A stretch of DNA of 64,000 nt, taken from Myxococcota bacterium (GTDB taxonomy: Bacteria > Myxococcota_A > UBA9160 > UBA4427). The notes beneath the pieces are model-generated. The model was not told the origin of the DNA. It was given only the letters and a program-made list of their open reading frames with translations, and ran no database searches. The position numbers and the translations under genes were made by a program. The stretch spans positions 354 to 64,353 of the forward strand of contig JASMLK010000115.1 in assembly GCA_030748735.1 (NCBI GenBank), read 5' to 3'. Positions 1 through 64,000 of this stretch are shown here, one piece after another. Positions within the stretch are counted from its first letter, which is position 1; the number at the start of each line of letters is the position of its first letter.

Positions 1-209
1 GACTGCGTCGCCGCAGCTGCCCAGGTCAGCGCGATGAGCGGTTCGATGATGTAGGCCGAAGGTGGATAGGCCGCGCTCTTCGGCACGGCGAGATGGTCGC
101 TCACCCATACGTCGGCGAAGCCGAGTTCTTCGGCCTGCTTCGCTGCCGCCTGGATCGAAGCGGGCGATGCGGCAGGCCCGGCTTGTGGCAGGTGGATCCC
201 AAACTTCAT
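1..209 (-). CDS. LLM-class (luciferase-like) oxidoreductase, N-terminal part; the gene runs off the left edge of the window
   Basis: Reverse strand from ATG (209-207) reads MKFGIHLPQAGPAASPASIQAAAKQAEELGFADVWVSDHLAVPK..., a typical luciferase-like monooxygenase N-terminus. It is absent from the ORF track because it has no stop inside the window. Confidence 0.6.
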   Translation of the reverse strand, partial: MKFGIHLPQAGPAASPASIQAAAKQAEELGFADVWVSDHLAVPKSAAYPPSAYIIEPLIALTWAAAATQ

Positions 210-447
210 GACGCTTCTCCTCCCCTTTGCGATCGAACAAACCTACGCCATCGCGACCCCACGTTGAAGAACCGCACGCATGCTTGAACGCGGAGGCGAA
301 TGGCCCCGACGAGATCCGACATATCCGCGCCGCGATTTCGCGCTGCATTGCCCTTGAACGCGACAAAGCTGGGTACCTATGATCGCCACGCAGACGTACC
401 GGTCTTCGGCAACGCCTGCGACTCGAAACGTGGGGAGGCGAAACGAA

Positions 448-1470
448 GTGAAAGCCCTGGTTCTCGGCGGATCCCAATTCGTTGGCCTGCACACCGTGCG
501 CGAACTCGTCGCGAGAGGTCACGACGTTACGGTGCTCAATCGCGGAAAGACCGAAACCATCCTTCCGGAGGGCGTCGACCGCCTTGTCGCCGACCGCCGC
601 GACGCCGAGTCGATGAAGGCTGCTCTCGAAAGCAAGAGCTGGGACGCCGTGTTCGACGTTTCGGGTTTCATCATGGTCGCGATGGGCTCAGCCATGACCG
701 ACCTGATCGATCTGCTCGATGGAAACGTCGGCGCGTACGTGTACACGAGTTCGATCATGGCCTACGCACCAACCGGAGTGTGCCCGTGGACCGAAGACCT
801 GCCCACCGTCGACGAAGGGCCGAACACCTACGGCGGCTTCAAGAAGGTCTACGAAGAGGCGCTGCTCGAACGGCATGCGCAGAGCGGCTTTCCCGCTTCG
901 ATCGTGCGTCCGGCGGCGATCTATGGCCCCGACAACAATATCTATGACATGGAAATGTCGTACTTCCTGCGGCTGCTGCGCGGCCTTCCAATCATCCTGC
1001 CCCACGACGGACTGGTCACGGGATCTTACGGCCATGTCGACGACCTGTGCCGCGCCATGGTCGACATGGCAACCCATCCGAAGGCAGCGGGTGAAGTCTT
1101 CAACATCACGGCCGAGGGCGTGACGGCGAATGAATACGTGTCCGTCTTGAGCGAGGTCGTCGGCAAGCCGGCCGACATCGTGCCGATGCCTTCATCCCAT
1201 GTCGGCAAACTCGAGAAGCCCGCCTACAACCACCTGTTCGGCGCCGCTCACCACGCCGTGCTGAGCATCCAGAAGGCAAAGGACGTACTCGGCTTCACCC
1301 CCGAATACGACTTCCGTGCCGGGCACACCCAGACGTTCGAATGGTTCATGGAAGCCGACCTCGCGAACACCAAGGAAGCCCCGGTGGACCCACTCTGGTT
1401 CGCCAGCTACGACTTCGACTACGAGGCCCGGCTCGCGGAAACACTTCGGGAGGAAAGTCATGGCGGGTGA
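448..1470 (+). CDS. NAD-dependent epimerase/dehydratase family protein (extended SDR)
   Basis: ORF 379..1470. GTG at 448 follows GGGGAGG and gives VKALVLGGSQFVGLHTVRELVARGHDV (GxxGxxG Rossmann N-terminus). YxxxK-type core (YGGFKKVYE). Confidence 0.8.
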   Translation: MKALVLGGSQFVGLHTVRELVARGHDVTVLNRGKTETILPEGVDRLVADRRDAESMKAALESKSWDAVFDVSGFIMVAMGSAMTDLIDLLDGNVGAYVYTSSIMAYAPTGVCPWTEDLPTVDEGPNTYGGFKKVYEEALLERHAQSGFPASIVRPAAIYGPDNNIYDMEMSYFLRLLRGLPIILPHDGLVTGSYGHVDDLCRAMVDMATHPKAAGEVFNITAEGVTANEYVSVLSEVVGKPADIVPMPSSHVGKLEKPAYNHLFGAAHHAVLSIQKAKDVLGFTPEYDFRAGHTQTFEWFMEADLANTKEAPVDPLWFASYDFDYEARLAETLREESHGG

Positions 1471-1867
1471 TGCCGAGATCGAGATCGCGAAGAAGCTGTT
1501 TGCCGCGTGGAGCAGTGGGGATGTCGATGCGCCGGCTGAGTTCCTGACCGAGGACGCCGTCCTGCTCGACATCGTCGCCGGCGAACCGAAAGAAGGCTGG
1601 CCCGCCATTCGCGAGTTCTTCGGCATGACCCTGAAGGTCTTTCCGACTGTCGTACTCGCGCCAGACGCGTTCTGGGTCAACGAAACCGGTCTGGCCGTGC
1701 GATGGCACATGAGCGCAGTTGCGGGAGAGACGTTTCCCGAGCACGTCCGCGGCAAGAAGTGGCGCTCGGACGGGATGTCGACCCTCGAATTTCGCGGCGA
1801 CAAGGTCTGCCGTGAAGTCGACTACCACCACGGCCCCAACGTGCTTCGCTCGCTCGGACTCGGCTGA
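1460..1867 (+). CDS. SnoaL-like / NTF2-fold protein
   Basis: ATG at 1460 overlaps the upstream stop (ATGGCGGGTGA). MAGDAEIEIAKKLFAAWSSGDVDAPAEFLTEDAVLLD... is the typical SnoaL/NTF2 pattern. Confidence 0.75.
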   Translation: MAGDAEIEIAKKLFAAWSSGDVDAPAEFLTEDAVLLDIVAGEPKEGWPAIREFFGMTLKVFPTVVLAPDAFWVNETGLAVRWHMSAVAGETFPEHVRGKKWRSDGMSTLEFRGDKVCREVDYHHGPNVLRSLGLG

Positions 1868-1887
1868 ATAGCCAGCCGACGAATCGG

Positions 1888-3066
1888 TCAGTCGGGCTCT
1901 TCGACGCCTGGATAGGGTCCGGCGATCACGCATTCGAGCAAGCCCAGGCCCGTCTCTTCGGGATCATCGAGGTTGGTGAAACGCGCGAACGTTTCCGCCC
2001 AACTCCCCTTCGATTGCGGAATGGGGTTGCCCTCGAGATCGCGCACCCGGGTCGGATGCGAAACGTCCCACACCTCGCCCTCGAGGTGATCTTCGCCGCG
2101 GAAGATCCCGCGCCCGAGTCCGTCGTCGAAGCCGCGCCAGTAGCCACCACCCTGCATGTAGAGCGGATGGCTCACGACTTCCATCGCGAAACGATCCACC
2201 TTGCCGCTGTACTTCTCGAACGCGATGACGGCGCGCTCCAGACGCCGAAGGCCCCTGCTGAAGTCCGCGGATTCGACGGTGGCGCGCTTGTACGCCGAGC
2301 CCGGTCGCTCCGTCTCGTACGGATACTCGATGCGACTCTTGAAGACGGTGTTGTCACCTTCGTTGCTGTGATGCAGCCAGTAGTAGATGGAGCGCTCGGG
2401 GAAACGAACCAGTGACCAATGCCGCATTCCGAAAGCGGGCTTGCTACTCGGATGCACCTTCCCGCCGGGCGGGGCCACGAACTTGCCGATCTTGCCACCG
2501 GTGCCCGAATCTCCGCCGAGCCCCCACGAATGATCGCGTGCACCGACCCAGTCGGGGCCGACCTCGAAGCGGCGATCGCCGACCTGGATCGTTCCACTCA
2601 CGTGTCCGAGCTGGATGTAGTTCGACCGCTGAAAGGCCACGCGGCCATCGACGACGCCGATCTGCCCCGGCGTTTCGTCCCACGCCGGCGCCGCGGATTC
2701 CCAGAGCAGATCGAACTCGATGCCGTGTTCGTTTTCACGGCAGCCGAAACGAAACGTGCGCAGGCCTTCGATGATCTCCATCCAAAGCGGGCCCGCGTCG
2801 ATCTCGTCGATTCGGGGACGCAGCACACGGCTCGCGCGCAGGTTGTACTGCCTGCCGTCGTCGAGGCTGAGACACGCGTAGCCGTCCGCAACGTTGGTGT
2901 TCTGGTAGAAGCGGATGGCGGTGATGAGATTGACCTTGCCATCGGGATCGCCGACACAGTTCCAATAGCCATCGCTCCAGTTCTGGGCCGCAGTTTCGAC
3001 CGAATCGAAGGTGTCGATCGTTTGATGTAGCGGCCATTCGTCGAGCTTCGTCAGTCTTCTCGCCAA
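1888..3066 (-). CDS. Conserved hypothetical protein (about 390 aa), family not recognised
   Basis: Long ORF 1888..3123. The TTG at 3066 is preceded by GGGAGGAA and is the better start. Codon usage looks coding and there is no competing ORF. Confidence 0.65.
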   Translation of the reverse strand: MARRLTKLDEWPLHQTIDTFDSVETAAQNWSDGYWNCVGDPDGKVNLITAIRFYQNTNVADGYACLSLDDGRQYNLRASRVLRPRIDEIDAGPLWMEIIEGLRTFRFGCRENEHGIEFDLLWESAAPAWDETPGQIGVVDGRVAFQRSNYIQLGHVSGTIQVGDRRFEVGPDWVGARDHSWGLGGDSGTGGKIGKFVAPPGGKVHPSSKPAFGMRHWSLVRFPERSIYYWLHHSNEGDNTVFKSRIEYPYETERPGSAYKRATVESADFSRGLRRLERAVIAFEKYSGKVDRFAMEVVSHPLYMQGGGYWRGFDDGLGRGIFRGEDHLEGEVWDVSHPTRVRDLEGNPIPQSKGSWAETFARFTNLDDPEETGLGLLECVIAGPYPGVEEPD

Positions 3067-3270
3067 GCGTCCGTTCCTCCCGAGGCAAAGCGCGTATTGC
3101 GCGCCCAGCCTACCAGAGCGCAACGCATGAGAACGATCTCGTTCGTGTCTTTATCGCTCCAGGCAACGCAATCGACCGCGATGCAACACGAAGCCCACCT
3201 TCGCGTTGGCGCACCCCGCGCAACTGGGGCAGCTTTGCCGACCCACCCAACGCCGACCACAGGAGCCCCC

Positions 3271-3783
3271 ATGTCCCAGTTCAACTACGACGACGTCACG
3301 CAGTACGGACTCGACCAGGACAAGCTCGAGGAGATCCTCGAAAAGCAGATCGAGTGCACGTTCATCTGGGGCCCGAAGGACCACTGGGCCGTCGGCGTGT
3401 TGATGACGTACATCTGGAAGGACGGGAGCTTCTGGGTCAGCGCGACCCGGCAACGCGCGCGGATCGCGGCGATCAAGCGCGACCCGCGCGTGTCGGTCGT
3501 CGTCTCGAGCCACGGCACCGACCTCGGCCCCGCCAAGGGAATTACCGCAAAGGGCCGCGCGATCATCCACGACGACGATGAAACGAAGGCCTGGTTCTAC
3601 CCCGCCTGCGCAGCAGTCAACATCCCCACCCCGGGCAAACTGCAAGACGCATTCGCGCAGATGATGGACACGGAGAAGCGACTCGTGATCGAAGTCGTGC
3701 CCGAGAAGTGGATCACCTTCGACGCCACGAAGATGATGATGGCGTCCATCGAGGCGTGGAAGAAAGAAGGCATCCTCGACTGA
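3271..3783 (+). CDS. Pyridoxamine 5'-phosphate oxidase (PPOX/FMN-binding split barrel) family protein
   Basis: ATG 3271 follows AGGAGCCCCC. The sequence pattern (GPKDHWAVGVLMTYIWKDGSFWVSATRQRARIAAIKRDPRVSVVV) is typical of the PPOX class. Confidence 0.7.
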   Translation: MSQFNYDDVTQYGLDQDKLEEILEKQIECTFIWGPKDHWAVGVLMTYIWKDGSFWVSATRQRARIAAIKRDPRVSVVVSSHGTDLGPAKGITAKGRAIIHDDDETKAWFYPACAAVNIPTPGKLQDAFAQMMDTEKRLVIEVVPEKWITFDATKMMMASIEAWKKEGILD

Positions 3784-3810
3784 GCCGGGACGAAACCCGC
3801 CGCGCTCGCG

Positions 3811-4755
3811 CTAGAGGATCTTGTCCGCGAGCCGCTTCAACGCCGAAAGATGGATGCAGGTGCCGATCGCGAGCAGGTTGGGGGCCAGGCACTCGCGGCG
3901 GTGATAGATGCCGAGCGCCGTCTGGTCGATGCATGCGCCCTTGAAGAGATTGATCGCGATCCAGTAAAAGAGCCGATCGCGGTCGAGTTCGACGCCGACC
4001 TGATCCGCGAGATATGCCACCCACGCGTCTTCGTCCATCACGCCCATCCCCCGCATCGAGATGAGGTAGGCCCAGTCTTCGTCCGGGTCGCCGATGTGGG
4101 TGAATTCCCAATCGACCAATGCGCGGAGCGCACCGTCCTCGTGGAGATAGTTGCCCGGCCCGGGGTCGCCATGTACGAGGGTCGAGCGGGCGGTTTCGGG
4201 AGCGTTGTTCCGCAACCACTGCGCCGCTTCTTCGATCAGCGGTGACGGCTCGCCGATCAGGTTCGCGCGGTAGACGTCGTACCAGCGCTGGATCTGCAAG
4301 AGCGCCGCATCGCAAGGCCCATCTGGCACCGGGTAGAAGTCGACGCCGACGTCCGCGTAGTCGATGCGATGAAGTTCCGCGAGCGCGTCGACATAGGGGT
4401 CGAGGCTTTCGCGCGTAAAGACACTCGTCCCCTCGACGAAGTCCATCACGAAGAACGGTTGGCCGAGCACGTCCGGGGTCGGGTCGTACGCGATGACGCC
4501 GGCCACCGGATACCCCGCAGCGTGAAGTGCGCGCATCACCTGGACCTCGTCACGGCTATCGCTGCCGAGCAGCCCCCATTGCTCGACGCGAACGACGACT
4601 TTGCGCAGCCCTCGGGCCTTGCCTTCGAGGTCGGCGATGTACATCGCCCGCGACTGGCCCATCGAGATGCGTCCCACGATGGTCACCGTGCACGGGTCGC
4701 CAAGTTCGCTGCCGAGGTATTCCTCGAGCTTCGAGAGTCTCTCGGGTGAGATCAT
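3811..4755 (-). CDS. Phosphotransferase (APH/choline-kinase-like) family protein
   Basis: ORF 3811..4953 with the likely start MISPERL at 4755. Catalytic motifs are LVHGDPGPGNYL (HxDxxxxN) and DWEFTHIGDPDEDWAY (DxE). Confidence 0.8.
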   Translation of the reverse strand: MISPERLSKLEEYLGSELGDPCTVTIVGRISMGQSRAMYIADLEGKARGLRKVVVRVEQWGLLGSDSRDEVQVMRALHAAGYPVAGVIAYDPTPDVLGQPFFVMDFVEGTSVFTRESLDPYVDALAELHRIDYADVGVDFYPVPDGPCDAALLQIQRWYDVYRANLIGEPSPLIEEAAQWLRNNAPETARSTLVHGDPGPGNYLHEDGALRALVDWEFTHIGDPDEDWAYLISMRGMGVMDEDAWVAYLADQVGVELDRDRLFYWIAINLFKGACIDQTALGIYHRRECLAPNLLAIGTCIHLSALKRLADKIL

Positions 4756-5195
4756 TGCGAGCCCGCCATGTTGCGCGCGAAAGCGGAGAACAACCCGATC
4801 GTGCGGCCGAACTCGGCGTCGAGCTGACCCCGCAAGATCGGGTGCAAGGTGGCGCGCACCTTGTCCGCCGTGTCGCCGCCGATGTCCTGGCATGCCACGA
4901 GGAGCTTCGATGCCGCTTCGAACGGTGACGCTTCGGCAAGAGCCTCGGCCCACTGCGGCGCCGTTTCACCCGCAAGGATCTCGCGGGCCTCGTCGACCGC
5001 GCCTTGAAGCTCGACACGACGGCCTTCGTTCAAGTCCTCGCTCAGCAGGTGCTTGACGTACTCGAGGGAACCCACGACCAACTCGGCGCTGTAGCGGGGC
5101 CACTCACCGTCGACACTCGGGGCGACGATGTCTCGCAGTGATTCGATGCAAGAATCGAGAATCGTTTCGACGTCGGGAGCAACAGGTAGCGTCAT
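4752..5195 (-). CDS. Hypothetical helical protein, translationally coupled to the downstream phosphotransferase
   Basis: 147-aa ORF. Its stop overlaps the kinase start (ATGA at 4752-4755). Confidence 0.55.
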   Translation of the reverse strand: MTLPVAPDVETILDSCIESLRDIVAPSVDGEWPRYSAELVVGSLEYVKHLLSEDLNEGRRVELQGAVDEAREILAGETAPQWAEALAEASPFEAASKLLVACQDIGGDTADKVRATLHPILRGQLDAEFGRTIGLFSAFARNMAGSQ

Positions 5196-5234
5196 CGCAC
5201 TTCTCCGCTGGGCAGTTCATGTAGTGAGGTGTCG

Positions 5235-5699
5235 TCAAGCGCCGGTGACGGCGCCTCGTTCCTCGGGGCTCATGGCTCTTCGTGCATCGAGATGGGCCTT
5301 CCAGTCGTCGCACATCCCCTGGGGCCCCTTCCAGTAGTCGATCTCGAGGCTCACCTTTCCATCGCGATACTCGAGACGCGACATCCCCTCGCCGCACAGA
5401 TATCGCCCGCGGTTCTCTGCGCCGTGGTTGTCGTCGGTGATCTCGATGTAGGCCATCCACGTGAGCGAAAGGCCGCGCTCGTTCAAGAAGTACTCTTCGG
5501 GCATCACCTTCAACACGGCCGCCACCGGAGTGAAGAAGTTCTTGATCGCTTGATGTCCGCGCATGGCTTCGGGGTGGCCGAGGATGTCGCGCATCACGGC
5601 GTCGTCGGTCATGAACGCCAGGGGAGCCTCGGGCGTCCCTCCGCTCCACCCGTCTTCGAAGAGTTGGCGCGCCAGTTCGATCTTTTCCGCATCCGTCAT
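5235..5699 (-). CDS. SnoaL-like / NTF2-fold protein
   Basis: MTDAEKIELARQLFEDGWSGG...FMTDDAVMRD...G, the SnoaL polyketide-cyclase-like pattern. Confidence 0.75.
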   Translation of the reverse strand: MTDAEKIELARQLFEDGWSGGTPEAPLAFMTDDAVMRDILGHPEAMRGHQAIKNFFTPVAAVLKVMPEEYFLNERGLSLTWMAYIEITDDNHGAENRGRYLCGEGMSRLEYRDGKVSLEIDYWKGPQGMCDDWKAHLDARRAMSPEERGAVTGA

Positions 5700-5898
5700 G
5701 ACATCGTCCTTCCTCGAGGCAGCGCCAACCCTAAGAGATCACGCAAGGGGCGTCACGGCCATGTCTTTCTTCGACGCTTTGTTGTCGAGTTGCGTCACGA
5801 GAAGAAGATGATCTGCCGGCGCAGCCACGGGCGTTCGGGTTGGGGACCGCGCGGGCGATCGTTAGCATCGCGTGGACACTTCCAATGGAGATTCCGTC

Positions 5899-6726
5899 AT
5901 GGCCGATCCCAGCACCCCACTCCTCGCAGGCAAGGTCGCCGTCGTGCTCGGCGCTTCGAGCGGCATCGGCTGGGCCACCGCCGAACGCTTTGCCGAACAC
6001 GGTGCCAAGGTCGTGGTGGCGGCCCGGCGGCTCGAAAACCTCGAAAAGCTGGCCGCTCGAGTCGACGGCGTCGCGGTGCAATGCGACGGCAGCGACTTCG
6101 GGCAACTCGAAGCCCTCGCCCAGACGACCCTCGAACGCTTCGGCTCGATCGACGTCGCGGTCAATTCCGCTGGGCTCAACCGCCCCTGCCCCATCAAGGA
6201 CATCACCCCCGAAGTCATGCACGAAGTCGCTGACATCCAGTTCTTCGGGGCGACGTACTTCATGCGCCACTTCGCCAACGCCATGGCGGAAACGGGTGGC
6301 GGCTCCCTCATCAACGTCACCTCGGCCACCGCGATCGCGGTCCCGGTTTCGCTTGCGCCCTACGCGGGGGCAAAGGCCGGCATCAACTTCATCACCAAGG
6401 TCGCGGCGCGTGAATACGGCCCCGACCAGGTTCGCGTCAACGCACTCGCGCCGTCGTTCGTCCCGACCGCGATGAACGGCTTCGGGGGAATGACGCCGGT
6501 GGACGAGGCGCGCGTCGAGATCAACGAGGAGGCACCGATCGCTCAGGCCTTTCTCGACGAAACGCCGATCGCCCGCGTGATCACCGTCGACGAGTGTGCC
6601 GACGTCGCGCTCTTCCTGGCGAGCGACCTCTCTTCGTCGATGACCGGCCAGGTGATTCCGGTGGATGGCGGGAACCATCTCTGCAGGCTCCCCAACTTCG
6701 GCCCCGCGCCGCGGCGGCGAAACTAG
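5899..6726 (+). CDS. SDR family oxidoreductase
   Basis: ORF 5872..6726. ATG 5899 lies 8 nt after GGAG. Motifs: GKVAVVLGASSGIG (TGxxxGIG), NSAG, YAGAKAG (YxxxK). Confidence 0.85.
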   Translation: MADPSTPLLAGKVAVVLGASSGIGWATAERFAEHGAKVVVAARRLENLEKLAARVDGVAVQCDGSDFGQLEALAQTTLERFGSIDVAVNSAGLNRPCPIKDITPEVMHEVADIQFFGATYFMRHFANAMAETGGGSLINVTSATAIAVPVSLAPYAGAKAGINFITKVAAREYGPDQVRVNALAPSFVPTAMNGFGGMTPVDEARVEINEEAPIAQAFLDETPIARVITVDECADVALFLASDLSSSMTGQVIPVDGGNHLCRLPNFGPAPRRRN

Positions 6727-7022
6727 ACGGCCCCCAGCCCTGAAGCGTCACGCGCTGCGCTCGTGATCACACACGCCGCACCCCATCGGCACGTCCGCCA
6801 TTCAGATTCGTGCCCGATCGATACAGAATCAACATCGTCTGCAGTCCGACGCGTCGGCGGGTGCAATCACACGGCCCCGCTTGTACCGTCCCGTTCGGAT
6901 CGCGGAACCGATCCCACCTGGATGGTTCCCCTTCCTACGGGACCGACGGCATCTCCTTCGCCCCGCCCATCCGAAACGAGACTTCTGGCTCAAGATCAAC
7001 CACGAGGCACGCTTTGCACTGC

Positions 7023-7826
7023 TTGACTCGCTCTAGTCGCATCGCGTCAGTCGCACTGACCGCGCTGACCACCGTCGCGATGTTGTTAACAACCGTTGCG
7101 CCCGCATTCGCCGAAGGTCTCGACGAAGCCCTCACTGCCGAGGTCAAGGGGACCGAAGCATCGGCCAACTCGCAGCGGCGCATCGACAAGATCTCGACGC
7201 AGACCGACGAGATGGCGACGCAGTACCGGCAGATCCTCGAAGAGATCGATGGGTTGCGTTCCTACAACACCCAACTCGACCGTCTGCTCGGCGCACAGGA
7301 AAGTGAACTCGCGTCGCTGCGCGAACAGATCGACAACGTCACCGGCATCGGTCGCCAGATGACCCCGCTCATGCTGCGCATGCTCGATCGCCTCGAAGAG
7401 TTCATCCAGCTCGACATTCCACTGCACAAGCAGGAACGCGAAGACCGGATCGAGCGGCTGCGCGACATGATGAACCGCGCCGACGTCACCAACGCCGAGA
7501 AGTACCGCCGGATCATGGAAGCCTTCCAGATCGAGAACGAGTACGGCCGCACGGTCGAGGCATACAAGGAAACGATGGAGATCGACGGCGAGGAGCGCAC
7601 CTTGGAGTTCCTGTCGTTCGGGCGGGTCGCGTTGATCTATCAATCACTCGACGGTGAGCAGGCGGCCTTCTGGGACCAACGCACGCGCTCCTGGATTCCG
7701 CTCCCCGATGCCTACAAGAGCGCCGTGAAGAAGGGCCTGCGCGTTGCGCAGAAGCAGACGGCTCCAGATCTCGTGAGGCTGCCCGTCCCAGCACCGGTTG
7801 CAGCGAGCGGAGGTGCGGCGCAATGA
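7023..7826 (+). CDS. ttpB: DUF3450-type coiled-coil periplasmic protein, first gene of the TonB2-type cluster (TtpB-like)
   Basis: ORF 6810..7826. The in-frame TTG at 7023 gives a signal peptide (TRSSRIASVALTALTTVAMLLTTVAPAFA/EG). The coiled-coil body and the C-terminal part (RIMEAFQIENEYGRTVEAY...EFLSFGRVALIY) match my recollection of DUF3450. The stop overlaps the next start. Confidence 0.7.
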   Translation: MTRSSRIASVALTALTTVAMLLTTVAPAFAEGLDEALTAEVKGTEASANSQRRIDKISTQTDEMATQYRQILEEIDGLRSYNTQLDRLLGAQESELASLREQIDNVTGIGRQMTPLMLRMLDRLEEFIQLDIPLHKQEREDRIERLRDMMNRADVTNAEKYRRIMEAFQIENEYGRTVEAYKETMEIDGEERTLEFLSFGRVALIYQSLDGEQAAFWDQRTRSWIPLPDAYKSAVKKGLRVAQKQTAPDLVRLPVPAPVAASGGAAQ

Positions 7827-9265
7827 GCACGCTGAATCCGTTCGACACCCGTAGCCCACGTAGCGCCCCGACTTGCGAGCGAGCTCGCACCCGGTGGCGC
7901 GCCGTGCTTGCGGGCCTGACCGCCGCCCTGGTCCTGACCCCGGTTTCACCATGGATCTCCACGGCATCCGCCACGGAACCTGCAGCCAGCCTCGACGAAC
8001 TCCTCGAGCGCGTGCAGAGCAACTGGCGCAAGGAGCAGGCGACCAACCGCAAGCGCGAGCAGGAATTCAAAGCAGCGCGCGACAACCAGGCGCAGCTTCT
8101 CAAAGAAGCCATCGCAACACGCGACGCCGAGGCCGCGCGCAGTGCAGACCTCGAAAAGAAGTTCGAGACCGGTGAAATCGCTCTCGCCGAACACGAGGAG
8201 ATCCTGGCGAGCCGGCTCGGCAACCTCGGCGAACTCTTCGGTGTGGTGCGACAGGTCGCGGGCGACACGGCGGGGCTGGTGAACGCTTCGTTGATCAGCT
8301 CCCAGTTCCCCGACCGCGAGGCCTTCCTCCGCGAGTTGGGGCAGAGCAAGTCGCTCCCGGCGGTCGAAGACCTCGAAAAGCTCTACGGCTCCCTGCTCGA
8401 GGAAATGATCGAGTCTGGCAAGGTCGTGCGATACACGGCGCCCGTCGTCGCGGTCGACGGTGAGCAACACCAGGAGGAAGTCGTCCGCGTCGGTGCCTTC
8501 AACGTCGTGACGGAAGGCGAGTTCCTCGTCTGGTCACCCGAAACGCGCAAGCTCGCCGCGCTGGGCCGACAGCCCTCCGGCAAGTACCTCGCGACCGCGA
8601 AAGAAATCGAAGGCCTGCAGAGCGGTCATGCGCCGTTCGCGTTGGATCCGGCACGCGGCGCGACACTCCAGGTCTTGATCAAGACCCCGTCGTTTTCCGA
8701 GCGCATCCAGTTCGGGGGTGCTGTCGGTTACACGATCATCGGGATCGGCATCATCACGTTCTTGATCGGTCTCCTGCGACTCGCCACGCTCTTCATGACC
8801 AGCGCGAAGGTGAAGGCGCAGCGCAACAACCCCAACGACCCCGGCAACAACCCGCTCGGCCGCGTTCTCTCGGTCGGCAAGGAATACGCTTCGGGCGACG
8901 TCGAGACCCTGGAACTCAAGATGGAGGAAGCGATCCTCCAGGAAACCGCGAAGCTCGAACGCTTCTTGTGGCTGATCAAGGTCGTGAGCGCCGTCGCGCC
9001 GCTGATGGGCCTGCTCGGCACGGTCACCGGCATGATCCGCACGTTCCAGATCATCACGCTGTTCGGTACCGGTGACCCGAAGCTCATGGCGGGTGGCATC
9101 TCGGAAGCGCTGGTGACCACCATGCTGGGCCTGCTCGCGGCGATCCCGCTCGTGCTGCTCCACAGCTGGCTCACGAGCATCAGCAAGGGCGTTTCGGACG
9201 TGCTCGAAGAACAAGGCACCGGCATCGTCGCCGCGCAGGCGGAGGTCGGCGGAGGAGCACCGTGA
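7823..9265 (+). CDS. ttpC: MotA/TolQ/ExbB proton-channel family protein with a long N-terminal coiled-coil domain (TtpC-like)
   Basis: 480 aa. The C-terminus (APLMGLLGTVTGMIRTF...ISEALVTTMLGLLAAIP) is the MotA/TolQ/ExbB signature. ATGA overlap upstream and GTGA overlap downstream. Confidence 0.85.
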   Translation: MSTLNPFDTRSPRSAPTCERARTRWRAVLAGLTAALVLTPVSPWISTASATEPAASLDELLERVQSNWRKEQATNRKREQEFKAARDNQAQLLKEAIATRDAEAARSADLEKKFETGEIALAEHEEILASRLGNLGELFGVVRQVAGDTAGLVNASLISSQFPDREAFLRELGQSKSLPAVEDLEKLYGSLLEEMIESGKVVRYTAPVVAVDGEQHQEEVVRVGAFNVVTEGEFLVWSPETRKLAALGRQPSGKYLATAKEIEGLQSGHAPFALDPARGATLQVLIKTPSFSERIQFGGAVGYTIIGIGIITFLIGLLRLATLFMTSAKVKAQRNNPNDPGNNPLGRVLSVGKEYASGDVETLELKMEEAILQETAKLERFLWLIKVVSAVAPLMGLLGTVTGMIRTFQIITLFGTGDPKLMAGGISEALVTTMLGLLAAIPLVLLHSWLTSISKGVSDVLEEQGTGIVAAQAEVGGGAP

Positions 9266-9840
9266 TCTTGCGCCTCACTCAGCTCACCGAAGTCGTCGGA
9301 GACTTCATGGAAGCGGGCGGGAACGTCCTGTGGGCGATCTCGGCCGTGACCTTCCTGATGTGGATCTTGATCCTCGAGCGTGAGTGGTATTTCCATCTCG
9401 TCTATCCACGGGATCTCGAGCGCATGATCGAGACCTGGAACCAACGCAGCGACCGCGCTTCGTGGTACGCAGCCGCGATCAAGCGGCGCATGATCGCCGA
9501 GCTGAGCGAGAAGCTCACCCATGCCCTGCTCCAGATCCGCACGCTGGTCGCGGTTTGTCCCTTGCTCGGGCTGCTCGGCACCGTCACGGGGATGATCCAG
9601 GTATTCGACGTGATGGCGCTGGCGGGCAGCGGCAACGCGCGGGCCATGGCATCGGGTGTGAGCCTCGCAACCATTCCGACGATGGCGGGCATGGTGGCCG
9701 CGCTATCGGGGCTTTACTTCGCCCATCAGTTGGAACGGTTCGCGAAGACCCAGATCCAGATCGCGTCTGATCAGTTGATCACGAGCCACGACCGGGAAGC
9801 GCCAGCCGCAACCCGCACGAGTGACGACGATGCGTTTTAG
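9262..9840 (+). CDS. exbB: ExbB/TolQ family proton channel
   Basis: 192 aa with LLGLLGTVTGMIQVF...GVSLATIPTMAGMVAA signature. Position in the cluster supports the call. Confidence 0.85.
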   Translation: MILRLTQLTEVVGDFMEAGGNVLWAISAVTFLMWILILEREWYFHLVYPRDLERMIETWNQRSDRASWYAAAIKRRMIAELSEKLTHALLQIRTLVAVCPLLGLLGTVTGMIQVFDVMALAGSGNARAMASGVSLATIPTMAGMVAALSGLYFAHQLERFAKTQIQIASDQLITSHDREAPAATRTSDDDAF

Positions 9841-10234
9841 AAAGTCCAAACCGAAAGACGATGTCGACGTCGACATGACCCCGATGCTCGACGTCGTCTT
9901 CATCATGTTGATCTTCTTCATCGTCACGACATCGTTCGTGAAGGAGTCGGGCCTCGACGTGAGTCGCCCCGACGCCGCAACCACCGAAAAGAAGGAGCGT
10001 GGCAACATCCTCGTCCGCATCGCTCACAACGACCAGGTCTGGATCGACCGCCGCATGGTCGATGTTCGCGCCATTCGTCCTCACATCGAAAGGATGCACG
10101 CCGAAAACCCGAACGGTTCGGTCGTGATTCAGGCAGACCCCAATTCGAGCAACGGCCTGCTGGTCCGCGTGATGGACGCCGCCAAGCTCGCCGGCGTGCA
10201 CAACGTCTCGCTCGCAGCCCAGGTGGTTCAGTAG
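9830..10234 (+). CDS. exbD: ExbD/TolR family biopolymer transport protein
   Basis: MRFRKSKPKDDVDVDMTPMLDVVFIMLIFFIV, the typical ExbD N-terminus. An alternative start exists at 9821. Confidence 0.85.
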   Translation: MRFRKSKPKDDVDVDMTPMLDVVFIMLIFFIVTTSFVKESGLDVSRPDAATTEKKERGNILVRIAHNDQVWIDRRMVDVRAIRPHIERMHAENPNGSVVIQADPNSSNGLLVRVMDAAKLAGVHNVSLAAQVVQ

Positions 10235-10242
10235 GGCTCGCC

Positions 10243-10863
10243 ATGTTGCAGCGTTATCTCGTCAGCATCGGACTCGCCGGCTTCGTCACCTTCGGCCTTC
10301 TCTTCATGATGCAGTCGCTGATCTCGATGCAGGGCAAGGGTGCCACGGACACCGACGCGACCCCGATGCTCGAGTTCGTCCGGTTGAAGCGGGAAAGCGC
10401 GACCGAAGCCCGCAAGCGCACGCTGCCGAAGAAGAAGGAGAACAAACCGCCGCCGCCGCCGCCGCCCGACTTCGCAACCTCGCAGGCACCGCGCCCCGGC
10501 ACCGATTCGGTCGCGATCGCAATGCCCGACCTCGGCACCGGCGTAGAACTCAGCGGCGGCGTGACGCTCGGGACCGCGGCCGCCGACACGGAAGCCACCC
10601 CGATCCTGCGCGTTCCGCCCATCTACCCACCCCGTGCCGCAGAGCGTGGCATCGAGGGCTGGGTCGACGTGAAGTTCACGATCAGCCCGATCGGGGCGGT
10701 GGTCGACCCCGAGGTCATCGCATCGCATCCCTCTTCGATCTTCAACCGCGCAGCACTGCGCACGATCAAGAAGTGGAAGTACCGCCCCAAGGTGGTAGAC
10801 GGCGTGGGCGTGCCGCAGACCGGCATCGTGACGCGCATCCAGTTCGACCTCAATGATTCATGA
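10243..10863 (+). CDS. tonB: TonB family energy transducer
   Basis: N-terminal TM helix, Pro-rich spacer (KKKENKPPPPPPPDF), and a C-terminal TonB domain (PIYPPRAAERGIEGWVDVKFTISPIGAVVDPEVI...A). Confidence 0.85.
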   Translation: MLQRYLVSIGLAGFVTFGLLFMMQSLISMQGKGATDTDATPMLEFVRLKRESATEARKRTLPKKKENKPPPPPPPDFATSQAPRPGTDSVAIAMPDLGTGVELSGGVTLGTAAADTEATPILRVPPIYPPRAAERGIEGWVDVKFTISPIGAVVDPEVIASHPSSIFNRAALRTIKKWKYRPKVVDGVGVPQTGIVTRIQFDLNDS

Positions 10864-12212
10864 AGGACCCAGGCTTGACACGCGTGGCTGACAACCGAAC
10901 TCGACGTCTTTCCCGACGCATCGCGCACGCGGTGCTCGTGGCTTCGCTGCTGTTCGCCGGCCTCCCCTTCGTCACCCCGAGTGACACCGCGTGGGCGGCC
11001 GAGAGTTCGAAGAAGAAGAAGAAGTCCAAGCGCAAGAGCTTCGTATTGAGCCCCGTCGTATTCAAGAAGATGAATACGATCCACAAGCTCCTGCAAGAAG
11101 ACGAATACGCCGAGACCGTGCCGCTGCTCCAAAAGCTCGCCGGTCGCTCCAAGCTGACCGATTTCGAGAAGGGCAGCATCTACGAGACGCTCGGTTTCGC
11201 GTATTCGTCCCTCGCTGACTACCCGAAGGCGGCTGCGAGCTTCGAAAAGAGCCTGGCCACGGACGCGCTCCCCGACCTGACGCTCTTGAACATGCGCTTC
11301 AACCTCGCGCAGCTGTATCTCGCACTCGAGGATTTCCCCAAGGCCATCGCGCACCTCGAAGCTTGGATGGCAGAAGTCGAGACGCCCAGCCCAGAGGGGC
11401 ACTACTACCTCGGCGCGGCCCACGCCCAGCTCGGAGAGGCGAAGAAAGCGCTGCCCTACATCGCAGAAGCCGTCGCGCGGTCAACGAAGTTCAACGAAAC
11501 CTGGAACCAGTTGCTGCTGGCCCTGTATTTCGAACTCAAGCAGTACGACGAAGCGGTCGGCGTACTCGCAGCGCTGATCAACCACTCTCCGCGCAAGTCG
11601 TATCTGCAGCAACTCCAAGGGGTCTATGGCGAGCTCGGCCAGGAAAAGAAGGCGCTGGCCGTGATGGAGCTGAGTTATCGCCAGGGGTACCTCGAGAACA
11701 GCAGTGAGCTTCGCAACCTGGCCCATCTGTACCTCTATCACGAAGTACCGAGCCTGGCGGCGGAGGTTCTCTCGAAGGGGCTCGAAGACGGCACGATCGA
11801 CGGCGATCGAGAGTCGTGGGAACTACTGGGCGACGCCTACATCCACGCGCGTGAATACAAGAAGGCCGTCGCCCCCCTTCGCAAGGCCGCCGAACTTGCC
11901 GAAGACGGTGAGGTCTACCTCAAGCTGGCGCGCATCCAACTGGAGTACCAGGACTGGGAGGAGTCGCTCGGCTACCTCGAGCGCGCCATCGAGAAGGGCC
12001 AACTCGACAACCCCGGCGATGCGCAATTGATGCTCGGGATCTCCAGCGCCAAGTCCGGACGCTTCGGTTCTGCGCGCAGGGCTTTCGAGCAGGCCGCGAA
12101 GAACGAGGACAGCAAGAAGTCCGCAATCAACTGGCTGCGACATCTCGAAGAACTCGAGGCGGCCGCCGCGCGCGAGCGGGACGCCGGGGCCTCGGTTTCG
12201 CCCCAGGCTTGA
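10860..12212 (+). CDS. ttpD: TPR-repeat protein, last gene of the TonB2-type cluster (TtpD-like)
   Basis: 450 aa. ATGA overlap with tonB. Signal-like N-terminus followed by repeated TPR-like helices (YxxLGxAYxxLxDYxKA). Confidence 0.7.
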   Translation: MKDPGLTRVADNRTRRLSRRIAHAVLVASLLFAGLPFVTPSDTAWAAESSKKKKKSKRKSFVLSPVVFKKMNTIHKLLQEDEYAETVPLLQKLAGRSKLTDFEKGSIYETLGFAYSSLADYPKAAASFEKSLATDALPDLTLLNMRFNLAQLYLALEDFPKAIAHLEAWMAEVETPSPEGHYYLGAAHAQLGEAKKALPYIAEAVARSTKFNETWNQLLLALYFELKQYDEAVGVLAALINHSPRKSYLQQLQGVYGELGQEKKALAVMELSYRQGYLENSSELRNLAHLYLYHEVPSLAAEVLSKGLEDGTIDGDRESWELLGDAYIHAREYKKAVAPLRKAAELAEDGEVYLKLARIQLEYQDWEESLGYLERAIEKGQLDNPGDAQLMLGISSAKSGRFGSARRAFEQAAKNEDSKKSAINWLRHLEELEAAAARERDAGASVSPQA

Positions 12213-12646
12213 CCGGCAAGCAATCGGCAGCGCGAAATCCCCGCACACGGGTGTATATAATTTCCGCTCACCCATATGTCGCGGGTTACCCGAGGCGCGC
12301 CGGTTCTAGCGACAACCCCGCCAGTGCCTTCTCACACGCCACTCTTCCGAGCGCAGGACGCGCGCGCTTCAACTCCTCGAATCTGCAGCGAAACGACTGA
12401 TTCGAGGCGGAGATGTACCGGATGCTCGCGCGATGCGTCCGCGTGTGATGCCCCTTGCACACAGGTGCATCGGGAACTGGTCGAATTCCGATCGTTATAC
12501 GGATTTCTCTGACATATCCGCGGCCCTCACTCCACACAACACAAAGATTGGCGAGGTGAAGCGCAGTGCGCGTGACCTCGGCCGGCTGTCGAAACCGACC
12601 CGGCGCAACGTCGATCGTTGACTGTGTTGATCGTGAGGAAAACGAG

Positions 12647-13429
12647 ATGAATCGAAAGAGCCCCCCGAGCCGAATCCACCGCGCGGCGCACAAGACACGC
12701 CTCGTGCTTTCGGCGCTGTTCGTCGCGGCCACCCTGGCGTTCGCTTCGAGCGCTGGCGCGGTAACGATCGTCGACTTCAACTTCATCAACCCGAGCGAGA
12801 CCCCGAGCGACGGCACCAACATCAAGACGGATGCAATCGGCGGCCCGTTCTGGGGCACCGTCGATGGTCACATGTCGATCGCCTTTCAAGGCAATGGCAC
12901 TTCGATCGAAGACGGGGACGTCTCGATCGTTGGCGGCTTCCTCGAAACCTTTCAGATCACCGAGGTCGGTACGATCATCCGCGTCGAGGTGGACCTCGAC
13001 GTGTATCTCGTCGACGGCGCCAACGACAACATCGGAACGCTCTCGGGCTGGAACGGAACCAGCGGCACGGTGAGCTTCCACACACGCGTCGACATCATCA
13101 ACGACGGGTACCTGCAGTGCGATGGCACCCTCTGCGGCAGCTTGGGGACCCCGCCCAGTGGAACACGACAGATCTTCGACATGGAACCCAATACCCACGC
13201 GGGAGTCTGGGCCGACATGTCACTCGACTTCGACCTCACGAACCCCGACAATCCGTTTCACTTCCAGCTCGCCGAATCCCTGACCGGGCTCGACCCCAAC
13301 ACGGGAGACGAGGTCGGTTTCATCAGCCTCGAGGGTGAAGGGGCGATCAACCCCGTGCCCGAACCGAGCACGGCCCTGCTCCTGGGCCTTGGCCTCGCTG
13401 GCCTGGCCGCGAAGCGACGCGAGAGCTAG
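12647..13429 (+). CDS. PEP-CTERM sorting-domain secreted protein
   Basis: ATG 12647 follows GAGGAAAACGAG. Signal peptide present. C-terminus VPEPSTALLLGLGLAGLAAKRRES is the PEP-CTERM motif plus TM helix plus basic tail. Confidence 0.8.
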   Translation: MNRKSPPSRIHRAAHKTRLVLSALFVAATLAFASSAGAVTIVDFNFINPSETPSDGTNIKTDAIGGPFWGTVDGHMSIAFQGNGTSIEDGDVSIVGGFLETFQITEVGTIIRVEVDLDVYLVDGANDNIGTLSGWNGTSGTVSFHTRVDIINDGYLQCDGTLCGSLGTPPSGTRQIFDMEPNTHAGVWADMSLDFDLTNPDNPFHFQLAESLTGLDPNTGDEVGFISLEGEGAINPVPEPSTALLLGLGLAGLAAKRRES

Positions 13430-13470
13430 CGCGAGGCGCTTCGAACCAGAGTTCGCGAAGCACCGCATCG

Positions 13471-14481
13471 GTGCAGCGCAATCAAAGCGGGCCGATCGAG
13501 AAACTCTCGACCGGCCCGTTCTCTTTCGAGGCTGCCTCGAATCAGCAGACCGTCTCGGGTTATGCTCTCGCGGTGACGAACTTCGGCAAGAGATCCACCG
13601 CAGAAGAAGTGAGCGAAGGCGTCGACCTCACCGGGCTCACCTCCGTCGTCACCGGTGCCAACACCGGGATCGGCTTCGAAACCGCGCGCGTGATGGCACT
13701 GCGAGGTTCCCATGTCGTCATGGCGTGTCGTGACCCGGCTACCGCAAACGCTGCTCGCGAACGCCTGATTGCGAGCGGCATTCCCGAAGCTCGGCTCGAA
13801 GTGGCGGTACTCGACCTCGCGTCGTTCGAGAGCATTCGTGCATTTGCCGAAGGCTTCCTCGCAAGTGGCCGTCCGCTCCACCGACTGATCAACAACGCGG
13901 GCGTCATGATCCCCATGCGGCGCGAAACCGAAGAAGGCTTCGAGCATCACTTCGGGATCAACCACCTCGGCCACTTCCTGCTGACCAACCTGCTCCTCGA
14001 GGCCCTGCGCAGCGCAGGAGGGGCACGTGTCGTATGCGTTTCATCCGCGGCGATGCAGTTCGCGAGTCTCAGTGCCGAATTCGACGACCTCAACTGGGAA
14101 GCGCGCAAGTTCAGCGGCGTGCGCTCGTACGGCGACTCGAAGTTGATGAACGCGATGTTTGCGAACGAACTCACGCGCCGCTTCGGTGGCGAGGGCATCG
14201 TCGCAAACGCGCTCCACCCCGGCATCATTGCGAGTACGGACCTGGCCCGGGATCAACCGTGGTACATGGGGCTGGTCGGACTGTTGGTGCTTCCCGTGGC
14301 GAAGGACATCCCGCGTGGTGCGGCCACGACGGTCATGCTCGCAACCCGGCCCGAGTACGCCTCGACCGGCGCGCGCTACTTCGGTGACTGCAGCGAGTGG
14401 AAGCCCATGCCGCTGGCCCTCGATGCACAGGCGTGCGCAACGCTGTGGGAACGAAGCAAACGGCTCACAGGGCTCGCTTGA
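13471..14481 (+). CDS. SDR family oxidoreductase (retinol dehydrogenase / WWOX-like subgroup)
   Basis: VVTGANTGIGFETA, NNAG, YGDSKLMN (YxxxK). The start codon is uncertain (GTG 13471). Confidence 0.8.
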   Translation: MQRNQSGPIEKLSTGPFSFEAASNQQTVSGYALAVTNFGKRSTAEEVSEGVDLTGLTSVVTGANTGIGFETARVMALRGSHVVMACRDPATANAARERLIASGIPEARLEVAVLDLASFESIRAFAEGFLASGRPLHRLINNAGVMIPMRRETEEGFEHHFGINHLGHFLLTNLLLEALRSAGGARVVCVSSAAMQFASLSAEFDDLNWEARKFSGVRSYGDSKLMNAMFANELTRRFGGEGIVANALHPGIIASTDLARDQPWYMGLVGLLVLPVAKDIPRGAATTVMLATRPEYASTGARYFGDCSEWKPMPLALDAQACATLWERSKRLTGLA

Positions 14482-15057
14482 GCCGACCGCGTGCGAAGGC
14501 GACGTTCTACGTCTGCCACGAAATGCACGCGAACTCGCACACATATCGAATCGACTACTCGGCGATATCGAATCCGCTCAGCAAACCCCCTGGGGTTTGC
14601 GAATCCGCAACGCAGCGATCCATGAGGCGACGCATCCCACGTAGCGGTGCCCCATCGTTGCCCATGCCATGACCGCGCTGCACCGAGGGGGCGCTTTTTA
14701 CCGTGTTTAATTCGTTTAACACGTACAAGAACGTGTAAGATGAGCCCGTTCCGCGACGCAACCCGTCTCGTTCGTTGCTCGACTTGCGGTCGCCCCGCCC
14801 CGAGCGTTTCGGACCGTCGCCAATGAAACGATGAGGAAGCGGATCAGCGTGGTTTCCAGCCGGTCCTTCGACGTCACGCCCCTCCACCGAGTGTTGCTAC
14901 ACGAGGTAGACGGAGTTGTGCGCGCTTCCCATGACACCAACCGCACCGCTCTTGCGCGGCGCACATCGATTCGAGCGCCTTTTCCTGCGCGCTGTGCAGA
15001 GCGCGTTTCGGAGCTTGCAACGTGAACGACGACGTCCGACGAGATGAGGAATCTGAA

Positions 15058-17478
15058 ATGTCCACGCGCCCCCGAACATCCAGCCTGTTGATCAGCCTCT
15101 TCACGGCGTTCGCCGTTCTCGTCGCGAGCGGCGTCGCACTCGCCGAAGAGCCCTCGGCTGGGGAGGCGCTGGACCAGGCCGAAGAACTCGCCGATGAGGC
15201 GGACGAAGAAGAAGCCGGCGAAGGTCCCGCCGACATCGTCACCGTCACGGCGAACCGTCGTCAAGAAGATATCCAGGACGCCGCCCTTTCGGTCACCGCC
15301 TTGAGTTCGACGTTCATAGAAGACATCGGGCTCACGGACTTCACCGAAATGCAGAAGTTCTCGCCGAACCTCTTGATCACCCCCGGCATCGATTCGCGTT
15401 CTACCGGGATCTCGATCCGTGGCATCGGCAATTCGGGTGGCGCGAACGCAGGCATCGACCCGACCGTCGCTGTCTTCGTCGACGGCGTGTACCAAGGCCG
15501 TGCCGGCATGAGCGTGCAGGACCTGCTCGACGTTCAGAGCATCGAGATCCTGCGTGGCCCGCAAGGAACGCTCTATGGCAAGAACACCGCAGCCGGAGCC
15601 ATCAAAGTCACTACCAAGGATCCCGGCTACGAACCCGAACTAAGCCTCGAGTTCGTAGGCGGTGAGTACGAGGATCTCCAGGGGCGCTTCAGCGGCAACT
15701 ACCCGCTGATCGACGATATCCTCGCAACGCGCACCTCGGGGTACGTTGTCTTTCGCGACGGCTACGAAACGAACCGCGCTGAAGAGCACGACGGCGATGA
15801 CGTCAACAACGCCGAGAAATGGGGTGTCCGCAACAAGACCCTGTGGGACGTTACGGACGATCTGAGCGTGTTGGTAAGTGGCGATTACGCCGTCCAGAAG
15901 CAGGACGGCATGCTCCCGGAAGTCAAGGACTACGCCTGCTACGTGGTGGGGCCGGGGAACGACACGGAGCCACTCGGCAACGCCTGTGACACTGCGGACG
16001 ACCAGGGAATCGAACTCGACAAACGCGCAGACCACACGGCCGACTTCAAGGATCGCGATGTCTACGCGAACGAAAAGCCCAAGAACGATGTCACGACCGG
16101 CGGAGCAGCCCTCGAGATCACCCTTGACCAATGGGACCACACCTTCACGTCGCTGACGTCCTACCGCACCTACACGTCGGATTCGTTCTGGGATTCCGAC
16201 TTCAGCCAACTCGATGTCAGCACGTGGGACATCGAAGTCGAACTCGATCAAATCTCCAGCGAACTCCGCGCTGCCTCGCCTGCATGGGACTACGCCGACT
16301 ACGTGGCGGGCCTGTACTTCTACTACTCAGACATGCAGACCGACGACACCCTGGGAGCCACGGAGGCGTACCTGGGCTTCGATCAGGAAACGACTGGGGA
16401 CAACAACCACACGACGAAGAGCATGGCTGGCTACGCCGATGCGAGTTTCAAGCTGGGCGAACTGTGGGACCGCGCTGAAGAAGAGTGGGGCATCGGCGAT
16501 CTCTGGGGAGAGACCGCAGACATCACGTTCACGACCGGCCTCCGCGTGGGCTGGGAAAGAAAGCTGATCGACGGAAAACACCGCTCCGAGGGACTGCTCG
16601 GCGATGCGCAGACCACCGTCTCCGGCCCCGATATCAACATCGACGAGCACAAAGACGATACGTACGTGACCTTCCGAGAGGTCCTGAAGTACAAGCCGGT
16701 AGAAAACGTGATGCTCTACGCCAGCTATGCGACCGGCTACAAGTCTGGCGGTTACAACCAACTCCGCGGCAACCCGGATCGAACCACCTACTTCAAACCG
16801 GAAAAGTCGAAGAGCTGGGAGGCTGGCCTGAAGACCACCTGGCTGGACCGGATGATCACCTGGAACATCACGGGCTTCTACACCGACTACGAGGACTTCC
16901 AGGTGATCGTCGCCGACGGTGTCAACATCTTCGTACAGAACGCCAAGGGCTTCTATTCGACCGGGTTCGAAACCGACATCTCGATCGTTCCCGTCCCTGG
17001 ATGGCTGACCGTCGTCGGTGTCGGCTACGTCAAGACGAAGTACGACGACTATGAAGATGGCCCCTGTCTCCCCGAGGACCGCATTCTCGCGGGCCTCGGA
17101 GGTGAGTGCTTTCAAGACCTGACGGGTGAGCGGAGAGCGAACACACCTACCTTGAACATCAACCTGTTCTCGTCCTACGAGAACGGCCTGCCCTGGTTCG
17201 ACATCAACTGGTTCGCACAGGTCGATTACAACTACATGAGCAAGCGCTATCTCGACGCCGGTCTCGACAAGGAGCTGCTCACGGATCGCGATCATCTCCT
17301 CGGCCTGCGAGCGGGTCTGCGAGACCCTGAGATGCGCTGGGAGATCACGGCCTGGGTGAAGAACGTGACCGACGAAACGTTCGAGGGGGCGGGCTTCTAC
17401 ATGCCGCTCATCGGCGGGTACGCCGTCGTCCTCGGCCCACCGCGCACGGCGGGCGTGACGTTGCGTGCCAACTTCTAG
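15058..17478 (+). CDS. TonB-dependent outer-membrane receptor
   Basis: ATG 15058 follows GAGGAA. Signal peptide, TonB-box-like DIVTVTA, plug motifs (IEILRGPQGTLYGKNTAAG), and a terminal aromatic residue (TLRANF). Confidence 0.9.
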   Translation: MSTRPRTSSLLISLFTAFAVLVASGVALAEEPSAGEALDQAEELADEADEEEAGEGPADIVTVTANRRQEDIQDAALSVTALSSTFIEDIGLTDFTEMQKFSPNLLITPGIDSRSTGISIRGIGNSGGANAGIDPTVAVFVDGVYQGRAGMSVQDLLDVQSIEILRGPQGTLYGKNTAAGAIKVTTKDPGYEPELSLEFVGGEYEDLQGRFSGNYPLIDDILATRTSGYVVFRDGYETNRAEEHDGDDVNNAEKWGVRNKTLWDVTDDLSVLVSGDYAVQKQDGMLPEVKDYACYVVGPGNDTEPLGNACDTADDQGIELDKRADHTADFKDRDVYANEKPKNDVTTGGAALEITLDQWDHTFTSLTSYRTYTSDSFWDSDFSQLDVSTWDIEVELDQISSELRAASPAWDYADYVAGLYFYYSDMQTDDTLGATEAYLGFDQETTGDNNHTTKSMAGYADASFKLGELWDRAEEEWGIGDLWGETADITFTTGLRVGWERKLIDGKHRSEGLLGDAQTTVSGPDINIDEHKDDTYVTFREVLKYKPVENVMLYASYATGYKSGGYNQLRGNPDRTTYFKPEKSKSWEAGLKTTWLDRMITWNITGFYTDYEDFQVIVADGVNIFVQNAKGFYSTGFETDISIVPVPGWLTVVGVGYVKTKYDDYEDGPCLPEDRILAGLGGECFQDLTGERRANTPTLNINLFSSYENGLPWFDINWFAQVDYNYMSKRYLDAGLDKELLTDRDHLLGLRAGLRDPEMRWEITAWVKNVTDETFEGAGFYMPLIGGYAVVLGPPRTAGVTLRANF

Positions 17479-17533
17479 GCGGGCTGATCGCGGGCAAACG
17501 CTGCGCTGCCCTCCAGTCAGGAGAACCAGACGA

Positions 17534-18016
17534 ATGCCTCGACGGGCCAGCACGATTCACCCACTGGATTGGATCACGATCGGCTTCGCTGTCTGCATCC
17601 TGTCGCTTTTCGCCGTTGCGTCCCTCGCGACCGCCAACGAAGCCAACAAGACCGGCACCCTCGAAGTCGTCGTTACCAATCTCGAATCCGACGAGGGCTA
17701 CCTGGTCATTGCCGTTCTGAACTCGGCCGCCCAGTACGACGCGGGTGACGAGATGTTCCGGTCGAACGCCAAGGTGCCCATCAAGAACGGGACGGCGCGC
17801 ATCACCTTCGAGGGCCTGCCCTTCGGAAGCTACGCGGTGAAGACCTTCCACGACGAAAACGCGAACGGCGAACTCGACACCAACTTCGTCGGTTTCCCGA
17901 AAGAAGGATTCGGTTTCTCGAACAACGCGATGGGGAAGTTTGGGCCCCCGAGCTTCGAGCAGACCCGTTTCGAGTTCGCGAGTGAGTCGCTGCGCATCGA
18001 GATCAAGTCGAGCTGA
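17534..18016 (+). CDS. DUF2141-like periplasmic protein
   Basis: ATG 17534 follows AGGAGA. Pattern GTLEVVVTNLESDEGYLVIAVL...YAVKTFHDENANGELDTNFVGFPKEGFGFSNN matches my recollection of DUF2141. Confidence 0.7.
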   Translation: MPRRASTIHPLDWITIGFAVCILSLFAVASLATANEANKTGTLEVVVTNLESDEGYLVIAVLNSAAQYDAGDEMFRSNAKVPIKNGTARITFEGLPFGSYAVKTFHDENANGELDTNFVGFPKEGFGFSNNAMGKFGPPSFEQTRFEFASESLRIEIKSS

Positions 18017-18567
18017 ACCAGGGCATCCGGCAGGTCGGCCGCCGCGATCGCAATTCACCCGTATTTCGCGAGCAAGCAAGCGGCGTGATCACGGGCCCGG
18101 CACGCCATTCCCCCCGGCTCGCACGCATGGCGACATCACTGCGTGTATTTCGCGTTCGGTGACATCGAGGTGGCCCCCTCTCGCTGTGGGACGTGGACCG
18201 AAGAATGCACCTCAACGCCCCGACGCCCTCAATCCTTCGTACCCGCGCCTGCCAGCGCCCCTCTCCTGACCTCCCATGCGTTCTCCGCTCGTGCTTCTAC
18301 CGCTGGAACCATCACCCTCGCATCGCGGCGCAAGGCTCGAGTCTGAGCGCTCCGAACGTCCGCCAGCGTCGCTGCCCCACAACGCCTCAGTTTGCGATCA
18401 CGATCGGGGAAAGGGGGCGACGCGTCTCAGTACATCCTGCAGACGAAGCCGGGTAGATTCTGCAATTCGACGCGAGAGCGACGCGATTTCTAAGCCTTTT
18501 CGAGTGGTTCGCCGATTCGACTTTCAGGTTGCGCAATACGCGCAGCGGTCTATTTGCGCGAGGAACC

Positions 18568-21096
18568 ATGACCATTCGAACCCGTCTCATTGTACTTCTC
18601 CTCATCCCCGTCAGTGGGGTTCTGTACCTGGGCGGCCAGGGCTTGTGGAACTGGCAGAGCCAGGTAAGCGAACTCGGACGCTTGCGGGAGATGACCGGGC
18701 TTGCGGTTGCATCGAGCTCACTCGTTCACGAGCTGCAGAAAGAACGCGGGATGTCGGCCGGCTTTCTCGCGAGCCGCGGTGCGAAGTTCGGAGACGTGAT
18801 CACCGGTCAGCGCGAGCTGTCGACGGCCCGCCTGGCCGAACTCGAAGAAGTGCTCGCTTCGTTGGACCTCACCTCCTATGGCGAAGGTCTGCGTTCGACC
18901 ATCGAAAAGGGAATGGAAGACGTGCAACGCCTTGGCGAGGTACGCGAGCAGGTCTCCGCGCACGAGATCGCCCTGTCCGGAGCCGTGGGGTACTACACGG
19001 GCTTGAACACGGCCTTCATCACCATCGTCGAGGAAATGATCGGCGAAAGCACGAACGCAGCGCTGGCCGGCCAGATCTCGTCGTACTCGAGCTTCCTCCG
19101 GTCGAAGGAACACGCGGGGATCGAGCGCGCGGTGATGAGCGCGACCTTTTCCGCGGATCGCTTCGCACCTGGCATGTACAGGAAGTTGGTCGAACAGGTG
19201 AAGAGCCAGAAGGTCCACGAAGCAAACTTCCTGGGCCTCGCCAGTGCCGGCGATCGGGAGTTCTACTCGCAAACGGTTCAGGGGAGCGTCGTCGACGAAG
19301 TCGAACGCCTACGTTCGATCGGCTTCAAGGACGATGCGCGCAAGAACGTCCTTTCCGACGCCATGCAGCTCGTCGGATACGGCGGCTTGATCCACAACTT
19401 CAAGAACTACGTCATCCGAGGCACGCCCGAGTACAGGGGCAAGGTCGAGAAACAGTATCAGCACCTCGTGAAACAGTTCGACGTGTACAACTCGATGCTC
19501 CCTTCTGACAGCTCGCACAAAGAAGCTGTCGCGACCTACCGAAAGGCCCTCGACGCGTACGCGGACGCCACGCGCATGGTCGCCCAGGCGATCGCAACCG
19601 GCCGCGACCCCCGGCAGATCGATGCCTCGGTCAAGATCGACGACGGGCCCGCGCTCGCCGCACTGGACCACCTGCGCACGACCTCCGGTTTCGGGGTCGA
19701 GGGCCCCGATGCCTTCGCCGCAACCACTGCACGGATCGAACTGCTGCGTGAGGTCGAGATCCACCTCTCGGATGGGCTGGCCGCCAACGCGACAGCGCTC
19801 GAAGGTGAAGCGGCCCTCGCCCGCCTGAAGTTTGCCCTGTTGACCCTGCTGATCGCGGGTATCACGATCGCGGGCGGCGTGTACATCATTCGATCGATCA
19901 TGACGGCGCTCGAAACAATGCGCGCAACCATGGGCGAAATCGCGGCCGGTGATCTCACACGCCCGCTGGATACGAGCCGGGGCGATGAGCTGGGGGACCT
20001 CGCAGGATCGATCAACTGTCTCGTAGAGAACCTGCGGGCCATGCTTCGGAGTGTGGTCACGCAATGCACTTCGCTGGACGCTGCCTCCGACCAGCTCGCC
20101 CACGCGGCCACGGAGATGGCGCACGAGATCAACTCCATGAGCACCGAAAGCAGTGCGGTGTCGGAGAACTCGGCCGAGCTTTCCGAGCATCTCGACCAAC
20201 TCGCACAGGCCGCGCAGGCAACGACGTCCAACATCGGCTCGATGTCGGCTTCGGTCGAAGAGATGTCCACGAACCTGGCCGATGTAACGTCTCGGGTCGG
20301 CGGCGTTTCCCAAGACGTCGTGACCGTCTCTTCGGCGGTCGAAGAGATGAGCACCTCGGCGAATGACGTGTCGATGAAGGCTTCTGAAGCCGCCCGGAAG
20401 ACCGAATCGGCCGTCGCAACGGCCAACGACGCAGAGCGCGCCATGAACGAGCTGGCCGCAACAGCGGCGGACGCGACCGGTATGGTGCAGACGATCGACG
20501 ACATCGCCGGACAGATCAACCTCCTGGCGCTGAACGCCACGATCGAAGCCGCTTCGGCCGGTGAATCGGGCAGAGGCTTCGCGGTCGTCGCGAACGAGGT
20601 GAAGACCCTCGCCGGCCAGACCGCGAGCGCGACCGATGACATTCGCAACCGGATCCAACAGATCCAGCAGAGCACCGAAGCGACGATGGAAGCCATGCGG
20701 GGTAGCTATGAAGTCATCACCAGCACCGGCGAGATTTCCCGGCAGATCGACATGGCGGTAGGCGAACAACGCCAGGCGACGAGCGAGATCGCCGAAACGG
20801 TCGCCCGCACGGCCGAGTCTGCAAGCGCGATCGCAAGAGCCGCCGAAGAATGTTCAATGGGCGCCAACGAAACAGCGCAGCGATCTGGTGAGCTTTCTGC
20901 GGGCGCATCGGAGAGCGCCGGGAGCATTCTTCAGGCGTCCGAGGGTGCCGAAGAGATCACGCGAGCGATCAAGCACGTGAGTTCGGGTCTGTGCAACGTG
21001 AGCGAAGGCGCAGGCAAAGTCGAGCAATCGTCGGTCGACTTGCGCGAGCTGTCGGCGGGGCTGAGCGAAATGGTGACGCGCTTCCGGGTCGACTAG
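18568..21096 (+). CDS. Methyl-accepting chemotaxis protein with an N-terminal NIT (nitrate/nitrite-sensing-type) domain, a second unassigned periplasmic module, HAMP and the MCP signalling domain
   Basis: ORF 18529..21096 with likely start MTIRTRLIVLLL. NIT-like LVHELQKERGMSAGFLAS...EHAGIERA. TM helix, HAMP (GDLTRPLD), and the highly conserved signalling hairpin (IDDIAGQINLLALNATIEAASAGESGRGFAVVANEVKTLA). Confidence 0.85.
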   Translation: MTIRTRLIVLLLIPVSGVLYLGGQGLWNWQSQVSELGRLREMTGLAVASSSLVHELQKERGMSAGFLASRGAKFGDVITGQRELSTARLAELEEVLASLDLTSYGEGLRSTIEKGMEDVQRLGEVREQVSAHEIALSGAVGYYTGLNTAFITIVEEMIGESTNAALAGQISSYSSFLRSKEHAGIERAVMSATFSADRFAPGMYRKLVEQVKSQKVHEANFLGLASAGDREFYSQTVQGSVVDEVERLRSIGFKDDARKNVLSDAMQLVGYGGLIHNFKNYVIRGTPEYRGKVEKQYQHLVKQFDVYNSMLPSDSSHKEAVATYRKALDAYADATRMVAQAIATGRDPRQIDASVKIDDGPALAALDHLRTTSGFGVEGPDAFAATTARIELLREVEIHLSDGLAANATALEGEAALARLKFALLTLLIAGITIAGGVYIIRSIMTALETMRATMGEIAAGDLTRPLDTSRGDELGDLAGSINCLVENLRAMLRSVVTQCTSLDAASDQLAHAATEMAHEINSMSTESSAVSENSAELSEHLDQLAQAAQATTSNIGSMSASVEEMSTNLADVTSRVGGVSQDVVTVSSAVEEMSTSANDVSMKASEAARKTESAVATANDAERAMNELAATAADATGMVQTIDDIAGQINLLALNATIEAASAGESGRGFAVVANEVKTLAGQTASATDDIRNRIQQIQQSTEATMEAMRGSYEVITSTGEISRQIDMAVGEQRQATSEIAETVARTAESASAIARAAEECSMGANETAQRSGELSAGASESAGSILQASEGAEEITRAIKHVSSGLCNVSEGAGKVEQSSVDLRELSAGLSEMVTRFRVD

Positions 21097-21101
21097 CCGA
21101 A

Positions 21102-21133
21102 ACGTCGCCCCGGCCCTCTCGGCCGGGGGACGT
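21102..21133. terminator. GC-rich hairpin between convergent genes (possible bidirectional terminator)
   Basis: ACGTC-G-CCCCGGCC / CTCTC loop / GGCCGGGG-GACGT lies between the MCP stop (21096) and the helicase stop (21151). There is no U-tract, so function is uncertain. Confidence 0.4.
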
Positions 21134-21150
21134 CCGGTAACGCACCCGGA

Positions 21151-22578
21151 CTAGCGATGCGCACTTCCCGATGCGGTGCTTGCACCGCGCGACCTTCCAG
21201 AAGCCTTCTTGCGTCGCGCCGGTCGGCGGCGGCGTGCGGGCTTGGCAGGCTTGTCCGAGGCTTCTCCAGCATCGCGGCTGCGAGGCTTCGCGCTGCGGCT
21301 GGCCTTCTCGGACGTGCCGGACTTCGAACCGTTGCGAGCGCTCCCTCCGCTCCTGCGCGCACGCTGCTTGCGCCGGGGACGACGTCGCTCGGAGTCGAGC
21401 TCGAACGCTTCGTCCTTCGCGCTGCCCGTGCTGTGGTCGCCAGGTGCCTTGCGGATCGGAATCGAAGAGCCGAGCACCTTTTCAGTGCTTCGCACCCAGG
21501 CACGATCACTCGGTGTGACGAAGGTGCATGCCTTGCCCGACGCGTCGGAGCGGCCGGTTCGACCGATGCGATGGGTGTAGGCCTCGGCCGTGTTGGGAAC
21601 ATCGAAGTTCACCACGTAGTCGATGCCCGCGACGTCGAGACCGCGTGCCGCGATGTCGGTCGCGACCAGGACGTCGTACTTCCCTTCACGAAAACCGGCC
21701 ATGGCACGGTCGCGCTGCGCTTGTGACATGTTGCCCTGCAAGGCCACGGCGTTCTTGCCGAGCTTCGCGAGCTGTTGTGCCGTGCGCTTGGCGCGGTGCT
21801 TGGTACGCATGAAGACGATCGCAGTACTGCAATCGGCCGCGGACAGTACGTCCTGCAGGAGTTGGCTCTTCGCACCTTCCTGCACCTTGTGCAGGTAGTG
21901 CTCCACGCGCTCGCTCGGCGCCGAGGGCGCGAGTTCGACGACGTGCGGGTCCGTGAGGACCTGATCCGCAAGAGAACGAATCGCACGCGGCATCGTGGCC
22001 GAGAACAGCAGGTTCTGACGTTTGGCCGGAAGCTTCGCGAGGATCTTCTTGAGATCGGGCAGGAAGCCCATGTCGAACATGTGGTCCGCTTCGTCGAGGA
22101 CCAGGGTATCGACCTGACTCAGGTCGAGGGCTCCGCGATTCAGCAGGTCGAGGACCCGCCCCGGGCAACCCACGACGATGTCGGGGCGCCGCTTCAAGCC
22201 GCGAATGTGCTTCTGGAGTGGAATGCCGCCGAACACCGTAAACGTCGAAACGTTGGTGAACTGGGCGAGCATGCGGATCTCGTCCGCGATCTGGTTGGCG
22301 AGTTCGCGCGTGGGCGCGAGGATGAGGGTTCGAGTGGCCTTCGAGCGCTTTCGGATGTTCCGGTGAAGGATGGGAAGTGCAAAGGCCGCCGTCTTGCCGG
22401 TGCCGGTCTGGGCGAGTCCCATGACGTCACGGCCGTCGAGGCAAGCGGGAATGGTTTCGGTCTGGATCGGTCGCGGCGTCCGGAAATCGGCTGCATCGAG
22501 TGCGTCGAGCAGGGCCGCATTGAGGGAAAAGCTCCCAAATCCGCCTTCGGATTCGGTTTGCGCAATGGCGCTAGACAA
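21151..22578 (-). CDS. DEAD-box ATP-dependent RNA helicase (RhlE-like) with a basic C-terminal tail
   Basis: Motifs Q (F..PRPIQ), I (AQTGTGKT), Ia (PTRELA), DEAD (LVLDEADHMFD), SAT, and VI (HRIGRTGR). The ORF extends to 22644, but the TTG at 22578 is preceded by GGAGA. Confidence 0.9.
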   Translation of the reverse strand: MSSAIAQTESEGGFGSFSLNAALLDALDAADFRTPRPIQTETIPACLDGRDVMGLAQTGTGKTAAFALPILHRNIRKRSKATRTLILAPTRELANQIADEIRMLAQFTNVSTFTVFGGIPLQKHIRGLKRRPDIVVGCPGRVLDLLNRGALDLSQVDTLVLDEADHMFDMGFLPDLKKILAKLPAKRQNLLFSATMPRAIRSLADQVLTDPHVVELAPSAPSERVEHYLHKVQEGAKSQLLQDVLSAADCSTAIVFMRTKHRAKRTAQQLAKLGKNAVALQGNMSQAQRDRAMAGFREGKYDVLVATDIAARGLDVAGIDYVVNFDVPNTAEAYTHRIGRTGRSDASGKACTFVTPSDRAWVRSTEKVLGSSIPIRKAPGDHSTGSAKDEAFELDSERRRPRRKQRARRSGGSARNGSKSGTSEKASRSAKPRSRDAGEASDKPAKPARRRRPARRKKASGRSRGASTASGSAHR

Positions 22579-22995
22579 AGGGTGTCTCCATCGTGCCTGG
22601 GCGGAGTTCTCTCGCCGTACGGCACGTCTTTCCTTCCCGGACAAACAACATCAACCGGGAAGGAGAATCTCGAGCGGCGCGCCACGTTCGAGGTCGTGAA
22701 GGGCGCTGTTGTTACCGCACTAGTTACCGCATCATGGTCGTCGCAGGTGATCGCGACGGGGGACCTGATGCCCTGATGGCGCTCTAGTTAGCCCAGTTCA
22801 TCGGCGAGCGCCATCCGGAGCTGAAGCGGGAGCCCACGCAGGGGCTTATCCCATGCGATTCTGCGCGGTTACCCGGTTGCCTTCTCGGCGGCAACGTCGG
22901 CGGTGCAGCGTGGCAAGCGTCGCCGCAGCCGTGAGCCAACTCACGGTGACCGCGGGTTCGGGGACCGGATCCCCAACTCGCAAGAGGGGAGCGCT

Positions 22996-23457
22996 TCAGC
23001 CTGTCGGTTCAACGACTCGAAACGCGTAGAGCACACGCCCCTTCGCGCATAGCGTGCCCTCAGCGTCGGTGATGTCGACTTCGACATTGGCGAGTTGTCG
23101 GCCGTGCTTCACCACCCTGGCTTCAGCGAAGACGCGATCACCGTGGGCCTGGCGCATGTAGGTGATGCCGAGGTCGGCGGTCCCCGCCGGCACTTGCCCG
23201 GGTCGAAGCTCGGCGAAGATCGCGGCGAGCATCGCGATGTCGACCATCGACGCGAGGACACCACCATGCACGCTCCCGCCGATGCCCTGCGGCGTTTCGG
23301 ACGTCTTCGCCAAGCAGATCCGCGCGTGGCCCGGGCCGCATTCCTCGAGCGTGATCCCGAGCATGCGGTTGAATGGATCGGACTCGAAGCGCCGCTTATA
23401 GGTGCCGAAGTCCGCAGCAGAAGCCAGCGCTGCGCCCGTACTTGCCTGATCCGACAT
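22996..23457 (-). CDS. PaaI-family hotdog-fold thioesterase
   Basis: GSVHGGVLASMVDIAM... and overall length match the PaaI/YdiI thioesterase pattern. Confidence 0.8.
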   Translation of the reverse strand: MSDQASTGAALASAADFGTYKRRFESDPFNRMLGITLEECGPGHARICLAKTSETPQGIGGSVHGGVLASMVDIAMLAAIFAELRPGQVPAGTADLGITYMRQAHGDRVFAEARVVKHGRQLANVEVDITDAEGTLCAKGRVLYAFRVVEPTG

Positions 23458-23510
23458 CCAGACCTCCTCCGCTGCAACTAGACCATATGGAGCCGGTCAC
23501 TCCATATGGT

Positions 23511-24239
23511 CTAGTGCCTGTACTTCTCCGGGTTGCCCAGCATGTAGGCGGGACCGTGTACTTCGTTGATGGCCGCGTTCTCGCCGTACATGCTCTCCTT
23601 CTGCGCCTTGTAGGCCTTACGGTTCGCGGCCAACGGCACGAGTTCTTCAGCGCGCGCTTTCGCGACAGCGAGCAGCTCTTCTGCGCTGGCCGTCTGCTGC
23701 ACCAGGCCGGCCTGCAATGCGGCCGGGCCTGTCCACCGGCGGGCGAGTTGCACGGTTTCGAAGAAGACGTTGGCCGGGAGCTTGTGACGAAACAGGGCCA
23801 GTTCGGGCCGAGGGATCACCATGCCGAGTTGCATCTCGTTTGCACATGCAAAGCCCCGGTCTTCGCGCATCGCGCGTACGTCGTGGCACAACGCGAGCAT
23901 CAGCCCGGCACCGAATGCATGGCCGTTGATCGCGGCGACGCTCGGAACCGGGAGCGTGATGATGCGTCCCATCAGCTTCATGAACTCGTCACCGAATGCC
24001 TTGCGATCGCCACCGGGATGGTCGTCGGGAACGCTCTGAAGGTTGACCCAGTCGAGGTCGAGCCCGTTGGAGAAGAACTTCGGATCGGATGAGGTGGTCA
24101 CCAACGCCGCCGGACCTTCGGAGCCCTCGACCTCGTCGATCGCCTGACTGAACGCACGAACGAAGGTCGTGTTCCAGCGGTTTTGCCCGTCGTTCATCGT
24201 GAGGGTGTAGATGTTTCCGTCGCGCTTCAGATCGATCAA
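23511..24239 (-). CDS. Enoyl-CoA hydratase/isomerase (crotonase) family protein
   Basis: TTG start after AGGAGG. FFSNGLDL, INGHAFGAGLMLALCHD crotonase motifs. Paralogous to 43501..44166. Confidence 0.8.
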   Translation of the reverse strand: MIDLKRDGNIYTLTMNDGQNRWNTTFVRAFSQAIDEVEGSEGPAALVTTSSDPKFFSNGLDLDWVNLQSVPDDHPGGDRKAFGDEFMKLMGRIITLPVPSVAAINGHAFGAGLMLALCHDVRAMREDRGFACANEMQLGMVIPRPELALFRHKLPANVFFETVQLARRWTGPAALQAGLVQQTASAEELLAVAKARAEELVPLAANRKAYKAQKESMYGENAAINEVHGPAYMLGNPEKYRH

Positions 24240-24256
24240 GTTGCCTGCCTCCTGCC

Positions 24257-24292
24257 TTTTGCCGTTTGCCGTTTGCCGTTTGCCTTTTGCAC
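24257..24292. repeat. Five tandem copies of the heptamer TTTGCCN
   Basis: ttttgccg tttgccg tttgccg tttgcct tttgcac, lying 18 nt upstream of the crotonase start (minus strand) in the divergent intergenic region. Confidence 0.8.
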
Positions 24293-24426
24293 CGGGCGCG
24301 GCCGTACTCTACCGCGCCAGCCACTCGGCAGGTCTGGCCGCCAGATTCCCAGATTCTCGTAACTTTCTTCGCCCATCGTACCGATGAGGGGGGAACGAAG
24401 AACACGGCAGAAAGGCGAGCCCCCCA

Positions 24427-24876
24427 GTGAGCACATCCAACCTCTACGAAAGACTCGGTGGCCGACCCGTCATCGAGAAGGTCCACAAGCTCTTTTACGA
24501 CAAGGTCTACGAGCACCCCTGGCTGAAGGGTTACTTCGACGAGATCGACCAGAAGCACATCGAAGCGCAGCAGAGCGACTTCATGGGCCAGGCCTTCGGT
24601 GGGCCCCGGGTCTACCGTGGCAAGGCGGCGAATACCGCCCACAAGCACATCTTCATCGACCGCGAGATCTTCGACCTGCGCCACGCGCTGCTTCGAGAAT
24701 CGATCGAAGAAGCCGGCGTCGCTCCCGAACTGATGGCCGAATGGCTGCGCCTCGACGCGGGGTTCGAGCGAGCGATCGTGAAGCAGAGCGAAGGCGAGTG
24801 CGAGAAGCGCTACGCGAACGAAGACGTGGTCGTGATTCCCAAGCCGCCGGCGAATCACCGTCTCGGGAAGTCGTAG
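24427..24876 (+). CDS. Truncated haemoglobin (group I-like globin)
   Basis: LYERLGGRPVIEKVHKLFYDKVYEHPWLKGYF...HIEAQQSDFMGQAFGGPRVYRG...H matches the trHb pattern. Confidence 0.75.
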   Translation: MSTSNLYERLGGRPVIEKVHKLFYDKVYEHPWLKGYFDEIDQKHIEAQQSDFMGQAFGGPRVYRGKAANTAHKHIFIDREIFDLRHALLRESIEEAGVAPELMAEWLRLDAGFERAIVKQSEGECEKRYANEDVVVIPKPPANHRLGKS

Positions 24877-24903
24877 GGCGAACCGAGCTGGTAACGTGGG
24901 GCC

Positions 24904-25275
24904 ATGAAGTCCCGCGCGCTCAGAACCACCCTACGCGCCCTGCACGTCCTGGCGTTCGGTGCCTACTACGGTGGGCATCTCTTCGTCGACGACCCCACAG
25001 CGCTCACCCCAGCGCTTCTGGCGGTGGTCCTCACCGGCGCGGCGTTCGCGGCGTTCGAGATCGCGCGTGCGCCCGCCTGGGTTCACCAGCTACGAGGCGT
25101 GTGCACGTACCTCAAGGTCGTCTTGCTGTTTCTGTCGGCGGCATTCCCCGAGCAGCGCGTGTTGCTCCTCACGCTGATCGTGATCCTCGGCGTGGTGGTC
25201 AGCCACGCACCGAGCGACTTCCGTTACTACTCGGTGCGCGACCGCCGCGTGATTCCGACCCACGGCAAAGGGTGA
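24904..25275 (+). CDS. Hypothetical membrane protein (about 4 TM helices)
   Basis: 123-aa hydrophobic ORF downstream of the globin gene. No family recognised. Confidence 0.5.
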   Translation: MKSRALRTTLRALHVLAFGAYYGGHLFVDDPTALTPALLAVVLTGAAFAAFEIARAPAWVHQLRGVCTYLKVVLLFLSAAFPEQRVLLLTLIVILGVVVSHAPSDFRYYSVRDRRVIPTHGKG

Positions 25276-25296
25276 GAGCCTGGTTGGGTCTGGCGC

Positions 25297-26334
25297 TCAC
25301 CACGCCGCACGGTGATCTTCGGCCCAACCGACCAGATGTTCGACTTCGACAGCCTGCCCCGTCGCATCGCGCACCACCCCCTGGTAGTGGCCGAACATCT
25401 GGTGCACCTCGGAGCGAACGATCAACGCATTCGTCGTGGCGACGCGCTCGAGCATGGGCGTGAACTCGAGGTCGATCGCCTGCGCATCGGGCGTGCGAAT
25501 CTTCCAGGGCTTCATCCAGTCGCGGGTGTCGTACTCCCAGACGAGATCCTCATCCACTTTCGTGAGGTCACCGTCGATGCACAGCGCGTTCTCGGTCGCG
25601 CCGGTCCCGTCGGTCCACTTGCCTCCGAGGTTGAGGCCGACGGTGCGGTCGCCCTCGCGGCCTGACGCCGCTCCCCAGTTCCAGGCGCAGCGATACGGCC
25701 AGACGCCCCTTCCGTAGTCGAGGCAGGCGAACGCCTGGGGTCCTTCGAAACGGACCTCCTGGGCGCCTTCACTGCCCCCAGCCCCCAGTCGGACGGACCC
25801 GATCGTCGGCAGCGTGTTGTGTTTGGCGGTGAACTGGAAGTGGCGGTCATCCCAGGGGACGACGACGTTCAGAGTGTCGTGGCCCTCGGGATAGGAAACG
25901 ACGAAGTCCGCACGCAGACCGCGTCCCATGAAGCCCGGCATTTCGACTTCGTGCCTGACCCGATGTCCGTCGGGCCCGTCGCTGTGGAGCATCGAGATGG
26001 CGAGCCCGCACCGCCCGAACTGCACATCCGCGTCGACCGTTTCGGGCAGATCGAAGCCTCGGGCAAGGGGCACGAGAACCGTCTCCTCGTGGAACGCACC
26101 CCTATCGAAGTCGACCAGGTAGATGAAAGCGAGCCCCGCGTAGCCGATGTCGGAGACGGTTACGGAAAACAAGTGGGTCTGTGTCGTAATCGCCCAGTAG
26201 TTCCACTTCTTCTGCCTCAGGCGCGACGCCCCGTTGAGCGCACAGCCATGAAGCGGCCGACGAGACCAGCCAACGGCTGCGCGATTCAGGCCCTTCGCAC
26301 CACAGAGGTCGACAGATGAAGTCAGCTCAACCAT
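25297..26334 (-). CDS. DUF2804-like protein
   Basis: KKWNYWAITTQTHLFSVTVSDIGYAGLAFIYLVDFD... matches my recollection of DUF2804. Confidence 0.65.
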   Translation of the reverse strand: MVELTSSVDLCGAKGLNRAAVGWSRRPLHGCALNGASRLRQKKWNYWAITTQTHLFSVTVSDIGYAGLAFIYLVDFDRGAFHEETVLVPLARGFDLPETVDADVQFGRCGLAISMLHSDGPDGHRVRHEVEMPGFMGRGLRADFVVSYPEGHDTLNVVVPWDDRHFQFTAKHNTLPTIGSVRLGAGGSEGAQEVRFEGPQAFACLDYGRGVWPYRCAWNWGAASGREGDRTVGLNLGGKWTDGTGATENALCIDGDLTKVDEDLVWEYDTRDWMKPWKIRTPDAQAIDLEFTPMLERVATTNALIVRSEVHQMFGHYQGVVRDATGQAVEVEHLVGWAEDHRAAW

Positions 26335-26503
26335 CGACGTGATGTCCCGAACCGAGAGGTTTCTTGCTTGGGTTTGTGTTGGTCACGCGGAGACATGAGA
26401 CGAATACCCAGGATAGAAGCAGATTCGTCCATGTCGACTGGATCTCTCTCCGACACCTGCAGCCACTCGGGCATGGCACCGCCGAGGTCGGTAGCCTCTC
26501 GGC

Positions 26504-27187
26504 ATGCTCGAAGAGTTCGGCCCCTCCCTCTACGTCGCCGAAGGCCCCGTGGTGTCCTTCTATGGCTTCCCCTACCCCACGCGGATGGCGGTCGCCCGGC
26601 TCGCGGACGGCAGTGCCTGGGTGTGGTCGCCAGTCGAACTCGACGACGAACTCGCGACGGCCGTCGAAGGCATCGGTCCGGTTCACCACATCGTGTCGCC
26701 GAACAAGATCCACCACCTCTTCTTGTCGCAATGGGCCGACCGCTGGCCCGACGCTCGCCTCTACGCCCCCCCTGGCCTCGCGAGTCGACGCAGCGACCTG
26801 CACTTCGACGCCGAACTCGGCGACGAAGCCGCCCCCGCATGGGCAGACGACATCGACCAGGTCGTCTTCCACGGCTCGTTCGCGATGGAAGAGGTGATGT
26901 TCTTCCACCGGGCCTCCGGCACGGCGATCGTCTGCGACCTGGTGCAGCGCCACCCCGAAGCCGACATGACCGGCTGGAAGGGTGCGTTGATGCGACTCGA
27001 CGGGCTGGTGGGCGAACACGGCAGTACGCCGCGCGAATGGCGGGCGAGTTTCTTGAAACGCCGCCTCGCGCGAAGCGCGCGCGAGGAGGTGTTGCGTTGG
27101 AAGGCCGATCGACTGCTCATCGCGCACGGCACGTGCGCGCAGTCGAATGCAAGCGAGATCCTCGCTGACGCATTGGCCTGGATGTAG
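26504..27187 (+). CDS. DUF4336-like (metallo-beta-lactamase-fold-related) protein
   Basis: GPVHHIVSPNKIHHLFLSQWADRWPDARLYAPPGL... matches my recollection of DUF4336. Confidence 0.65.
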   Translation: MLEEFGPSLYVAEGPVVSFYGFPYPTRMAVARLADGSAWVWSPVELDDELATAVEGIGPVHHIVSPNKIHHLFLSQWADRWPDARLYAPPGLASRRSDLHFDAELGDEAAPAWADDIDQVVFHGSFAMEEVMFFHRASGTAIVCDLVQRHPEADMTGWKGALMRLDGLVGEHGSTPREWRASFLKRRLARSAREEVLRWKADRLLIAHGTCAQSNASEILADALAWM

Positions 27188-27217
27188 CCACGAAGACGAA
27201 GCCGGGCGCTCCCCGTA

Positions 27218-29656
27218 TCAGTGTCGCCTCTTTGCCGCCCTCAACTCAACACGATCGATCTCGCCGGTGAACGCAAACCCGGCTGGATAGTGGCCGGCGG
27301 GGGAGCCCGTGTCGGTCCCGACGTCGAAGGTCTCGTCGATCGAAAAGAAGACCGGAACGCTCTGCTCGATCCGCCCCTCTGCGACCTTGCTTCCCGAAAC
27401 GCGCAGCTCGAGGTCGGCACCACGCCCCCACTTGCGGCGATCCTCTCGCGGGGCTTCGTCATAGTCGAAGCGAAGTTCGACCGTTGCGGGGCCGGGAGGC
27501 AAGGGAGCGTCTCCTACGATCGTGGTCCAGGTCTTGCCGAACAGGTTGTAGACATAGGCCGGCCGCCCCTCCTCGGTGAGGTAGAGCGCCCAACCCGAAA
27601 CCACACCCCCTTGCGTCGCCAGCACGCCCGAAGCGCCCGCCTCGGGAATGACCACTTCGGCAATCACGCGATGGTCGCGGTTCTTGAGGTCGGGAATCGC
27701 CGAATCGTGGATGCCCACCGCCCCGGCGTAGTAGGTCGCTCGGTCACGCCCTTCGCCCAGCTTCGGAATGGGATCCCCACCAGCCGGTCGCCCGCTATAG
27801 GGAAGCACCTGATGCCGACCGGCTTCGGCCCAGAAGAGGTTCTGCAGGTGCTGCAGGCGTTCGGGCTCTTCGGCCGCGAGGTCCCGCGACTGGCTGAAGT
27901 CGCTCCGCAGGTCGTACAACTCCCAGACTTCCGGTCCGGTCGCGGACGAAAACGAAGTGAGGCTCACCCATGGCACGCGCGCGCGATTGCGCGTCGAAGC
28001 CATCCACCCCTGGTGGTAGAGCGCTCGGTTGCCCAGCACCTCGAAGTACTGGGTTTCGTGCCGTTCGGGCGCCTTCGCGTCGTCGAAGCTGTAGACGAGA
28101 CTCGTCCCATCCATCGGTCGCTGGGTCACCCCGTTGACGACAGCGGGGGCCGGCACGCCGACGGCCTCGAGGATGGTCGGGACGATGTCGTTCACATGCC
28201 CGAACTGGGTTCGCAGACCGCCGCGACTGCGCATCCCTTCGGGCCAACTCACGACGAGTGGATTGCGGGTGCCGCCGAGATGCGACGCCACCTGCTTCAC
28301 CCACTGGAACGGCGCGTTGGTCGCCCACGCCCAACCCGCGGAGTAATGCGGGTACGAAGTCGTGCCACCCAGCTCGTCGAATCGCGCGAGGATCTCGGCC
28401 GGCGTTTGAACGACACCCTGGATCCGCCCCATCTCGTTCCAGGTTCCGTAGTCGCCGCCCCCTTCCCCACTGCCGCCGTTGTCGCCCACGACGTAGAGCA
28501 CCAGGGTGTCGTCGAACGCGTCGATCTCGCGCAGCGATTCGAAGACGCGACCGACCTGCTCATCGGTATGCGCGAGGAAGGCGGCGTAGATCTCCATCAG
28601 CCGCGCCGATACGCGTTGTTCGTCGGGCGCGAGGCTTTCCCATGCGCGCAGTTCGGGGGGCCTCGGTGTGAGGACCGCGTCCTTCGGGACCACCCCAATC
28701 TTCTTCTGCCGTTCGAAGGTGCGCTCGCGCTCTTCGTCCCAACCGTGATCGAAGGCTCCGGCGAATCTCTCGATCCACTCCTTTGGAGCGTGAAGCGGTG
28801 CATGGGTCGCGCCGGGTGCCACGTAGACGAGGAACGGTTGCTCGGGGCGAAGCGACTTCTGCAACCGGATCCATTCGATGGCGCGATCCGCGAGATCGCT
28901 GGTCACGTGATAGTCGTCGCCCGGCGGACGCGGTACCTGCTGCGTTCCAGCGAAGAGCGTCGGCTCGAACTGATGCGTCTCGCCTCCCAGAAAGCCGTAG
29001 AAGGTTTCGAAGCCCATGCCGGTGGGCCAGCGATCGAACGGGCCCGTGGGTGAGGCTTCGTGGTCGGGGGTGAGATGCCACTTGCCGAAGGCCGCCGTCG
29101 CGTAGCCGTGGTGGCGGAGGATTTCGGCGATCGTCGCGGTTTCGTCCGTCATCAAACCCGCGCGACCGCGGTAGGGCTGCACGCTGTTCAGCACCGAGCC
29201 CACCCCCGCAGCGTGGGAATTGCGGCCGGTCAGCAGCGATGCGCGGGTTGGCGAACAAATCGCCGTCGTGTGGAAGCGGTTGTAGCGGAGCCCGCGGTCG
29301 GCGAGACGTTCGAGATGAGGCGTTGGAGTGGCCCCTCCGAAAGTCGACGCGGCCGCGAAACCGACATCGTCGAGCAGCACCACCACGACGTTGGGCGCAC
29401 CTTCGGGCGCCTGCCGGGTCGCGAACTCGTGACGCGGGACTTCGCCCACGGTCAGCCCCACCGGCCCCGCTTCGATGAGCACCGGCGCCGGCAGGACCTG
29501 GCCATCTACAGGGCGCGCCTCGGCCCTCGAGGCACTGGCGACCGGCAGCATCACGAGCACGAACGAAACGATGATGTGCAGAGCGAAACCAACTCGAGTG
29601 GCGCTGTCTCGTTTCAAGTCATGACCTCGTGGCGTAAAGGGGGGTGGAGCGGTCAT
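27218..29656 (-). CDS. Arylsulfatase (type I sulfatase, formylglycine-dependent)
   Basis: Sulfatase signature TTAICSPTRASLLTGRNSHAAG (C-x-P-x-R). Likely start MTAPPPF at 29656, with a signal/TM segment. Confidence 0.85.
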   Translation of the reverse strand: MTAPPPFTPRGHDLKRDSATRVGFALHIIVSFVLVMLPVASASRAEARPVDGQVLPAPVLIEAGPVGLTVGEVPRHEFATRQAPEGAPNVVVVLLDDVGFAAASTFGGATPTPHLERLADRGLRYNRFHTTAICSPTRASLLTGRNSHAAGVGSVLNSVQPYRGRAGLMTDETATIAEILRHHGYATAAFGKWHLTPDHEASPTGPFDRWPTGMGFETFYGFLGGETHQFEPTLFAGTQQVPRPPGDDYHVTSDLADRAIEWIRLQKSLRPEQPFLVYVAPGATHAPLHAPKEWIERFAGAFDHGWDEERERTFERQKKIGVVPKDAVLTPRPPELRAWESLAPDEQRVSARLMEIYAAFLAHTDEQVGRVFESLREIDAFDDTLVLYVVGDNGGSGEGGGDYGTWNEMGRIQGVVQTPAEILARFDELGGTTSYPHYSAGWAWATNAPFQWVKQVASHLGGTRNPLVVSWPEGMRSRGGLRTQFGHVNDIVPTILEAVGVPAPAVVNGVTQRPMDGTSLVYSFDDAKAPERHETQYFEVLGNRALYHQGWMASTRNRARVPWVSLTSFSSATGPEVWELYDLRSDFSQSRDLAAEEPERLQHLQNLFWAEAGRHQVLPYSGRPAGGDPIPKLGEGRDRATYYAGAVGIHDSAIPDLKNRDHRVIAEVVIPEAGASGVLATQGGVVSGWALYLTEEGRPAYVYNLFGKTWTTIVGDAPLPPGPATVELRFDYDEAPREDRRKWGRGADLELRVSGSKVAEGRIEQSVPVFFSIDETFDVGTDTGSPAGHYPAGFAFTGEIDRVELRAAKRRH

Positions 29657-29820
29657 CGATTCCCGATCGTGACAGGGCACTGAGCACGGGCGACTCGCGA
29701 TTCGGCGCGGCCCGCCCGCTGTGACGCCCCGCCGCGCTCGCTGCACCGATAGCAACCCGATCCGAGCATGATGAGCGCCGCGAGTTTACCCGGCGCCGAC
29801 CGAATCGTTAGACTGAAGGC

Positions 29821-30777
29821 ATGCAATCCACTCGACGCACTCTCTCCTCGTTGTTGGCGCTCGCGACCCTCATCGCAGCCGCCGTCACCTCGTCACCAAC
29901 CGTCGCACTCGCCGAGAAGTTCTATGAGGACGTCCGGCGGATCGATCAGGCCCTGAGGACCAACCCCAACAAGGTGATCGATCAGGCCATCGAGAGTTGT
30001 CGCGTGCGACGCAACGCGGCGATGAAGCTCTACGAAGTCGGCCAGCACACCCGCGCCGAGCGGCGACTCCGGCACTGCTTCGACACGCTGCAGATCCCAC
30101 TGGAAGTCAAGAAGGCCGTCGTCAAGGTGCCCACGCCCGAAGAACTGCGCGCCAAGGCCGCCAAGGAAATCGAGCGCGCGCTCACCCTCCAGCCGAACGC
30201 CGAAGACGGCTTGAAGATCTACCGCGAATGCGCGGCATGCCACATGCCCGAGGGTTGGGGCTATACGACTGGCCTGGTGCCACAACTGGCCGGACAGCAT
30301 CGTCAGGTCATCATCAAGCAGCTCGCCGACATCCGCGCCGGCAACCGCGAAAACCCGCTGATGGAACCCTACTCATCGGTCGAGAGCATCGGGGGCGCAC
30401 AGGCGATCGCCGACGTGGCCGAGTACATCGACACCCTCGAGATCACCATCGAAAACGGCAAGGGCGACGGCTCGGACCTCGCACTCGGCAAGAAGCTCTA
30501 CGAGGCGAACTGCGTGCGTTGCCACGGCGCCGACGGTGCGGGCGACCCCGAGAAGTACATCCCGCGCATCCAGGCACAGCACTACAAGTACCTGGTCCGC
30601 CAGCTGGAGCGAATGCTGGAAGGCAAGCGAAAGAATGCGGACCCCGAGATGCTCGCCCAGGTCAAGGGTTTCAATCCCAGCGAACTCGACGCGATCCTCG
30701 ACTACGTGTCGCGCCTCACGCCGCCCGAAGAACTGCAGGCGCCGCCCGGCTGGACGAACCCAGACTTCGCCCAGTAG
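29821..30777 (+). CDS. Dihaem c-type cytochrome with an N-terminal helical extension
   Basis: Signal peptide and two CxxCH motifs (CAACHMPEG, CVRCHGADG). Confidence 0.8.
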   Translation: MQSTRRTLSSLLALATLIAAAVTSSPTVALAEKFYEDVRRIDQALRTNPNKVIDQAIESCRVRRNAAMKLYEVGQHTRAERRLRHCFDTLQIPLEVKKAVVKVPTPEELRAKAAKEIERALTLQPNAEDGLKIYRECAACHMPEGWGYTTGLVPQLAGQHRQVIIKQLADIRAGNRENPLMEPYSSVESIGGAQAIADVAEYIDTLEITIENGKGDGSDLALGKKLYEANCVRCHGADGAGDPEKYIPRIQAQHYKYLVRQLERMLEGKRKNADPEMLAQVKGFNPSELDAILDYVSRLTPPEELQAPPGWTNPDFAQ

Positions 30778-30781
30778 CGGG

Positions 30782-31057
30782 TCAGAGCCCGAGGTCGCTC
30801 AGCGAATCGGCGATGCGGCCCGTGAACATGGTGAGCTTCGGGTGGCGTTCTTCGAAGCGCTCGAGCGCCGCGCGCAGGCGCTCGACGACGGCCGACGTCG
30901 GCGGAGCCGCGGGTTCTTCGAGGATGCGTGCGAGTTCGGCCTGAACCTCCTCGAGTTCGGGAACGTCGCTGCGTACCGCGTCGGCATCGTCGACGTTGCG
31001 CAGCTCACCGAGGAGTTGACCCAATTGATCGTGAAGTCGTCGTGTTCTTTCCGGCAT
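30782..31057 (-). CDS. Small helical protein (DUF4404-like)
   Basis: 91-aa ORF. The pattern LHDQLGQLLGELRNVDDAD...ERLRAALERFEERHPKLT resembles DUF4404. Confidence 0.5.
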   Translation of the reverse strand: MPERTRRLHDQLGQLLGELRNVDDADAVRSDVPELEEVQAELARILEEPAAPPTSAVVERLRAALERFEERHPKLTMFTGRIADSLSDLGL

Positions 31058-31276
31058 GACTTCAGAATAACAGGCAAGCCGCGCGCGTGCGCGCGGACCG
31101 CGAACCCGTGCGGTTTACGGATCGAGACTCGGCCGCGCGAGCGATTCAGCGACCAGGTTCGAAACGACCTCGCGTGAACGCACGCTGAGCGGGTTTGCTT
31201 GTCCAGAAGCTCCACACGGCGACCCGCTGTTGCCTGCCGACGAGCCGGGTGTTTCAGCGCGGGCGCGAGTGCGGAG

Positions 31277-31708
31277 CTACTCAGCGCCCTCCGCGAAGAG
31301 CGTGACGAAGTCGAGCGAAGAGAGGATGCCGACGATGGCGTCCCCCTCGACGACGATCAGATGGTGGATGCGGTCTTCGGACATCATCCTCGCGGCCTGC
31401 TCGAGCGGTGCAGATGCTTCGATCGTGGATGGTTCTGGATTCGCGATCTCCCACGCTCGCGCGGTGTAGGGGTCACCGCCGACGTAGTCGAAACGCGTGA
31501 TGTCCGACTTGGTGATGATGCCGACCGTATCGCCGCCTTCCGACACCAACGGCGCCGCACCGATGCGCTCGACGTCGAAGATCCCCGCGACTTCGCTGAC
31601 GTACGTGTCGCGATGAATCGTCTGCACACACCGGCTCATGACACTGCGGACGGTCGGCACTGGCTTCACCTCGGGCGAGTGATGAACGCCAGACAATACG
31701 CCTGACAC
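31277..31708 (-). CDS. CBS-domain pair protein
   Basis: Two CBS repeats (VMSRCVQTIHRDTYVSEVAGIF...GIITKSDI ; ...AARMMSEDRIHHLIVVEGDAIVGILSSLD). Confidence 0.8.
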   Translation of the reverse strand: MSGVLSGVHHSPEVKPVPTVRSVMSRCVQTIHRDTYVSEVAGIFDVERIGAAPLVSEGGDTVGIITKSDITRFDYVGGDPYTARAWEIANPEPSTIEASAPLEQAARMMSEDRIHHLIVVEGDAIVGILSSLDFVTLFAEGAE

Positions 31709-31828
31709 CTCTGCCGCGTGCCGCGTGAATCTGCCTGCCGCGATTCGATTCGCTGACGAAACTGCGCTGATTCGATCAGTTTCGAAACAGCCAAAGCCAC
31801 CAACACCGACACCATACGTGATTCTCGG

Positions 31829-33166
31829 CTAGCGATTCGTCAGCGCATCGCGAATCGCGTAGTCGCGCTTCAGGTTCCGGGCGGCGAGAACGAACATCGC
31901 GATGCCGATCGACGAGATGCCCGCGACGATCAGCATCGCGTAGCGAAGACCGTCGTCTCCGTACTGCTCGCTGAGCACGTCGCTCAAGAAGCCCGCGACG
32001 AGTGGCCCCATCCCCAGGCCGATCAGATTGAGGATGAAGAACAGTACGGCCGACGTCAGTGCGCGCATGGCCGGGGGCACCAGCGCGTGACAGATGGCGA
32101 GGCACGGCCCGAGGTACGTGTTGATCAACACGGAAACGACGAACACGAGGGGAACCACGACCCACGTGGTGTCGAGGAGCAAGTATGGAATGGCCACGAC
32201 CATGGCGAGCGCGCCGCAGACCGCAGGTAGCCACATGTACCAGCGGTAGTCGCGAGAGGCGAGCCCGTCGGAGAGACGCCCGCCGAGCAGCGTGCCGACG
32301 AGGCCCCCTCCACCACCACCCAACGCGAGGATCAGCCCGAGTTCTGCACCGGTGATCCCGTGACTGCGCTCCAGGAACAGGGGCGTGAAGTTTCCGTTTC
32401 CATAGCCCGCGAAGGCCGTGAGTCCCGTGCCCATCGCGATGTACCAGAAGGAGCGGTAGCGACGCAGCAAGGTCAGGGTTTCGCCCAGTGACGGTTGATA
32501 GGCCGCGGCCTGCGTCGACTCGAAGCGCCCTCGCTGCGGCTCGCGCACGGTCAGAAAGAAGATCGCCGCGAACACCAGGCCGGGGATTCCCACGACCATG
32601 AAGGCCATTCGCCAGCCGAAGAACTGCTCCACCGTCCCGCCGATCACGAAACCCGCAAAGACTCCGAGATGCAGTCCGGCCGAATAGATCGACATCGCGG
32701 TCGCACGACGTTCGGGCGGGTAGTAGTCGCTGATGATCGCGTGGGCGGGCGGGCTGCCGCCGGCTTCACCGATACCCACGCCGATGCGCGCGAGCAACAG
32801 TTGGAAGTAGTTGGTCGCCAAACCAGACAGCGCCGTCATCCCGCTCCAGACCGCGATCGCCAACGCGATGATGTTCTTGCGATTGCCACGGTCGGCCCAG
32901 TAGGCGATGGGGATACCGGCCGTGATGTAGACCAGGGCGAACGAAAAGCCGGAAAGCAAGCCAAGCTGCGTATCCGACAACCCCATTTCAGCCTTGATCG
33001 GCCCCTGCAGGATCACCAGGATCTGACGGTCGATGAAGTTGAGCGCATAGGCGATCGTGAGCAGCACGAGTGCGTAACGTGCGGCGCCCGACTCGGCGCT
33101 CGCGGTCGCTTCGGATTCCCCGCCGGATGCATGGCGGTCTTCGGAACCAGGCGTTTCGGTGCTCAA
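31829..33166 (-). CDS. MFS transporter
   Basis: 12-TM-type hydrophobic profile. MFS loop motif near TM2-3 (GIPIAYWADRGNRKN). Confidence 0.85.
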   Translation of the reverse strand: MSTETPGSEDRHASGGESEATASAESGAARYALVLLTIAYALNFIDRQILVILQGPIKAEMGLSDTQLGLLSGFSFALVYITAGIPIAYWADRGNRKNIIALAIAVWSGMTALSGLATNYFQLLLARIGVGIGEAGGSPPAHAIISDYYPPERRATAMSIYSAGLHLGVFAGFVIGGTVEQFFGWRMAFMVVGIPGLVFAAIFFLTVREPQRGRFESTQAAAYQPSLGETLTLLRRYRSFWYIAMGTGLTAFAGYGNGNFTPLFLERSHGITGAELGLILALGGGGGGLVGTLLGGRLSDGLASRDYRWYMWLPAVCGALAMVVAIPYLLLDTTWVVVPLVFVVSVLINTYLGPCLAICHALVPPAMRALTSAVLFFILNLIGLGMGPLVAGFLSDVLSEQYGDDGLRYAMLIVAGISSIGIAMFVLAARNLKRDYAIRDALTNR

Positions 33167-33428
33167 GAAGGGGGCTCCAAGCTCTCCAGCGCAAACAGCG
33201 GTGGCGAACGGCTAGCGGTATGTGGCGAGCGCTCATGCGGCCCGCCATGAGCCGCACGATGGCTACGCATGTTCGCGAACTCGAGCCGCGGAGTCACCCA
33301 GGCGCGCGGACGGCCTGGCACGCCGTTCAGTTCAGAATGCAGAGTTCTCGGATCGCCATGCGACCGCGCTCGCTGGCAGATCATGACTCGCCCGGTACGG
33401 TACGCGCAGGCACCGGGGGACCGCGAAC

Positions 33429-34472
33429 ATGAACGAAGGCTGGAACGAAGAACGAGCAGCCACCTGGCAGCGTGAACGCGGCTGGCTGGTCGGCTGCAAC
33501 TTCACACCGAGCAGCGCGTCGAATCCGCTCGAGATGTGGCAGGCGTCGACCTTCGATCTGCCTACGATCGAACGCGAAATCGGGCTCGCCGCCGACGTGG
33601 GCTTCAACAGTCTTCGCATCTTCCTGCACGATCTCGCCTGGGAACGAGACCCCGGCGGTTTCTGTGATCGATTCGAAGCCGTGCTCGCGGCTGCGGCGCG
33701 GCGCGGCGTCAGCGTGATGCCCGTGTTCTTCGACGGTGTCTGGAACCCGCACCCCAAGGCCGGCCCACAGCCCGAACCCCGCCATCGAGTCCACAACTCG
33801 GGTTGGGTACAGAGCCCCGGTGCGGACGTGCTTGCGGATTCGGCGCGTCAGGATGCACTCGAAGCCTACGTCACCGACGTGATGAATCGTTTTCGCGACG
33901 ACGCACGCATCGACGTCTGGGACCTCTTCAACGAACCCGACAGTCCGAACCTCGCCTACCGGAACCACGAGATCCCGGACAAGTCAGCACGAGCTTTCGA
34001 GCTACTCGAAAAGACCTTCGACTGGGCGCGCGCGGTCGACCCGGTGCAACCGCTCACCGCAGGCGTCTGGCAAGGCGACTGGGATGACCCGGATGAACTC
34101 TCCGACGTCTCACGACTCAGCCTCGAAGCTTCCGACGTGATTTCCTTTCACTGCTACGGCAACCTCGCCGACCTCAGCGCACGCACCGAAGCTCTGCGCC
34201 GCTACCGCCGCCCTCTCCTCTGCACCGAGTTCATGGCGCGCACGCTGGGGAGCACCTTCGATCCGCATCTCGGTTGGATGAAGGAGAACGGTGTCTCCGC
34301 CTGGTGCTGGGGCTTCGTCGCGGGACGTACCCAGACGCAGTACCCCTGGGATTCCTGGATCAACACCTACGAAGACGAACCCGACCCGTGGTTCCACGAC
34401 GTGCTTCGTCCGGACGGAACACCGTACGACCCTGCCGAGACTGCCTACATTCACTCGATCACGCGTGAATAG
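33429..34472 (+). CDS. Glycoside hydrolase, GH5-like (beta/alpha)8 barrel
   Basis: GFNSLRIFLH, DLFNEPD (the NEP acid/base motif), and FMARTLGSTF around the predicted nucleophile region (CTEF). Specificity unknown. Confidence 0.6.
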   Translation: MNEGWNEERAATWQRERGWLVGCNFTPSSASNPLEMWQASTFDLPTIEREIGLAADVGFNSLRIFLHDLAWERDPGGFCDRFEAVLAAAARRGVSVMPVFFDGVWNPHPKAGPQPEPRHRVHNSGWVQSPGADVLADSARQDALEAYVTDVMNRFRDDARIDVWDLFNEPDSPNLAYRNHEIPDKSARAFELLEKTFDWARAVDPVQPLTAGVWQGDWDDPDELSDVSRLSLEASDVISFHCYGNLADLSARTEALRRYRRPLLCTEFMARTLGSTFDPHLGWMKENGVSAWCWGFVAGRTQTQYPWDSWINTYEDEPDPWFHDVLRPDGTPYDPAETAYIHSITRE

Positions 34473-34600
34473 ACGACTCGCCGAGCCACTCGTGAGACTG
34501 CCAAAGCGCCCTCCTCACGCGTCGGGCAGTTGGACTAGATTTCGCGTTCGCGCCCTCCAACCTCGCCCGCCCCAACCACCTCGAACGACGGAGCCCCTCG

Positions 34601-35470
34601 ATGACTGCAGCAGGAACGATCGCTTCGATTCACCGCTATCCAGTGAAGAGCATGCAGGGCGAAACACTCGACGAGGTATTCGTCGGTACGAATGGTGTCG
34701 CGGGCGATCGCGCGTGGGCGGTGCGAAACGAAAAACGCGGCGGCATTCAGGGGGCAAAGCAGATCGCCGGGTTGATGCGCTGTCGTGCTCGCTTCCTGGA
34801 AGAGCCGGCACCCGACGCGACTGTGCCCATCCCGGAGGTCACCCTCAGTGACGGCGCCTGCTTTCGTGCCGACGACGAGACGGCCGCCTCGAAGCTCTCG
34901 GCCGATGTCAGAGCCGAAGTCACGCTGTGGCCGTTGCTCCCGCCCGAGATGCAAGATCACTATCGGCGGCTCCCCCCCGAAGATCCGGAACAGGACATGG
35001 GCGAAGCACTCCGCGAGATGTTCGGCCGCGAACCCGACGAGCCGATCCCGGACCTCGCAAGATTCCCACCCGACCTGTTCGAGTACGAGACCCCTCCCGG
35101 GACCTACTTCGATGCCTTTCCTTTGCTGCTCATGAGCCAGGCTTCTCTCGATTCCATGGCAGCCAGCACGCCCGGATCGCGTTTCGATGTCCGCCGCTTC
35201 CGCCCCAACTTCCTGATCGATGGCGCCCCCGGTGCAGGACATCCCGAATTCGACTGGGAGGGTCGCCACCTCGAAGTCGGCGACGCCGTGCTCGCCCTCG
35301 AATTCCGCTGCCCACGCTGCGTGATGACCACCCACGCTTTCGACGACCTCCCGAAGGATCCGAAGGTGATGCGCGCACTCGTGCGCGAGACGGGAGGAAA
35401 CCTCGGCATCTACGCCCGGGTCGAAACACCCGGCAAGATCAGTGTCGGTGACGCCGTCGTGCTTCGGTAA
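34601..35470 (+). CDS. MOSC domain-containing protein
   Basis: IASIHRYPVKSMQGETLDEV...GDRAW (MOSC N-terminal beta-barrel). C-terminal MOSC domain with a conserved Cys (RCPRCVMT). Confidence 0.8.
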   Translation: MTAAGTIASIHRYPVKSMQGETLDEVFVGTNGVAGDRAWAVRNEKRGGIQGAKQIAGLMRCRARFLEEPAPDATVPIPEVTLSDGACFRADDETAASKLSADVRAEVTLWPLLPPEMQDHYRRLPPEDPEQDMGEALREMFGREPDEPIPDLARFPPDLFEYETPPGTYFDAFPLLLMSQASLDSMAASTPGSRFDVRRFRPNFLIDGAPGAGHPEFDWEGRHLEVGDAVLALEFRCPRCVMTTHAFDDLPKDPKVMRALVRETGGNLGIYARVETPGKISVGDAVVLR

Positions 35471-35562
35471 CTCCGCGGCCAACCACCACGAGCACCGACT
35501 CGAAAGAGGTCCCGTGCGGCGTTCGCTGTTCTGGCTCTTGGATGAATACCCCGATCGCGGTG

Positions 35563-35718
35563 ACACTGATTCAGGCTACTCGTCGCAACCACGATCATTT
35601 CGCGCTCGGCCTTGGTGAGATTCCCCGGCTGGTCCATGAGCGCGTCGTGGTAGGCAAAGAAGGCGCGGAACTCGTCGGGACGATGCGCCAGGGCGAGCCT
35701 CTTCTTCGACACTGGCAA
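35563..35718 (-). pseudogene. Internal fragment of a carboxymuconolactone decarboxylase / AhpD-like (peroxidase-related) gene
   Basis: Only about 52 aa (..LALAHRPDEFRAFFAYHDALMDQPGNLTKAEREMIVVATSSLNQC) resemble the family. Similarity stops just after the first Cys of the CxxC region, and the rest of ORF 35410..35718 is Arg-rich and overlaps the MOSC gene. The frame is closed by a TGA about 21 codons upstream of the TTG, inside the 3' end of the LLM gene. Confidence 0.5.
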
Positions 35719-35743
35719 CTTCCCCCGAGCCAGCGAACGCGCC

Positions 35744-36610
35744 TCAGCTGACCTTCGAAATGACGTTCTCCGCGAAGGCCTTCATGTTGTCGGCGGGGTT
35801 CCCCTTCCCGAGTGCGGGAAGCATGACGACCAGCCGGCTCACACCCATTTCGGTGTAGCGCTCGACGTCCGAGAGATCGGCGGCGTTCGGGAACCACATC
35901 GACGTGACCTGGATGTCGGCGCGGTCCCGACCGACTTCCTTGCACGCTGCATCGAGTTCACCCATGAGCGGTGCAAGTTGATCGGGACTCGCGGTCGGCG
36001 CGAACCAACCGTTGCCATAGCGGGCCGTGCGCTCGAACGCCTTGCCCTTGGTGCCGCCGATCACGACCGGAAAGGGGTCCTGCACCGGCGCCGGCTTGCT
36101 CTTGAAGCCCGACCAATCGATGTACTCGCTCTTGTGTTCGACGACTTCACCGGACCAGATCTTCCGCATCGCCTGGATGTAGTCATCGAAGCGGGCACCG
36201 CGCTTTTCGAAGGGTGTGCCCGCCGCCACGAACTCTTCGCGAAGCCAACCGATCCCGATGCCGAGTTCGAAGCGCCCGTTCGAGACGAAGTCCAGACTCG
36301 CCGCCTGCTTGGCCACGTAGAGCGGGTTGGCCTGCGGGAGGATATTGACGCCCGTACCCAGGCGAATCGTCTTCGTCTGCGCGGCAACGGCCGTGAGCGC
36401 GATCAGCGGGTCCACGAAGTTGGCGTCGGGGTCGACGCCCATCTTGCCGGTCGGGCTGTAGGGATACTTCGACTGGTAATCGAGGGGTACGATCGCGTGT
36501 TCGAAGGTCCAGACCGACTCGAAGCCGACGCTCTCGGCGAGCTGCGCCATGCCAACCATCGCCTCGGCGTTCGGGACACCGACGTTGACGGGAATGAGTC
36601 CGATTTTCAT
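35744..36610 (-). CDS. LLM-class F420/flavin-dependent oxidoreductase
   Basis: MKIGLIPVNVG...AESVGFESVWTFEH...RLGTGVNILPQANPLYVAKQAASLDFVSNGRFELGIGIGW, the luciferase-like family pattern. Confidence 0.85.
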   Translation of the reverse strand: MKIGLIPVNVGVPNAEAMVGMAQLAESVGFESVWTFEHAIVPLDYQSKYPYSPTGKMGVDPDANFVDPLIALTAVAAQTKTIRLGTGVNILPQANPLYVAKQAASLDFVSNGRFELGIGIGWLREEFVAAGTPFEKRGARFDDYIQAMRKIWSGEVVEHKSEYIDWSGFKSKPAPVQDPFPVVIGGTKGKAFERTARYGNGWFAPTASPDQLAPLMGELDAACKEVGRDRADIQVTSMWFPNAADLSDVERYTEMGVSRLVVMLPALGKGNPADNMKAFAENVISKVS

Positions 36611-36769
36611 GTGGGGCTCCGATCAAGGAAAGGAAGTTTCACAGCCACGGGGGCGTAGCTCGCGCACGGCCCAGAAAGGTAGCGCCGACGCTAGCCCTCG
36701 AACCTCGAAACGACGATCATCTCCTGATCGCCCGGGGCGCCCGGGCGACATCGCGAGGAGCAACATTCG

Positions 36770-37810
36770 ATGTATCGCGGAACGTATACGCTCGTGGGTT
36801 CTGAACTCAGCATGTTCACCCGCAAGCTGGAAGCGCAGCTTCGCTACCAGAACATCCCGTACGAATGGGCGTACAAGGGGATCTCCGATGGCTCCGAGTG
36901 GGAAAAGCGGGCCGGCACCCGGTTCATTCCGCTGTTGGAAACGCCTGACGGCTGGCTCATCAACGACACGATCGCGATTGGCCCGATGCTGAGCGATCGG
37001 TTCGGCGAGGCGCCGGTCGTACCGTCCACGCCGATCCAACGAGCCGCGTGCTTCGTCCTGGAAGACTATTTCAATCACTGGTTTCCGCGACACGCCCTGC
37101 ACTCTCGCTGGGTCGACCTCGACAATGCCACCCATGCAGGCCGGTGCTTTGGCACCAACATGCTTCTCGGCAAGAGCATCGACGAAGCGCTGACCGATGA
37201 AGAAGCGGCGAAGGTGGCGGGCATGGGCACCATGATGCGCGATTCCTTCGGGCTGGGCGCCTGCGACATCCAGGGTGCCGGTGCCGACAAAGCCGTCGAA
37301 GTACAGAACGACTTCGACCAGATGATGGACCTGTTCAAGCAGCACTTCGCGGCTCACGACTTTCTGCTCGGCGATCGTGCATGCATCGCGGATTTCGCCC
37401 TCGTGGGTCCCGCGAAGGCGCATTTCATACAGGACCCACTGCCGCTCGCCTGGCTCGCCGCGCGAGACAACGAAAAGATGCTGACTGCGTACGTCGACCG
37501 TGTCTGGAACGATGACGAAGCCCATAAGAACTACCTGGCCGACGATCAGATCCCGGCCACGCTGACCCCGATCTTCGAACACGCCAAGGCGAACTACCAG
37601 GCGTTCGCCAGAGCGAGCATTCAGGCGGCCATGAACGGCGAGAAGACCTTCGACCTCGACCTTGGCCACGGCGTGTTCACGGCTCGCTCGATGAAGCGCC
37701 TCGACAAAGCGCGACTGCACGTGCGAGACGAGATCCAGGGGTTGGCGCTCGCCGGTTCGGTGCTCGAGGCGTTCGGCGTACTGGCGCTATACGAGCCGGA
37801 GCGGTTGTAG
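36770..37810 (+). CDS. Glutathione S-transferase-like protein (long form)
   Basis: Thioredoxin-like N-domain (S..FTRKLEAQLRYQNIPYEW...IPLLETPDGWLINDTIAI) plus a helical C-domain. Paralogous to 46470..47624. Confidence 0.7.
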   Translation: MYRGTYTLVGSELSMFTRKLEAQLRYQNIPYEWAYKGISDGSEWEKRAGTRFIPLLETPDGWLINDTIAIGPMLSDRFGEAPVVPSTPIQRAACFVLEDYFNHWFPRHALHSRWVDLDNATHAGRCFGTNMLLGKSIDEALTDEEAAKVAGMGTMMRDSFGLGACDIQGAGADKAVEVQNDFDQMMDLFKQHFAAHDFLLGDRACIADFALVGPAKAHFIQDPLPLAWLAARDNEKMLTAYVDRVWNDDEAHKNYLADDQIPATLTPIFEHAKANYQAFARASIQAAMNGEKTFDLDLGHGVFTARSMKRLDKARLHVRDEIQGLALAGSVLEAFGVLALYEPERL

Positions 37811-37838
37811 ACGGCCGCGTTCACGAACTCCGCGGGTA

Positions 37839-38507
37839 TCAGAGCTGCGCGCTGTCTGCTGCGGTGCGAGGGGTGCATTCGCCTGCACCCCGTGCGTCGT
37901 CGATGTAGCCATCGAACAGGCGGCGCAGGTGAAACATCTCGCCCAGGGCGAGGCCCTGCCCTACCAGGGTGGACGTGTAGAGGAGGCCGCCGACCAACGC
38001 CGATACCAGGCACGCCATCAGGCCCCAGGCACCGAGCCCCATGGTGAGCTGCACGACCGTCACCATCACGCTGAACACACCGATCAGCATGAGGATGCCG
38101 ATCGCAAAGACATAGGCGGTCCAGATTTCCGGACGCGGTTGAAACACACCGAGCACGCGCGTCGGACGAGGCCCCGCAACCGGATCGACACGGGCATCCT
38201 CGACCGTGATGTTGAGATAGGTAGACCAGAACCGCAGTTCTTCTTCCGGCAGCGTCAACACGACGTGGCGCTCAGAGAACTGCCCTTCGATCAGCTTCTC
38301 GTGGTGCGCGACGCCCCTTCGCATGGCATCCATGACGCAGTCCGCACTGCAATCGAGTTCGAGGATGAACCGCGGCCGCATGCGTGGCCAGGTCGCCGGC
38401 TCCACCAGGTCTCGCAGCTCTGGACTGGAGTCTTCCGCTTCGACCTGCATCTCATCACCTCGCAGCGTGCCCTGATCTGCAGAGACACTAGCGAGCAGGC
38501 TTGGCAA
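37839..38507 (-). CDS. Hypothetical membrane protein
   Basis: 222-aa ORF with a soluble N-domain and 2-3 C-terminal TM helices. An alternative start exists at 38450. Confidence 0.5.
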   Translation of the reverse strand: MPSLLASVSADQGTLRGDEMQVEAEDSSPELRDLVEPATWPRMRPRFILELDCSADCVMDAMRRGVAHHEKLIEGQFSERHVVLTLPEEELRFWSTYLNITVEDARVDPVAGPRPTRVLGVFQPRPEIWTAYVFAIGILMLIGVFSVMVTVVQLTMGLGAWGLMACLVSALVGGLLYTSTLVGQGLALGEMFHLRRLFDGYIDDARGAGECTPRTAADSAQL

Positions 38508-38654
38508 TGTAGACGGGGTCGCGCAAAAGCCCTCAGCGATCTTTCCCCATCACCGATCGCCACGAAGTCTTCGCCGATCAAGGTTGGCGACGTGCCGGAA
38601 CCATGGGAGAGCGTGCCCGGTTTCTACACCTCGCCATTGTCGACCAGCTGCTTT

Positions 38655-38840
38655 CTACACGTAGGACAGGTATCGCTGGTTGATCTCGCTGACGTACTTC
38701 ACCGGCTCGGCCTTCTGCATGCCGAGCATGCAAAGCTCGACTTGGCGGAACCACTTGTTCGGATCGCGGCCCTGCTGCCTGGCTCGATTGCGCGCGCGGA
38801 TCACGACGCGGGGTCCCGCGTTGTAGGCGCCGAGCGCCAT
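38655..38840 (-). pseudogene. C-terminal remnant of a lytic transglycosylase (SLT domain, MltF-like)
   Basis: MALGAYNAGPRVVIRARNRARQQGRDPNKWFRQVE... is the AYNAGxxxV tail of SLT domains. Only about 60-75 codons survive. The upstream end overlaps the 3' end of the thioesterase-like ORF in another frame. Confidence 0.5.
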
Positions 38841-39304
38841 GCGCCCGTGATCGCGCTCGCCTTGCGAACCGAGTAGAACCCCTTGCCCTCGGCAACGACT
38901 TCGCCCGCCGTGTTGCGAATGGTCGATTCGAGTTCGAAGTCGCAGCGACCGTCTGCCGCCAGGGCAGCTCGCATCGCCGCCGCCTCACTCTCCGAGAACT
39001 TCGTTTCGGCGGTGATGTCCGTAGTAGCCGGGCGCTTGAAGTCGATCTCGAATCGCTTCACCACGGGAAGCAGGCTGCGGTCTTCTGGTTTCACGGCGAT
39101 CCAGACCAGCCCGCCCAGCGCTTCGAGCGACGCCCACTGCAATGCCGCGTGGACCGTGTCGAAGTGATTGCTGTTCTCTTCGTTCAAGGGCACGGCAGCG
39201 CGGTAGACACCGCCGGATGCGCTCTCGACCTTGAAGTCCATGTATTCGTAGATCGGGAAATTCTTGCGGAGACTCCGCTCCACTCGCGCCTCGAAGTCGG
39301 CCAT
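38801..39304 (-). CDS. Hotdog-fold thioesterase-like protein (YiiD C-terminal-like)
   Basis: ATG 39304 follows GAGGAAG. FPIYEYMDFKVESASGGVYRAAVPLNEENSNHFDTVHAALQW... The last roughly 15 codons look like read-through into the adjacent SLT remnant. Confidence 0.6.
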   Translation of the reverse strand: MADFEARVERSLRKNFPIYEYMDFKVESASGGVYRAAVPLNEENSNHFDTVHAALQWASLEALGGLVWIAVKPEDRSLLPVVKRFEIDFKRPATTDITAETKFSESEAAAMRAALAADGRCDFELESTIRNTAGEVVAEGKGFYSVRKASAITGAWRSAPTTRDPAS

Positions 39305-39498
39305 GTCGATCTTCCTCACGGGCTACAGCCCACATCGTTCAGCGGGTCGTCCGCAGCACGATCCCCAGAGCTTCGCGGTTCGAGCTGCGACCGACAACAG
39401 CGAAGGCGACGGCGGCGCGTTTCGAAGGTAGGATGAAGCGCTCAGGACGAGCCGGAGGCCGACGGATCGTGACGACGAAGACGACGCCGAAAGGCAGC

Positions 39499-40662
39499 AT
39501 GCGGGAAGCATTCGACTCCCTGCGTGCCGAAGAGCTCTGGCGCTCGGATCGCATCAAGTGGCGGCTGTTCGGCGATGAAGTGCTGCCGGCCTGGGTTGCC
39601 GACATGGACTTCCCCGTCGCTTCGCCAATTCGAGAGGCCCTGCGGGAACTCATCGAGCGCAACGATCTCGGCTACCACTTCGTACCGCTTTCGCCTCGAT
39701 TGCGTGAGGCGTTGGTCGCGCGGATGAATGAACGCTTCGCGTGGCAGGTCGAGCCTTCACGAATCGTCCCCCTGGTGAACGTCGTGCAGGGACTCGACCT
39801 TTCGGTCGCACTCCACAGTCGTCCCGGAGAAGGGGTGATCGTGCAGACGCCGATCTACCCGCCCTTCCTCGAAGCTGTGCGGGACGGTGGTCGCCAGCTG
39901 GTCGAGAACAAGCTCTTGCGTGGAGACGCCCGCTACGAGATCGACTTCGATCGACTGCGTGCAGACGTCACCCCCGACACGCGCGTCTTCCTGCTCTGCA
40001 ACCCCCACAATCCCACCGGGCGGGTGTTCGAACGCGAGGAACTCGTCGCCATCGCGGCGTTTGCAGAAGAACACGACTTGATCGTCGTTTCCGACGAGAT
40101 CCACGCCGACCTCGCCTACCCCGGCTACACCCACACGCCGTTCGCAACCCTCGGCCCCGAAGTCGCGGAACGCACCATCACCCTCACGGCGGCCACCAAG
40201 GCGTTCAATCTCGCGGGTCTGCCGTGCGCGTTTGCGATATTCGGAAGCGATCGCACCCAGAAACCCTTCGACGATCTACCGCCACACATCATCGGCCACT
40301 GCGGCATGCTCGACGACGCCGCCACGTTCACGGCCTGGACGAAGGGCGAGGCCTGGTTGGACGAAGTGCTCGCCTACCTGCTCGGGAACCGCGACCGGGT
40401 CATGGACTTCGTCGCGACTCGTTTGCCCGGCGTACACACCCTGCCCCCCGAAGCGACCTACCTGGCCTGGCTCGACTGTCGCGAACTCGATTGCGAAGAC
40501 CCCTTCCGCTTCTTTCTGAAGGATGCGCGCGTTGCACTCAGCAACGGGCGCGACTTCGGCGGCCCGGGCGAGGGATTCGTCCGCCTCAACTTCGCAACGT
40601 CGAGGTCGATCCTGGATGGTGTGCTGGAGCGGATGGCGGGGGCCCTTGCGAAGACCGGCTGA
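39499..40662 (+). CDS. MalY/PatB-type PLP-dependent C-S lyase (class I/II aminotransferase fold)
   Basis: SDRIKWRLFGDEVLPAWVADMDFPVASPI..., NPHNPTGRVF, and TLTAATKAFNLAGL (PLP lysine). Confidence 0.8.
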   Translation: MREAFDSLRAEELWRSDRIKWRLFGDEVLPAWVADMDFPVASPIREALRELIERNDLGYHFVPLSPRLREALVARMNERFAWQVEPSRIVPLVNVVQGLDLSVALHSRPGEGVIVQTPIYPPFLEAVRDGGRQLVENKLLRGDARYEIDFDRLRADVTPDTRVFLLCNPHNPTGRVFEREELVAIAAFAEEHDLIVVSDEIHADLAYPGYTHTPFATLGPEVAERTITLTAATKAFNLAGLPCAFAIFGSDRTQKPFDDLPPHIIGHCGMLDDAATFTAWTKGEAWLDEVLAYLLGNRDRVMDFVATRLPGVHTLPPEATYLAWLDCRELDCEDPFRFFLKDARVALSNGRDFGGPGEGFVRLNFATSRSILDGVLERMAGALAKTG

Positions 40663-40857
40663 TACCCGAAGTGATCGCTCGGGGCACCCGTCGTGCTTGC
40701 ATCGCCAGCCTCGCGCTTCGGCGGTCTCGCGATTCGACAGGACGCAACGGTTTCTGCGCTGCAACTCACAGCGCATCGGCCCTTCGAGTGGGAACTCTTG
40801 CTCTTCGACCTACCCCGCAGGTCAATCGAACATCAATCCAAAGAGAGGCATTGAATC

Positions 40858-41090
40858 ATGGGACTGCTCGTCGAAGGGAAATGGACCGACCAGTGGTACG
40901 ACAGCGAGTCGACCGGTGGACGCTTCGTCCGCAAGGAAAGCCCGTTTCGCCAGTGGGTCCGGGCCGACGGTTCGACCCCCTTTCTCCCGGAACCCGGGCG
41001 CTATCACCTTCTACGCCTCGCTTGCCTGTCCGTGGGCGCACCGGACGTTGGTCTTGCGAAAGCTCAAGGGGCTCGACGGCGTGGGATGGA
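40858..41090 (+). pseudogene. Frameshifted and truncated glutathionyl-hydroquinone reductase (YqjG / Xi-class GST) gene
   Basis: MGLLVEGKWTDQWYDSESTGGRFVRKESPFRQWVRADG...PGRYHL continues in the +1 frame as YASLACPWAHRTLVLRKLKGLDGV (catalytic CPWAHR). There is a one-base insertion near 41010. Similarity ends near 41085, before the convergent dehalogenase gene. Confidence 0.65.
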
Positions 41091-41119
41091 CCGAGCAAGA
41101 GAGCGATTTCCGAGGCCTC

Positions 41120-42133
41120 TCAGCTCTCCGCGATGAAGTCAGCGACGATCTTCGCGAGTTCGTCCCCTCGACCTTCCTGCAGGAAGTGACCGCCACCGGC
41201 GATCTTGGGATGCGTGCGGCCCGCGGCACCGGGAACGCGACCGATGAAGGCGTGTTCGCCGCCGGCCGTAACAGGGTCGTTGTCCGCGAAGGCGCAGAGG
41301 AAGGGCTTGCGAAAGCCTTCGAGGGCCTTCCACGCGGCTTCGTTGGCGGCCGTCGATGGATCGCCGCGCAGGGTCGGGACGTGACTCGGCATGGCCCGAC
41401 AGCCCATCTTGAAGGAAGGATCCGGGAAGGGTGCCTCGTAGGCCGCGACCTCTTCCGGTGTCAGCGTGCGCCCATCGACCATGCCGCCAACGACGAGGCT
41501 CACGGGAAGGTCCTCCGTTTCCCAGCACCACTTCTGCCAATGGGCGAAGACCATCTCGGGTGCGTTTGGATCCCCGGCTGACATGGCTTGAAACATCTCC
41601 GCCATCTCCGGCGTGGGTTGGTTGTCTCGAAAGTCACGAACCCTGGCGATGCGTTCGTCCGACATCGAAGCGTCCGGCACGGGCAGGCCCGTATTCGCGA
41701 CGACGACGCGATCGAATCGATCGGGGTTCTCGGCAACCAGACGTAGGCCGATCAAGCCTCCCCAGTCTTGACCGACGATGTTGAGGCCGCGGAAGTCGTT
41801 CTGCACGAGCCAGGCGGTCATCCAGTCGACTTGATGCTGAAAGCTGTAGTCCTCGCGTCGCGAGGGCTTGTCGCTGCGGCCGTAACCGACGAGGTCGGGC
41901 GCGATCACGCGGTGCCCCCGCGACGTGAGCGCTTCGATCATGTGTCGGTAGAGATAGCTCCAGCTCGGCTGCCCGTGCATGCACAGGACGATCTCGCCGT
42001 CGCGAGGCCCCTCGTCTACGTGGTGGATGCGAAGCGTCCCACCTTCACCGTCGGGCACGTCGGTGTAGTGAGGTGCGTAGTGCCAGCCTGGAAGGTTTTC
42101 GAAACGCTCGTCGGGGGTTCGCAGGCACTTCAT
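41120..42133 (-). CDS. Haloalkane dehalogenase-like alpha/beta hydrolase
   Basis: RTPDERFENLPGWHYAPHY...IHHVDEGP..., HGQPSWSYLYR, and nucleophile elbow GQDWGG. Confidence 0.8.
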   Translation of the reverse strand: MKCLRTPDERFENLPGWHYAPHYTDVPDGEGGTLRIHHVDEGPRDGEIVLCMHGQPSWSYLYRHMIEALTSRGHRVIAPDLVGYGRSDKPSRREDYSFQHQVDWMTAWLVQNDFRGLNIVGQDWGGLIGLRLVAENPDRFDRVVVANTGLPVPDASMSDERIARVRDFRDNQPTPEMAEMFQAMSAGDPNAPEMVFAHWQKWCWETEDLPVSLVVGGMVDGRTLTPEEVAAYEAPFPDPSFKMGCRAMPSHVPTLRGDPSTAANEAAWKALEGFRKPFLCAFADNDPVTAGGEHAFIGRVPGAAGRTHPKIAGGGHFLQEGRGDELAKIVADFIAES

Positions 42134-42222
42134 GCCTCAATCTCCTTGCTGATTCGAGGGCGAGCAGCTCGCAATGCGGCTGCTGACGATCGACCAGCCG
42201 GTTGTTCGAATCGGGGTCCGGG

Positions 42223-43452
42223 TCAGCCACTCGACTTCTCGCTCAACACCCCGCGAATGGTGAGCTTACCGAGCTGCGACATGTGGACCTCGTCGGGGCC
42301 GTCGGCGATGCGACAGAAGCGCGCATGGTTGAAGACGTCCGGCAGCAACGTGTCCTGGCACACCCCCATGCCTCCGAAGACCTGGATCGCGCGACTGGCG
42401 ACGTTTTCCGCCATCTGCGGACCCACGATCTTCACCATCGAGATGTAGTCCTTCGCGCCCTTCGGACCTTCGCGGTCCATCTTCTCCGCCGCCGCGAGCA
42501 CGAGCAGACGGCCCTGCTCGATCTCGCAGCGCGAGCGTGCGATTTCGTGCTGGACGCTCGTCTTGGCGTTGAGCGTTTCGCCGAACGCCTCGCGCTGGGT
42601 CGCGCGCTCGCACATCAACTCGAGGCAGCGCTGCGCGAGCCCCACGAAGGTCATCGCGTACTGGAAGCGGCCGGGGCCGAGACGTCCCTGGGCGATCTCG
42701 AAGCCACAGCCTTCGCCCTTGATCATGTTCGAAACCGGCACACGAACGTCGGTAAAGCTGCAGTCGCCTTCGCCTCCCGGCGAGTGGTAACCACCGAAGA
42801 CCTTGAGTGCCCGCTCGACCTTGAAGCCGGGCGTGTCGGTCGGCACCAGGATCGTCGAGTGCTGGGTGTGGCGATCGTTTTCGGGATTCGACTTTCCCAT
42901 CACGAGCATCACCTTGCAGTCGGGATTGACGACACCCGTCGTCCACCACTTGCGCCCGTTCAACACGTACTCGTCACCGTCGCGCTTGATCTCGAGTTCC
43001 ATGTTGGTCGCGTCCGAAGAGGCGACCTGCGGTTCGGTCATGGCGTAGGCCGAGCGGATCTCGCCGTCGAGCAGCGGCTGCAGCCACTTGTCCTGCTGTT
43101 CTTTCGAACCGTACTTCGCGAGCACTTCCATGTTGCCGCGATCGGGCGCGCTGCAGTTGAAGATGCTCTGCGCCCAGCCGACGCGCGACATCGTCTCGAA
43201 GACGTGTGCGATCTCGACGTTCGTGAGCCCGGGGCTCCAGGGCTTGTACTCCTCCGGCAGGAAGAGATTCCACAGGCCCTGCTCGCGCGCCTTCGCCTTC
43301 AGCTCGCGAACGAAGGGCGGCGTCTTCCAGAGGTTGTTCTGGTCGGTGACGAATTCTTCGTACTCGTGCTCGCGAGGGAAGATGTGCTCGTCCATGAACG
43401 CTTCGAGGTGCGAGCGAATTTCCAGGACGCGCTCACTCGGTTCGAATCCCAT
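42223..43452 (-). CDS. Acyl-CoA dehydrogenase family protein
   Basis: ATG 43452 follows AGGAGA. ACAD N, middle and C-terminal domains (AMTEPQVASSDATN..., ...IADGPDEVH). Confidence 0.85.
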   Translation of the reverse strand: MGFEPSERVLEIRSHLEAFMDEHIFPREHEYEEFVTDQNNLWKTPPFVRELKAKAREQGLWNLFLPEEYKPWSPGLTNVEIAHVFETMSRVGWAQSIFNCSAPDRGNMEVLAKYGSKEQQDKWLQPLLDGEIRSAYAMTEPQVASSDATNMELEIKRDGDEYVLNGRKWWTTGVVNPDCKVMLVMGKSNPENDRHTQHSTILVPTDTPGFKVERALKVFGGYHSPGGEGDCSFTDVRVPVSNMIKGEGCGFEIAQGRLGPGRFQYAMTFVGLAQRCLELMCERATQREAFGETLNAKTSVQHEIARSRCEIEQGRLLVLAAAEKMDREGPKGAKDYISMVKIVGPQMAENVASRAIQVFGGMGVCQDTLLPDVFNHARFCRIADGPDEVHMSQLGKLTIRGVLSEKSSG

Positions 43453-43500
43453 GTTTGGATCTCCTATTCGTTGTCTGCGCGGCTTTCGCCGCACAGCCCC

Positions 43501-44166
43501 CTAGCCGTCGCCCTCGAACCCGGCCGCAACCTCGGCGTTGAGTGTTCGCTTGAGTTTCCCAAAAATGCCCCGTTCCTTGCTCGCCAGCTCACTCGCGAGC
43601 TTCTTCGCTTCGGCGACGAGTTCCGCCTCCGAAGCCATCGCATCGGCGATCCCGGCAGCGACAGCCTCGTCGGCGGGGTAGCGGTGACCACTCAAGATGG
43701 CGTTGCGCGCAACCTGCGGCGTGACCTTCGCCTTCAGCAGGTTCGTCATCGGCGCGCCGATGGGCACGCCGACATCCACCTCGGAAATGCAGAACCATCC
43801 GCGGTCGGCGCGCATGACGCGGTAGTCGCAGGCGAGAGCCAGAAAGGCGCCGGCTGCAAAGGCGTGGCCGTTCAATGCTGCGACCGTCGGAACGGGGAGC
43901 AACAGCAGTCGCCGCATGATCTCCATCATCGAGCGGCTGAAGCGTCCGCGCGCTTCGCCTTCGAGCCCCATCACGACTTCGACGTTGAGACCGCTGCAGA
44001 AGAACTTGCCGTGGCCTGTCAGGACCATGCCGGCGTCTCCCTCGCAATCTGCTTCGATTGCCGCGAGGACTTCGAGCATTCGCTCCTGCCATTCCGGGTA
44101 GACCGTATTCGGTCCGTCGTTGAGCGTGACGACGTGGATCGCGCCGTCGCGTTCGAGGTCGATCAT
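43501..44166 (-). CDS. Enoyl-CoA hydratase/isomerase (crotonase) family protein
   Basis: ORF 43501..44238. The start at MIDLERDGAIHVVTLNDG (44166) was chosen by alignment with the paralog MIDLKRDGNIYTLTMNDG. FFCSGLNV, LNGHAFAAGAFLALACD. Confidence 0.75.
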   Translation of the reverse strand: MIDLERDGAIHVVTLNDGPNTVYPEWQERMLEVLAAIEADCEGDAGMVLTGHGKFFCSGLNVEVVMGLEGEARGRFSRSMMEIMRRLLLLPVPTVAALNGHAFAAGAFLALACDYRVMRADRGWFCISEVDVGVPIGAPMTNLLKAKVTPQVARNAILSGHRYPADEAVAAGIADAMASEAELVAEAKKLASELASKERGIFGKLKRTLNAEVAAGFEGDG

Positions 44167-44309
44167 CTGGAGGGGGGTCGGAAGCGCCACGTCGAACCTC
44201 TTTCCAGGCGCATCGGAGCGCCCTGCCAGGTTTGCCATCCCAGGAATAGGAGATATAACCTAGACCGTCAATTCCTCGACCCAGGGACGGCCTCGGAGAA
44301 TCGAAACCC

Positions 44310-44978
44310 ATGGCGGATCGCACGTCGACACCGGAGCGAATACTCGACGCCAGTCGCAGGCTCTTCAACGAGAAGGGCTATGCCGCAACGACGCTCGCGG
44401 AGATCGCAGCGAGCGTGGGAATCGCACCGGGCAACCTGACGTATCACTTCCCGACCAAGCGCGACCTCGTGGCGGAACTCGAAAGGCGCATGCGCGAGAC
44501 CGTACGGGCGGGGCGAGAGCGCTCAGGGCGCGGCGATGTCGCCGACGAGTACGTCGAGCGCGTCTTGCTGTCCATGAACCACGCGTGGGAGAATCGGTTC
44601 TTTCTGCGCGACTACGCCCAGTTCACGAACAACCCCGACGCACTCCGGCGAGACCCCGACATGGCCGCCGATCTCGAGCAACTCCACTCGCTGCTGCGTC
44701 GCATGCAGAAGGATGGCTTGTTCCGTCGCGATCTGGATTTCGATCTACGCGTGCTGGCCCGCTCTCTCTGGATCGTCAGCCGCTACTGGATGGATCACCT
44801 GCGCGAAATGGAAGGCCTCGACCAGGTCACCTGGGCGGACCAGGAGCGCGGTTTCCAACACCACTTCGGCGTACTGCTCCCCTATCTCACCGCGTCGGCA
44901 CGACGCGACCTCGAATCTGCCGTGGTTCGGGTCGCGAGCAAGCTGGCCGTCGAAGAAGAAAGGAACAACCATGATTGA
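44310..44978 (+). CDS. TetR/AcrR family transcriptional regulator
   Basis: N-terminal HTH (ILDASRRLFNEKGYAATTLAEIAASVGIAPGNLTYHFPTKRDL). The stop overlaps the start of the next gene (ATGATTGA). Confidence 0.85.
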   Translation: MADRTSTPERILDASRRLFNEKGYAATTLAEIAASVGIAPGNLTYHFPTKRDLVAELERRMRETVRAGRERSGRGDVADEYVERVLLSMNHAWENRFFLRDYAQFTNNPDALRRDPDMAADLEQLHSLLRRMQKDGLFRRDLDFDLRVLARSLWIVSRYWMDHLREMEGLDQVTWADQERGFQHHFGVLLPYLTASARRDLESAVVRVASKLAVEEERNNHD

Positions 44979-45723
44979 CTTGTTGCTCGGCTGGGCGTCA
45001 CTCGCCGTCTTTGCGGCTGCGATGCGACTGTGGATTGCCAACATCAAACGCGTCGAAATCCCCGAGAATCGCAGCGGCTTCGTTGCGGCCTGGCTCGCTG
45101 CGGTGGGCCTGGGCGTGGTTGCGCTCGCAGGCGAACCCGGCTGGCTCGGCGGCATTCCCGCCAGCCTCGGCGTCTTCGCGTCTTCGTTCGTCCTGTTCAC
45201 CGTCACCATCAGCAAGCAGAAGGTTGGCAGCGACGCGATTCGAGTTGGTGCCACGATTCCAGCGTTCACGGCCACCGATGAACACGGCGAGACGTTCGAC
45301 TCCGCGAGCCTGGCCGGGCATCCGGTGCTCATCAAGTTCTTCCGCGCTCACTGGTGACCCTACTGTGTCGCCGAGTTACGGCGATGGGAAGAACTGAGGC
45401 CCGAGTTCGACGCCCGCGGAGTGCAGATCCTGACGGTCAGCACCGACACGCCCGAAGAACTCGCCAAGGGACACCCGCGGCATCGCATTGGCGCCACGAT
45501 GCTCTCGGATCGAAACCTCGAGGTGACCGACCGCTTCGGCCTGCGCAATGCGGGCATTCACTCGGGGCCGCCCCCGCCGATCGCACCGAAAGCCCTCCCC
45601 GTCCCAACGTCCTTGCTCGTCGACGCAGAGGGAACGGTGCTGTGGATGGACCAGTCCGAGAACTACCAGCGCCGTTCGGAACCCGACCACGTGCTCGGGG
45701 CGCTGCGCGAGCACCTGGGCTGA
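44971..45723 (+). CDS. Membrane-anchored peroxiredoxin-like redoxin (AhpC/TSA-redoxin fold), predicted selenoprotein with Sec encoded by TGA 45355-45357
   Basis: ORFs 44713..45357 and 45421..45723 share one frame and are separated only by TGA. Read-through gives GHPVLIKFFRAHW-U-PYCVAELRRWEELRPEFDARGVQILTVSTD, with the TGA at the first Cys of WCPxC. A hairpin sits 9 nt downstream. ATG 44971 follows GAAAGGAA. Three N-terminal TM helices. Confidence 0.7.
45367..45385 (+). promoter_or_regulatory. Candidate bacterial SECIS hairpin
   Basis: GUCGCCG-AGUUA-CGGCGAU (7 bp including one G.U). The stem starts 9 nt after the UGA. Loop G-U lies within the +17..+21 window. Confidence 0.5.
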
Positions 45724-45739
45724 ACCGAAGCGCTGAATC

Positions 45740-46438
45740 ATGATCGCGACGCTTGCGAAATGGTTGGTACGAATCGTGATTGCTCTCGCGATCATGATCC
45801 TGGCCGCCTTCGGGCAGCTGTTCTTCTCTTCGCGGCCCCCACTCACGACCGATCCCGCAACGTTGGCAGGCGATGGGAGCACCATCGACTACTGCGATCT
45901 GCCCGTGCTCGACGGCAGCGCGAAGACGGCGGCCGACATCGCCAAGGGGAACACGCCCGGCTGCGGCTACAGCCACTTCCCGCTCCCGATCCTGGCTGAA
46001 TGCACCGAGCCACTACCGCAAGAGGCGGCGGACATCCGCGGTCTCTGGTTCGGTGTCGGGGGTAGACACATCGGTCATGTCGAGCGCATCGAACAGTGCG
46101 GCCGGCGCACGGTGGTTACCTCTTCGGGGCTCATCCACGACGCCGGCCCGAACAGCACCGCCGGAGAGACCACGAATGACACCGAAGGCGGGGTGCTGTT
46201 CACGATCGGCGATCGCGAATACTGCCCGCGAACGTCGGCCAGCATGATCTGGAACGACGGCGTGCTCGACTTTCACGTATTCGGTTGGGGGCCGGTCGTC
46301 GTGCAGCGGTATCTCGATGGCGACCAACTCGTGTGGGAATACGCCGACGGCAGCGTCACGCGTATGGATCGCATCTGCACCCTGCCCGACGACCAGAAGG
46401 TGCCGAGACCGAGGGGCCCTCGGTATTCATTCTTCTAG
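45740..46438 (+). CDS. Hypothetical membrane-anchored Cys-rich protein
   Basis: 232-aa ORF with an N-terminal TM helix and 7 Cys residues. It lies directly downstream of the predicted selenoprotein. Confidence 0.55.
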   Translation: MIATLAKWLVRIVIALAIMILAAFGQLFFSSRPPLTTDPATLAGDGSTIDYCDLPVLDGSAKTAADIAKGNTPGCGYSHFPLPILAECTEPLPQEAADIRGLWFGVGGRHIGHVERIEQCGRRTVVTSSGLIHDAGPNSTAGETTNDTEGGVLFTIGDREYCPRTSASMIWNDGVLDFHVFGWGPVVVQRYLDGDQLVWEYADGSVTRMDRICTLPDDQKVPRPRGPRYSFF

Positions 46439-46469
46439 CCCGTTTCGACCGTTGCCTGGAGAACAGTTC

Positions 46470-47624
46470 ATGGGAAACGAATCCCCCTACATCCTCTACG
46501 GGTCGTACGCTTCATACGCCACGGCCGAAACGCGAAGCTATCTGCGCAAGAAGGGGATCCCCTTCGTCGAGCACCTGCCGGCTTCGAAGCGTTTTCGCGA
46601 ATACGTCCGCCCGACCAGCGAGAACCACCGCATCCCGCAGCTCGAAGCACCGGACGGCACCGTCGTGCAAGACACGCGGGCGATCTTCGACTTTCTAGAA
46701 GCGCGCTTTCCGGAGCCAGCCGCCTACCCACCGGGTCCGCGACAAGAACTCGTCGTGCGTCTCTTCGAGGTACTGCTCGAATCCGAGCTTGGGCGTGTCG
46801 CCTGGCACTACCGCTGGAACTTCATGGAACAGAACTACGGCTTCGTGGGCCGCGAGTTCGGCCGCTCCTTCAAGCCACAGGGAACCGACGAAGAACTCGA
46901 TCACTACGGCGCCGTCATCGCGGAGCGGATGGAAGGCAAGCGCGCGGGGTTCGGCGACAGCCCTGCCCTCTGGCCTGTGCTCGAGCAGATCTACTTCGAA
47001 GCCCTCGACATTCTCGAGGAACACTTCACGACGCAGCCGTACCTGTTCGGCGGACTGCCGAGCATCGCCGACCATGTGCTGATGGGCTCGCTCTTCGGTC
47101 ACCTCGCGCGAGACCCCGAACCTTCTCGGCTGATGAAGCTTCGCGCACCGCGCGTCTTTCGTTGGACCGAGCACATGAACACGCCGGAGATCCAGTCACC
47201 GGAATTCGCCGAGACGCAGATGACATACCTGGCAAACGACCAGGTCCCCGAGACGATGCTCTCGCTACTGCGAATGTGCATCGAGGACACAGCGCCAGCT
47301 CTGCTCGAGAGCGTCGCCCTCTACAACGCCTGGGCCGAAGAACACGCCGACCTACCGGGGCAGTCCGTCATCTCGCCCGAGGGTTTCGACGAGGCCGCTG
47401 TCGGGAAGTTCGAGGCCGAGATCCGCGGCGTCCCGGTGCCAATGGCCGCCTCGACCTATCAGCTCTGGGTGCTTCAGCGCGGTCTCGACTGGTTCGCCGC
47501 CCAGGGAGAAAGCGATCGTGAAGCAGGCAGAGCGTTGCTGAAGGCATGCGGAGGCGACGCGCTGCTGGACATCGCACTCGAGCGACCGCTGACTCGCGTC
47601 GGGAGTCGGATGGCAGTAGCCTGA
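46470..47624 (+). CDS. Glutathione S-transferase-like protein (long form)
   Basis: ATG 46470 follows GGAGA. YILYGSYASYATAETRSYLRKKGIPFVEH...IPQLEAPDGTVVQDTRAIFDFLE (Trx-like N-domain). Paralogous to 36770..37810. Confidence 0.7.
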   Translation: MGNESPYILYGSYASYATAETRSYLRKKGIPFVEHLPASKRFREYVRPTSENHRIPQLEAPDGTVVQDTRAIFDFLEARFPEPAAYPPGPRQELVVRLFEVLLESELGRVAWHYRWNFMEQNYGFVGREFGRSFKPQGTDEELDHYGAVIAERMEGKRAGFGDSPALWPVLEQIYFEALDILEEHFTTQPYLFGGLPSIADHVLMGSLFGHLARDPEPSRLMKLRAPRVFRWTEHMNTPEIQSPEFAETQMTYLANDQVPETMLSLLRMCIEDTAPALLESVALYNAWAEEHADLPGQSVISPEGFDEAAVGKFEAEIRGVPVPMAASTYQLWVLQRGLDWFAAQGESDREAGRALLKACGGDALLDIALERPLTRVGSRMAVA

Positions 47625-47794
47625 GCACGACGTATGCAAGAACCCTCTCCGCTTCCTCCGGGCAGGTCGAGATCGAGGACCTCCCGCGTTTCGGCTCGTT
47701 GAACCTCGGAGAAGTGTCTCGCGAACGCTGATCGATCCACGTCACGAGCTTCCGATCCTCGGCGGGCTGCAACGCAACTTCGTGGACGCACAGC

Positions 47795-49453
47795 TCAGGG
47801 CGCGACTCGGGCACTCGCCACGGCGCTCTCTTCCCAGCCGTAACGCAGGGCCTTCGCTTCCACGCGTTGGCCTGACCGTACGGGGACGGGTCCGCGGTAG
47901 ACCCGCCAGTCCCCTCCCGCGAGCCGGAAGCCGATCGAGGCACCGGCCGTCGCGCAACTCATCGTCGCCCGTCCTGCTTCTATCTGGATGGTGGGCGCAG
48001 CCGTCTCTGGAACCTCACCACCGGGAACCATGCGCTCCTTCATTGCGGCCTCGGGCTCTTCACTCCAGTCCCCGATCTGGGCCAACCGTTTGTCGAGCGC
48101 AGCGCGCAGCCGGGCCAGGGTTTCGGCATGGGCCGGATCGTCCGCGTGATCGACGAGCTCGTGAGGGTCATGCTCGAGATCGAAGAGACGCTCTTCACCC
48201 GGAGGCTCGAACCACAAGCGCTGTTCGGGAGTGAGTTCGCCCGCGGCGTGCAGTGCGTGCAACTCACGCATCATGTCGGTCTTGTCGCGGAATTCGAGAC
48301 GGTGGCCACCGGGTTGGTCGGGTACGTCGCTGCGGATCAACTTGTAGCGACCATCGCGGACGGCCCGCTGGCGGTCGAAGACCTCGTCGATTCGGTCTCG
48401 GCTCGCGAAGACGTACTCGCGCCCGGGGCCCTTGATGAAGTCCCGACCATGCATGTGCGTCGGCGCCTCCACCCCACCCCAACGCAGAAAGGTCGGCGCA
48501 AAGTCGACGAAGCTCACGAGCCGAAGGTCTTCACTGCCGGGCTCCATCTCGGGCGGACGCAGGCGCTCGGGCCAGCGAACGATCATCGGCACCCGGATCC
48601 CCGAGTCGTAGAGTTCCCGCTTCGCGCGGGGAAGCGCATCGCCGTGGTCGGTGGTGAAGACGACGACCGTTTCTTCGAGCAGACCTTCGTCACGCAGGCG
48701 CTCCATCCACTCGCCGACCCGCGCATCCATCTGGTGGATGTTGTCGTAGTGGCGCGCGATCGCGGCGCGCACGGTCGGCGTGTCGGGGAAGTACGGCGGG
48801 ACGGCGACATCCGCCGGGTTCGTCACCGACTCGGAATGGCCGATCGCCAGGCGCATCAACTGGACGCCCAGGGTGGTCACGCTGCGAGGCCACGCCTCGA
48901 ACAGCCGCGGATAGAGGCCACTCTCGTGCGTCTCCATGAGGTTGACGAACGCAAAGAACGGCTGGCCTTCGGCGCGTCCGGACCAGTCTGCACTGCCAGG
49001 ACTGTCGAAGATCGGGAACGGCGCCGACGTGAAGACGCCGCTGAACTGATAGTCGTGCTTCACTTCGTTCGTCGTGTAGTAACCCGAAGCGCGAAGCAGC
49101 TCCGGGTAGGCCTTGGCGTGGGCGGGCGGCACGGCGACGTAGCCGCCGGCGGGATCAGAAGACGAGCGCATGTGCTGGGTGCCCGTCGAGATCTGATGCA
49201 TGCCCAGGATGTGCGCAGCGCGGCTCGGTGCGCACACGCCCGCGGTGGTGAATGTGTTCGGGAAGCGCACGCCATCCCGTGCGAGCGCATCGATGTGGGG
49301 CGTACTCGCTACCGGATCACCGAAAGCACCGATCCGCGCGCTCAAGTCCTCGGCCATGAGGAGCAGGATGTTGGGGCGCGGCTCGGCGGAGGCGATCGTT
49401 CCCCAGCAGACACACAGCAATAAAGCCAGAACGAAACTTCGAGTCGACGCCAT
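47795..49453 (-). CDS. Sulfatase (type I, formylglycine-dependent)
   Basis: Signal peptide, NILLLMAEDL, and TTAGVCAPSRAAHILG (C-x-P-x-R). Confidence 0.85.
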   Translation of the reverse strand: MASTRSFVLALLLCVCWGTIASAEPRPNILLLMAEDLSARIGAFGDPVASTPHIDALARDGVRFPNTFTTAGVCAPSRAAHILGMHQISTGTQHMRSSSDPAGGYVAVPPAHAKAYPELLRASGYYTTNEVKHDYQFSGVFTSAPFPIFDSPGSADWSGRAEGQPFFAFVNLMETHESGLYPRLFEAWPRSVTTLGVQLMRLAIGHSESVTNPADVAVPPYFPDTPTVRAAIARHYDNIHQMDARVGEWMERLRDEGLLEETVVVFTTDHGDALPRAKRELYDSGIRVPMIVRWPERLRPPEMEPGSEDLRLVSFVDFAPTFLRWGGVEAPTHMHGRDFIKGPGREYVFASRDRIDEVFDRQRAVRDGRYKLIRSDVPDQPGGHRLEFRDKTDMMRELHALHAAGELTPEQRLWFEPPGEERLFDLEHDPHELVDHADDPAHAETLARLRAALDKRLAQIGDWSEEPEAAMKERMVPGGEVPETAAPTIQIEAGRATMSCATAGASIGFRLAGGDWRVYRGPVPVRSGQRVEAKALRYGWEESAVASARVAP

Positions 49454-50257
49454 CGGCGCGGATACTACTCGAGCTGAACCGCCGGGGTTCGTGCAGAGAA
49501 CCCCGCGCCAGGCGGATCATCCAGCGCCCGCTCTTCGTCCGACGGGAGGCTCACATCGTCGTCCATCGCTCGGGTTCCTCGATCTCTGCCGCACGGGGGG
49601 GGGCTGCCTGCAAGTGCAATCATGTGATCTTATGCAATCAACTCCGTCGATCGATGCCCTCGGCAGGACGGCCAATGCTTCTGCTTCGCAGAGCAGTTCG
49701 GGCCGACATACCGGAGCCGCGACCAACACGTTGGAGAAGCCCTCGAAGCCAGCTTTTCGGAACTTCACGCGAAGGCGTGCCGCGTCGGCTGGGCGCTTCA
49801 AGTAGGTGATGGCAGAGCGCTTCCATGGACGCAATCACCACGAAATCCGAGATCCCCACCTCACAAGGCAACGAGGCGGGAGTCGCGGGCGGCCTGAAAT
49901 CCGGCGGCAACATGCAGAAGATCCAATTCAAAGAGAGAAACACGAACCACGACCTCTGGACGCGACCGTTGCGCTCCGGGCTACGCGGGAGGCACAAGTA
50001 CGATCGCCTGGTCGAAATCTGCCAGGACCGCGGCGTCCATACGCCTGAAGATCCGTTCGTGTTGTGGGAAGGCGATGGTGGAATGATGATGACGGAGATT
50101 CCGGCAGCAGTGGTCCTGCACGATGCGATTGGGGGGACACCCTGACCATGGGCGAAGTGGTCTGGACCCTCGACCAGCACGGGGAGACCGTCGAGTTGCC
50201 CGGCAGTACGCCTGGCTGCGATCGCTCTTGATCGTCGCCTGTTGCTAAGATCTCCGT

Positions 50258-50707
50258 GTGTTCGAACGCATGGCCCCGCAGACACTCAAGGTCTGGTTGA
50301 TCGTCGCAGCAGCGATCTACTTCTTCTTCCCATTCGACCTCGTTCCCGACTTCTTCGGTCTTCCGGGACGCATCGACGACCTTGGCATCATCGCGTTGCT
50401 GGCATGGTTCTACCGAAACCATCTCGCTCGACTCGCGGCGTCAGCGGCCGGGCAGACCGGTGGTTCTACCAACAACCGCGCCGGACGAGACGCCGGCGAA
50501 CCAGCGCGGACCGCAAAGACGTTCGACGCGCATCAGGTGCTGGGCGTCCCGCGAACGGCATCGAGCGACACGATCAAGGCCGCATATCGCGCGCGCATGC
50601 AGGAGTATCATCCCGACAAAGTGGCCCATCTCGGAGAAGAGCTGCAGCAGCTGGCACACGAGAAGTCGCAGGAAATCCAGCGCGCCTATCGGCAGCTCAC
50701 GGGTTGA
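50258..50707 (+). CDS. DUF1232 (YkvA-like) membrane domain fused to a J domain
   Basis: YFFFPFDLVPDFFGLPGRIDDLG (DUF1232 pattern). C-terminal J domain (AHQVLGVPRTASSDTIKAAYRARMQEYHPDK). The start is GTG 50258 or ATG 50270. Confidence 0.75.
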   Translation: MFERMAPQTLKVWLIVAAAIYFFFPFDLVPDFFGLPGRIDDLGIIALLAWFYRNHLARLAASAAGQTGGSTNNRAGRDAGEPARTAKTFDAHQVLGVPRTASSDTIKAAYRARMQEYHPDKVAHLGEELQQLAHEKSQEIQRAYRQLTG

Positions 50708-50876
50708 ATCGAGCTTTCCGGCGCAATCCCAGATCTTGTTGAACCAGGATTGGCCTGGGCATCGCCCGACGGTAGAGCGGGAACATCCCCAGGGAGTCCG
50801 ACGGCTCAGGTCCCCGCCAAGCGTTCGCGGTTACGTGCAACTGGATTCGAATCCAGTCGCCTCCTTCGGCTGAATG

Positions 50877-50908
50877 TGGTGGAGCCGGCGCGAATCGAAC
50901 CCGGGTCC
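50877..50908. repeat. Degenerate copy of the ssrA 3' end (distal att-like site)
   Basis: tggtggagccggcgcgaatcgaacccgggtcc versus the ssrA 3' end tggtggaggcggcgggaatcgaacccgcgtcc (29/32 identical). The T-arm is no longer self-complementary, so this is a remnant and not a gene. Confidence 0.5.
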
Positions 50909-50933
50909 AGGAAACGTGCAGGTCGAGGTCGAG

Positions 50934-51833
50934 CTACTCGAACTTCATGCCGTCCTTACGACCTTCGCGCAGGAATGCCGCCTCAGAACCCTCCGCCTCG
51001 ATGATGGCTTGCACCTTCTCGTCGGTGTGACGTTCATCGGTAACCAGATCAACGTACATTTCCATTCCGAACGCGCCGTCCAGATCATTGACGATGCGCT
51101 GCTTCCACTGGCGACGGAAGACCTGGGTCGTCACACGACGGGTGACTCGAGGCTGTGACATGAGGCGGTCAGCGATCTCGTAGGCGCGTTCGACCAGCTT
51201 TTCCTTCGGTACCAGTTCGCTGACCAGCCCCCAGTCCAGAGCCGTCTTGGCATCGATCGCCTTGCCCATCCACATGGCGTACGAAGCTCGACGGATCCCC
51301 ATCAGTTCGATGAAGCAGCTGTGGATGCCGTCGCCGGGGACCAGGCCGAAGCCGTAGTGGTCGTCCATGATGATCGCGTCGTCGGAGGCGATCACGATGT
51401 CCATCATCAGGCCGATCTCAGTGTGAAAACCGAAGCCCGGGAACGCACAGATGGTCGGGAATTCGATGTCGTGAATCAGAGAGATCAGCATCTGACGACC
51501 GTCGTAGAACATGTTCTCGTAGGTCGCGCGCTTCGGGTCACCACCCAAAGCCGGCTCTTCGATCTGGGCCCAGCTATCGGTGTCGAAACCGCGCATCCAG
51601 TTGTCGCCCTTGGCCGTGAAGATGAGCACCTCGTTCTTCGGATCAGAGCCGATGGTGCGGAATAGCTGCCAGATGGCACGGTGCAGCTCAGCGTTCCACT
51701 GAACTTCGCCACCCAGCGTGTGCATGCAGACGTAGAGAACGCCGTCATCACGGCGCTCCATCTCGAAGTGCTCCTTGAAGAGCTCCTTGTACTCCTTGAA
51801 TTCCGGTGTGGGGATCCAGTTGGTCAGTGACAT
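50934..51833 (-). CDS. Crotonase/enoyl-CoA hydratase superfamily protein
   Basis: 299 aa. ...VLIFTAKGDNWMRGFD..., and the AFPGFGFHTEIGLMMDIVIASDDA oxyanion-hole region. By eye, third codon positions are more AT-rich than in the neighbours. Confidence 0.7.
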   Translation of the reverse strand: MSLTNWIPTPEFKEYKELFKEHFEMERRDDGVLYVCMHTLGGEVQWNAELHRAIWQLFRTIGSDPKNEVLIFTAKGDNWMRGFDTDSWAQIEEPALGGDPKRATYENMFYDGRQMLISLIHDIEFPTICAFPGFGFHTEIGLMMDIVIASDDAIIMDDHYGFGLVPGDGIHSCFIELMGIRRASYAMWMGKAIDAKTALDWGLVSELVPKEKLVERAYEIADRLMSQPRVTRRVTTQVFRRQWKQRIVNDLDGAFGMEMYVDLVTDERHTDEKVQAIIEAEGSEAAFLREGRKDGMKFE

Positions 51834-51862
51834 CTCACAGTCTCCTTGGTTCGTCGTTGGGG

Positions 51863-52519
51863 TCAGGGTGACGACCGGTCCGGTAGCGGCAGATCGATCG
51901 CGGAAAGTTCCTCATTGGCGATGGCCTCGGCCTCGTCGTCGGGGATGCCCAGCAGTCGCAATGCGTGTGCGGTGAAAGTGACTTCGGCCTCGGCGGGCAG
52001 CTCACCCTCGAGGCGCCGGCGCATCAACGCCTCGGCTCCGCCGCCGATCATCGTGTAGATGATCTCGAGATCGTCGAAGTGGAAACGTCCGGAGTCGAGT
52101 CCACGCTGGATGTCCCGGCGTCCGTAGACACCCACCGCCAGGCCACCCATCGAGATCAGGTTCCCCACGCGCAAGATGAACCAGCCGAGCGCCGGATCTT
52201 CGACGCAGGCGCGGAGCATGTGCCGCAGGCTCGTAGCAACCACTCGGGCGGCGTCGTCGCGCACGGGTTCGGTGAGCATGTCGAGTGCGCGACCGAGTTC
52301 GGCGAAGGTCTCCTCGATGACCGCCCGCAGGCACGCATCCTTCGAATCGAAGTTGTTGTAGAAGCTGCCCTTCGCGACGTCAGCCGCGTCGGTGATGTCC
52401 TGGATGGTGGTGGCGCCCACCCCCTGCGACGCGAACACCTCGCGGGCGGCGGCCAGCAAGGCGGCCCGGGTTCGAAGGCGTCTTCGCGCGGCTCGGTTGT
52501 CGGTCTTGGGTTCGGCCAT
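51863..52519 (-). CDS. TetR/AcrR family transcriptional regulator
   Basis: HTH LLAAAREVFASQGVGATTIQDITDAADVAKGSFYNNFDSKD. Confidence 0.85.
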   Translation of the reverse strand: MAEPKTDNRAARRRLRTRAALLAAAREVFASQGVGATTIQDITDAADVAKGSFYNNFDSKDACLRAVIEETFAELGRALDMLTEPVRDDAARVVATSLRHMLRACVEDPALGWFILRVGNLISMGGLAVGVYGRRDIQRGLDSGRFHFDDLEIIYTMIGGGAEALMRRRLEGELPAEAEVTFTAHALRLLGIPDDEAEAIANEELSAIDLPLPDRSSP

Positions 52520-52963
52520 GGCCCAGTTGATACCCGGAAATGACTATTTGGTCAACTATGAATTATCGGTCACCTAGATTTTCGGCGGATTTCGCGAAGA
52601 CCCGGCTCGAAACTCCTTCGATAGGGTCGAAGCGGCCGCGGCGATTGGGAAATCGCCTGGCCGGAGCCGTCACCCCAGCAGATGCTGCGGGTTCCCCCGT
52701 CACGATCGACCAGCCGGGAACTCCCGGCCGGCGCCTGTTACCAATGCACGCCCGGGATGCGGTGTGCGAAGACCTTGGCCTCGGGGACACCTCTCCGGTT
52801 CCTGCCTCATCGGCGTGGGCCTTGGCCGCAAGCGAATCGGGGAAGATGCGGACGGCCATGTTGACTGTCGCATGGTCGGTGGGGAGAGTTCCGCGGGCGG
52901 TACGATCTCCCCTACCCAGGTGGTCGCCATGTGCTGGGCTCGAGACCACGGAAGGAGACTGTG

Positions 52964-54112
52964 ATGCCGCAAGTCAGCGAGACGATTCCCGAAGCGTTGA
53001 AGCCGCGCGTCGATGCCGCACTCGCATGGTTCAACGCGTCCGCTGATGCGGCCGAAGACGAGTTCAAGGTGACGGGCATCCTCGACGCAGACGAGGCGCT
53101 GAGTGGGTCAGACGAGCTACGGCTCATCCTGTGCGGCGGGGATCGCTGCGAGCAACGCTCGTTTCGGGTCGGTGGCACCGTAGATGCGTGGGAGATCGAC
53201 TTCGCCGATTCTGCCCTGGCACCGCAGGACGCGAAGCCGCAGGCCGAGCTCGACCCGCCGCCGGGGCCACGCCTTCGTTGGCTCGACGAAAAACTCTCGC
53301 AACACGCCTTCGTCGTCCTGCTCTTCTACCGGGGCTTCTGGTGACCTCCGTGTCGCTCCGAGTTGCGGAGCTACATGCGCGAGGGCGTCGTCCGGAAGAT
53401 CCGCGCCGCAGGTGGCGAGGTCTATGCCGTCACCAGCGAGCCGCAGTATTTGGCCAATCAGGCCCACGAACACTGGGAGCTCGACTTCGAGAACGTCGGT
53501 GACCCCCATCAGGAGATCTCGAGAACCTGCAGTGAGCGCGGTTGGCTGACCCTCTATGCGAACAAGGGCGACCTCGAGTTTCTGCAACGCGGGGCGGACT
53601 GGGAGGTCGAGCATCCGAAGGGCTACTTCCAGCCGGGCGTGCTGGCCCTGACGAACACAGGGCGCGTTCTCTACCGCTGGCGCTCGGTGCCGTCGGCCGA
53701 GAACCTGAGCGGCACACTCGCGCGACCCACGGCTCGGCACGCATGGGGTGCCATCGAGAGATCACTCGCAGCCCGTGACGCCGCCGGAGATGCCGCGCAC
53801 GACGACAACCCCGAGATCGACCAGGCACCGCCGCCGCGAATCGTCTTCGTCGCTGCATTGATCGCGAACGGCTGGTTCGTAGGCGTGAAGTCGTTCGCCT
53901 ACTCGCCCGGGGTGGGATCGGTCCCCTCGCGCTTCGCCAAAGCCGCATCGCGTTGGCTGCTCTTCCTGGCGTTCTGGGCCGCCGCACTGGTCTGCTTGCC
54001 GACCGTGCTCGTCGGGTTGGCCTTTGCCGGCTGGGTTGTATGGATCGTGCGGGACATCCGGCGTGTGCTCGGTGGCCTGGATGTGCAGGAGGAACTCGTC
54101 GCGAATCGGTGA
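52964..54112 (+). CDS. Three-part redoxin protein (unknown N-domain, thioredoxin-fold redoxin domain, C-terminal TM helices), predicted selenoprotein with Sec encoded by TGA 53342-53344
   Basis: ORFs 52931..53344 and 53363..54112 share one frame and are separated only by TGA. Read-through gives HAFVVLLFYRGFW-U-PPCRSELRSYMREGVVRKIRAAGGEVYAVTSE. A hairpin sits at the same offset as in the first case. ATG 52964 follows GGAAGGAGA. Confidence 0.65.
53351..53375 (+). promoter_or_regulatory. Candidate bacterial SECIS hairpin
   Basis: UGU-C-GCUCCG-AGUUG-CGGAGC-U-ACA (6-bp core plus 3 bp across a C/U mismatch). The core starts 10 nt after the UGA. The loop lies at +17..+21. Confidence 0.5.
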
Positions 54113-54202
54113 GGCTTGCGGTCGCGCGGCGAGGGCGCAGACAGCACGCGCTGCTCACATGATCGAGGTGCGGCTGAGTGAACCCAAGGCGCAGATTCGG
54201 CT

Positions 54203-54232
54203 TGGCGGAGGCGGCGGGAATCGAACCCGGGT
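54203..54232. repeat. Degenerate copy of the ssrA 3' end (att-like direct repeat)
   Basis: tggcggaggcggcgggaatcgaacccgggt versus ssrA 59893-59922 tggtggaggcggcgggaatcgaacccgcgt (28/30 identical). No matching 5' acceptor strand lies upstream, so this is not an intact tRNA or tmRNA. Confidence 0.6.
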
Positions 54233-54308
54233 ACGGTTCAATGAAATCAGGGACTTACACCGACAATCGGTGCCTCTCGGGCAGCCTGGCCTGATCACCT
54301 GGATTTGA

Positions 54309-54334
54309 GGTTATATAACCCAACTATTGGGTTA
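54309..54334. promoter_or_regulatory. Overlapping palindromes upstream of the wHTH gene (candidate operator)
   Basis: GGTTATATAACC (perfect 12-nt palindrome) overlaps AACCCAACTATTGGGTT (7-3-7 inverted repeat), about 30 nt upstream of the likely start. Confidence 0.35.
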
Positions 54335-54365
54335 TAGTGCCGACCCCCCGATGAGGTCGGTCAGC

Positions 54366-54698
54366 ATGCTCGAAGGCATCTTCGGAAACGCCAGCGCCGA
54401 GAAAGTCCTGCTCTACCTCGAGCAGTACGAAGAAGGCTACGCGACGGCGATCGCCCGCACCTTCGACGACCTCTCGCTGAACATGGCGCAGCGTCAGCTC
54501 GAGCGATTCGAGCGGGCTGGCGCGCTGGTGAGCTCGCTAAAGGGCCGCACCCGCCTCTACACCTGGAATCCCCGCTATCCGTTTCGGCGCGAGCTGCGCG
54601 CCCTCCTCCGCAAGGCGCTCGACCAGCTGCCCGCGTCCGAGCGGAAGCGCTACTTCACCGAGCGCAGGCGGCCGCGCCGAGCGAGCAAGCCGCTTTGA
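54366..54698 (+). CDS. Winged-helix (ArsR/MarR-like) DNA-binding protein
   Basis: MLEGIFGNASAEKVLLYLEQYEEGYATAIARTFDDLSLNMAQRQLERFERAGALVSSLKGRTRLYTWN. GAGG lies 9 nt before ATG 54366. The ORF-track start at 54327 is a TTG inside the palindrome. Confidence 0.6.
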   Translation: MLEGIFGNASAEKVLLYLEQYEEGYATAIARTFDDLSLNMAQRQLERFERAGALVSSLKGRTRLYTWNPRYPFRRELRALLRKALDQLPASERKRYFTERRRPRRASKPL

Positions 54699-55252
54699 GC
54701 GGGAAGCCTCGGGTCAGCAAGCGCACCTCGCTGGAAGACCTGGCAGCCCTCGTCTGCACCACGCTCGAAGCGCACGGCATCTCGGTCGTCCTCTCCGGTG
54801 GCGCAGTCGTTTCGATCTACTCCGACGCCGAGTACGTCTCGTACGACCTCGACTTCATCCCGACTGGACTCGCCCGGAAGGTCGACACCGCGATGGAGTC
54901 GCTTGGCTTCGAGAAGACCCAGCGACATTGGACACACCCGAAGAGCCGCTACTGGGTCGAGTTCCCGCCCGGCCCCGTGGCGATCGGAGATGAGACGATT
55001 CGCGAATTCGCGGAGCGCGAGACGCGGATGGGAACGCTGCGGCTGCTGGCTCCGACCGAGTGCGTCATGGACCGGCTTGCCTGGTACTTCCACGATGCGG
55101 ACACGCAGTGCCTCCAACAGGCGATCCAGGTCGCGACGCAGCATCCCGTCGATCTGAAGCGGATCGCGAAGTGGGCGCGTGGTGAGCGGCCTCATGGTGA
55201 GGAGCGCTACCGGGAGTTCGAGCGGCGGCTAGCCCAGGACTCCAGCGCATAG
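54695..55252 (+). CDS. Nucleotidyltransferase-fold protein (AbiEii-like GG...DxD motif), possible toxin partner of the wHTH protein
   Basis: The TTG start overlaps the upstream stop (TTGA). HGISVVLSGGAVVSIYSDAEYVSYDLDFIP resembles the G-G/S...D-x-D minimal NTase motif. Family assignment is tentative. Confidence 0.45.
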   Translation: MSGKPRVSKRTSLEDLAALVCTTLEAHGISVVLSGGAVVSIYSDAEYVSYDLDFIPTGLARKVDTAMESLGFEKTQRHWTHPKSRYWVEFPPGPVAIGDETIREFAERETRMGTLRLLAPTECVMDRLAWYFHDADTQCLQQAIQVATQHPVDLKRIAKWARGERPHGEERYREFERRLAQDSSA

Positions 55253-55480
55253 CGTCCCGCCGTGTACATGCCTCCGAGTCACATGAAGTTGCGCGTATGC
55301 AGCGCCGAGAGCGCCTCGGCCTCCGCACGGATCGGAATTTCTGGCCCCGTTTTCTTCCGGAGGACCGATCACTTCACGCTATGTCAAGCAGGGACCTGAG
55401 GGATTCACGCCCCCGCGGCGGGCTTCGTTCAGAGGCCTGAGCGGCCAGGTCCGGCTCCATGACGTCGGGTTGCCTTTAGA

Positions 55481-55495
55481 TTGACATGATGTCAA
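55481..55495. promoter_or_regulatory. Palindrome TTGACAT-G-ATGTCAA (candidate TetR operator overlapping a -35-like TTGACA)
   Basis: 7-1-7 inverted repeat ending 10 nt upstream of the TetR ATG (55506). Confidence 0.4.
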
Positions 55496-55505
55496 TGTAA
55501 GTGCA

Positions 55506-56108
55506 ATGGGACGCAAGAGCCTCGCGCCGGTTCGCACCGAAGAGATCCTGGAAGCCCTGGACCGGTGCGTCCTCCGCGACGGGCTCGCGGCCACGACCCT
55601 GGCCTCCGTCGCCGCCGAGGCGGCGGTGCCGCGCACCCTGATCTCCCACTACTTCGGTGGCCGCGAGGGGCTGCTGCTAGCGTTCTTCGGCCGGATCCTG
55701 GCGCGGCGCCTGCCCGAGTTCGAGGCCTGGGTCGCGCGCAAGCGTGGGCGGAGCCGGCTGCGGGCCGGCCTCTGCTATCTCTTCGAGGGCCCCTTCCTCG
55801 ACGACCACCACGGTCTGGCGACCAGCGGCGAGATGCTCGGGCTGGCCGCTCGGAACCCGGACTGCGCCCGGGTGCTGCGCGAGATGTACGACGGCTTCGC
55901 CGCCGCCGTCGAGCGCGAGCTCGAGACCCACGCGCCCCAGGCGTCGCCCGCGCGTCGCAAGGAAGCCGCCTACGCGATCGTGTGTCTGGCCGAGCAGAAC
56001 CAGGCCCAGCGCTGGCTGGGCGCCTCGCCGACCCAGGGCCGCCGCGCCCTGCGCGCCGCCGAGACCCTCGTCGCGAGCCTCGGCACCCGGGATCCGGAGG
56101 AGCCGTGA
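55506..56108 (+). CDS. TetR/AcrR family transcriptional regulator
   Basis: HTH ILEALDRCVLRDGLAATTLASVAAEAAVPRTLISHYFGGREGL. The stop overlaps the next start (GTGA). Confidence 0.8.
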   Translation: MGRKSLAPVRTEEILEALDRCVLRDGLAATTLASVAAEAAVPRTLISHYFGGREGLLLAFFGRILARRLPEFEAWVARKRGRSRLRAGLCYLFEGPFLDDHHGLATSGEMLGLAARNPDCARVLREMYDGFAAAVERELETHAPQASPARRKEAAYAIVCLAEQNQAQRWLGASPTQGRRALRAAETLVASLGTRDPEEP

Positions 56109-56935
56109 GCAGCGCGCAACCCGACACCCGAGCCCCCTGCACGGAGCTGCTCCTCGTCGCCCTGGCGGCGGGCCTCGCCATGGCCATCCTGTTCCTCGTC
56201 GGCAGCGTTGGCTGGGAAGGTCGTGAGGACACCTGCCTCGTCGGCGGCCAGTGCTTCTGCGAGCGCGATCACGGAGGACTCGTCCGGCAACCCGCCAACA
56301 CCGCCTCGAACCTCGGCTTCGTGATCGCCGGTCTGCTCGTCGCCTGGAGCCTGGGGCGGGAGCGCATGCGCGGACGCCTCCCCCGACCGGGCAACCCGAT
56401 GACCGAGACCCGCTTCTACCCCGGCTTCTACGCCCTGGCGGTCGCGCTGCTCGGACCCGGGAGCATGGCGCTCCACGCCTCCCTCCTCTGGTGGGGCAGC
56501 GTGCTCGACCTCGTCTCCATGAACGTCTTCATCGGCTTCGTGTTCAGCTACGCCCTGGTCCGCTGGCGCGGCCTCGGCGTCGGCGCCTTCCTGGCCAGCT
56601 TCCTGCTCCTGAACGCCGTGCTCCTCGCCATCAAGCTGATCCACGGCCACGGCTCCGCCGCCTTCGGGGTGACGGCCGTCGTCTCCCTCGCCATCGAGCT
56701 TCGCATCCGGCGAGAGGGTCGGGTGACCGGCGACGGCCGCTACCTGGCCGCGGCCGCGATCACCTTCGTCGTGGCCTTCGTCGTCTGGCTCGGCAGCGAC
56801 AACGACGGCTGGCTGTGCGATCCGGACTCCTGGCTCCAGGGGCACGCGTTCTGGCACCTGGGCTGCGCCGGATCGACGGCCTTCCTCTACCTCTACATGC
56901 GTTCCCAGCACGACGCGGGAGGCGAGTCGGCATGA
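56105..56935 (+). CDS. Ceramidase-domain-like polytopic membrane protein
   Basis: GTG 56105 lies in the frame of ORF 55565..56935. CFCERDHGGLVRQPANTASNLGFVIAGLLV and the C-terminal GHAFWHLGCAG resemble the alkaline ceramidase family (E-P-x-N-T-x-S-N ... H-x-x-W-H). About 7 TM helices. Confidence 0.6.
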   Translation: MSSAQPDTRAPCTELLLVALAAGLAMAILFLVGSVGWEGREDTCLVGGQCFCERDHGGLVRQPANTASNLGFVIAGLLVAWSLGRERMRGRLPRPGNPMTETRFYPGFYALAVALLGPGSMALHASLLWWGSVLDLVSMNVFIGFVFSYALVRWRGLGVGAFLASFLLLNAVLLAIKLIHGHGSAAFGVTAVVSLAIELRIRREGRVTGDGRYLAAAAITFVVAFVVWLGSDNDGWLCDPDSWLQGHAFWHLGCAGSTAFLYLYMRSQHDAGGESA

Positions 56936-59517
56936 GCCACGGCGCATCGGGACCCCGTATCGGCCTCGCGTTCCGCTTCCACGCGAACTTCTACCACTCC
57001 TATCGCGGAGACACGCCGGACGAGCTCGGCTTCGGCATGGACATGCGCATCATCCGGCGGATCCTCGAGGTGCTCGACGCCTGGAACGACCGGGGCCTGC
57101 CGGTCCGCGCAACCTGGGACGTCGACAACCATTACTCCCTCGAGAAGATCATCCCCGAGCACTGCCCCGACATCCTCGAGGCCTGGCAGCGGCGCGTGGC
57201 CGACGGCCGGGACGAGTTCGAGCTCATGTCGTACAACAACGGCCTGGCCAACGCGGCCACCGCCGCGGAGTTCGACGCGAGCATCGAGCGGGCCCTGCGC
57301 AACCCCGAGGGCTCGGGGTTGGAGGACCTGTTCGCGTCCCACGCGCGGATCGTGCGGCCCCAGGAGATGATGTACACGCCGCGCCACCTGGATCTGTATC
57401 CCCGGCTCGGCATCGACACGATCAGCCTCTTCTACAGCGCGGTTCCCTTCAACGCCTTCAGCAACTTCGTTGCGCCCCTGCCCCTGGAGCAGCGCTACAA
57501 CCCGCTGATCCTGTGGCACCCCGACGCGGAGGGGACGATGTCCCTCCTCCCCGCCTACAACCACGGCGACATCGCCGACCAGCTCTCCTTGCGCCGCTGG
57601 CTCGAGCGCATGCGCCGCGCCCAGCTCGCCCTGTCCGAGCCACGGGACCTGCTGCTGCTCATCGACGCCGACGCCGACGACGAGTTCTGGTACGGCTACG
57701 GCGCCCCCGTCCTGCCCCGCCTGATCGCCATCGCCGGGGGCCTCGACGGCCTGCTCGCGAGCGTCGCGGACCTCGACTTCGTGGACTTCACGACCCCCGG
57801 CGCCTACCTCGCCGACCACCCGCCGGTGGACCGCATCCGGATCGACCACGATACCGCCGACGGCTCCTACGACGGGTTCGCGAGCTGGGCGGAGAAGTGG
57901 TCGAGTCATCAGCTCTGGACCGGGATCGAGCGGGCTCGCCTGCTCGAGATGCAGGCGCGACGGCTCCTGTCCGAGATGCCAACCGGACCCGATCGTGAGG
58001 CCCTCGAGCAGAAGCTCGCGCGGAGCTTCGAGTCGCGGCTGCTCTCGCTCTCCACCACGCACTTCGGGCTGACCTCGCCCGTCGTGAACAAGAGGCGGCT
58101 GCGCACGGCGACCGGGCTCGTCGCCCGCGCGGTGGTCGAGGCCGAGCAGGCGTTCCTCGGGGCCGCCGCCGGCATCACCGGCGCGGAGCGACCCGCTGGC
58201 GAATCGCGGATCCCGCTCCAACTCGTCGACTTCCCCCGCGGCGTCGACACGGATGCGGTTCGCTACGAGCCCCGCCCGTCGCGGGCGTGGGTCCGCATTC
58301 CCGTCGACACAGCGGTGGCGGAGGCGCGGGCGGTCGAGGTGGTGGACGCCGCGGGAATGCCCCACGCGGCCGTCCTGCGGCCCCGCGCCGAAGGGTCCGG
58401 AGAACTCTCCCTGGTCGCCGCCCTCGCGGCGTGCGAGCGGCGAGACCTGACGGTCTCCCTCGACGGATCGCCGGGCGCCACCGTGCCGCTGCCCGGTGAG
58501 CCGGTTCGCACCGATCCCACGAGCCTCGACAACGGGCTGCTGCGCCTGCGCTTCGACGCCGAAGGACGCTGGGTCGGGCTCGAAGGGCCGGGCGGCGAGC
58601 TCGGCGACGGCCGGTCTCCGTTGGTGGGATCGGCGGTCCGGTATCGGCGCCAGCTCTGCGAAGCCGGGCCGTGGAGCGTCGTGAAGAACGACGTCGTGGG
58701 TGGGGGACTCCTGGGCGCGGTCCGGGTCGAGACCGCGATTCCCCTGCCGAAGGGCGCGGGAGCGGTCCGGGTCCAGAGAGAGTTCACCCTGGTGTCGGGG
58801 CTCCCGCATCTGTACTGCGAGACCTGGGTCAGCTATCCCGAGACCGAGTCGAAGAAGTACGACCGCGCCCGGGCCCGCGCCCTCGAGCAGGCCTACGACG
58901 GCCACTGGCGCGAGGCCATGCCCTGCGAGTTGCGCCCCGCCCTGTTCGGTCGCCCCGACCGGCCCCTCCGCATCTGGAAGCACAATCACCTCGGCCACGT
59001 CGGCCACTACGACCTCGACCACGGGAACCACACCGGGCGCCACGAGGTCGACACCCTCAACAACCACGTCACCTGCGGCTGGGTCGCCGCGAGCGACCGC
59101 GAGCGGGGGCTCCTGGTCGCCCAGACCAGCTCCGCGACCGCGGGCATGGCCTTTTGCCCGATCCGTCTGCGCGAAACGGAATCCGGAACGCGCCTGTTCC
59201 TGAACCCCTTCGGCGCCTACCACGGCCGCCAGCTGCCCTACCCCACCCGCTACAGCGGCGTCGGCTTGCTGGCCGCCTGGCTCGGCGCGCCGACCCTCGA
59301 CCCCCAGGCCCCCTCCTTCAACGGGAATCAGCAGCACCTCTCGTTGATGCTCGCTCCCTATGCGGGTGACCGTCCGCCGCAGGCGCTGTGCGACGCGGCC
59401 ATGGCCTTCCACTACCCCTACGCCGTCGTCTCCGACGCCCCGAAGATCGCCACGCCGTCGACGCGCCGCTGGCACCACCCGGGGGTCGAGCACGACGAGC
59501 AGGAGACTGCCCGATGA
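56932..59517 (+). CDS. Large (861 aa) glycoside-hydrolase-like protein (GH38/GH57-type N-terminal barrel plus GH38-like C-terminal beta-domains)
   Basis: ATG 56932 overlaps the upstream stop (ATGA). N-terminus IGLAFRFHANFYHSYRGD... The C-terminal stretches NGLLRLRFDAEGRWVGLEG and GWVAASDRERGLLVAQ...RLFLNPFG resemble the layout of alpha-mannosidase C-terminal domains. Assignment is by pattern only. Confidence 0.55.
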   Translation: MSHGASGPRIGLAFRFHANFYHSYRGDTPDELGFGMDMRIIRRILEVLDAWNDRGLPVRATWDVDNHYSLEKIIPEHCPDILEAWQRRVADGRDEFELMSYNNGLANAATAAEFDASIERALRNPEGSGLEDLFASHARIVRPQEMMYTPRHLDLYPRLGIDTISLFYSAVPFNAFSNFVAPLPLEQRYNPLILWHPDAEGTMSLLPAYNHGDIADQLSLRRWLERMRRAQLALSEPRDLLLLIDADADDEFWYGYGAPVLPRLIAIAGGLDGLLASVADLDFVDFTTPGAYLADHPPVDRIRIDHDTADGSYDGFASWAEKWSSHQLWTGIERARLLEMQARRLLSEMPTGPDREALEQKLARSFESRLLSLSTTHFGLTSPVVNKRRLRTATGLVARAVVEAEQAFLGAAAGITGAERPAGESRIPLQLVDFPRGVDTDAVRYEPRPSRAWVRIPVDTAVAEARAVEVVDAAGMPHAAVLRPRAEGSGELSLVAALAACERRDLTVSLDGSPGATVPLPGEPVRTDPTSLDNGLLRLRFDAEGRWVGLEGPGGELGDGRSPLVGSAVRYRRQLCEAGPWSVVKNDVVGGGLLGAVRVETAIPLPKGAGAVRVQREFTLVSGLPHLYCETWVSYPETESKKYDRARARALEQAYDGHWREAMPCELRPALFGRPDRPLRIWKHNHLGHVGHYDLDHGNHTGRHEVDTLNNHVTCGWVAASDRERGLLVAQTSSATAGMAFCPIRLRETESGTRLFLNPFGAYHGRQLPYPTRYSGVGLLAAWLGAPTLDPQAPSFNGNQQHLSLMLAPYAGDRPPQALCDAAMAFHYPYAVVSDAPKIATPSTRRWHHPGVEHDEQETAR

Positions 59518-59684
59518 CGAAGACGCTGAAGGCCCTGGTGTTCCCCGAGCCCTGGCGCGTCGAGCTGACCACGACCGAGGTCCCGAAGCCCGGCCCCCAC
59601 CGAGCCCACCCCCACGGACGAGAAGCCATGTCCATCTCGTTCTACGACGCCAGCGTCGGCAGCTACGAGATCGCAACCACTTGA
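59514..59684 (+). pseudogene. Composite gene scar: N-terminal 28 codons of a Zn-dependent alcohol dehydrogenase (MDR) joined to a short N-terminal piece of another gene (DUF1993-like?)
   Basis: MTKTLKALVFPEPWRVELTTTEVPKPGP (MDR N-terminus), then HRAHPHGREA, then MSISFYDASVGSYEIATT-stop. It lies between the island operon and the ssrA 3' end. Confidence 0.45.
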
Positions 59685-59892
59685 ATAGACTGGCACGCCG
59701 GGGAGGGATTGGAACGCCCGTTCCCTTCGCTCATACGATCTACTCGCTCATCGCTCGCAGATCGAGTTCAGGTTCGAAGCCCGGTCCCACGCGCGGCGGC
59801 GCCTCTTCCGTCTCGTTCGCCCCACCGGAACTGCCTCAGAGGTGCCTCAAACGAAAAAGCAGCCACGCAAGTAACTGCTTTCGTTGAGAAAC

Positions 59893-60258
59893 TGGTGGAG
59901 GCGGCGGGAATCGAACCCGCGTCCGCATGGCGTCCAGAGAACGCGTCTACGTGTGTAGTCCTTGCTCGATTTCGGAAGCACCGGCCGCAAGGACGGAGCA
60001 AGTACTCCCTAGCTACACGTGGATCTCACTTCCGGTTACGGTCTAGCAGCGATCGGAAGCCAGTCTCCTGATGACTCTCGCGACCCGCTAGGAGACGTCA
60101 CGGACGAGAGCCCGCTTACCTAATTTCTGTTAGGCAGCGAGAGCGTAGTTTTCGTCGGCAGATAAAAAGCTACCAACTGTGATGCTTCTTTAACGACGAA
60201 CATCAAAGTCGACACGCAGCGCTCACCTTCGACCACCCGTCGAAGCCAAGTCGCCCCC
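59893..60258 (-). ncRNA. ssrA: tmRNA (transfer-messenger RNA)
   Basis: Reverse strand: 5' GGGGGCGACTTGGCTTCGACGGG ... 3' GGACGCGGGTTCGATTCCCGCCGCCTCCACCA. Acceptor stem has the G3.U pair. The tag reading frame GCC GAC GAA AAC TAC GCT CTC GCT GCC TAA gives ADENYALAA (60130..60159). Confidence 0.92.
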
Positions 60259-60296
60259 ATTCCCGAGAGGGTAGATGCGGGGCCGCGGATGACAAG

Positions 60297-60590
60297 CTAC
60301 GCGGGCGGGGTTTTCTCCGGGCGAAACACGTCCATCGAGCCGATCGTGTCGCGGTTTTGCTTGATGCGGCGGCATATCAGCCAGCGGCCGTCGACCTTCT
60401 GCCACGCGTCGCGGTAGAGGCCCAGGGTGCGAATGTCGCGCCCGGTCTCGAGCCCCAGCCCGACATCCGCCTCGATGTCGGGGGTCGTCAGCGCTTCGAT
60501 GGCCGACCAGTCGCGCTCGTCCATCGCGCGGGCGAAGCGCACGAGTTGCCGGTAGATCTCACGTTCGGCGAGAAGTTGATCGAGATCCAT
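60297..60590 (-). CDS. Short SnoaL_4/NTF2-like protein, apparently internally deleted
   Basis: MDLDQLLAEREIYRQLVRFARAMDERDWSAIEALTTPDIEAD... jumps directly to ...GLYRDAWQKVDGRWLICRR. It is about 50 residues shorter than family members as I recall them. Confidence 0.45.
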   Translation of the reverse strand: MDLDQLLAEREIYRQLVRFARAMDERDWSAIEALTTPDIEADVGLGLETGRDIRTLGLYRDAWQKVDGRWLICRRIKQNRDTIGSMDVFRPEKTPPA

Positions 60591-60801
60591 TTCTCGGGGT
60601 ACCTCCGAAGGACCGGCTCAGAAACGGTCCGGCCGCGATGGCCTCGATCGCGCCTTCCACCTGCGTGCGGTCGGACAGGTCCGCAACGAGGTCGGCATCG
60701 CGAATGTCGACCGTGATCACATCGTGACCGTCCGCTTCGAGTCGTTCCTTGACCGCCAGACCGATTCCACTCGCCGCACCCGTCACGGCACAGACACCCA
60801 T
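60559..60801 (-). pseudogene. N-terminal fragment of an SDR (3-alpha-hydroxysteroid dehydrogenase-like)
   Basis: ATG 60801 follows AGGAGG. MGVCAVTGAASGIGLAVKERLEADGHDVITVDIRDADLVADLSDRTQVEGAIEAIAAG, after which similarity is lost (about 58 of an expected 250 or so aa). The tail overlaps the next ORF. Confidence 0.5.
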
Positions 60802-60946
60802 CAGATTCCTCCTCTTCCCGTCTTCGTTCGAACCTGCAAGACGTTCGCGTTGTGAACGCACACGATAGGAAATCGCGAGCAGTCCGGGATCTACGCGGTG
60901 CCCTGATCGCCGTTGAAGGACAAGTCGAGACTTCACCGGTTTTACT

Positions 60947-61127
60947 CTCGTGGGGACCGTCGATCAGCTTCAACTCGCGACTCTCGAAGCGGCGGTCGAA
61001 GCCGTCGAGGATGTGCTTGAACCAGCGGAAGAGCGCTTCGCGTCCCTTGCACCGGTCGCGAGGCCAGCGCAGGCAGATCGATTTCGTACACCACGTCCTC
61101 GGTGAAGAACGGCTCGAGGCTCGACAT
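60947..61127 (-). pseudogene. Frameshifted, truncated SnoaL-like gene
   Basis: MSSLEPFFTEDVVYEIDLPALASRP (frame 1) continues in another frame as CKGREALFRWFKHILDGFDRRFESRELKLIDG. The shift lies near 61050-61055. Confidence 0.4.
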
Positions 61128-61142
61128 GTCGACGCGCGGCGC

Positions 61143-62078
61143 TCAGGAACGCAGCGCCCGTAACGCCTCCGCGCAGTCGACCTGATCCGCCCCCGGCTTG
61201 AAGCCCGCGTCTTCGAGCTTCGAAGTGTCGACGGCGTGGCCGAAGCGAAGAATGGGAAGATTGTGATCCGTGATATGCGGAACACCCACCCTCGACGCCA
61301 GGCCCTCGAAGATGTTGGCCGAAAGCGGAAGGCTCGGAATCGCCGTCACCTCGCAGTGGTCGAGAATTTTGCTTTCGCGCATCACACCGCGCGAAGCCAC
61401 GTTGTAGCAACCCGCGAGCTCGCGCTCGGCCGCAAACAGGGTCGCTTCGATGGCGTCGTCGACGTGCAGGAATTGCAGTGTCGGGTCGTGCCCGATGACG
61501 GTCGGAACGACGGTCTGGCCGAAGTGCCGGGCGAGCGCACCGTTCGCCCCCTCCCCTACGACTTCCTGCAAACGCAGGATGGCGACGTTGAGGTAGGGAG
61601 CATGTTCGGCGACATCGACCGCATAGTCTTCGGCTTCGAGTAGAGCCCCCAGACGCAGGTCGTCAGCAGGCACCCTCGGATGAGTCTCGCGATCGAGCAG
61701 GGGCCTCCCGCCGTCGATCGGGTACACGCCGGTTGACGAAAGCGCGACCCAGGAGCGGACGGGGCTTCCCTCGCGCGCTACTGCAGCGCCCAGGCGCATC
61801 GTGCCGATGACATCCGCGCCGGCCCCCGGGCGGACGTCCCCCATGCGGTCGGGGGCCAGGCTGCATTGGATCACGCTGTCGATCTCGTGCTCGCACATCG
61901 CGGCAAACTGCGCGCGAGGGTCGGCTTCATGGGCGAGCCACTTGATCCGCGGGTGCCAATCCGGACTGTGCTCGGGCTCGATCGCGACGACGCGCTCGAC
62001 GTCGTCGAGGTCCGCGGTCGCCTCGGCGAGCATGCGCCCCAGCGGCGTCGCCGCCCCTTCGATCCACACGTTCTTCAT
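61143..62078 (-). CDS. NAD-dependent epimerase/dehydratase family protein (atypical SDR)
   Basis: 311 aa with a Rossmann-like N-terminus (VWIEGAATPLGRMLAE) and an extended-SDR layout. ATGA-type overlap with the upstream acyltransferase gene. Confidence 0.7.
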   Translation of the reverse strand: MKNVWIEGAATPLGRMLAEATADLDDVERVVAIEPEHSPDWHPRIKWLAHEADPRAQFAAMCEHEIDSVIQCSLAPDRMGDVRPGAGADVIGTMRLGAAVAREGSPVRSWVALSSTGVYPIDGGRPLLDRETHPRVPADDLRLGALLEAEDYAVDVAEHAPYLNVAILRLQEVVGEGANGALARHFGQTVVPTVIGHDPTLQFLHVDDAIEATLFAAERELAGCYNVASRGVMRESKILDHCEVTAIPSLPLSANIFEGLASRVGVPHITDHNLPILRFGHAVDTSKLEDAGFKPGADQVDCAEALRALRS

Positions 62079-62911
62079 GACCGGCTGCGACCTCGGTCTC
62101 CCGATTCCTCGGGCAGCTTTTCGTTCGAGGAATCGAAGTAGATGCCGTCGCGTTCGTCCAGCATGCGGTCGAGCTCAGACTGCATCAACGAGCGAACTTC
62201 CTGGGCGCGGTCCATCAATATGCTAAGGGGAATGTGCTTCGGTACATGGGAATCGTCCCATTCGATCGGGGGCAGCACGCGCACGCGGATCTTCGCGGGA
62301 AACTGGGCCACGGCCCCGAGGATCGGACCGAACATCAGCGCGTTCACCGTAACCGGGAAATCGCCGTTCGGTGAAGGCAGGACCCCCAGCACGGGCGTCG
62401 TGTCTTCGGTGCCGACGAGCACGATCGGGACGATGGGAACCCCCGCGCGCATCGCGGTCTCGACGAACCCACCGCGCCCGAACCGCTGCAGCTTGTATCG
62501 CTCGGACGGCGGCTTGACGGGCCCCTTCGAACCTTCGGGGAACACCATCACGAGCTGCTCGTCCTCGCGCAGCAGACGCTCGGCGTTGTCGGGATGACCG
62601 ACCACCACGCCGACCCGCTCGACCAGGCGGCCGACGAAGGGCAGATCGAAGAAGCCCTTGAAACCGAGTCCGTAGACCGGGCGTCCGCGTTCTCGTTCGA
62701 CGCCCATCTGCACGATCTTGCCGTCCACCGGCAGCATGCCCGCGTGGTTGCCCACGAGCAGCGCTCCACCGCGCTTGGGGATGTGCTCGACGCCTTCCCA
62801 GGTGACGCGGAAGTACTTGTCGTACATGAAGTCGAAGATCGAGTCGCGCAGATCCTCTCCGGGCGTCACGCGCCCCCAGCGATCGACCTGTTGCGTCGTC
62901 GAATTGCTCAT
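62075..62911 (-). CDS. Lysophospholipid (1-acyl-sn-glycerol-3-phosphate) acyltransferase family protein
   Basis: LLVGNHAGMLPVDG (the H-x4-D acyltransferase motif) and VFPEGSKG (motif III). Confidence 0.8.
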   Translation of the reverse strand: MSNSTTQQVDRWGRVTPGEDLRDSIFDFMYDKYFRVTWEGVEHIPKRGGALLVGNHAGMLPVDGKIVQMGVERERGRPVYGLGFKGFFDLPFVGRLVERVGVVVGHPDNAERLLREDEQLVMVFPEGSKGPVKPPSERYKLQRFGRGGFVETAMRAGVPIVPIVLVGTEDTTPVLGVLPSPNGDFPVTVNALMFGPILGAVAQFPAKIRVRVLPPIEWDDSHVPKHIPLSILMDRAQEVRSLMQSELDRMLDERDGIYFDSSNEKLPEESGDRGRSRS

Positions 62912-63363
62912 CGGTTCCCCCGACCGGGCGGAATGCGTCGCCCACTGATCTGCGCCACCGAAAGCTTCACGAAGCGGTCCCGCTGCCCGGATGCCCAGGG
63001 TCGCAGCGGGAGGGCCAGGAGCAACTCGTTCGTTTCGAGTTCTTCGAGCTTTCCGGCGACATTCACGCTCGCGCCCGTGTGTTCGAAGCCGTTGCTGTCG
63101 AGCACCTGGAACGAGGCGTGCCGGCCTTCGCGCGCCGCGTCGAGGATCTGCCCTTCACCGGTCCGCACGATGATGGACCAGTCATCGACGATGAAGTTGA
63201 CGGGCCGAAGCCTGGGCGCGCCGTCGGTCGCGAGCGCCAGACAACCGGTCGCGGTGCCCCGCAGGAGTTCGAGGCACTCGTCTCGCGTCAGGGCCTCGAC
63301 CTCGGCCGGCTCGCCCCACTTCGCGCTGGCCGGACCTGCCGCGACCTTCGACGTCATCTTCAT
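62908..63363 (-). CDS. Pyridoxamine 5'-phosphate oxidase family protein
   Basis: ATG 63363 follows GGAGGG. LTRDECLELLRGTATGCLALATDGAPRLRPVNFIVDDWSIIVRTGEG is the typical PPOX-class pattern. The longer ORF to 63519 lacks support. Confidence 0.7.
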   Translation of the reverse strand: MKMTSKVAAGPASAKWGEPAEVEALTRDECLELLRGTATGCLALATDGAPRLRPVNFIVDDWSIIVRTGEGQILDAAREGRHASFQVLDSNGFEHTGASVNVAGKLEELETNELLLALPLRPWASGQRDRFVKLSVAQISGRRIPPGRGNR

Positions 63364-63798
63364 GTTGCCCTCCGGCTCCCCTTCTGATGCCACGACCATC
63401 ACTCTCGTTCGGCCGATTCGTCGGCGACTTGCGTGATCGTCTGGGCATGCGCCTCGGCCGCGGGTTCGTGATGCGGCGGTACCTCTGGGCGAATGCATGA
63501 ACGGGGCCAAACACACCAAAGGCGAGGGGCGAGGCGAGACGGCACCGCACGCAGCCTGACCGCCTCCGCCACGATTCGGGCCCGAGCGGGCGTTCTGGTG
63601 TTGGCCCTAATCACACCAGGGAAGACTGGAGCGGGGCACCCCTCCCCAATTGACATCTCCAGGTGGCGCACATCGTTGCAGGGGCGAAGTGGGCAGTCTT
63701 TGCTACATCCCTGCTCTCGCCAGGGAATTGCACTTTTCAGCAGCCCGCGGACGTCTCAACACCGCGAAGAGCGGCAGAACACGGCAGGAGAAATCGCG

Positions 63799-64000
63799 AT
63801 GACGAACGACATCTTCAAGGCGCGCGAGCGGGCATTCGAATCGGTCTATTTCGCAAAGACCGACGCAGAGAAAATCGAAGCCATCCACCGGGAGCGCGAA
63901 ACGCAGGCGGCACTCGAGCGTCTGTCCGCAGCGACCGGGATCCACGATCACGGCATTCTCGAGCGGCTGCTCAGCTTGGAGATCACGTCGTCCAGCATCG
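63799..64000 (+). CDS. Small helical protein (DUF1476 / ATPase-inhibitor-zeta-like?), running off the right edge of the window
   Basis: ATG 63799 follows CAGGAGA. MTNDIFKAREREFESVYFAKTDAEKIEAIHRERETQAALERL... There is no stop before the window end. Confidence 0.4.
   Translation, partial: MTNDIFKARERAFESVYFAKTDAEKIEAIHRERETQAALERLSAATGIHDHGILERLLSLEITSSSI

Follow-up and report, generated by a model that had tools for sequence, protein, structure and literature searches.

A probable UGA-encoded selenocysteine in a predicted membrane-anchored Prx-like redoxin, a member of a known selenoprotein family, from a metagenome contig

The Prx-like 1 group of the Global Ocean Sampling (GOS) selenoproteome was described as pfam00578 proteins with a UxxC motif, comprising 225 sequences with Sec and 2,740 homologues with Cys (Zhang & Gladyshev 2008, PLoS Genet, PMC2398784). 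The Prx-like thiol:disulfide oxidoreductase selenoproteins were first predicted in Geobacter and other Deltaproteobacteria; they are listed in a 2026 review as PF00578, UxxC/UxxU, with WP_010940744.1 as the example (PMC13188914), and also by Zhang et al. 2006 (PMC1794560). Bacterial SECIS (bSECIS) elements are recognised by a loop of 3-9 nt, an upper stem of 4-16 bp and a UGA-to-loop distance of 16-37 nt, together with a G in loop positions 1-2, usually followed by G or U, and a minimum free energy (MFE) of -7.5 kcal/mol or lower (PMC13188914).

The gene reported here lies in a window of 64,000 nucleotides, the whole stretch of metagenomic DNA that was analysed. Its features are as follows.

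44310-44978, + strand: TetR-family regulator gene, from the ORF list and TetR-family NCBIfam matches, adjoining upstream
44960-44965, + strand: likely ribosome-binding site AAGGAA, 5-6 nt 5' of the ATG, judged from the sequence
44971-45723, + strand: probable selenoprotein coding sequence, 250 codons plus stop TGA 45721-45723, Sec being codon 129
44977-45207, + strand: predicted N-terminal membrane anchor, three hydrophobic helices (about residues 3-26, 35-54 and 58-79)
45244-45645, + strand: thioredoxin-fold AhpC/TSA (redoxin) domain, residues 92-225, by Pfam and Foldseek
45355-45357, + strand: putative Sec-encoding UGA, residue 129, first of U-P-Y-C, from the Sec/Cys pairing with homologues
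45364-45366, + strand: codon of Cys132, putative resolving Cys and second redox residue of UxxC, from HMMER alignments to 2cx3 and 4nmu
45366-45386, + strand: putative bSECIS hairpin, 7-bp stem 45367-45373/45379-45385, loop AGUUA 45374-45378

Translated from the ATG at 44971, the gene has the TGA at 45355-45357 as its sole in-frame interruption, and reading through it gives ...HPVLIKFFRAHW, the TGA and then PYCVAELRRWEELRPEFDARGVQILTVSTDTPEE..., with the motif FFRAHW-[TGA]-PYC. The first-pass annotation of this DNA had pointed out that an open reading frame ends at this TGA and that the same frame resumes 21 codons on, which is where the program-made ORF list picks up again, at GTG 45421. Its statement that read-through yields a continuous AhpC/TSA-redoxin domain is borne out by the match of the product to Pfam AhpC-TSA (PF00578) over residues 92-225 (3.7e-26; 91.9 bits, cut-off 26), and the product also matches Pfam Redoxin (1.1e-18). 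Cys homologues of 250-290 aa align with the protein over its full length and from the same start position. The annotation had also foreseen that standard gene calling would split the gene, and the metagenome's own calls do render the locus as fragments of 128 aa and 100 aa; at least one GenBank MAG copy (P0051) was deposited ending at the TGA.

The ATG overlaps the stop codon of the TetR-family gene (ATGATTGA) and the two genes may be co-transcribed. When the six window neighbours were compared with all loci by tblastn, the TetR linkage was not kept in most other genomes, and the downstream 232-aa gene was common only to the closest relatives, L003 and L006. As the TetR linkage is not conserved, the operon allows no deduction of function.

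Among the 46 species-level genome loci of the family, found in a genome-collection scan whose patterns favoured Cys forms, the codon aligned with residue 129 is TGA in 36 and TGC or TGT in the remaining 10; six metagenome contigs also have TGA. The hosts of the TGA forms are Halieaceae and other Pseudomonadales, Myxococcota and Binatia MAGs. Carriers of the TGA form include chromosome OY829369.1 (4.70 Mb), CBDAQR010000004.1, CAWUFC020000002.1 and CAVQUJ010000010.1, and CAVWTK010000009.1 is from a genome with the Cys form. About 47 database proteins carry Cys at this position, the column is an invariant Cys in 43 Cys homologues (HWCPYC), and a distant relative additional to the 10 Cys loci (L052) has TGT within the motif WCPCC. 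In all complete TGA forms the frame beyond the TGA is intact for 116-132 residues and ends in the C-terminal motif of the family. For pairs of the 36 Sec forms, identity averages 0.31 over the membrane region, 0.52 over the redoxin stretch that precedes the TGA and 0.57 over the part that follows it, and the TGA forms show neither elevated dN/dS nor stop codons beyond codon 129. Two related contigs, L006 and the one that P0052 comes from, contain frameshifts; both belong to low-coverage assemblies. With the same TGA and hairpin present in 42 further loci of different organisms, the combination is far beyond chance. The homologue alignment, suggested earlier as a check, and the search for downstream decay, named earlier as a possible refutation, sustain the original proposal of a probable selenoprotein with U-P-Y-C, through the Sec/Cys pairing, the conservation of the TGA across species and the intact, conserved frame downstream, as does a hairpin that agrees with the published bSECIS criteria. 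We conclude that 44971-45723 is very probably one 250-residue selenoprotein gene in which UGA 45355-45357 is decoded as Sec.

The hairpin GUCGCCG-AGUUA-CGGCGAU at 45367-45385 begins 9 nt past the UGA, exactly as first described, and can be extended to 8 bp by an optional U45366-G45386 pair; an alternative lower CCC/GGG stem pairs 45358-45360 with 45386-45388. Folded alone it reaches -11 kcal/mol, a value equalled in 0 of 200 shuffles, and the 41 nt from the UGA onward reach -13.5 kcal/mol (2 of 200 shuffles as good). The 5-nt loop with its G-U at positions 2-3, the 7-8 bp stem and the MFE of -13.5 kcal/mol agree with the published bSECIS criteria, and the spacing, which had been called close to that of known bacterial SECIS elements, is 16 nt from UGA to loop and falls within the range of 16-37 nt. 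The TGA forms of relatives have a hairpin of 7-8 bp with the loop AGUUR and likewise 16 nt from UGA to loop. Across 38 sequences 98.1% of cells are paired, and the RNAalifold consensus lengthens the stem. The sole compensatory pair is pair 26-36 (CG to GC in two species, GU in one), the covariation being thin because the element is almost invariant. The Leu codon in the hairpin is TTR in all 36 TGA forms, compared with 126 of 1054 Leu codons (12%) elsewhere in the same genes and 1 of 10 Cys forms, and the Arg codon is CGA in 32 of 36 TGA forms, 57 of 614 cases elsewhere and 0 of 10 Cys forms. The synonymous sites of the hairpin are frozen in the Sec forms only.

A covariance model, another of the suggested checks, was built from other species only, with the window left out, and scores 60.8 bits at the site (E ~1e-19). 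Its second-best match, 32430-32475 on the minus strand (26.2 bits), was rejected: the TGA is out of frame (cTG ACC) within an MFS transporter gene that has no interruption, and the place of the 5-nt loop is taken by 21 nt. Rfam gave no SECIS-type match for the whole window at gathering thresholds or for 45330-45430 at permissive E-values, a negative that is uninformative, as such bSECIS elements are perhaps not modelled in Rfam. Part of the hairpin sequence is forced by the conserved peptide V-A-E-L-R-R. A similar stem can still be folded in some Cys forms (L037).

A window-wide scan for TGA codons with coding-like flanks yielded another gene, 8 kb from the first.

52964-54112, + strand: probable second, separate Prx-like UxxC selenoprotein gene, from the window-wide scan, translation, Pfam and fold

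Its UGA, at 53342-53344, lies in FYRGFW-U-PPC (WUPPC), and the read-through product matches Pfam AhpC-TSA (6.6e-9). The hairpin GCUCCG-AGUUG-CGGAGC at 53355-53371 has the 16-nt spacing of the first gene, and orthologues with U at the same position are present in the GOS Prx-like 1 set. A second UxxC redoxin with an in-frame TGA and with the same loop and spacing lends independent support to the view that this organism reads UGA as Sec. The third in-frame TGA candidate (25273) has no redox motif and is most simply the end of ORF 24895-25275.

Were the locus instead a pseudogene or a sequencing or assembly error, a TGC/TGT to TGA nonsense mutation would have killed a Cys-type redoxin and the downstream part would be decaying or an artefact. 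The two fragments returned by standard gene calling would suit such a history, as would the frameshifts that L006 and the P0052 source do contain. Neither accounts for an identical TGA in 36 species-level genomes and six metagenome contigs, or for a downstream frame that is intact in all complete copies and conserved like the upstream part; moreover, constraint on synonymous sites beyond the TGA is heightened rather than relaxed. The recurrence of the TGA, the intact frame and the downstream conservation effectively refute this explanation, to which we assign a negligible probability. It is also highly improbable that 45357 closes a 128-residue membrane protein and that a separate C-terminal protein starts at GTG 45421, even though that GTG is present 21 codons past the TGA and the metagenome gene caller made just such a split. 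The break would fall in the active-site helix of the thioredoxin fold, and residues 129-149, including the invariant P-Y-C-x-x-E-L-R-R-W, would be lost, whereas the intervening 21 codons rank among the most conserved of the family and the Cys homologues are single polypeptides. GTG 45421 itself codes for a variable residue (Val in this protein, and Ile, Val, Leu or Phe among homologues), which means that a start at this codon is not conserved.

The UGA might also be read through without Sec, by a near-cognate Cys or Trp tRNA or under a reassigned code, with the hairpin as a generic stimulator. UGA followed by C, the context found here, is generally held to be leaky for termination, and neither ARAGORN nor the JGI gene table nor Pfam searches of about 45 ORFs revealed selA, selB, selC or selD in the 64-kb window, a search whose scope was one 64.9-kb metagenome contig. 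However, more of the likely genes in the window end in TGA (26 of 45) than in any other stop codon, and TGA also ends the selenoprotein gene itself; the organism therefore does not use a reassigned genetic code. In the sequence of its loop and in its spacing the hairpin fits the SelB-type bSECIS consensus, the recoded position is that of a redox-active Cys in a classic Sec/Cys pairing, and the literature already counts the family among the selenoproteins. Read-through of this kind is accordingly given only a very small chance. A search of the literature turned up nothing relevant on the use of Sec by Halieaceae or Binatia.

For the preferred reading, a single gene with Sec at codon 129, we infer the decoding mechanism, including Sec insertion and its dependence on SelB, from the established bacterial pathway. 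The SelB-GTP-Sec-tRNA(Sec) complex would bind the downstream mRNA hairpin while the UGA occupies the ribosomal A site, and Sec would go in instead of termination mediated by release factor 2. Sec129 would then be the nucleophile, at the N-terminal position of a CxxC-type motif, and would be resolved by Cys132 to form a selenenylsulfide. With these roles, the product would be a membrane-tethered selenol/thiol:disulfide oxidoreductase ("Prx-like"), with three N-terminal helices and a W-U-P-Y-C domain, and not a classical peroxiredoxin.

The first-pass annotation was right in placing the TGA at the first Cys of a CxxC motif, but the alignments contradict its suggestion that this is the peroxidatic position. 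In HMMER alignments, U129 falls on the Ser of S-P-V-C in Aeropyrum pernix BCP (2cx3) and C132 on the peroxidatic Cys, while in ResA (4nmu) U129 and C132 both fall on the CxxC; the Cys132 column is invariant in the family alignments. The residues aligned with the PxxxTxxC signature are R125, U129 and C132, its Pro and Thr being absent. A peroxiredoxin with a peroxidatic Sec was ruled out, as the alignment puts Sec at the Thr/Ser position of true peroxiredoxins. No NCBIfam cut-off was reached by the peroxiredoxin models (BCP 52.2 vs 140 bits; PrxU 24.7 vs 270; Tpx 19.7 vs 123; AhpC 17.7 vs 272) or by those for ResA (46.6 vs 170 bits), TlpA (24.3 vs 230) and DsbE (18.2 vs 123). Because Sec aligns with Ser/Thr and the Pro and Thr of PxxxTxxC are missing, the protein is predicted to be a Prx-like CxxC-type thiol:disulfide oxidoreductase. 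Foldseek against the PDB returned Bcp4 (3hjp, top), ResA (4nmu), BcpB and AhpE at target-normalised TM-scores of 0.8-0.89.

The AlphaFold2 model considered was that of P0001, the closest Cys homologue, which has the same length as the window protein (pLDDT 92). Its helices H3-26, H35-54 and H58-79, together with the hydropathy peaks of the window protein, uphold the earlier description of the protein as membrane-anchored. By the positive-inside rule, which is a heuristic only, the distribution of K+R (2.4 in loop 1, 0.5 in loop 2, 0.2 at the N-terminus and 1.4 following helix 3) favours a cytoplasmic location of the redox domain. Should the domain truly lie on that side, the protein would be a selenol oxidoreductase at the membrane surface of largely aerobic bacteria, acting on a membrane-associated substrate yet to be discovered.

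We raise only tentatively, as the less probable case, the idea that Sec rather than Cys is the ancestral as well as the majority state of the three-helix subgroup within Prx-like 1. The Cys forms make up one nested clade and one singleton in a rough, midpoint-rooted neighbour-joining tree. The SECIS sequence is almost identical across Pseudomonadota, Myxococcota and Binatia, and the conserved V-A-E-L-R-R peptide through which it is encoded is still present in the Cys forms.

The practical value of these results lies in annotation, as the metagenome gene calls fragment both UGA redoxin genes, 8 kb apart, and no NCBIfam model reaches its cut-off for the subgroup, so that automated pipelines will keep mis-calling the gene. 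The locus adds a clean and unusually well-conserved example of a bacterial SECIS, in a membrane-anchored subgroup in which the Sec form outnumbers the Cys form in the sampled genomes. General knowledge of selenoproteins is unchanged, the family, motif and Sec position having been published in 2008.

Compared with the E. coli fdhF-type SECIS and the bSECISearch consensus, the hairpin is likewise in coding sequence right after the UGA and has a small apical loop with G-U at positions 2-3, with spacing and energy within the limits. It differs in that its spacing is at the short limit (16 nt) and no bulged U was identified in the stem; it is matched by no Rfam model, and its recognition by SelB is a prediction. 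The protein shares with BCP/PrxQ peroxiredoxins the fold, the Pfam family and the top Foldseek match (Sulfolobus Bcp4, 3hjp), whereas PrxU carries Sec at the peroxidatic position (TxxU) and the window protein at the Thr/Ser position. With ResA/TlpA/DsbE it has in common a W-C-x-x-C centre on a thioredoxin fold, aligned residue for residue, and tethering to the membrane by N-terminal helices; ResA 4nmu is the best PDB sequence match (9.4e-9; target-normalised TM-score about 0.85). The window protein has three predicted helices and a predicted cytoplasmic orientation, in contrast to one helix and a periplasmic orientation in ResA/TlpA/DsbE, and no cytochrome c maturation genes adjoin its gene.

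The closest correspondence is with the Prx-like selenoproteins, and the family is the one already known as "Prx-like 1" or "Prx-like thiol:disulfide oxidoreductase". The latter, a high-confidence predicted family, shares the AhpC/TSA thioredoxin fold and Sec as the first residue of a CxxC-like motif; its hosts are anaerobic Deltaproteobacteria, whereas in the present set aerobic marine Gammaproteobacteria, Myxococcota and Binatia MAGs predominate. With Prx-like 1 the similarity is direct. JCVI_READ_1092403976278 (...KFFRGHWUPYCVAELRRWEELRGEFD...) shares 73% identity with the window protein over 132 aa (E 5e-72). For JCVI_READ_1929089, which is full-length and likewise begins with the three helices, the figure is 56% over 232 aa (E 5e-90), a span that takes in the membrane region. 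Both stand under '#Prx-like 1' in Dataset S1 of PMC2398784. Prx-like 1 is a broad group there, and in the sections of the paper available to us neither the membrane anchor nor the SECIS and Sec-majority state of this subgroup was seen singled out. The annotation's remark that the class is not new therefore stands: orthologues were already listed as selenoproteins in 2008, so that the present work is a correct annotation fix and no discovery. The window protein has the AhpC/TSA domain, the UxxC motif with Sec first (W-U-P-Y-C) and the Sec position of Prx-like 1, with no essential difference between the two.

The gene at 44971-45723 is very probably a genuine selenoprotein gene, encoding a membrane-anchored Prx-like redoxin with selenocysteine (Sec) at codon 129 (U129). 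Translation identified the TGA at 45355-45357 as the sole interruption of the frame, and the mechanical ORF list, in agreement with the first-pass annotation, breaks there and restarts in the same frame at GTG 45421, 21 codons on. The peptide around the site reads ...LIKFFRAHW-[TGA]-PYCVAELRRWEEL..., and the read-through product matched the Pfam families AhpC-TSA (E 3.7e-26, residues 92-225) and Redoxin (1.1e-18), which bears out the continuous AhpC/TSA domain proposed earlier. As had also been anticipated, the locus was split into 128-aa and 100-aa fragments in the source metagenome gene calls (JGI 3300035204, contig Ga0373647_0000134, 64.9 kb). All factual statements of the first-pass annotation on this gene were correct and its interpretation was essentially right. 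The features of interest are:

44971-45723, + strand: selenoprotein-candidate frame, ATG 44971 to TGA 45721-45723; 250-residue product on read-through
45367-45385, + strand: bSECIS-like hairpin GUCGCCG/AGUUA/CGGCGAU, beginning 9 nt past the UGA
52964-54112, + strand: second TGA-interrupted redoxin; UGA 53342-53344, hairpin 53355-53371; 382 aa on read-through

A protein search recovered about 47 full-length homologues, in which HWCPYC does not vary, together with several short proteins that stop exactly at ...KFFRGHW or ...KFFRAHW; every one of these stops proved on its contig to be a TGA, after which the frame runs on as PYCVAELRRWEEL.... One genome per species was scanned, yielding 45 loci, and the addition of the window gave 46 family loci for analysis. 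Whether homologues carry Cys or TGA at this codon had been raised as a check on the selenoprotein reading; of the 46 loci (window counted), 36 have TGA at the site and 10 have TGC or TGT, and the Sec form outnumbers the Cys form in the sampled genomes of the membrane-anchored subgroup. This majority is not a search artefact, because the scan patterns were biased to Cys forms and one of them demanded HWC. The TGA carriers are MAGs labelled Halieaceae/Haliea/Halioglobus, other Pseudomonadales, Myxococcota/"Deltaproteobacteria" and Binatia.

Decay after the TGA, one of the refuting signs named in the first-pass annotation, was looked for in these loci. Every complete TGA form has an open frame of 116-132 residues after the TGA, ending in the family C-terminal motif W-x-D...Y-x-x-R-S-x-P. 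Among the 36 Sec forms, pairwise identity averages 0.57 past the TGA; in the redoxin segment that precedes it the mean is 0.52, and in the membrane segment 0.31. Intact frames and a higher identity after the TGA than before it are the opposite of what is expected of a pseudogene, a reading that we reject.

In two other assemblies, the nearest relatives of the window gene (locus L006, 233-1260, and protein P0052) have frameshifts around and after the TGA. Since family sequence can still be read in the shifted frames, sequencing error is a likelier cause than decay; the L006 source contig is named '...2x', suggesting a low-coverage long-read assembly. Nitrosopumilus genomes are AT-rich, and a contig with a 'Nitrosopumilus sp.' MAG label (L009; CAXQPB010000011.1, 1-6714) that carries a TGA-form orthologue 56% identical to the window protein has a G+C of 64%; it looks mis-binned and bacterial.

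The hairpin, noted earlier for its AGUUA loop 9 nt after the UGA, was borne out by folding: alone it has -11 kcal/mol (0/200 shuffles as stable), and the 41 nt from the UGA onward have -13.5 kcal/mol (2/200). Published bSECIS criteria ask for a 3-9-nt loop, a 4-16-bp stem, a UGA-to-loop distance of 16-37 nt, an MFE <= -7.5 kcal/mol and a G at loop position 1 or 2, with G or U as the usual next base (PMC13188914); the window hairpin falls within all of them (5 nt, 7-8 bp, 16 nt, -13.5 kcal/mol, A-G-U-U-A). A covariance model, another check proposed at first pass, was built from other species only and scored the window site at 60.8 bits; an Rfam search at the hairpin returned no match. The same SECIS model gave 26.2 bits at 32430-32475 (- strand), out of frame in an MFS transporter gene and with a 21-nt insert at the loop, which we regard as a chance match.

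Across 38 TGA forms aligned without gaps, standard pairs occupy 98.1% of cells over the seven stem pairs, three of which are invariant; one pair has changed on both sides (CG to GC) in two species and is GU in a third, and RNAalifold added a Y-G pair beneath the stem. Covariation is thin because the hairpin is nearly invariant, and the synonymous sites are therefore the stronger evidence for an RNA element. From codon +4 to codon +9 past the UGA there is almost no variation (GTC GCC GAG TTR CGG CGA), in contrast to the freely varying Pro, Glu and Leu codons nearby. The loop Leu is TTA/TTG in 36/36 Sec forms, against 126/1054 Leu codons elsewhere in the same genes and 1/10 Cys forms; the stem-closing Arg is CGA in 32/36, against 57/614 Arg codons elsewhere and 0/10 Cys forms (Fisher p ~1e-8 to 1e-32, indicative only since the sequences are related). 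The conserved peptide V-A-E-L-R-R dictates part of the stem. A similar stem can still be folded in one Cys form (L037) and not in two others (L027, L008); the Sec form is set apart by its G-U loop and closing U-A pair.

The Cys forms keep V/T-A-E-L-R-R, the peptide whose codons make up the SECIS stem in the Sec forms, but with CTG (Leu) and CGC (Arg), and in a rough neighbour-joining tree nine of them (L027, L033, L037, L039, L043, L044, L046, L048, L050) group into a single clade nested within the Sec forms, the remaining one being a singleton. Both observations are compatible with Sec-to-Cys replacement, and the placement of the Cys forms in this rough tree hints that Sec is ancestral in the subgroup.

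Within the 64-kb window, tRNA-Sec, selA, selB and selD were looked for and none was found. TGA is the commonest ordinary stop, ending 26 of 45 likely genes including 44971-45723 itself, and the genetic code is therefore standard. A scan for in-frame TGAs with 50 stop-free, coding-like codons on each side returned only three sites: 45355, a gene end and 53342. The last lies in the redoxin gene at 52964-54112, where the peptide reads FYRGFW-[TGA]-PPCRSELRSY and the hairpin (GCUCCG/AGUUG/CGGAGC) has the same loop type and 16-nt spacing as the first. Its read-through product, with hydrophobic C-terminal segments, matches AhpC-TSA (6.6e-9), and the metagenome annotation holds it as 126-aa and 245-aa fragments without a Pfam match. 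This is a putative second, different selenoprotein gene, mis-annotated on the same contig. The usage of TGA as a stop and this second gene lend indirect support to Sec decoding. The neighbourhood of 44971-45723 is conserved only among its closest relatives. Other features of the window include:

59893-60258, - strand: tmRNA gene, tag peptide ADENYALAA (ARAGORN and Rfam, 156.9 bits), the only structured RNA that these two programs detected in the window
56227-59517, + strand: 1,096-codon ORF, strongly coding-like in composition (GC3 0.83); Pfam search at E <= 1e-5 without a match
6744-12212, + strand: cluster of DUF3450, MotA/ExbB (two genes), ExbD and TPR protein

The window further encodes a PEP-CTERM protein, a TonB-dependent receptor and two sulfatases. 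Our impression is that this content fits a marine Gram-negative polysaccharide degrader, such as the Halieaceae-like organisms in which many homologues occur.

The closest Cys homologue, which has the same length, was modelled with AlphaFold2 (mean pLDDT 92); the model has N-terminal helices at 3-26, 35-54 and 58-79 and a thioredoxin-fold domain. Lys and Arg average 2.4 per sequence in loop 1 and 1.4 after helix 3, against 0.2 at the N-terminus and 0.5 in loop 2, from which we infer by the positive-inside rule that the redox domain may be cytoplasmic. Among solved structures, BCP/PrxQ/AhpE peroxiredoxins and ResA lie nearest to the model, with little to choose between them. By sequence, ResA ranks first in the PDB, and U129 and C132 align onto both Cys of its CxxC; against Aeropyrum BCP (FFPAAFSPVC), U129 aligns on Ser and C132 on the peroxidatic Cys, and the Pro and Thr of the peroxiredoxin PxxxTxxC are absent. 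NCBIfam models all scored below cut-off (BCP 52 vs 140 bits, ResA 47 vs 170, PrxU 25 vs 270). These comparisons argue against a peroxiredoxin with peroxidatic Sec and for a predicted Prx-like oxidoreductase of the CxxC type in which Sec is the attacking residue. The earlier placement of Sec at the first Cys of the motif, there called peroxidatic or nucleophilic, stands, as the HWCPYC homologues show, but the peroxidatic option does not. A 161-aa protein from a 654-bp ENA contig (P0050) resembles a genuine peroxiredoxin in its N-terminal half (…SHPKDFTPVCTTEL…) and the window-gene family in its C-terminal half, joined in register (…RIITVSTDTPAQL…LPVPTS…WMDQSENYQRRSDP…); either natural recombination or a chimeric assembly could account for it, and its sequence directly shows the Thr of TxxC to correspond to the Sec position.

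The selenoprotein class is not new, as the first-pass annotation recognised. In Zhang and Gladyshev (2008; PMC2398784), "Prx-like 1" (pfam00578, UxxC) comprises 225 selenoproteins and 2,740 Cys homologues and is among the most abundant ocean selenoprotein families. The Prx-like 1 entries of Dataset S1 include orthologues of 52964-54112 with U at its TGA site and direct orthologues of 44971-45723, among them JCVI_READ_1092403976278 (73% identity to the window protein over 132 aa) and the full-length JCVI_READ_1929089, which has the same membrane N-terminus (56% over 232 aa). A 2026 review lists "Prx-like thiol:disulfide oxidoreductase" (PF00578, UxxC/UxxU) as a high-confidence prediction, still uncharacterised (PMC13188914). 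For the gene at 44971-45723, family and subgroup as well as motif and Sec position had all been published in 2008, and this analysis makes modest additions: the excess of Sec over Cys in the subgroup, the hint of ancestral Sec, a detailed SECIS, a corrected catalytic position and a second mis-annotated gene.

Follow-up and report, generated by a model that had tools for sequence, protein, structure and literature searches.

The 9.4 kb of DNA behind the tmRNA gene (ssrA) of this Myxococcota bacterium is probably a tandem array of two non-autonomous units, which were integrated there successively and probably in trans. The proximal unit is a two-gene cassette that recurs beside ssrA in other members of the order and that carries a foreign insert here; the distal unit has a degenerate outer end. 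In the following, the window means the whole stretch of 64,000 nucleotides that was analysed. The positions of all features in the window are collected in Table 1.

Both ARAGORN and the Rfam model RF00023, which matches over the full length of the gene (156.9 bits), bear out the intact tmRNA gene on the minus strand that the first-pass annotation had described. The 3' end of the gene reads TGGTGGAGGCGGCGGGAATCGAACCCGCGT directly in the sequence. The two displaced copies of this end that were reported together with the gene can also be read directly, with the same identities and in the same orientation; both are on the strand of ssrA and both lie 3' of it. Repeats at many unrelated loci, which had been named as a possible objection to site-specific integration, were sought by searching the whole 5.08 Mb draft genome (160 contigs) with the 32-mer of the ssrA 3' end, allowing up to five mismatches. 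Just three sites were found, all of them within 9.4 kb, and the flanks of the copies are unique within the genome. In both displaced copies, the acceptor-stem part of the ssrA 3' end is matched as well. The block of identity stops in the T-stem, after GAACCCG, and the displaced copies in relatives end at the same point, as expected for integration targeted at a tDNA.

Table 1. Features of the ssrA region, ordered by position in the window
Feature	Position	Strand	Remarks
Hairpin AACTGGATTCGAATCCAGT	50839-50857		Outer side of copy 3
Displaced ssrA 3'-end copy 3	50877-50908		29/32 identical; core with 3 mismatches
Distal segment	50909-54202		Between copies 3 and 2
Enoyl-CoA hydratase family gene	50934-51833	minus	Pfam
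TetR	51863-52519	minus	Pfam
AhpC/TSA-like redoxin	52964-54112	+	Pfam; in-frame TGA at 53342-53344 (FYRGFW-U-PPC)
Displaced ssrA 3'-end copy 2	54203-54232		28/30 identical; boundary between proximal and distal segments
Distal arm P'	54233-54365		Motif GGTGCCTC at 54269-54276
Overlapping palindromes GGTTATATAACC / AACCCAACTATTGGGTT	54309-54333		In P' arm, upstream of wHTH gene; operator-like
wHTH gene, 110 aa	54366-54698	+	First in cassette; phrog_18520, 77 bits
Nucleotidyltransferase-fold protein, 185 aa	54695-55252	+	Second in cassette; phrog_13263, 120 bits
Foreign insert, 4.4 kb	55253-59690	+	Inside cassette
TetR	55506-56108		Pfam; operator-like palindrome at 55482-55494
Ceramidase-like membrane protein	56138-56935		Pfam
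861-aa protein	56932-59517		Without family match
Short fragment ORF	59514-59684		Next to flank A
Proximal arm, flank A, ~200 nt	59691-59892		Beside ssrA
tRNA-like 3'-end debris	59691-59719		In flank A
T-arm-like CAGGTTCGAAGCC	59769-59784		In flank A
Motif GGTGCCTC	59841-59848		In flank A
Terminator hairpin AAAAAGCAGCCAC-GCAA-GTAACTGCTTT	59854-59881		In flank A
att core, ssrA 3'-terminal ~27-32 nt	59893-59924
ssrA (intact tmRNA gene)	59893-60258	minus	ARAGORN, one gene found; tag ADENYALAA

Similar arrays are present in many relatives. At least two copies of a 23-mer were found in 97 of the 193 genomes of the order, with a maximum of nine, and the reversed pattern used as a control gave 0; in the complete genomes G011 and G029, they are located 3' of ssrA. 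The earlier proposal of successive site-specific integration at ssrA is therefore supported by the orientation of the copies, by their end point in the T-stem and by the arrays of the relatives. Among the five other genomes of the genus, ssrA was found in three (G002, G003 and G005), and its 3' flank is unrelated in each of them. These three genomes share just ssrA with the window, except that G003 shares the 5' flank too. The 5' flank thus also varies within the genus: G002 and G005 are syntenic to another contig of our own genome (C102) instead. The contigs of these two stop 1.7-2.6 kb past ssrA. Because of this divergence and the short contigs, none of the three provides a clean empty ssrA site.

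The proximal segment (54233-59892) consists of a conserved cassette of 1.1-1.3 kb and the 4.4 kb insert. The order in the cassette is an ssrA copy, an arm of ~95 nt (P'), a wHTH gene, a small nucleotidyltransferase gene and an arm of ~200 nt with a terminator (flank A). The P' arm is 73-82% identical to sequence in eight other genomes from three families and directly follows an ssrA copy in seven of them, these being the loci that show a copy (in G106 no ssrA copy was seen). A 2.9 kb integrase-less unit of G011 with different cargo ends distally in sequence that matches this arm, too. As for the genes, the wHTH gene starts at ATG 54366, a start that is conserved in homologues, and the listed ORF begins at TTG 54327; its product, which has weak HTH_20 and PADLOC PDC-M05A matches, shows 90-97% amino-acid identity in seven other genomes. 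The nucleotidyltransferase gene overlaps it by 4 nt, and the protein shows 86-92% amino-acid identity in seven other genomes. No Pfam, NCBIfam or PADLOC model matches this protein, and its sole match, phrog_13263, is a family of unassigned function. However, its AlphaFold model (pLDDT 91.9) was matched by Foldseek to ANT(2'')-Ia, LnuA, TM1012 and the MenT1/MenT3 toxins with TM scores of 0.45-0.6, and 36 homologues all retain the motif SGGAVVSIY...SYDLDF without change. We consider the two genes as a putative toxin-antitoxin-like or defence-like pair.

Flank A is 78-87% conserved in G011, where it is found beside ssrA and three displaced copies and adjoins the outermost copy. In G017, L040 and L044, which have minimal cassettes, it is located directly 3' of the nucleotidyltransferase gene, and it lies beside ssrA in other Myxococcota MAGs of several genera. 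Flank A was also considered as the ancestral chromosomal flank of ssrA, as its place beside ssrA in several genera and at the outermost copy of G011 suggested; since minimal cassettes have it right behind the nucleotidyltransferase gene and genomes of the same genus have other flanks, we treat it as probably borne by the element. A phage origin was rejected, since the viral contigs of IMG/VR contained no match to the flank-A pattern or to the nucleotidyltransferase.

When only loci that reach far enough are counted (the ssrA copy was not seen in G106 and L050), at least seven other genomes from three families and several metagenome contigs have the cassette beside an ssrA copy. Minimal forms of 1.1-1.4 kb, with a copy at one end and either ssrA or a second copy at the other, occur in G164, G017, L037, L040, L042, L044 and L051, and the minimal wHTH-nucleotidyltransferase unit with both arms recurs in many genomes and contigs beside different neighbours. 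Its distribution is patchy: the nucleotidyltransferase is present in 37 of the 193 genomes and 26 of the 74 genera of the order, and the gene is missing from all five other members of the genus. Between cassette-bearing genomes, DNA identity is 83-92% for the cassette genes versus 71-79% for ssrA, and pairs within a family are no closer than pairs between families. Note that identity at third codon positions is only 66-83%, so the spread of the cassette is not very recent. Alternatively, though less probably, the conservation could reflect strong purifying selection on genes that have long neighboured ssrA and have often been lost.

The 4.4 kb insert is compositionally foreign and a recent import. 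Its GC content is 70.7% and that of the genome 64.8%, which puts the insert at the 100th percentile, and its tetranucleotide distance is ~7.5 sd above that of genome windows. Homology to the cassettes of other genomes stops in the nucleotidyltransferase gene, at its last ~6 codons, and restarts at 59691. The 861-aa protein has no homologue in the 67 other genomes of the family, and its best matches (55-59%) are in another family. The gene-fragment scar next to ssrA is present as described before; the reading of this short ORF as the N-terminus of an alcohol dehydrogenase came from motif recognition, and neither Pfam nor tblastn supported it. In contrast to the insert, neither the distal segment nor the cassette can be told apart from the genome by GC and tetranucleotide composition. 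The expectation of the first-pass annotation that the islands differ from the backbone thus holds for the insert and fails for the other parts; put the other way round, backbone-like composition, which had been named as evidence against islands, is half of the picture, since only the insert deviates. Exchange among Myxococcota of equal GC would explain the host-like composition of the distal segment and the cassette.

In the distal segment, the redoxin gene contains an in-frame TGA that is kept in the G011 orthologue, at the CxxC position, and selA, selD and tRNA-Sec were all found in our own genome. A reading of the gene as a pseudogene was therefore rejected, and its product is a probable selenoprotein, judged from these sequence features. 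Homologues of the segment in G003 (~70%) and G011 sit in other contexts. With this and the host-like composition, the segment was not taken as an obvious import. On the inner side of copy 3, only ~16-20 nt (GGTCCAGGAAACGT) of a second arm family are left before the hydratase gene. Compared with the loci that have this family in common, namely in G144 (L028 at 12379), L036 (at 14869) and G003 (L011 at 10496), the outer arm of the distal segment is truncated. The hairpin on the outer side of copy 3 is also found beside a degenerate copy in a contig of G003 (C25). The truncation fits the earlier description of the elements as fixed and decaying, which, together with the mutated core, can be kept for the distal segment; the proximal one is a conserved cassette and not simply decayed.

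As claimed in the first-pass annotation, neither segment contains a recombinase gene. Pfam scans of all sizeable ORFs found no integrase (PF00589), transposase or excisionase, and tblastn with four integrases from the ssrA arrays of relatives (G028 and G011), three of which directly adjoin ssrA or an ssrA copy, gave no match in the window either. The suggestion that an ssrA-specific tyrosine integrase encoded elsewhere in the genome acts in trans did not find a candidate in the draft, which is 94.8% complete: the same queries retrieved XerC/D-like genes only, and no serine recombinase (PF00239) is present. Two other genes with weak PF00589 matches, one beside tRNA-Arg (C127) and one in C151, were rejected as helpers because they are partial and unrelated.

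Integrases do occupy these sites in relatives. In G028, tyrosine integrase genes matching PF00589 lie directly against ssrA and against a displaced copy, and integrase remnants abut the cassette-bounding att-site copy in L027 (an ssrA copy, with a C-terminal remnant) and in L050 (a tRNA-like 3' end). The core is common to the integrase-bearing units of G028; the P arms that adjoin known integrases (G028 and L027) are unlike flank A. On the ssrA contigs of five cassette-bearing genomes, no tyrosine integrase was found, and among more than 30 cassette loci none was seen with an integrase inside the same repeat-bounded unit; thus, the cassette arms are not tied to any particular integrase.

From these data, we propose the following course of events. 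One after another, the units would have been inserted by site-specific recombination into the terminal ~27-30 nt of the tmRNA gene, and every insertion would have rebuilt the 3' end of ssrA and pushed the previous end outward. The distal unit would be the older one and decaying, and the proximal unit would be a member of a cassette family that appears to spread horizontally in this order of Myxococcota. The terminator of flank A presumably serves the regenerated ssrA. Later, illegitimate recombination in the final codons of the nucleotidyltransferase gene may have brought the GC-rich operon of 4.4 kb into the cassette. The enzyme behind the insertions was most likely an ssrA-specific tyrosine integrase, like those encoded right next to ssrA in relatives, which acted in trans from a helper element that has since been lost, so that the array would behave as a cis-mobilizable element, by accretion and mobilisation.

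A different explanation, possible if rather less likely, is that the segments are dead remains of once-autonomous islands or prophages, which, now fixed, did not at any time move as small units and lost their integrase modules by deletion, for example through recombination between neighbouring repeats of ssrA copy plus flank A. Direct repeats of this type (core plus flank A, 200-300 nt) do exist in G011 and could drive such deletions, and the integrase remnant beside a copy in L027 agrees with the idea, as do the truncated arm and the three core mismatches of copy 3, the gene fragments that adjoin flank A and the lack of a helper in the draft genome. However, repeated independent deletions to identical end points would be necessary to produce a minimal unit that recurs with varied neighbours. 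The complete separation of cassette and integrase at the loci above and the identical arms around unrelated cargo in G011 also argue against it.

A bolder extension of trans integration, to which we give less credence still, would regard the tmRNA gene of this order as an integron-like capture site for small recombinase-less cassettes that are exchanged between genera via a trans-acting ssrA integrase, with the wHTH-nucleotidyltransferase pair as a selfish addiction or defence cassette spread in this way. Cassettes of such a system would share the ~95-nt arm and the ~200-nt terminator arm, each attached to an ssrA-end core, and their cargo would be varied, including the pair itself and enzymes linked to TetR.

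It is improbable that the array was gained or reshuffled by homologous recombination after DNA uptake, with ssrA and the shared arms as anchors. Although ssrA and flank A offer hundreds of conserved bases on one side, and the variable 5' flank of ssrA implies that the whole neighbourhood recombines in the genus, ssrA is a poor substrate between families at an identity of only 71-80%, the sharp T-stem end of every displaced copy is expected of a defined crossover site, and integrases occupy these very sites in relatives. Least of all can the two short matches be chance or generic tRNA-like T-arm similarity that delimits nothing: the GAATCGAACC part is generic T-loop sequence and the distal segment is compositionally ordinary, but the restriction to three sites on one strand and on the 3' side practically refutes this and excludes a dispersed repeat too, the acceptor-stem part matches, and the copies carry arms common to ssrA-copy junctions in other genomes.

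Island finders that require an integrase miss tandem integrase-less units at the tmRNA gene, and therefore the gene flow through such units is not counted; the cargo here comprises two genes with a putative toxin-antitoxin or defence role, a glycoside-hydrolase-like operon of foreign origin and a probable selenoprotein gene. A cassette with defined arms is also a concrete substrate for testing trans mobilisation by the ssrA-specific tyrosine integrases of uncultured Myxococcota. In annotation, 50.9-59.9 kb should be treated as accessory DNA, and the TGA at 53342 should not be taken as a gene break.

Several known systems resemble parts of this array. The gene pair is comparable to AbiE and MenAT, in which a small DNA-binding gene overlaps a gene for a nucleotidyltransferase-fold protein: the arrangement and a G[GS]...D.D motif are recognizable in the sequence and the predicted structure, and the Foldseek matches include MenT1, MenT3 and AbiEi. 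However, the best fold matches are the antibiotic nucleotidyltransferases ANT(2'')-Ia and LnuA (TM 0.47-0.6), and by sequence the protein does not belong to the AbiEii/MenT families. Integrons have IntI with attI and cassettes ending in attC, whereas here no integrase adjoins the array and the repeats are ssrA ends with arms, so the analogy is limited to the stacking of small, promoter-poor units. CIMEs of the ICESt1/ICESt3 type retain att sites, have no integration or transfer functions and stand in tandem with related elements at one site. In the same way, the units described here have ssrA-end copies at both ends and no recombinase genes, and the arms of the proximal one are conserved across genomes. 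Mobilisation of CIMEs by a helper has been demonstrated experimentally, whereas here it is deduced, with no helper resident.

Islander/Williams recognizes tDNA islands by a restored target gene that is accompanied by a displaced, directly oriented piece of its 3' end, and an integrase gene is required in each island that is called (PMC4383910). No target is more enriched than the tmRNA gene, and arrays in tandem are known (PMC4383910; Williams 2003, 'Traffic at the tmRNA gene', cited there). The intact gene and the displaced direct-orientation fragments are both found here. Neither unit has an integrase, and consequently Islander-like pipelines would not call them.

Among published systems, the ssrA islands of Dehalococcoides come closest; they lie in tandem downstream of a tmRNA gene present in one copy, and a direct repeat of the ssrA 3' end delimits every island (McMurdie et al. 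2011, PMC3146451). There, extra sequence around the repeats is conserved, and many units are without an integration module; these have been discussed as possible cis-mobilizable elements, through accretion, or as fixed remnants (PMC3146451, where the CIME work is cited). The two systems differ in phylum and cargo, and the units here are much smaller (1.1-5.7 kb). They also differ in the recombinase, which is the large serine recombinase DsiB in Dehalococcoides, encoded by a gene overlapping the repeat, and a tyrosine integrase (PF00589) in the Myxococcota relatives. Integrase-less units at the tmRNA landing pad are thus of an already known kind, and the proximal one described here belongs to a family of small two-gene cassettes that occupies the same site in many related genomes.

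In the draft genome to which the window belongs (as contig C115 of 160; 5.08 Mb, 64.8% GC, 94.8% complete), the first-pass annotation had described an intact tmRNA gene (ssrA) whose 3' end is repeated twice in the same orientation, and ARAGORN, Rfam and direct reading of the sequence all bear this out. The gene matches Rfam RF00023 from end to end (156.9 bits), and its 3' end, read on the plus strand, is TGGTGGAGGCGGCGGGAATCGAACCCGCGTCC. When all contigs of the draft are searched with a 32-mer of this end, up to five mismatches being allowed, exactly three sites appear rather than a scatter over many unrelated loci; all three lie on one strand and on the 3' side of ssrA, so the three-copy observation stands, far beyond chance. 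The flanks of the copies are unique within the draft. The table lists these sites together with the genes around them, for which coding frames were picked by third-position GC and Pfam.

Features of the ssrA locus and its 3' side (positions in the window)
Feature	Position	Strand	Location	Remarks
Sulfatase	47795-49453	minus	far side of copy 3
PAAR-like fragment (106-aa ORF)	49825-50145		just outside copy 3	weak Tox-PAAR-like match, E 2e-5, below Pfam cut-off
DUF1232 + DnaJ-domain gene	50258-50707		outside copy 3
Copy 3 of ssrA end	50877	as ssrA		TGGTGGAGCCGGCGCGAATCGAACCCGGGTCC, 29/32 identical
Enoyl-CoA hydratase family gene	50934-51833	minus	distal unit
TetR	51863-52519	minus	distal unit
AhpC/TSA-like redoxin	52964-54112		distal unit
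Copy 2 of ssrA end	54203	as ssrA		TGGCGGAGGCGGCGGGAATCGAACCCGGGT, 28/30 identical
wHTH gene	54366-54698		proximal unit
Second gene (185 aa)	54695-55252		proximal unit	overlaps wHTH gene by 4 nt
TetR	55506-56108		proximal unit
Ceramidase-like membrane protein	56138-56935		proximal unit
861-aa protein	56932-59517		proximal unit	without family match
57-codon ORF	59514-59684			followed by ~200 nt non-coding with terminator hairpin, then ssrA
tmRNA gene (ssrA)	59893..60258	minus		ARAGORN, tag ADENYALAA; only one called

On the other side, the 5' flank of ssrA (60259-64000) varies within the genus when compared with three fetched loci (L001-L003). The epimerase and acyltransferase genes 5' of ssrA are also present in genome G003, with ~6 kb extra adjoining ssrA, and in G002 and G005 the genes preceding ssrA are syntenic with another contig of our draft (C102). 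A rearrangement breakpoint lies at ssrA.

Within this order, it is normal for a genome to have additional copies of the ssrA 3' end. A search with the ssrA-flank pattern found matches in Myxococcota MAGs, and many of the 30 nearest genomes carry several direct-orientation copies downstream of ssrA, for example four over 78 kb in the complete genome G011 (OZ252299.1) and seven over 95 kb in G029. Among 193 genomes from the order, 160 have a match to a 23-mer from the ssrA end (at most two mismatches); 97 have two or more such sites and 50 have three or more, the maximum being nine in one genome. The reversed control pattern has no occurrence in the same 193. Identity between displaced copies and ssrA regularly ends after GAACCCG, within the 5' strand of the T-stem, which is the pattern expected from a fixed crossover site. 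One tyrosine-integrase gene of G028 (an ORF of ~445 aa that matches PF00589 weakly) points at ssrA and ends ~70 nt from its 3' end, and a second integrase gene is likewise placed against the next displaced copy; ssrA-specific integrases are therefore present in the order. The canonical unit there consists of a copy, cargo and an integrase, followed by the next copy or ssrA. The same-strand copies, the arrays of the relatives and the integrases beside ssrA support the earlier claim of successive site-specific insertions, and we consider tandem insertion at ssrA very likely.

In the same-genus genome G005 (contig C107, locus L002), ssrA at 7295-7661 is separated by only ~0.7 kb of low-GC sequence from a perfect 38-nt ssrA-end copy at 8369-8406, which ARAGORN mis-calls as a 90-nt tRNA-Arg.

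The reported absence of integrase, excisionase and transposase from both units also holds: no ORF of the window has a Pfam match to any of them, and tblastn with four integrases from relatives' ssrA arrays finds no integrase remnant in any frame of the window. The draft has XerC/D-like genes and two partial PF00589 genes, of which one adjoins tRNA-Arg; it contains no serine recombinase and nothing like the relatives' ssrA-adjacent integrases. Since the draft is 94.8% complete, a trans-acting helper integrase may be carried on an unassembled element.

About 110 nt inside copy 2 (54233-54345), at the start of the proximal unit (54233-59892), match eight other genomes in three families of the order at 73-82%. 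The match directly follows an ssrA copy in the seven genomes whose fetched loci show one, while no copy was seen beside it in the fetched locus of G106. In seven genomes this arm is followed by the same two genes, with amino-acid identities of 90-97% (wHTH) and 86-92% (second gene), and homology spans the stretch from the core copy to the second gene's stop codon, with the window deviating in the last ~6 codons. The next ssrA copy lies 58 nt past this stop in G164, where the whole unit is 1,086 bp, and within ~50-310 nt of the second gene in G017 and four metagenome contigs (L037, L040, L042, L044); in contig L051, an intact tmRNA gene follows after 183 nt. In G017, L040 and L044, the spacer aligns with window positions 59691-59892, sharing tRNA-like debris, CAGGTTCGAAGCC, GTGCCTCAAACGAAAAAGCAG and a terminator. 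From these minimal forms and the spacer alignment, the canonical cassette consists of the core, a ~95-nt arm, the wHTH gene, the second gene, a ~200-nt arm with a terminator, and the core again. The ~200-nt arm also adjoins ssrA and three displaced copies in G011, in which a 2.9 kb unit without an integrase has both arm types and a different cargo (short-chain dehydrogenase, TetR).

Within this arm, positions 59691-59784 contain a tRNA-like 3' end (TGGCACGCCGGGGAGGGATTGGAACGCCC) and the T-arm-like CAGGTTCGAAGCC, both of which other genomes keep in their arms. No tRNA is called at these positions by ARAGORN, and the two parts may be relics of a tRNA gene or of a different att site. The 35-37-nt stretch at 59730-59764 (CTCATACGATCTACTCGCTCATCGCTCGCAGATCG) is matched at 92-97% in four other places of G011, as pairs with a spacing of 216 nt at two loci separated by 22 kb, and more weakly in G002 and G005; it is a dispersed short repeat.

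In the window, the cassette is interrupted by 4.4 kb of foreign sequence (55253-59690). The GC content of this insert (70.7%) is in the top percentile of genome windows, about +4 sd, and its tetranucleotide distance exceeds the mean by ~7.5 sd. None of the other 67 genomes in the family has a homologue of the 861-aa gene, and the best matches of the protein (55-59% identical) come from a single genus in a different family. At 55230-55252, the final ~6 codons of the second gene are unlike those of all homologues (RLAQDSSA-stop versus RLRETAGR-stop), which places the left breakpoint within the 3' end of the gene. Atypical composition, by which the first-pass annotation proposed to check the islands, is strong in the insert but lacking in the distal unit, whose GC content (63.6%) and tetranucleotide usage are ordinary for the genome.

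Of 193 genomes, 37 have the second gene, and they represent 26 of 74 genera; the five other genomes of the window's genus all lack it. Identity of its coding DNA is 83-92% between genomes with an ssrA only 71-79% identical to that of the window, within-family pairs of cassettes are no closer than between-family pairs, and each genome has different neighbours on either side. The cassette adjoins ssrA in the window, G106 and L051, and is found at an outer copy 21-28 kb away in G144, G166 and G029. We take these comparisons as evidence for an accessory unit that would move horizontally. Its spread is not recent and its proteins are under strong purifying selection, as judged from the identity of 66-83% at third codon positions versus 91-97% at positions 1 and 2, and of 60-77% in the arm.

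The wHTH protein matches phrog_18520 and, weakly, the PADLOC candidate PDC-M05A, and the second protein matches phrog_13263. An AlphaFold model of the latter, built on 36 homologues (pLDDT 91.9), resembles in Foldseek small nucleotidyltransferases, namely ANT(2'')-Ia, LnuA, TM1012 and the MenT1/MenT3 toxins (TM 0.45-0.6), and the motif SGG...SYDLDF is invariant in its homologues. No toxin sequence family was matched, the likeness being one of fold only. The likeliest reading is that the two genes form a toxin-antitoxin or defence pair. Homologues of the pair, both close and distant, also occur beside tRNA genes or tRNA 3' fragments in metagenome contigs L045, L050, L101 and L102 (tRNA-Met in L101 and L102; in L050, a different tRNA-like end after an integrase), so the pair also rides elements with other tDNA targets.

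The island claim is weakest for the distal unit (50909-54202). Its genes have homologues in G003 and G011 (~70-75% DNA identity), but in different surroundings, the redoxin homologue of G003 lying inside a block syntenic with contig C43 of our draft. There are three mismatches in copy 3. On its inner side, only ~16-20 nt remain of an arm family whose members in G144, G003 and locus L036 are longer, and on its outer side lies a hairpin that is also found next to a degenerate copy in G003. An older insertion that has since eroded is the best reading of the unit.

The redoxin gene has an in-frame TGA (53342-53344) at the first Cys of W-C-P-P-C (FYRGFW-U-PPC). A broken gene is ruled out by the TGA and context kept in the G011 orthologue (71% amino-acid identity), by the Pfam AhpC-TSA match that spans the TGA when read as Sec (36 bits), and by selA, selD and tRNA-Sec in the draft; the product is probably a selenoprotein. 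The selD gene, outside the window (contig C113, 1104-2030), has one in-frame TGA itself, and in some organisms SelD is a selenoprotein with such a codon. A 47%-identical Sec-redoxin homologue lies at 14362-15483 of locus L030 (G166 contig C18), 1.5 kb downstream of the wHTH-nucleotidyltransferase cassette, a second case of this linkage near ssrA.

The elements had been proposed to be either fixed and decaying or mobilised in trans. Decay fits the distal unit, with its mismatched copy and cut-down arm; the proximal unit, as a recurrent cassette, is more than a decayed island. In ~30 loci, cassette and integrase were never found in one repeat-bounded unit, and no PF00589 gene is present on the ssrA contig of five cassette-bearing genomes. 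Integrase C-terminal remnants do lie just outside the bounding att copy in L027 and L050 (in L050 the copy is of a tRNA-like 3' end rather than of ssrA); they belong to the neighbouring unit. We lean towards insertion of the units as non-autonomous cassettes by a trans-acting integrase, and regard their origin as deletion remnants of autonomous islands as rather unlikely.

In Dehalococcoides, multiple tandem islands lie downstream of ssrA, each delimited by a 20-bp repeat whose surroundings show additional conservation; an integration module is present in only 16 islands, and the authors suggest that those without it may be fixed remnants or else cis-mobilizable elements that move by accretion (McMurdie et al. 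2011, PMC3146451). In Islander, which demands an integrase in each island, the tmRNA gene is the most enriched target and tandem arrays are on record (PMC4383910). The locus described here fits this known kind of ssrA-targeted tandem islands, with some differences: Dehalococcoides uses serine recombinases whereas the relatives of our genome have tyrosine recombinases at ssrA, the array is in a new phylum, its units are very small, and it contains a defined, recurrent wHTH-nucleotidyltransferase cassette.

Follow-up and report, generated by a model that had tools for sequence, protein, structure and literature searches.

The gene between positions 52964 and 54112 of the window (the entire 64,000-nucleotide stretch of DNA analysed here) very probably is a genuine selenocysteine (Sec)-encoding gene for a single selenoprotein of 382 residues. 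The selenoprotein is a known one, its three-part architecture has gone unremarked, and its public annotation is wrong. The evidence comes from the reading frame, from the conservation of an in-frame UGA among related loci, from a covarying hairpin immediately 3' of this codon, and from the architecture of the encoded protein.

Two open reading frames, 52931..53344 and 53363..54112, share one frame, with TGA 53342-53344 as the sole interruption between them. This arrangement had been pointed out in the original prediction, and is borne out by both the sequence and its read-through. Translation from ATG 52964 across the TGA produces 382 residues, including the segment ...LLFYRGFW-[TGA]-PPCRSELRSY.... 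The start M-P-x-V-S-E-T-I-P and a length of 371–398 amino acids are common to 76 related loci. TGA is also the commonest stop codon in the window, where 27 of 44 likely genes, the Prx-like gene itself among them, terminate with it. This usage indicates that the genetic code is not reassigned. The features of the gene are collected in the table.

Table. Predicted features of the Prx-like selenoprotein gene, in window coordinates
Feature	Position	Strand	Details	Basis
Shine-Dalgarno-like AAGGAG	52952..52957	+	6 nt 5' of ATG 52964	direct sequence reading
Predicted complete selenoprotein CDS	52964..54112	+	382 codons, Sec as codon 127	stop is the ordinary TGA 54110-54112
N-terminal domain	52964..53254	+	residues 1-97; no known family	conservation, AF2 models
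Prx-like / thioredoxin-fold domain	53255..53758	+	approximately residues 98-265; active site W-U127-P-P-C130	Pfam, Foldseek
Predicted Sec-encoding UGA	53342..53344	+	codon 127	TGA in 78 loci, TGT in 1; Cys in 10 of 11 other full-length homologues
Predicted bacterial SECIS element	53351..53375	+		covariation, frozen synonymous sites, folding energy
Predicted C-terminal membrane region	53825..54049	+	residues 288-362	hydropathy, AF2 model, conservation

A genomic scan using one genome per species identified 80 related loci. The hosts are marine Gammaproteobacteria (the isolate HTCC2080, Luminiphilus, Halieaceae and other Pseudomonadales), Myxococcota, Acidobacteriota and others. One contig (L013) does not include the site of the Sec codon. 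TGA is retained in 78 of the 79 informative loci, in the context ...FYRGFW-[TGA]-PPCR.ELR.Y..., and the one remaining locus (L074) has TGT, encoding Cys. The UGA had been predicted to specify Sec at a C-x-x-C position of a redoxin fold; consistent with this, it aligns with Cys in full-length homologues. In every locus that holds the upstream region, the conserved N-terminal domain is encoded in frame 5' of the TGA. Synonymous codons are free to vary at invariant residues on both sides of the UGA (upstream, for example, 2.2 bits at R103 and 2.3 bits at L12), which indicates that both halves are translated and under purifying selection.

The same codon ends the annotated gene in many other genomes. 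A protein search with the read-through product, in which U was written as C, returned 692 clusters. The best 120 of these, each of approximately 245 amino acids, all correspond solely to the region encoded 3' of the UGA, indicating that gene callers stop at the same point in many genomes. The N-terminal domain, searched against 1.84 billion cluster representatives, gave 126 matches, nearly all of which are fragments of 120–133 amino acids ending ...FYRG[FLR]W, and only one of which is a full-length Cys representative. Among the cluster representatives listed from the two protein searches (with the read-through product and with the L074 protein described below), ~228 of 240 are ~245-aa pieces, called 'hypothetical protein' where they are named.

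Gene callers thus annotate two separate proteins, an N-terminal one of 126 residues and a downstream one of ~245 residues. The databases do hold the Sec forms in this way, as 'hypothetical proteins' of 245–250 amino acids and as N-terminal fragments of 120–133 amino acids ending ...FYRGFW, and ATG 53375 of the window, a possible start, has a GGAG 4 nt 5' of it. However, such a division would cut through the thioredoxin fold, leaving strand beta-1 and the nucleophile on one chain and the remainder of the CxxC helix on the other. The GGAG is itself the 3' arm of the hairpin stem described below and changes along with that stem. Separate translation of the halves had been named in the original prediction as an outcome that would speak against it, but no downstream start codon is conserved: the corresponding position reads ATG, GTN, ATA, GCG, CTT, TCT, GAA, CGG and others. 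In addition, the frame across the TGA is always preserved among the loci, and the Cys homologues are single chains. Two independent proteins are therefore a very improbable reading, and the single selenoprotein is preferred.

The genomic context gives no functional clue, as no conserved gene neighbourhood or operon partner was found across the 80 loci. The commonest neighbouring cluster occurs in just 11 of the 80, and a divergent upstream TetR-family gene likewise in 11. An island integrated at ssrA was considered as the location of the gene in the window, and comparison with a related locus (L002) gave a more complex picture.

The hairpin 3' of the UGA consists of two stems in series. The upper stem (53355-60/53366-71) begins 10 nt after the UGA, has 6 bp and, together with its loop, reads GCUCCG/AGUUG/CGGAGC (53355-53371). 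Beyond a 1x1 mismatch (53354/53372), a lower stem is formed by 53351-53 and 53373-75. The apical loop AGUUG (53361-65) falls at +17..+21 from the UGA, and the local folding energy is -11.8 kcal/mol. The hairpin and its loop had been called in the original prediction at precisely this place, and at the same offset as in another in-frame UGA gene of the window. Both points hold, and the element shows the covariation expected of a SECIS.

The hairpin alignment comprises 78 sequences (73 distinct) and is ungapped. Across the 6-bp upper and 3-bp lower stems, 94.4% of 657 cells are paired, compared to 22–56% in slid controls in which the partner column was displaced by 1–3 positions. Two-sided changes occur in 27 cells versus 5.7 +/- 3.9 in shuffled alignments, and none of 500 shuffles reaches 27. 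Pair 17-27 varies but is never unpaired (CG 57, UA 8, GC 4, UG 3, AU 1). Pair 16-28 is also variable (UA 33, CG 13, UG 4, GC 1), with a G.G or G.A mismatch in 22 of the 73 distinct sequences, and the SECIS stem tolerates an internal 1x1 mismatch.

These two pairs fall in codons 132 and 136, and the encoded residues change together (S..S, R..G, L..G, F..S, H..G and A..R). Residues 132 and 136 covary through the base pairing of their codons and not through amino-acid chemistry. Synonymous variation is zero within the hairpin, where Arg131 is CGC in 75 of 75 sequences and Glu133 is GAG in 75 of 75; Leu134 is encoded by UUA or UUG only. Other invariant codons of the gene have entropies of 1.4–2.5 bits for Arg, 0.7–1.0 bits for Glu and 1.7–2.4 bits for Leu.

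A published model of the bacterial SECIS calls for an apical loop of 3–9 nt with G in its first two positions, an upper stem of 4–16 bp, a spacing of 16–37 nt between the UGA and the loop, and a folding energy of -7.5 kcal/mol or lower (PMC13188914). The hairpin agrees with this model in every respect, having a 5-nt loop, a 6-bp stem, a spacing of 16 nt and a folding energy of -11.8 kcal/mol. The loop AGUUG has G at its second position followed by U, as the model asks. The hairpin is a functional RNA, very probably a bacterial SECIS element.

The window contains a second instance of this arrangement. The first Sec gene has its TGA at 45355-57, in the motif FRAHW-U-PYC, and is followed at the same offset by the hairpin UCGCCG/AGUUA/CGGCGA. 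No more than two exact copies of the 11-mer CCGAGTTRCGG are present in the window, and both start 16 nt past the T of an in-frame TGA that occupies a CxxC position. By our own estimate, the chance expectation for an exact match to this 11-mer in 128 kb is ~0.06.

It could also be proposed that the UGA is read through without Sec, for instance by near-cognate insertion of Trp or Cys or through a local recoding signal, and that the hairpin is a stimulator only. In keeping with this, none of selA, selB, selD or tRNA-Sec was found within the 64-kb window, and no Rfam SECIS family matches either across the whole window at gathering thresholds or within 50.5–54.5 kb at E <= 1; the same searches returned tmRNA and tmRNA fragments only. 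However, the UGA takes the place of the nucleophilic Cys in a CxxC redox motif, a site at which many families alternate between Sec and Cys, and this protein does have homologues with Cys. The hairpin also fits the SelB-type model in loop sequence as well as spacing, and shares both with the second gene in the window. Furthermore, an orthologue (L033) is carried by strain HTCC2080, which is included in a selenoproteome table of Sec-utilising bacteria (PMC5029168), and the family is a published predicted selenoprotein. Non-Sec read-through is accordingly judged highly unlikely, and the remainder of the description assumes Sec at codon 127.

The encoded protein has three parts, an N-terminal region, a Prx/Trx fold and C-terminal hydrophobic helices. 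This had been foreseen from the window, and the homologues indicate that the three together make up one conserved protein. An AF2 model was made for a Cys homologue (P0121) with 49% identity to the window protein. The model has a mean pLDDT of 85 and a pTM of 0.79, and consists of the N-domain (a helix at 10-27 and four strands), a disordered linker, the thioredoxin/Prx fold and three C-terminal helices (297-307, 324-349 and 352-377).

The N-domain is modelled as one helix and a four-stranded antiparallel sheet. Two invariant cysteines, C57 (53132-34) and C62 (53147-49), lie on either side of a beta-hairpin turn. They are separated by four residues (Cx4C) in most members and by eight (Cx8C) in the Cys clade. 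The domain has no Pfam or NCBIfam match and no match in a sequence profile search of the PDB, and a Foldseek comparison of a separate N-domain model with PDB folds gave nothing significant, the best match (E 1.8) sharing a cystatin/monellin-like topology only. Matches of the N-domain to fn3/TIG repeats in phmmer (E 1e-6 to 3e-5) were set aside as unsupported by the structure model.

In the central domain, Pfam AhpC-TSA (PF00578) matches residues 115-187, spanning the TGA (E 6.6e-9; 36.2 bits, cut-off 26). Foldseek matches the modelled domain to PrxQ/BCP, AhpC and ResA at E ~1e-5. Ahead of the strand 226-232 is an invariant Q-P-G loop (Q223-P224-G225), which may be read from its sequence as the cis-Pro of thioredoxin-type proteins.

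The membrane region comprises a marginal hydrophobic helix (293-311) and a strong hydrophobic stretch of 32 residues (331-362) that is broken at the invariant L345-P346. Conserved residues in the region include F295, A301, G303, W304, F305, L345 and P346, and a basic tail, RDIRR, follows the second stretch. No N-terminal hydrophobic segment or signal peptide is present, the maximum 19-residue hydropathy within residues 1-120 being 0.77. The lack of a signal peptide together with the basic C-terminal tail suggests that the protein is anchored by its C-terminus, with the catalytic domains most likely on the cytoplasmic side of the inner membrane. No Pfam or NCBIfam model matches the anchor. The original prediction had been unable to name a family for either flanking region, and this assessment stands for both.

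Homologues with Cys in place of Sec are comparatively rare. A query with the protein of the TGT-bearing locus (L074) gave 12 full-length sequences (387–401 amino acids) among its best 120 matches. Besides the product of that locus itself, 10 of the 11 full-length homologues have W-C-P-P-C and the same three-part architecture, and the remaining one (P0122) is scrambled around the active site. One of the full-length Cys homologues, from Saprospiraceae, is named 'redoxin domain-containing protein'. The hairpin is absent from the DNA of two Cys forms (L081 and L083), and that of L074 has one broken pair. Most Cys forms also have E-L-L in place of E-L-R, a change consistent with the RNA constraint having been lifted.

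The Cys forms group in one clade of a neighbour-joining tree, and a separate recent branch consisting of L074 and P0122 is nested among the Sec forms. Sec is the dominant state of the family. L074 looks like the most recent convert from Sec to Cys, with a hairpin that is starting to decay.

This distribution also bears on whether the gene is a pseudogene, that is, a Cys redoxin gene newly inactivated by a change of TGT or TGC to TGA, or one apparently interrupted by a sequencing error. A single substitution separates TGA from TGT and TGC, and one locus does have TGT. However, 78 independent loci, drawn from different phyla, share this TGA, and the sequence on either side of it is under strong purifying selection. 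The direction of change also looks to be the opposite, as the Cys form is nested within a Sec clade. A recently inactivated Cys gene without a conserved hairpin had been singled out in the original prediction as evidence that would count against Sec. The hairpin is conserved and covaries, so that this description does not apply to the gene. Of all the alternatives a pseudogene is the least likely, with a negligible chance of being correct, and a functional selenoprotein gene is again favoured.

By analogy with the established bacterial pathway, the stem-loop 3' of UGA 53342-44 would recruit SelB together with Sec-tRNA(Sec) and GTP. Selenocysteine would then be inserted at the UGA, and translation would run on to the ordinary TGA stop at 54110. 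In the folded protein Sec127 would be the exposed, N-terminal member of the redox pair, with C130 located where peroxiredoxins have their peroxidatic Cys. The fold and motif suggest that the selenolate would attack a disulfide, sulfenate or hydroperoxide substrate, and that C130 would resolve the adduct to a selenenylsulfide. A thioredoxin or glutaredoxin system could then re-reduce the selenenylsulfide, perhaps by way of the Cys pair of the N-domain.

A more specific proposal is that the gene represents a distinct, unnamed selenoprotein subfamily that faces the cytoplasm and is anchored at its C-terminus. Its N-domain, a two-Cys unit of unclassified fold, would relay electrons to the U-P-P-C site or share a metal site with it. 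The substrate would be membrane-associated, such as lipid hydroperoxides, and the gene may also spread as a single-gene cassette at an integration hot spot, ssrA (tmRNA). This combination is possible but doubtful. If lipid hydroperoxides were the substrate, the protein would be a bacterial counterpart of GPx4.

The gene neither adds a new selenoprotein family nor opens up a long-standing question. Its practical importance lies in annotation. NCBIfam has no model for the full-length family; one in which Sec is permitted would set right how the gene is annotated in many marine genomes, among them those of the OM60/NOR5 clade, other Pseudomonadales and Myxococcota. The covariation of residues 132 and 136 also makes it an unusually clean natural case in which a bacterial SECIS limits what the protein sequence can be. 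Both the N-domain and the membrane anchor are biochemically uncharacterised.

In the literature, the family corresponds to 'Prx-like 1', catalogued by Zhang and Gladyshev in 2008 in Dataset S1 of their GOS selenoproteome study (PMC2398784). Near-identical reads are found under the heading '#Prx-like 1' of that dataset (...LLFYRGFWUPPCRSELRSYV...GDPHQEI...EHPKGYFQPGV...), and the family of the first Sec gene of the window (FRAHW-U-PYC) is in the same list (PMC2398784). A 2026 review describes a 'Prx-like thiol:disulfide oxidoreductase (PF00578, UxxC)' that is 'predicted with high confidence' (PMC13188914). Prx-like 1 is defined by PF00578 and a UxxC motif with Sec first, both of which are present in the window protein. 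The window gene is a member of the published Prx-like 1 family and not a new selenoprotein. However, Prx-like 1 gathers a wide range of proteins, 225 GOS sequences in all and mostly single-domain, whereas the window protein has three parts.

The original prediction had suggested that this architecture may be undescribed, which is correct in part. None of the fusions reported in the GOS paper (Unknown_1, Unknown_2, Unknown_3 and Secretin_N; fusion section and Figure S1) matches the N-domain or the tail (PMC2398784). However, the selenoprotein was already present in '#Prx-like 1' with both of these regions, as some of the reads include the N-domain (…LGLILCDGEICAREQ…; …LILCDGEIC…) and some the membrane tail (PMC2398784).

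Proteins of the TlpA/ResA/CcmG type share with the window protein a W-[C/U]-P-x-C site on a fold of the AhpC/TSA-Redoxin type, as well as attachment to the membrane. ResA has the highest target-normalised TM-score (0.66) among the best 50 Foldseek matches, and 3kcm, a 'thioredoxin family protein' in the PDB, shares WCPPCR. TlpA/ResA/CcmG-type proteins are periplasmic and have their anchor or signal at the N-terminus. The window protein differs in its C-terminal anchor, its additional N-terminal domain and its predicted orientation toward the cytoplasm. It scores far below the NCBIfam cut-offs for ResA (19.3 bits versus 170) and DsbE (11.4 versus 123). The NCBIfam model for SelL-related redox protein (NF040769) matches residues 111-246 weakly, at 20.1 bits against a cut-off of 120, and the window protein is therefore not a member.

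The overall fold is also common to AhpC and PrxQ/BCP (Foldseek E ~1e-5, target-normalised TM-score 0.57-0.64). In the HMMER alignment with AhpC, FYRGFW-U-PP-C is placed on FYPADFSFV-C, and a GDP.Q.ISR motif is common to both. Alignment with the AhpC structure 1we0 places R123 on Pro, U127 on Ser/Thr and C130 on the peroxidatic Cys. However, the peroxiredoxin signature PxxxTxxC is replaced in the window protein by RxxxUxxC, which contains a U-x-x-C pair of the thioredoxin type. The region of the conserved peroxiredoxin catalytic Arg, which precedes the beta-strand following the active-site region and before which the HMMER alignment ends, reads H-P-K/N/S-G-x-F/Y-Q-P-G in the window family and has no invariant Arg. 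A Prx scaffold carrying a thioredoxin-type UxxC pair is the defining trait of Prx-like selenoproteins, and it is this combination that is seen here.

The tmRNA gene (ssrA) of the window is accompanied by two short copies of its own 3' end, which is the pattern that ssrA-integrating islands leave. No integrase was seen across 50.9-59.9 kb of the window. In the related locus L002, the selenoprotein gene stands alone, with a tmRNA 3'-end copy on one side and an intact tmRNA on the other, and DNA similarity between the window and four related loci (L001, L002, L004 and L007; 87-91%) is limited to the gene itself. Because of this arrangement and the confined similarity, the sequence comparison suggests that the selenoprotein gene may move as a very small cassette at the ssrA hot spot.

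Features of the window and of locus L002
Feature	Sequence	Positions	Strand	Remarks
Second selenoprotein gene	window	44968-45723	+	TGA 45355-45357; hairpin 45368-45384
tmRNA 3'-end copy, ~33 nt	window	50877-50909	-	29/32 identical; downstream of ssrA
TetR-family regulator	window	51863-52519	-	TetR_N and TetR_C_40
tmRNA 3'-end copy, ~33 nt	window	54203-54235	-	30/33 identical; downstream of ssrA
Two overlapping small ORFs, 123 aa and 185 aa	window	54327-55252	+	just past tmRNA 3' remnant
Ceramidase-family membrane protein	window	56150-56935		
Large ORF, ~845 aa	window	56980-59517	+	between ceramidase-family gene and tmRNA gene
tmRNA gene (ssrA)	window	59893-60258	-	
tmRNA 3'-end copy	L002	3338-3369		
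Intact tmRNA	L002	4808-5174		begins 70 nt past selenoprotein gene stop

The position of the two small ORFs suggests that they are island cargo; neither has a match in Pfam, and the large ORF has none at E <= 0.001. The TetR-family gene and the selenoprotein gene are divergently transcribed, the former lying upstream at a distance of 445 bp. Eleven of the 80 related loci likewise have a divergent TetR-like gene upstream; the association is weak, and it may reflect regulation or not.

The closest relative of the Cys form of the protein (L074) is P0122, a protein of 395 aa in which the surroundings of the active site read ...HATAASGDRPVAASCAAMRERSPRVARAG... instead of ...HAFVVLLFYRGFWCPPCR.... 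The altered stretch has the appearance of a local double frameshift or of a copy in decay. A phmmer search with the N-domain (residues 1-97) also matched two fn3/TIG repeat proteins, P0329 (1839 aa, E 1e-6) and P0346 (1454 aa, E 3e-5), aligned in several stretches over part of the domain (residues ~18-95). In the AF2 model, the N-domain consists of one helix and a four-stranded sheet and looks unlike fn3; the model does not support these hits, and they were set aside.

The other gene with an in-frame TGA that was flagged in the original prediction is a second selenoprotein gene of the window. Its product carries hydrophobic helices at the N-terminus, and its AhpC-TSA domain is complete (E 3.7e-26 when C is written for U). 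The motif is HW-U-PYC, and the loop and spacing of the SECIS are the same as in the gene at 52964..54112. This family (…LIKFFRAHWUPYCVGELRR…) is also listed in the GOS 'Prx-like 1' dataset (PMC2398784).
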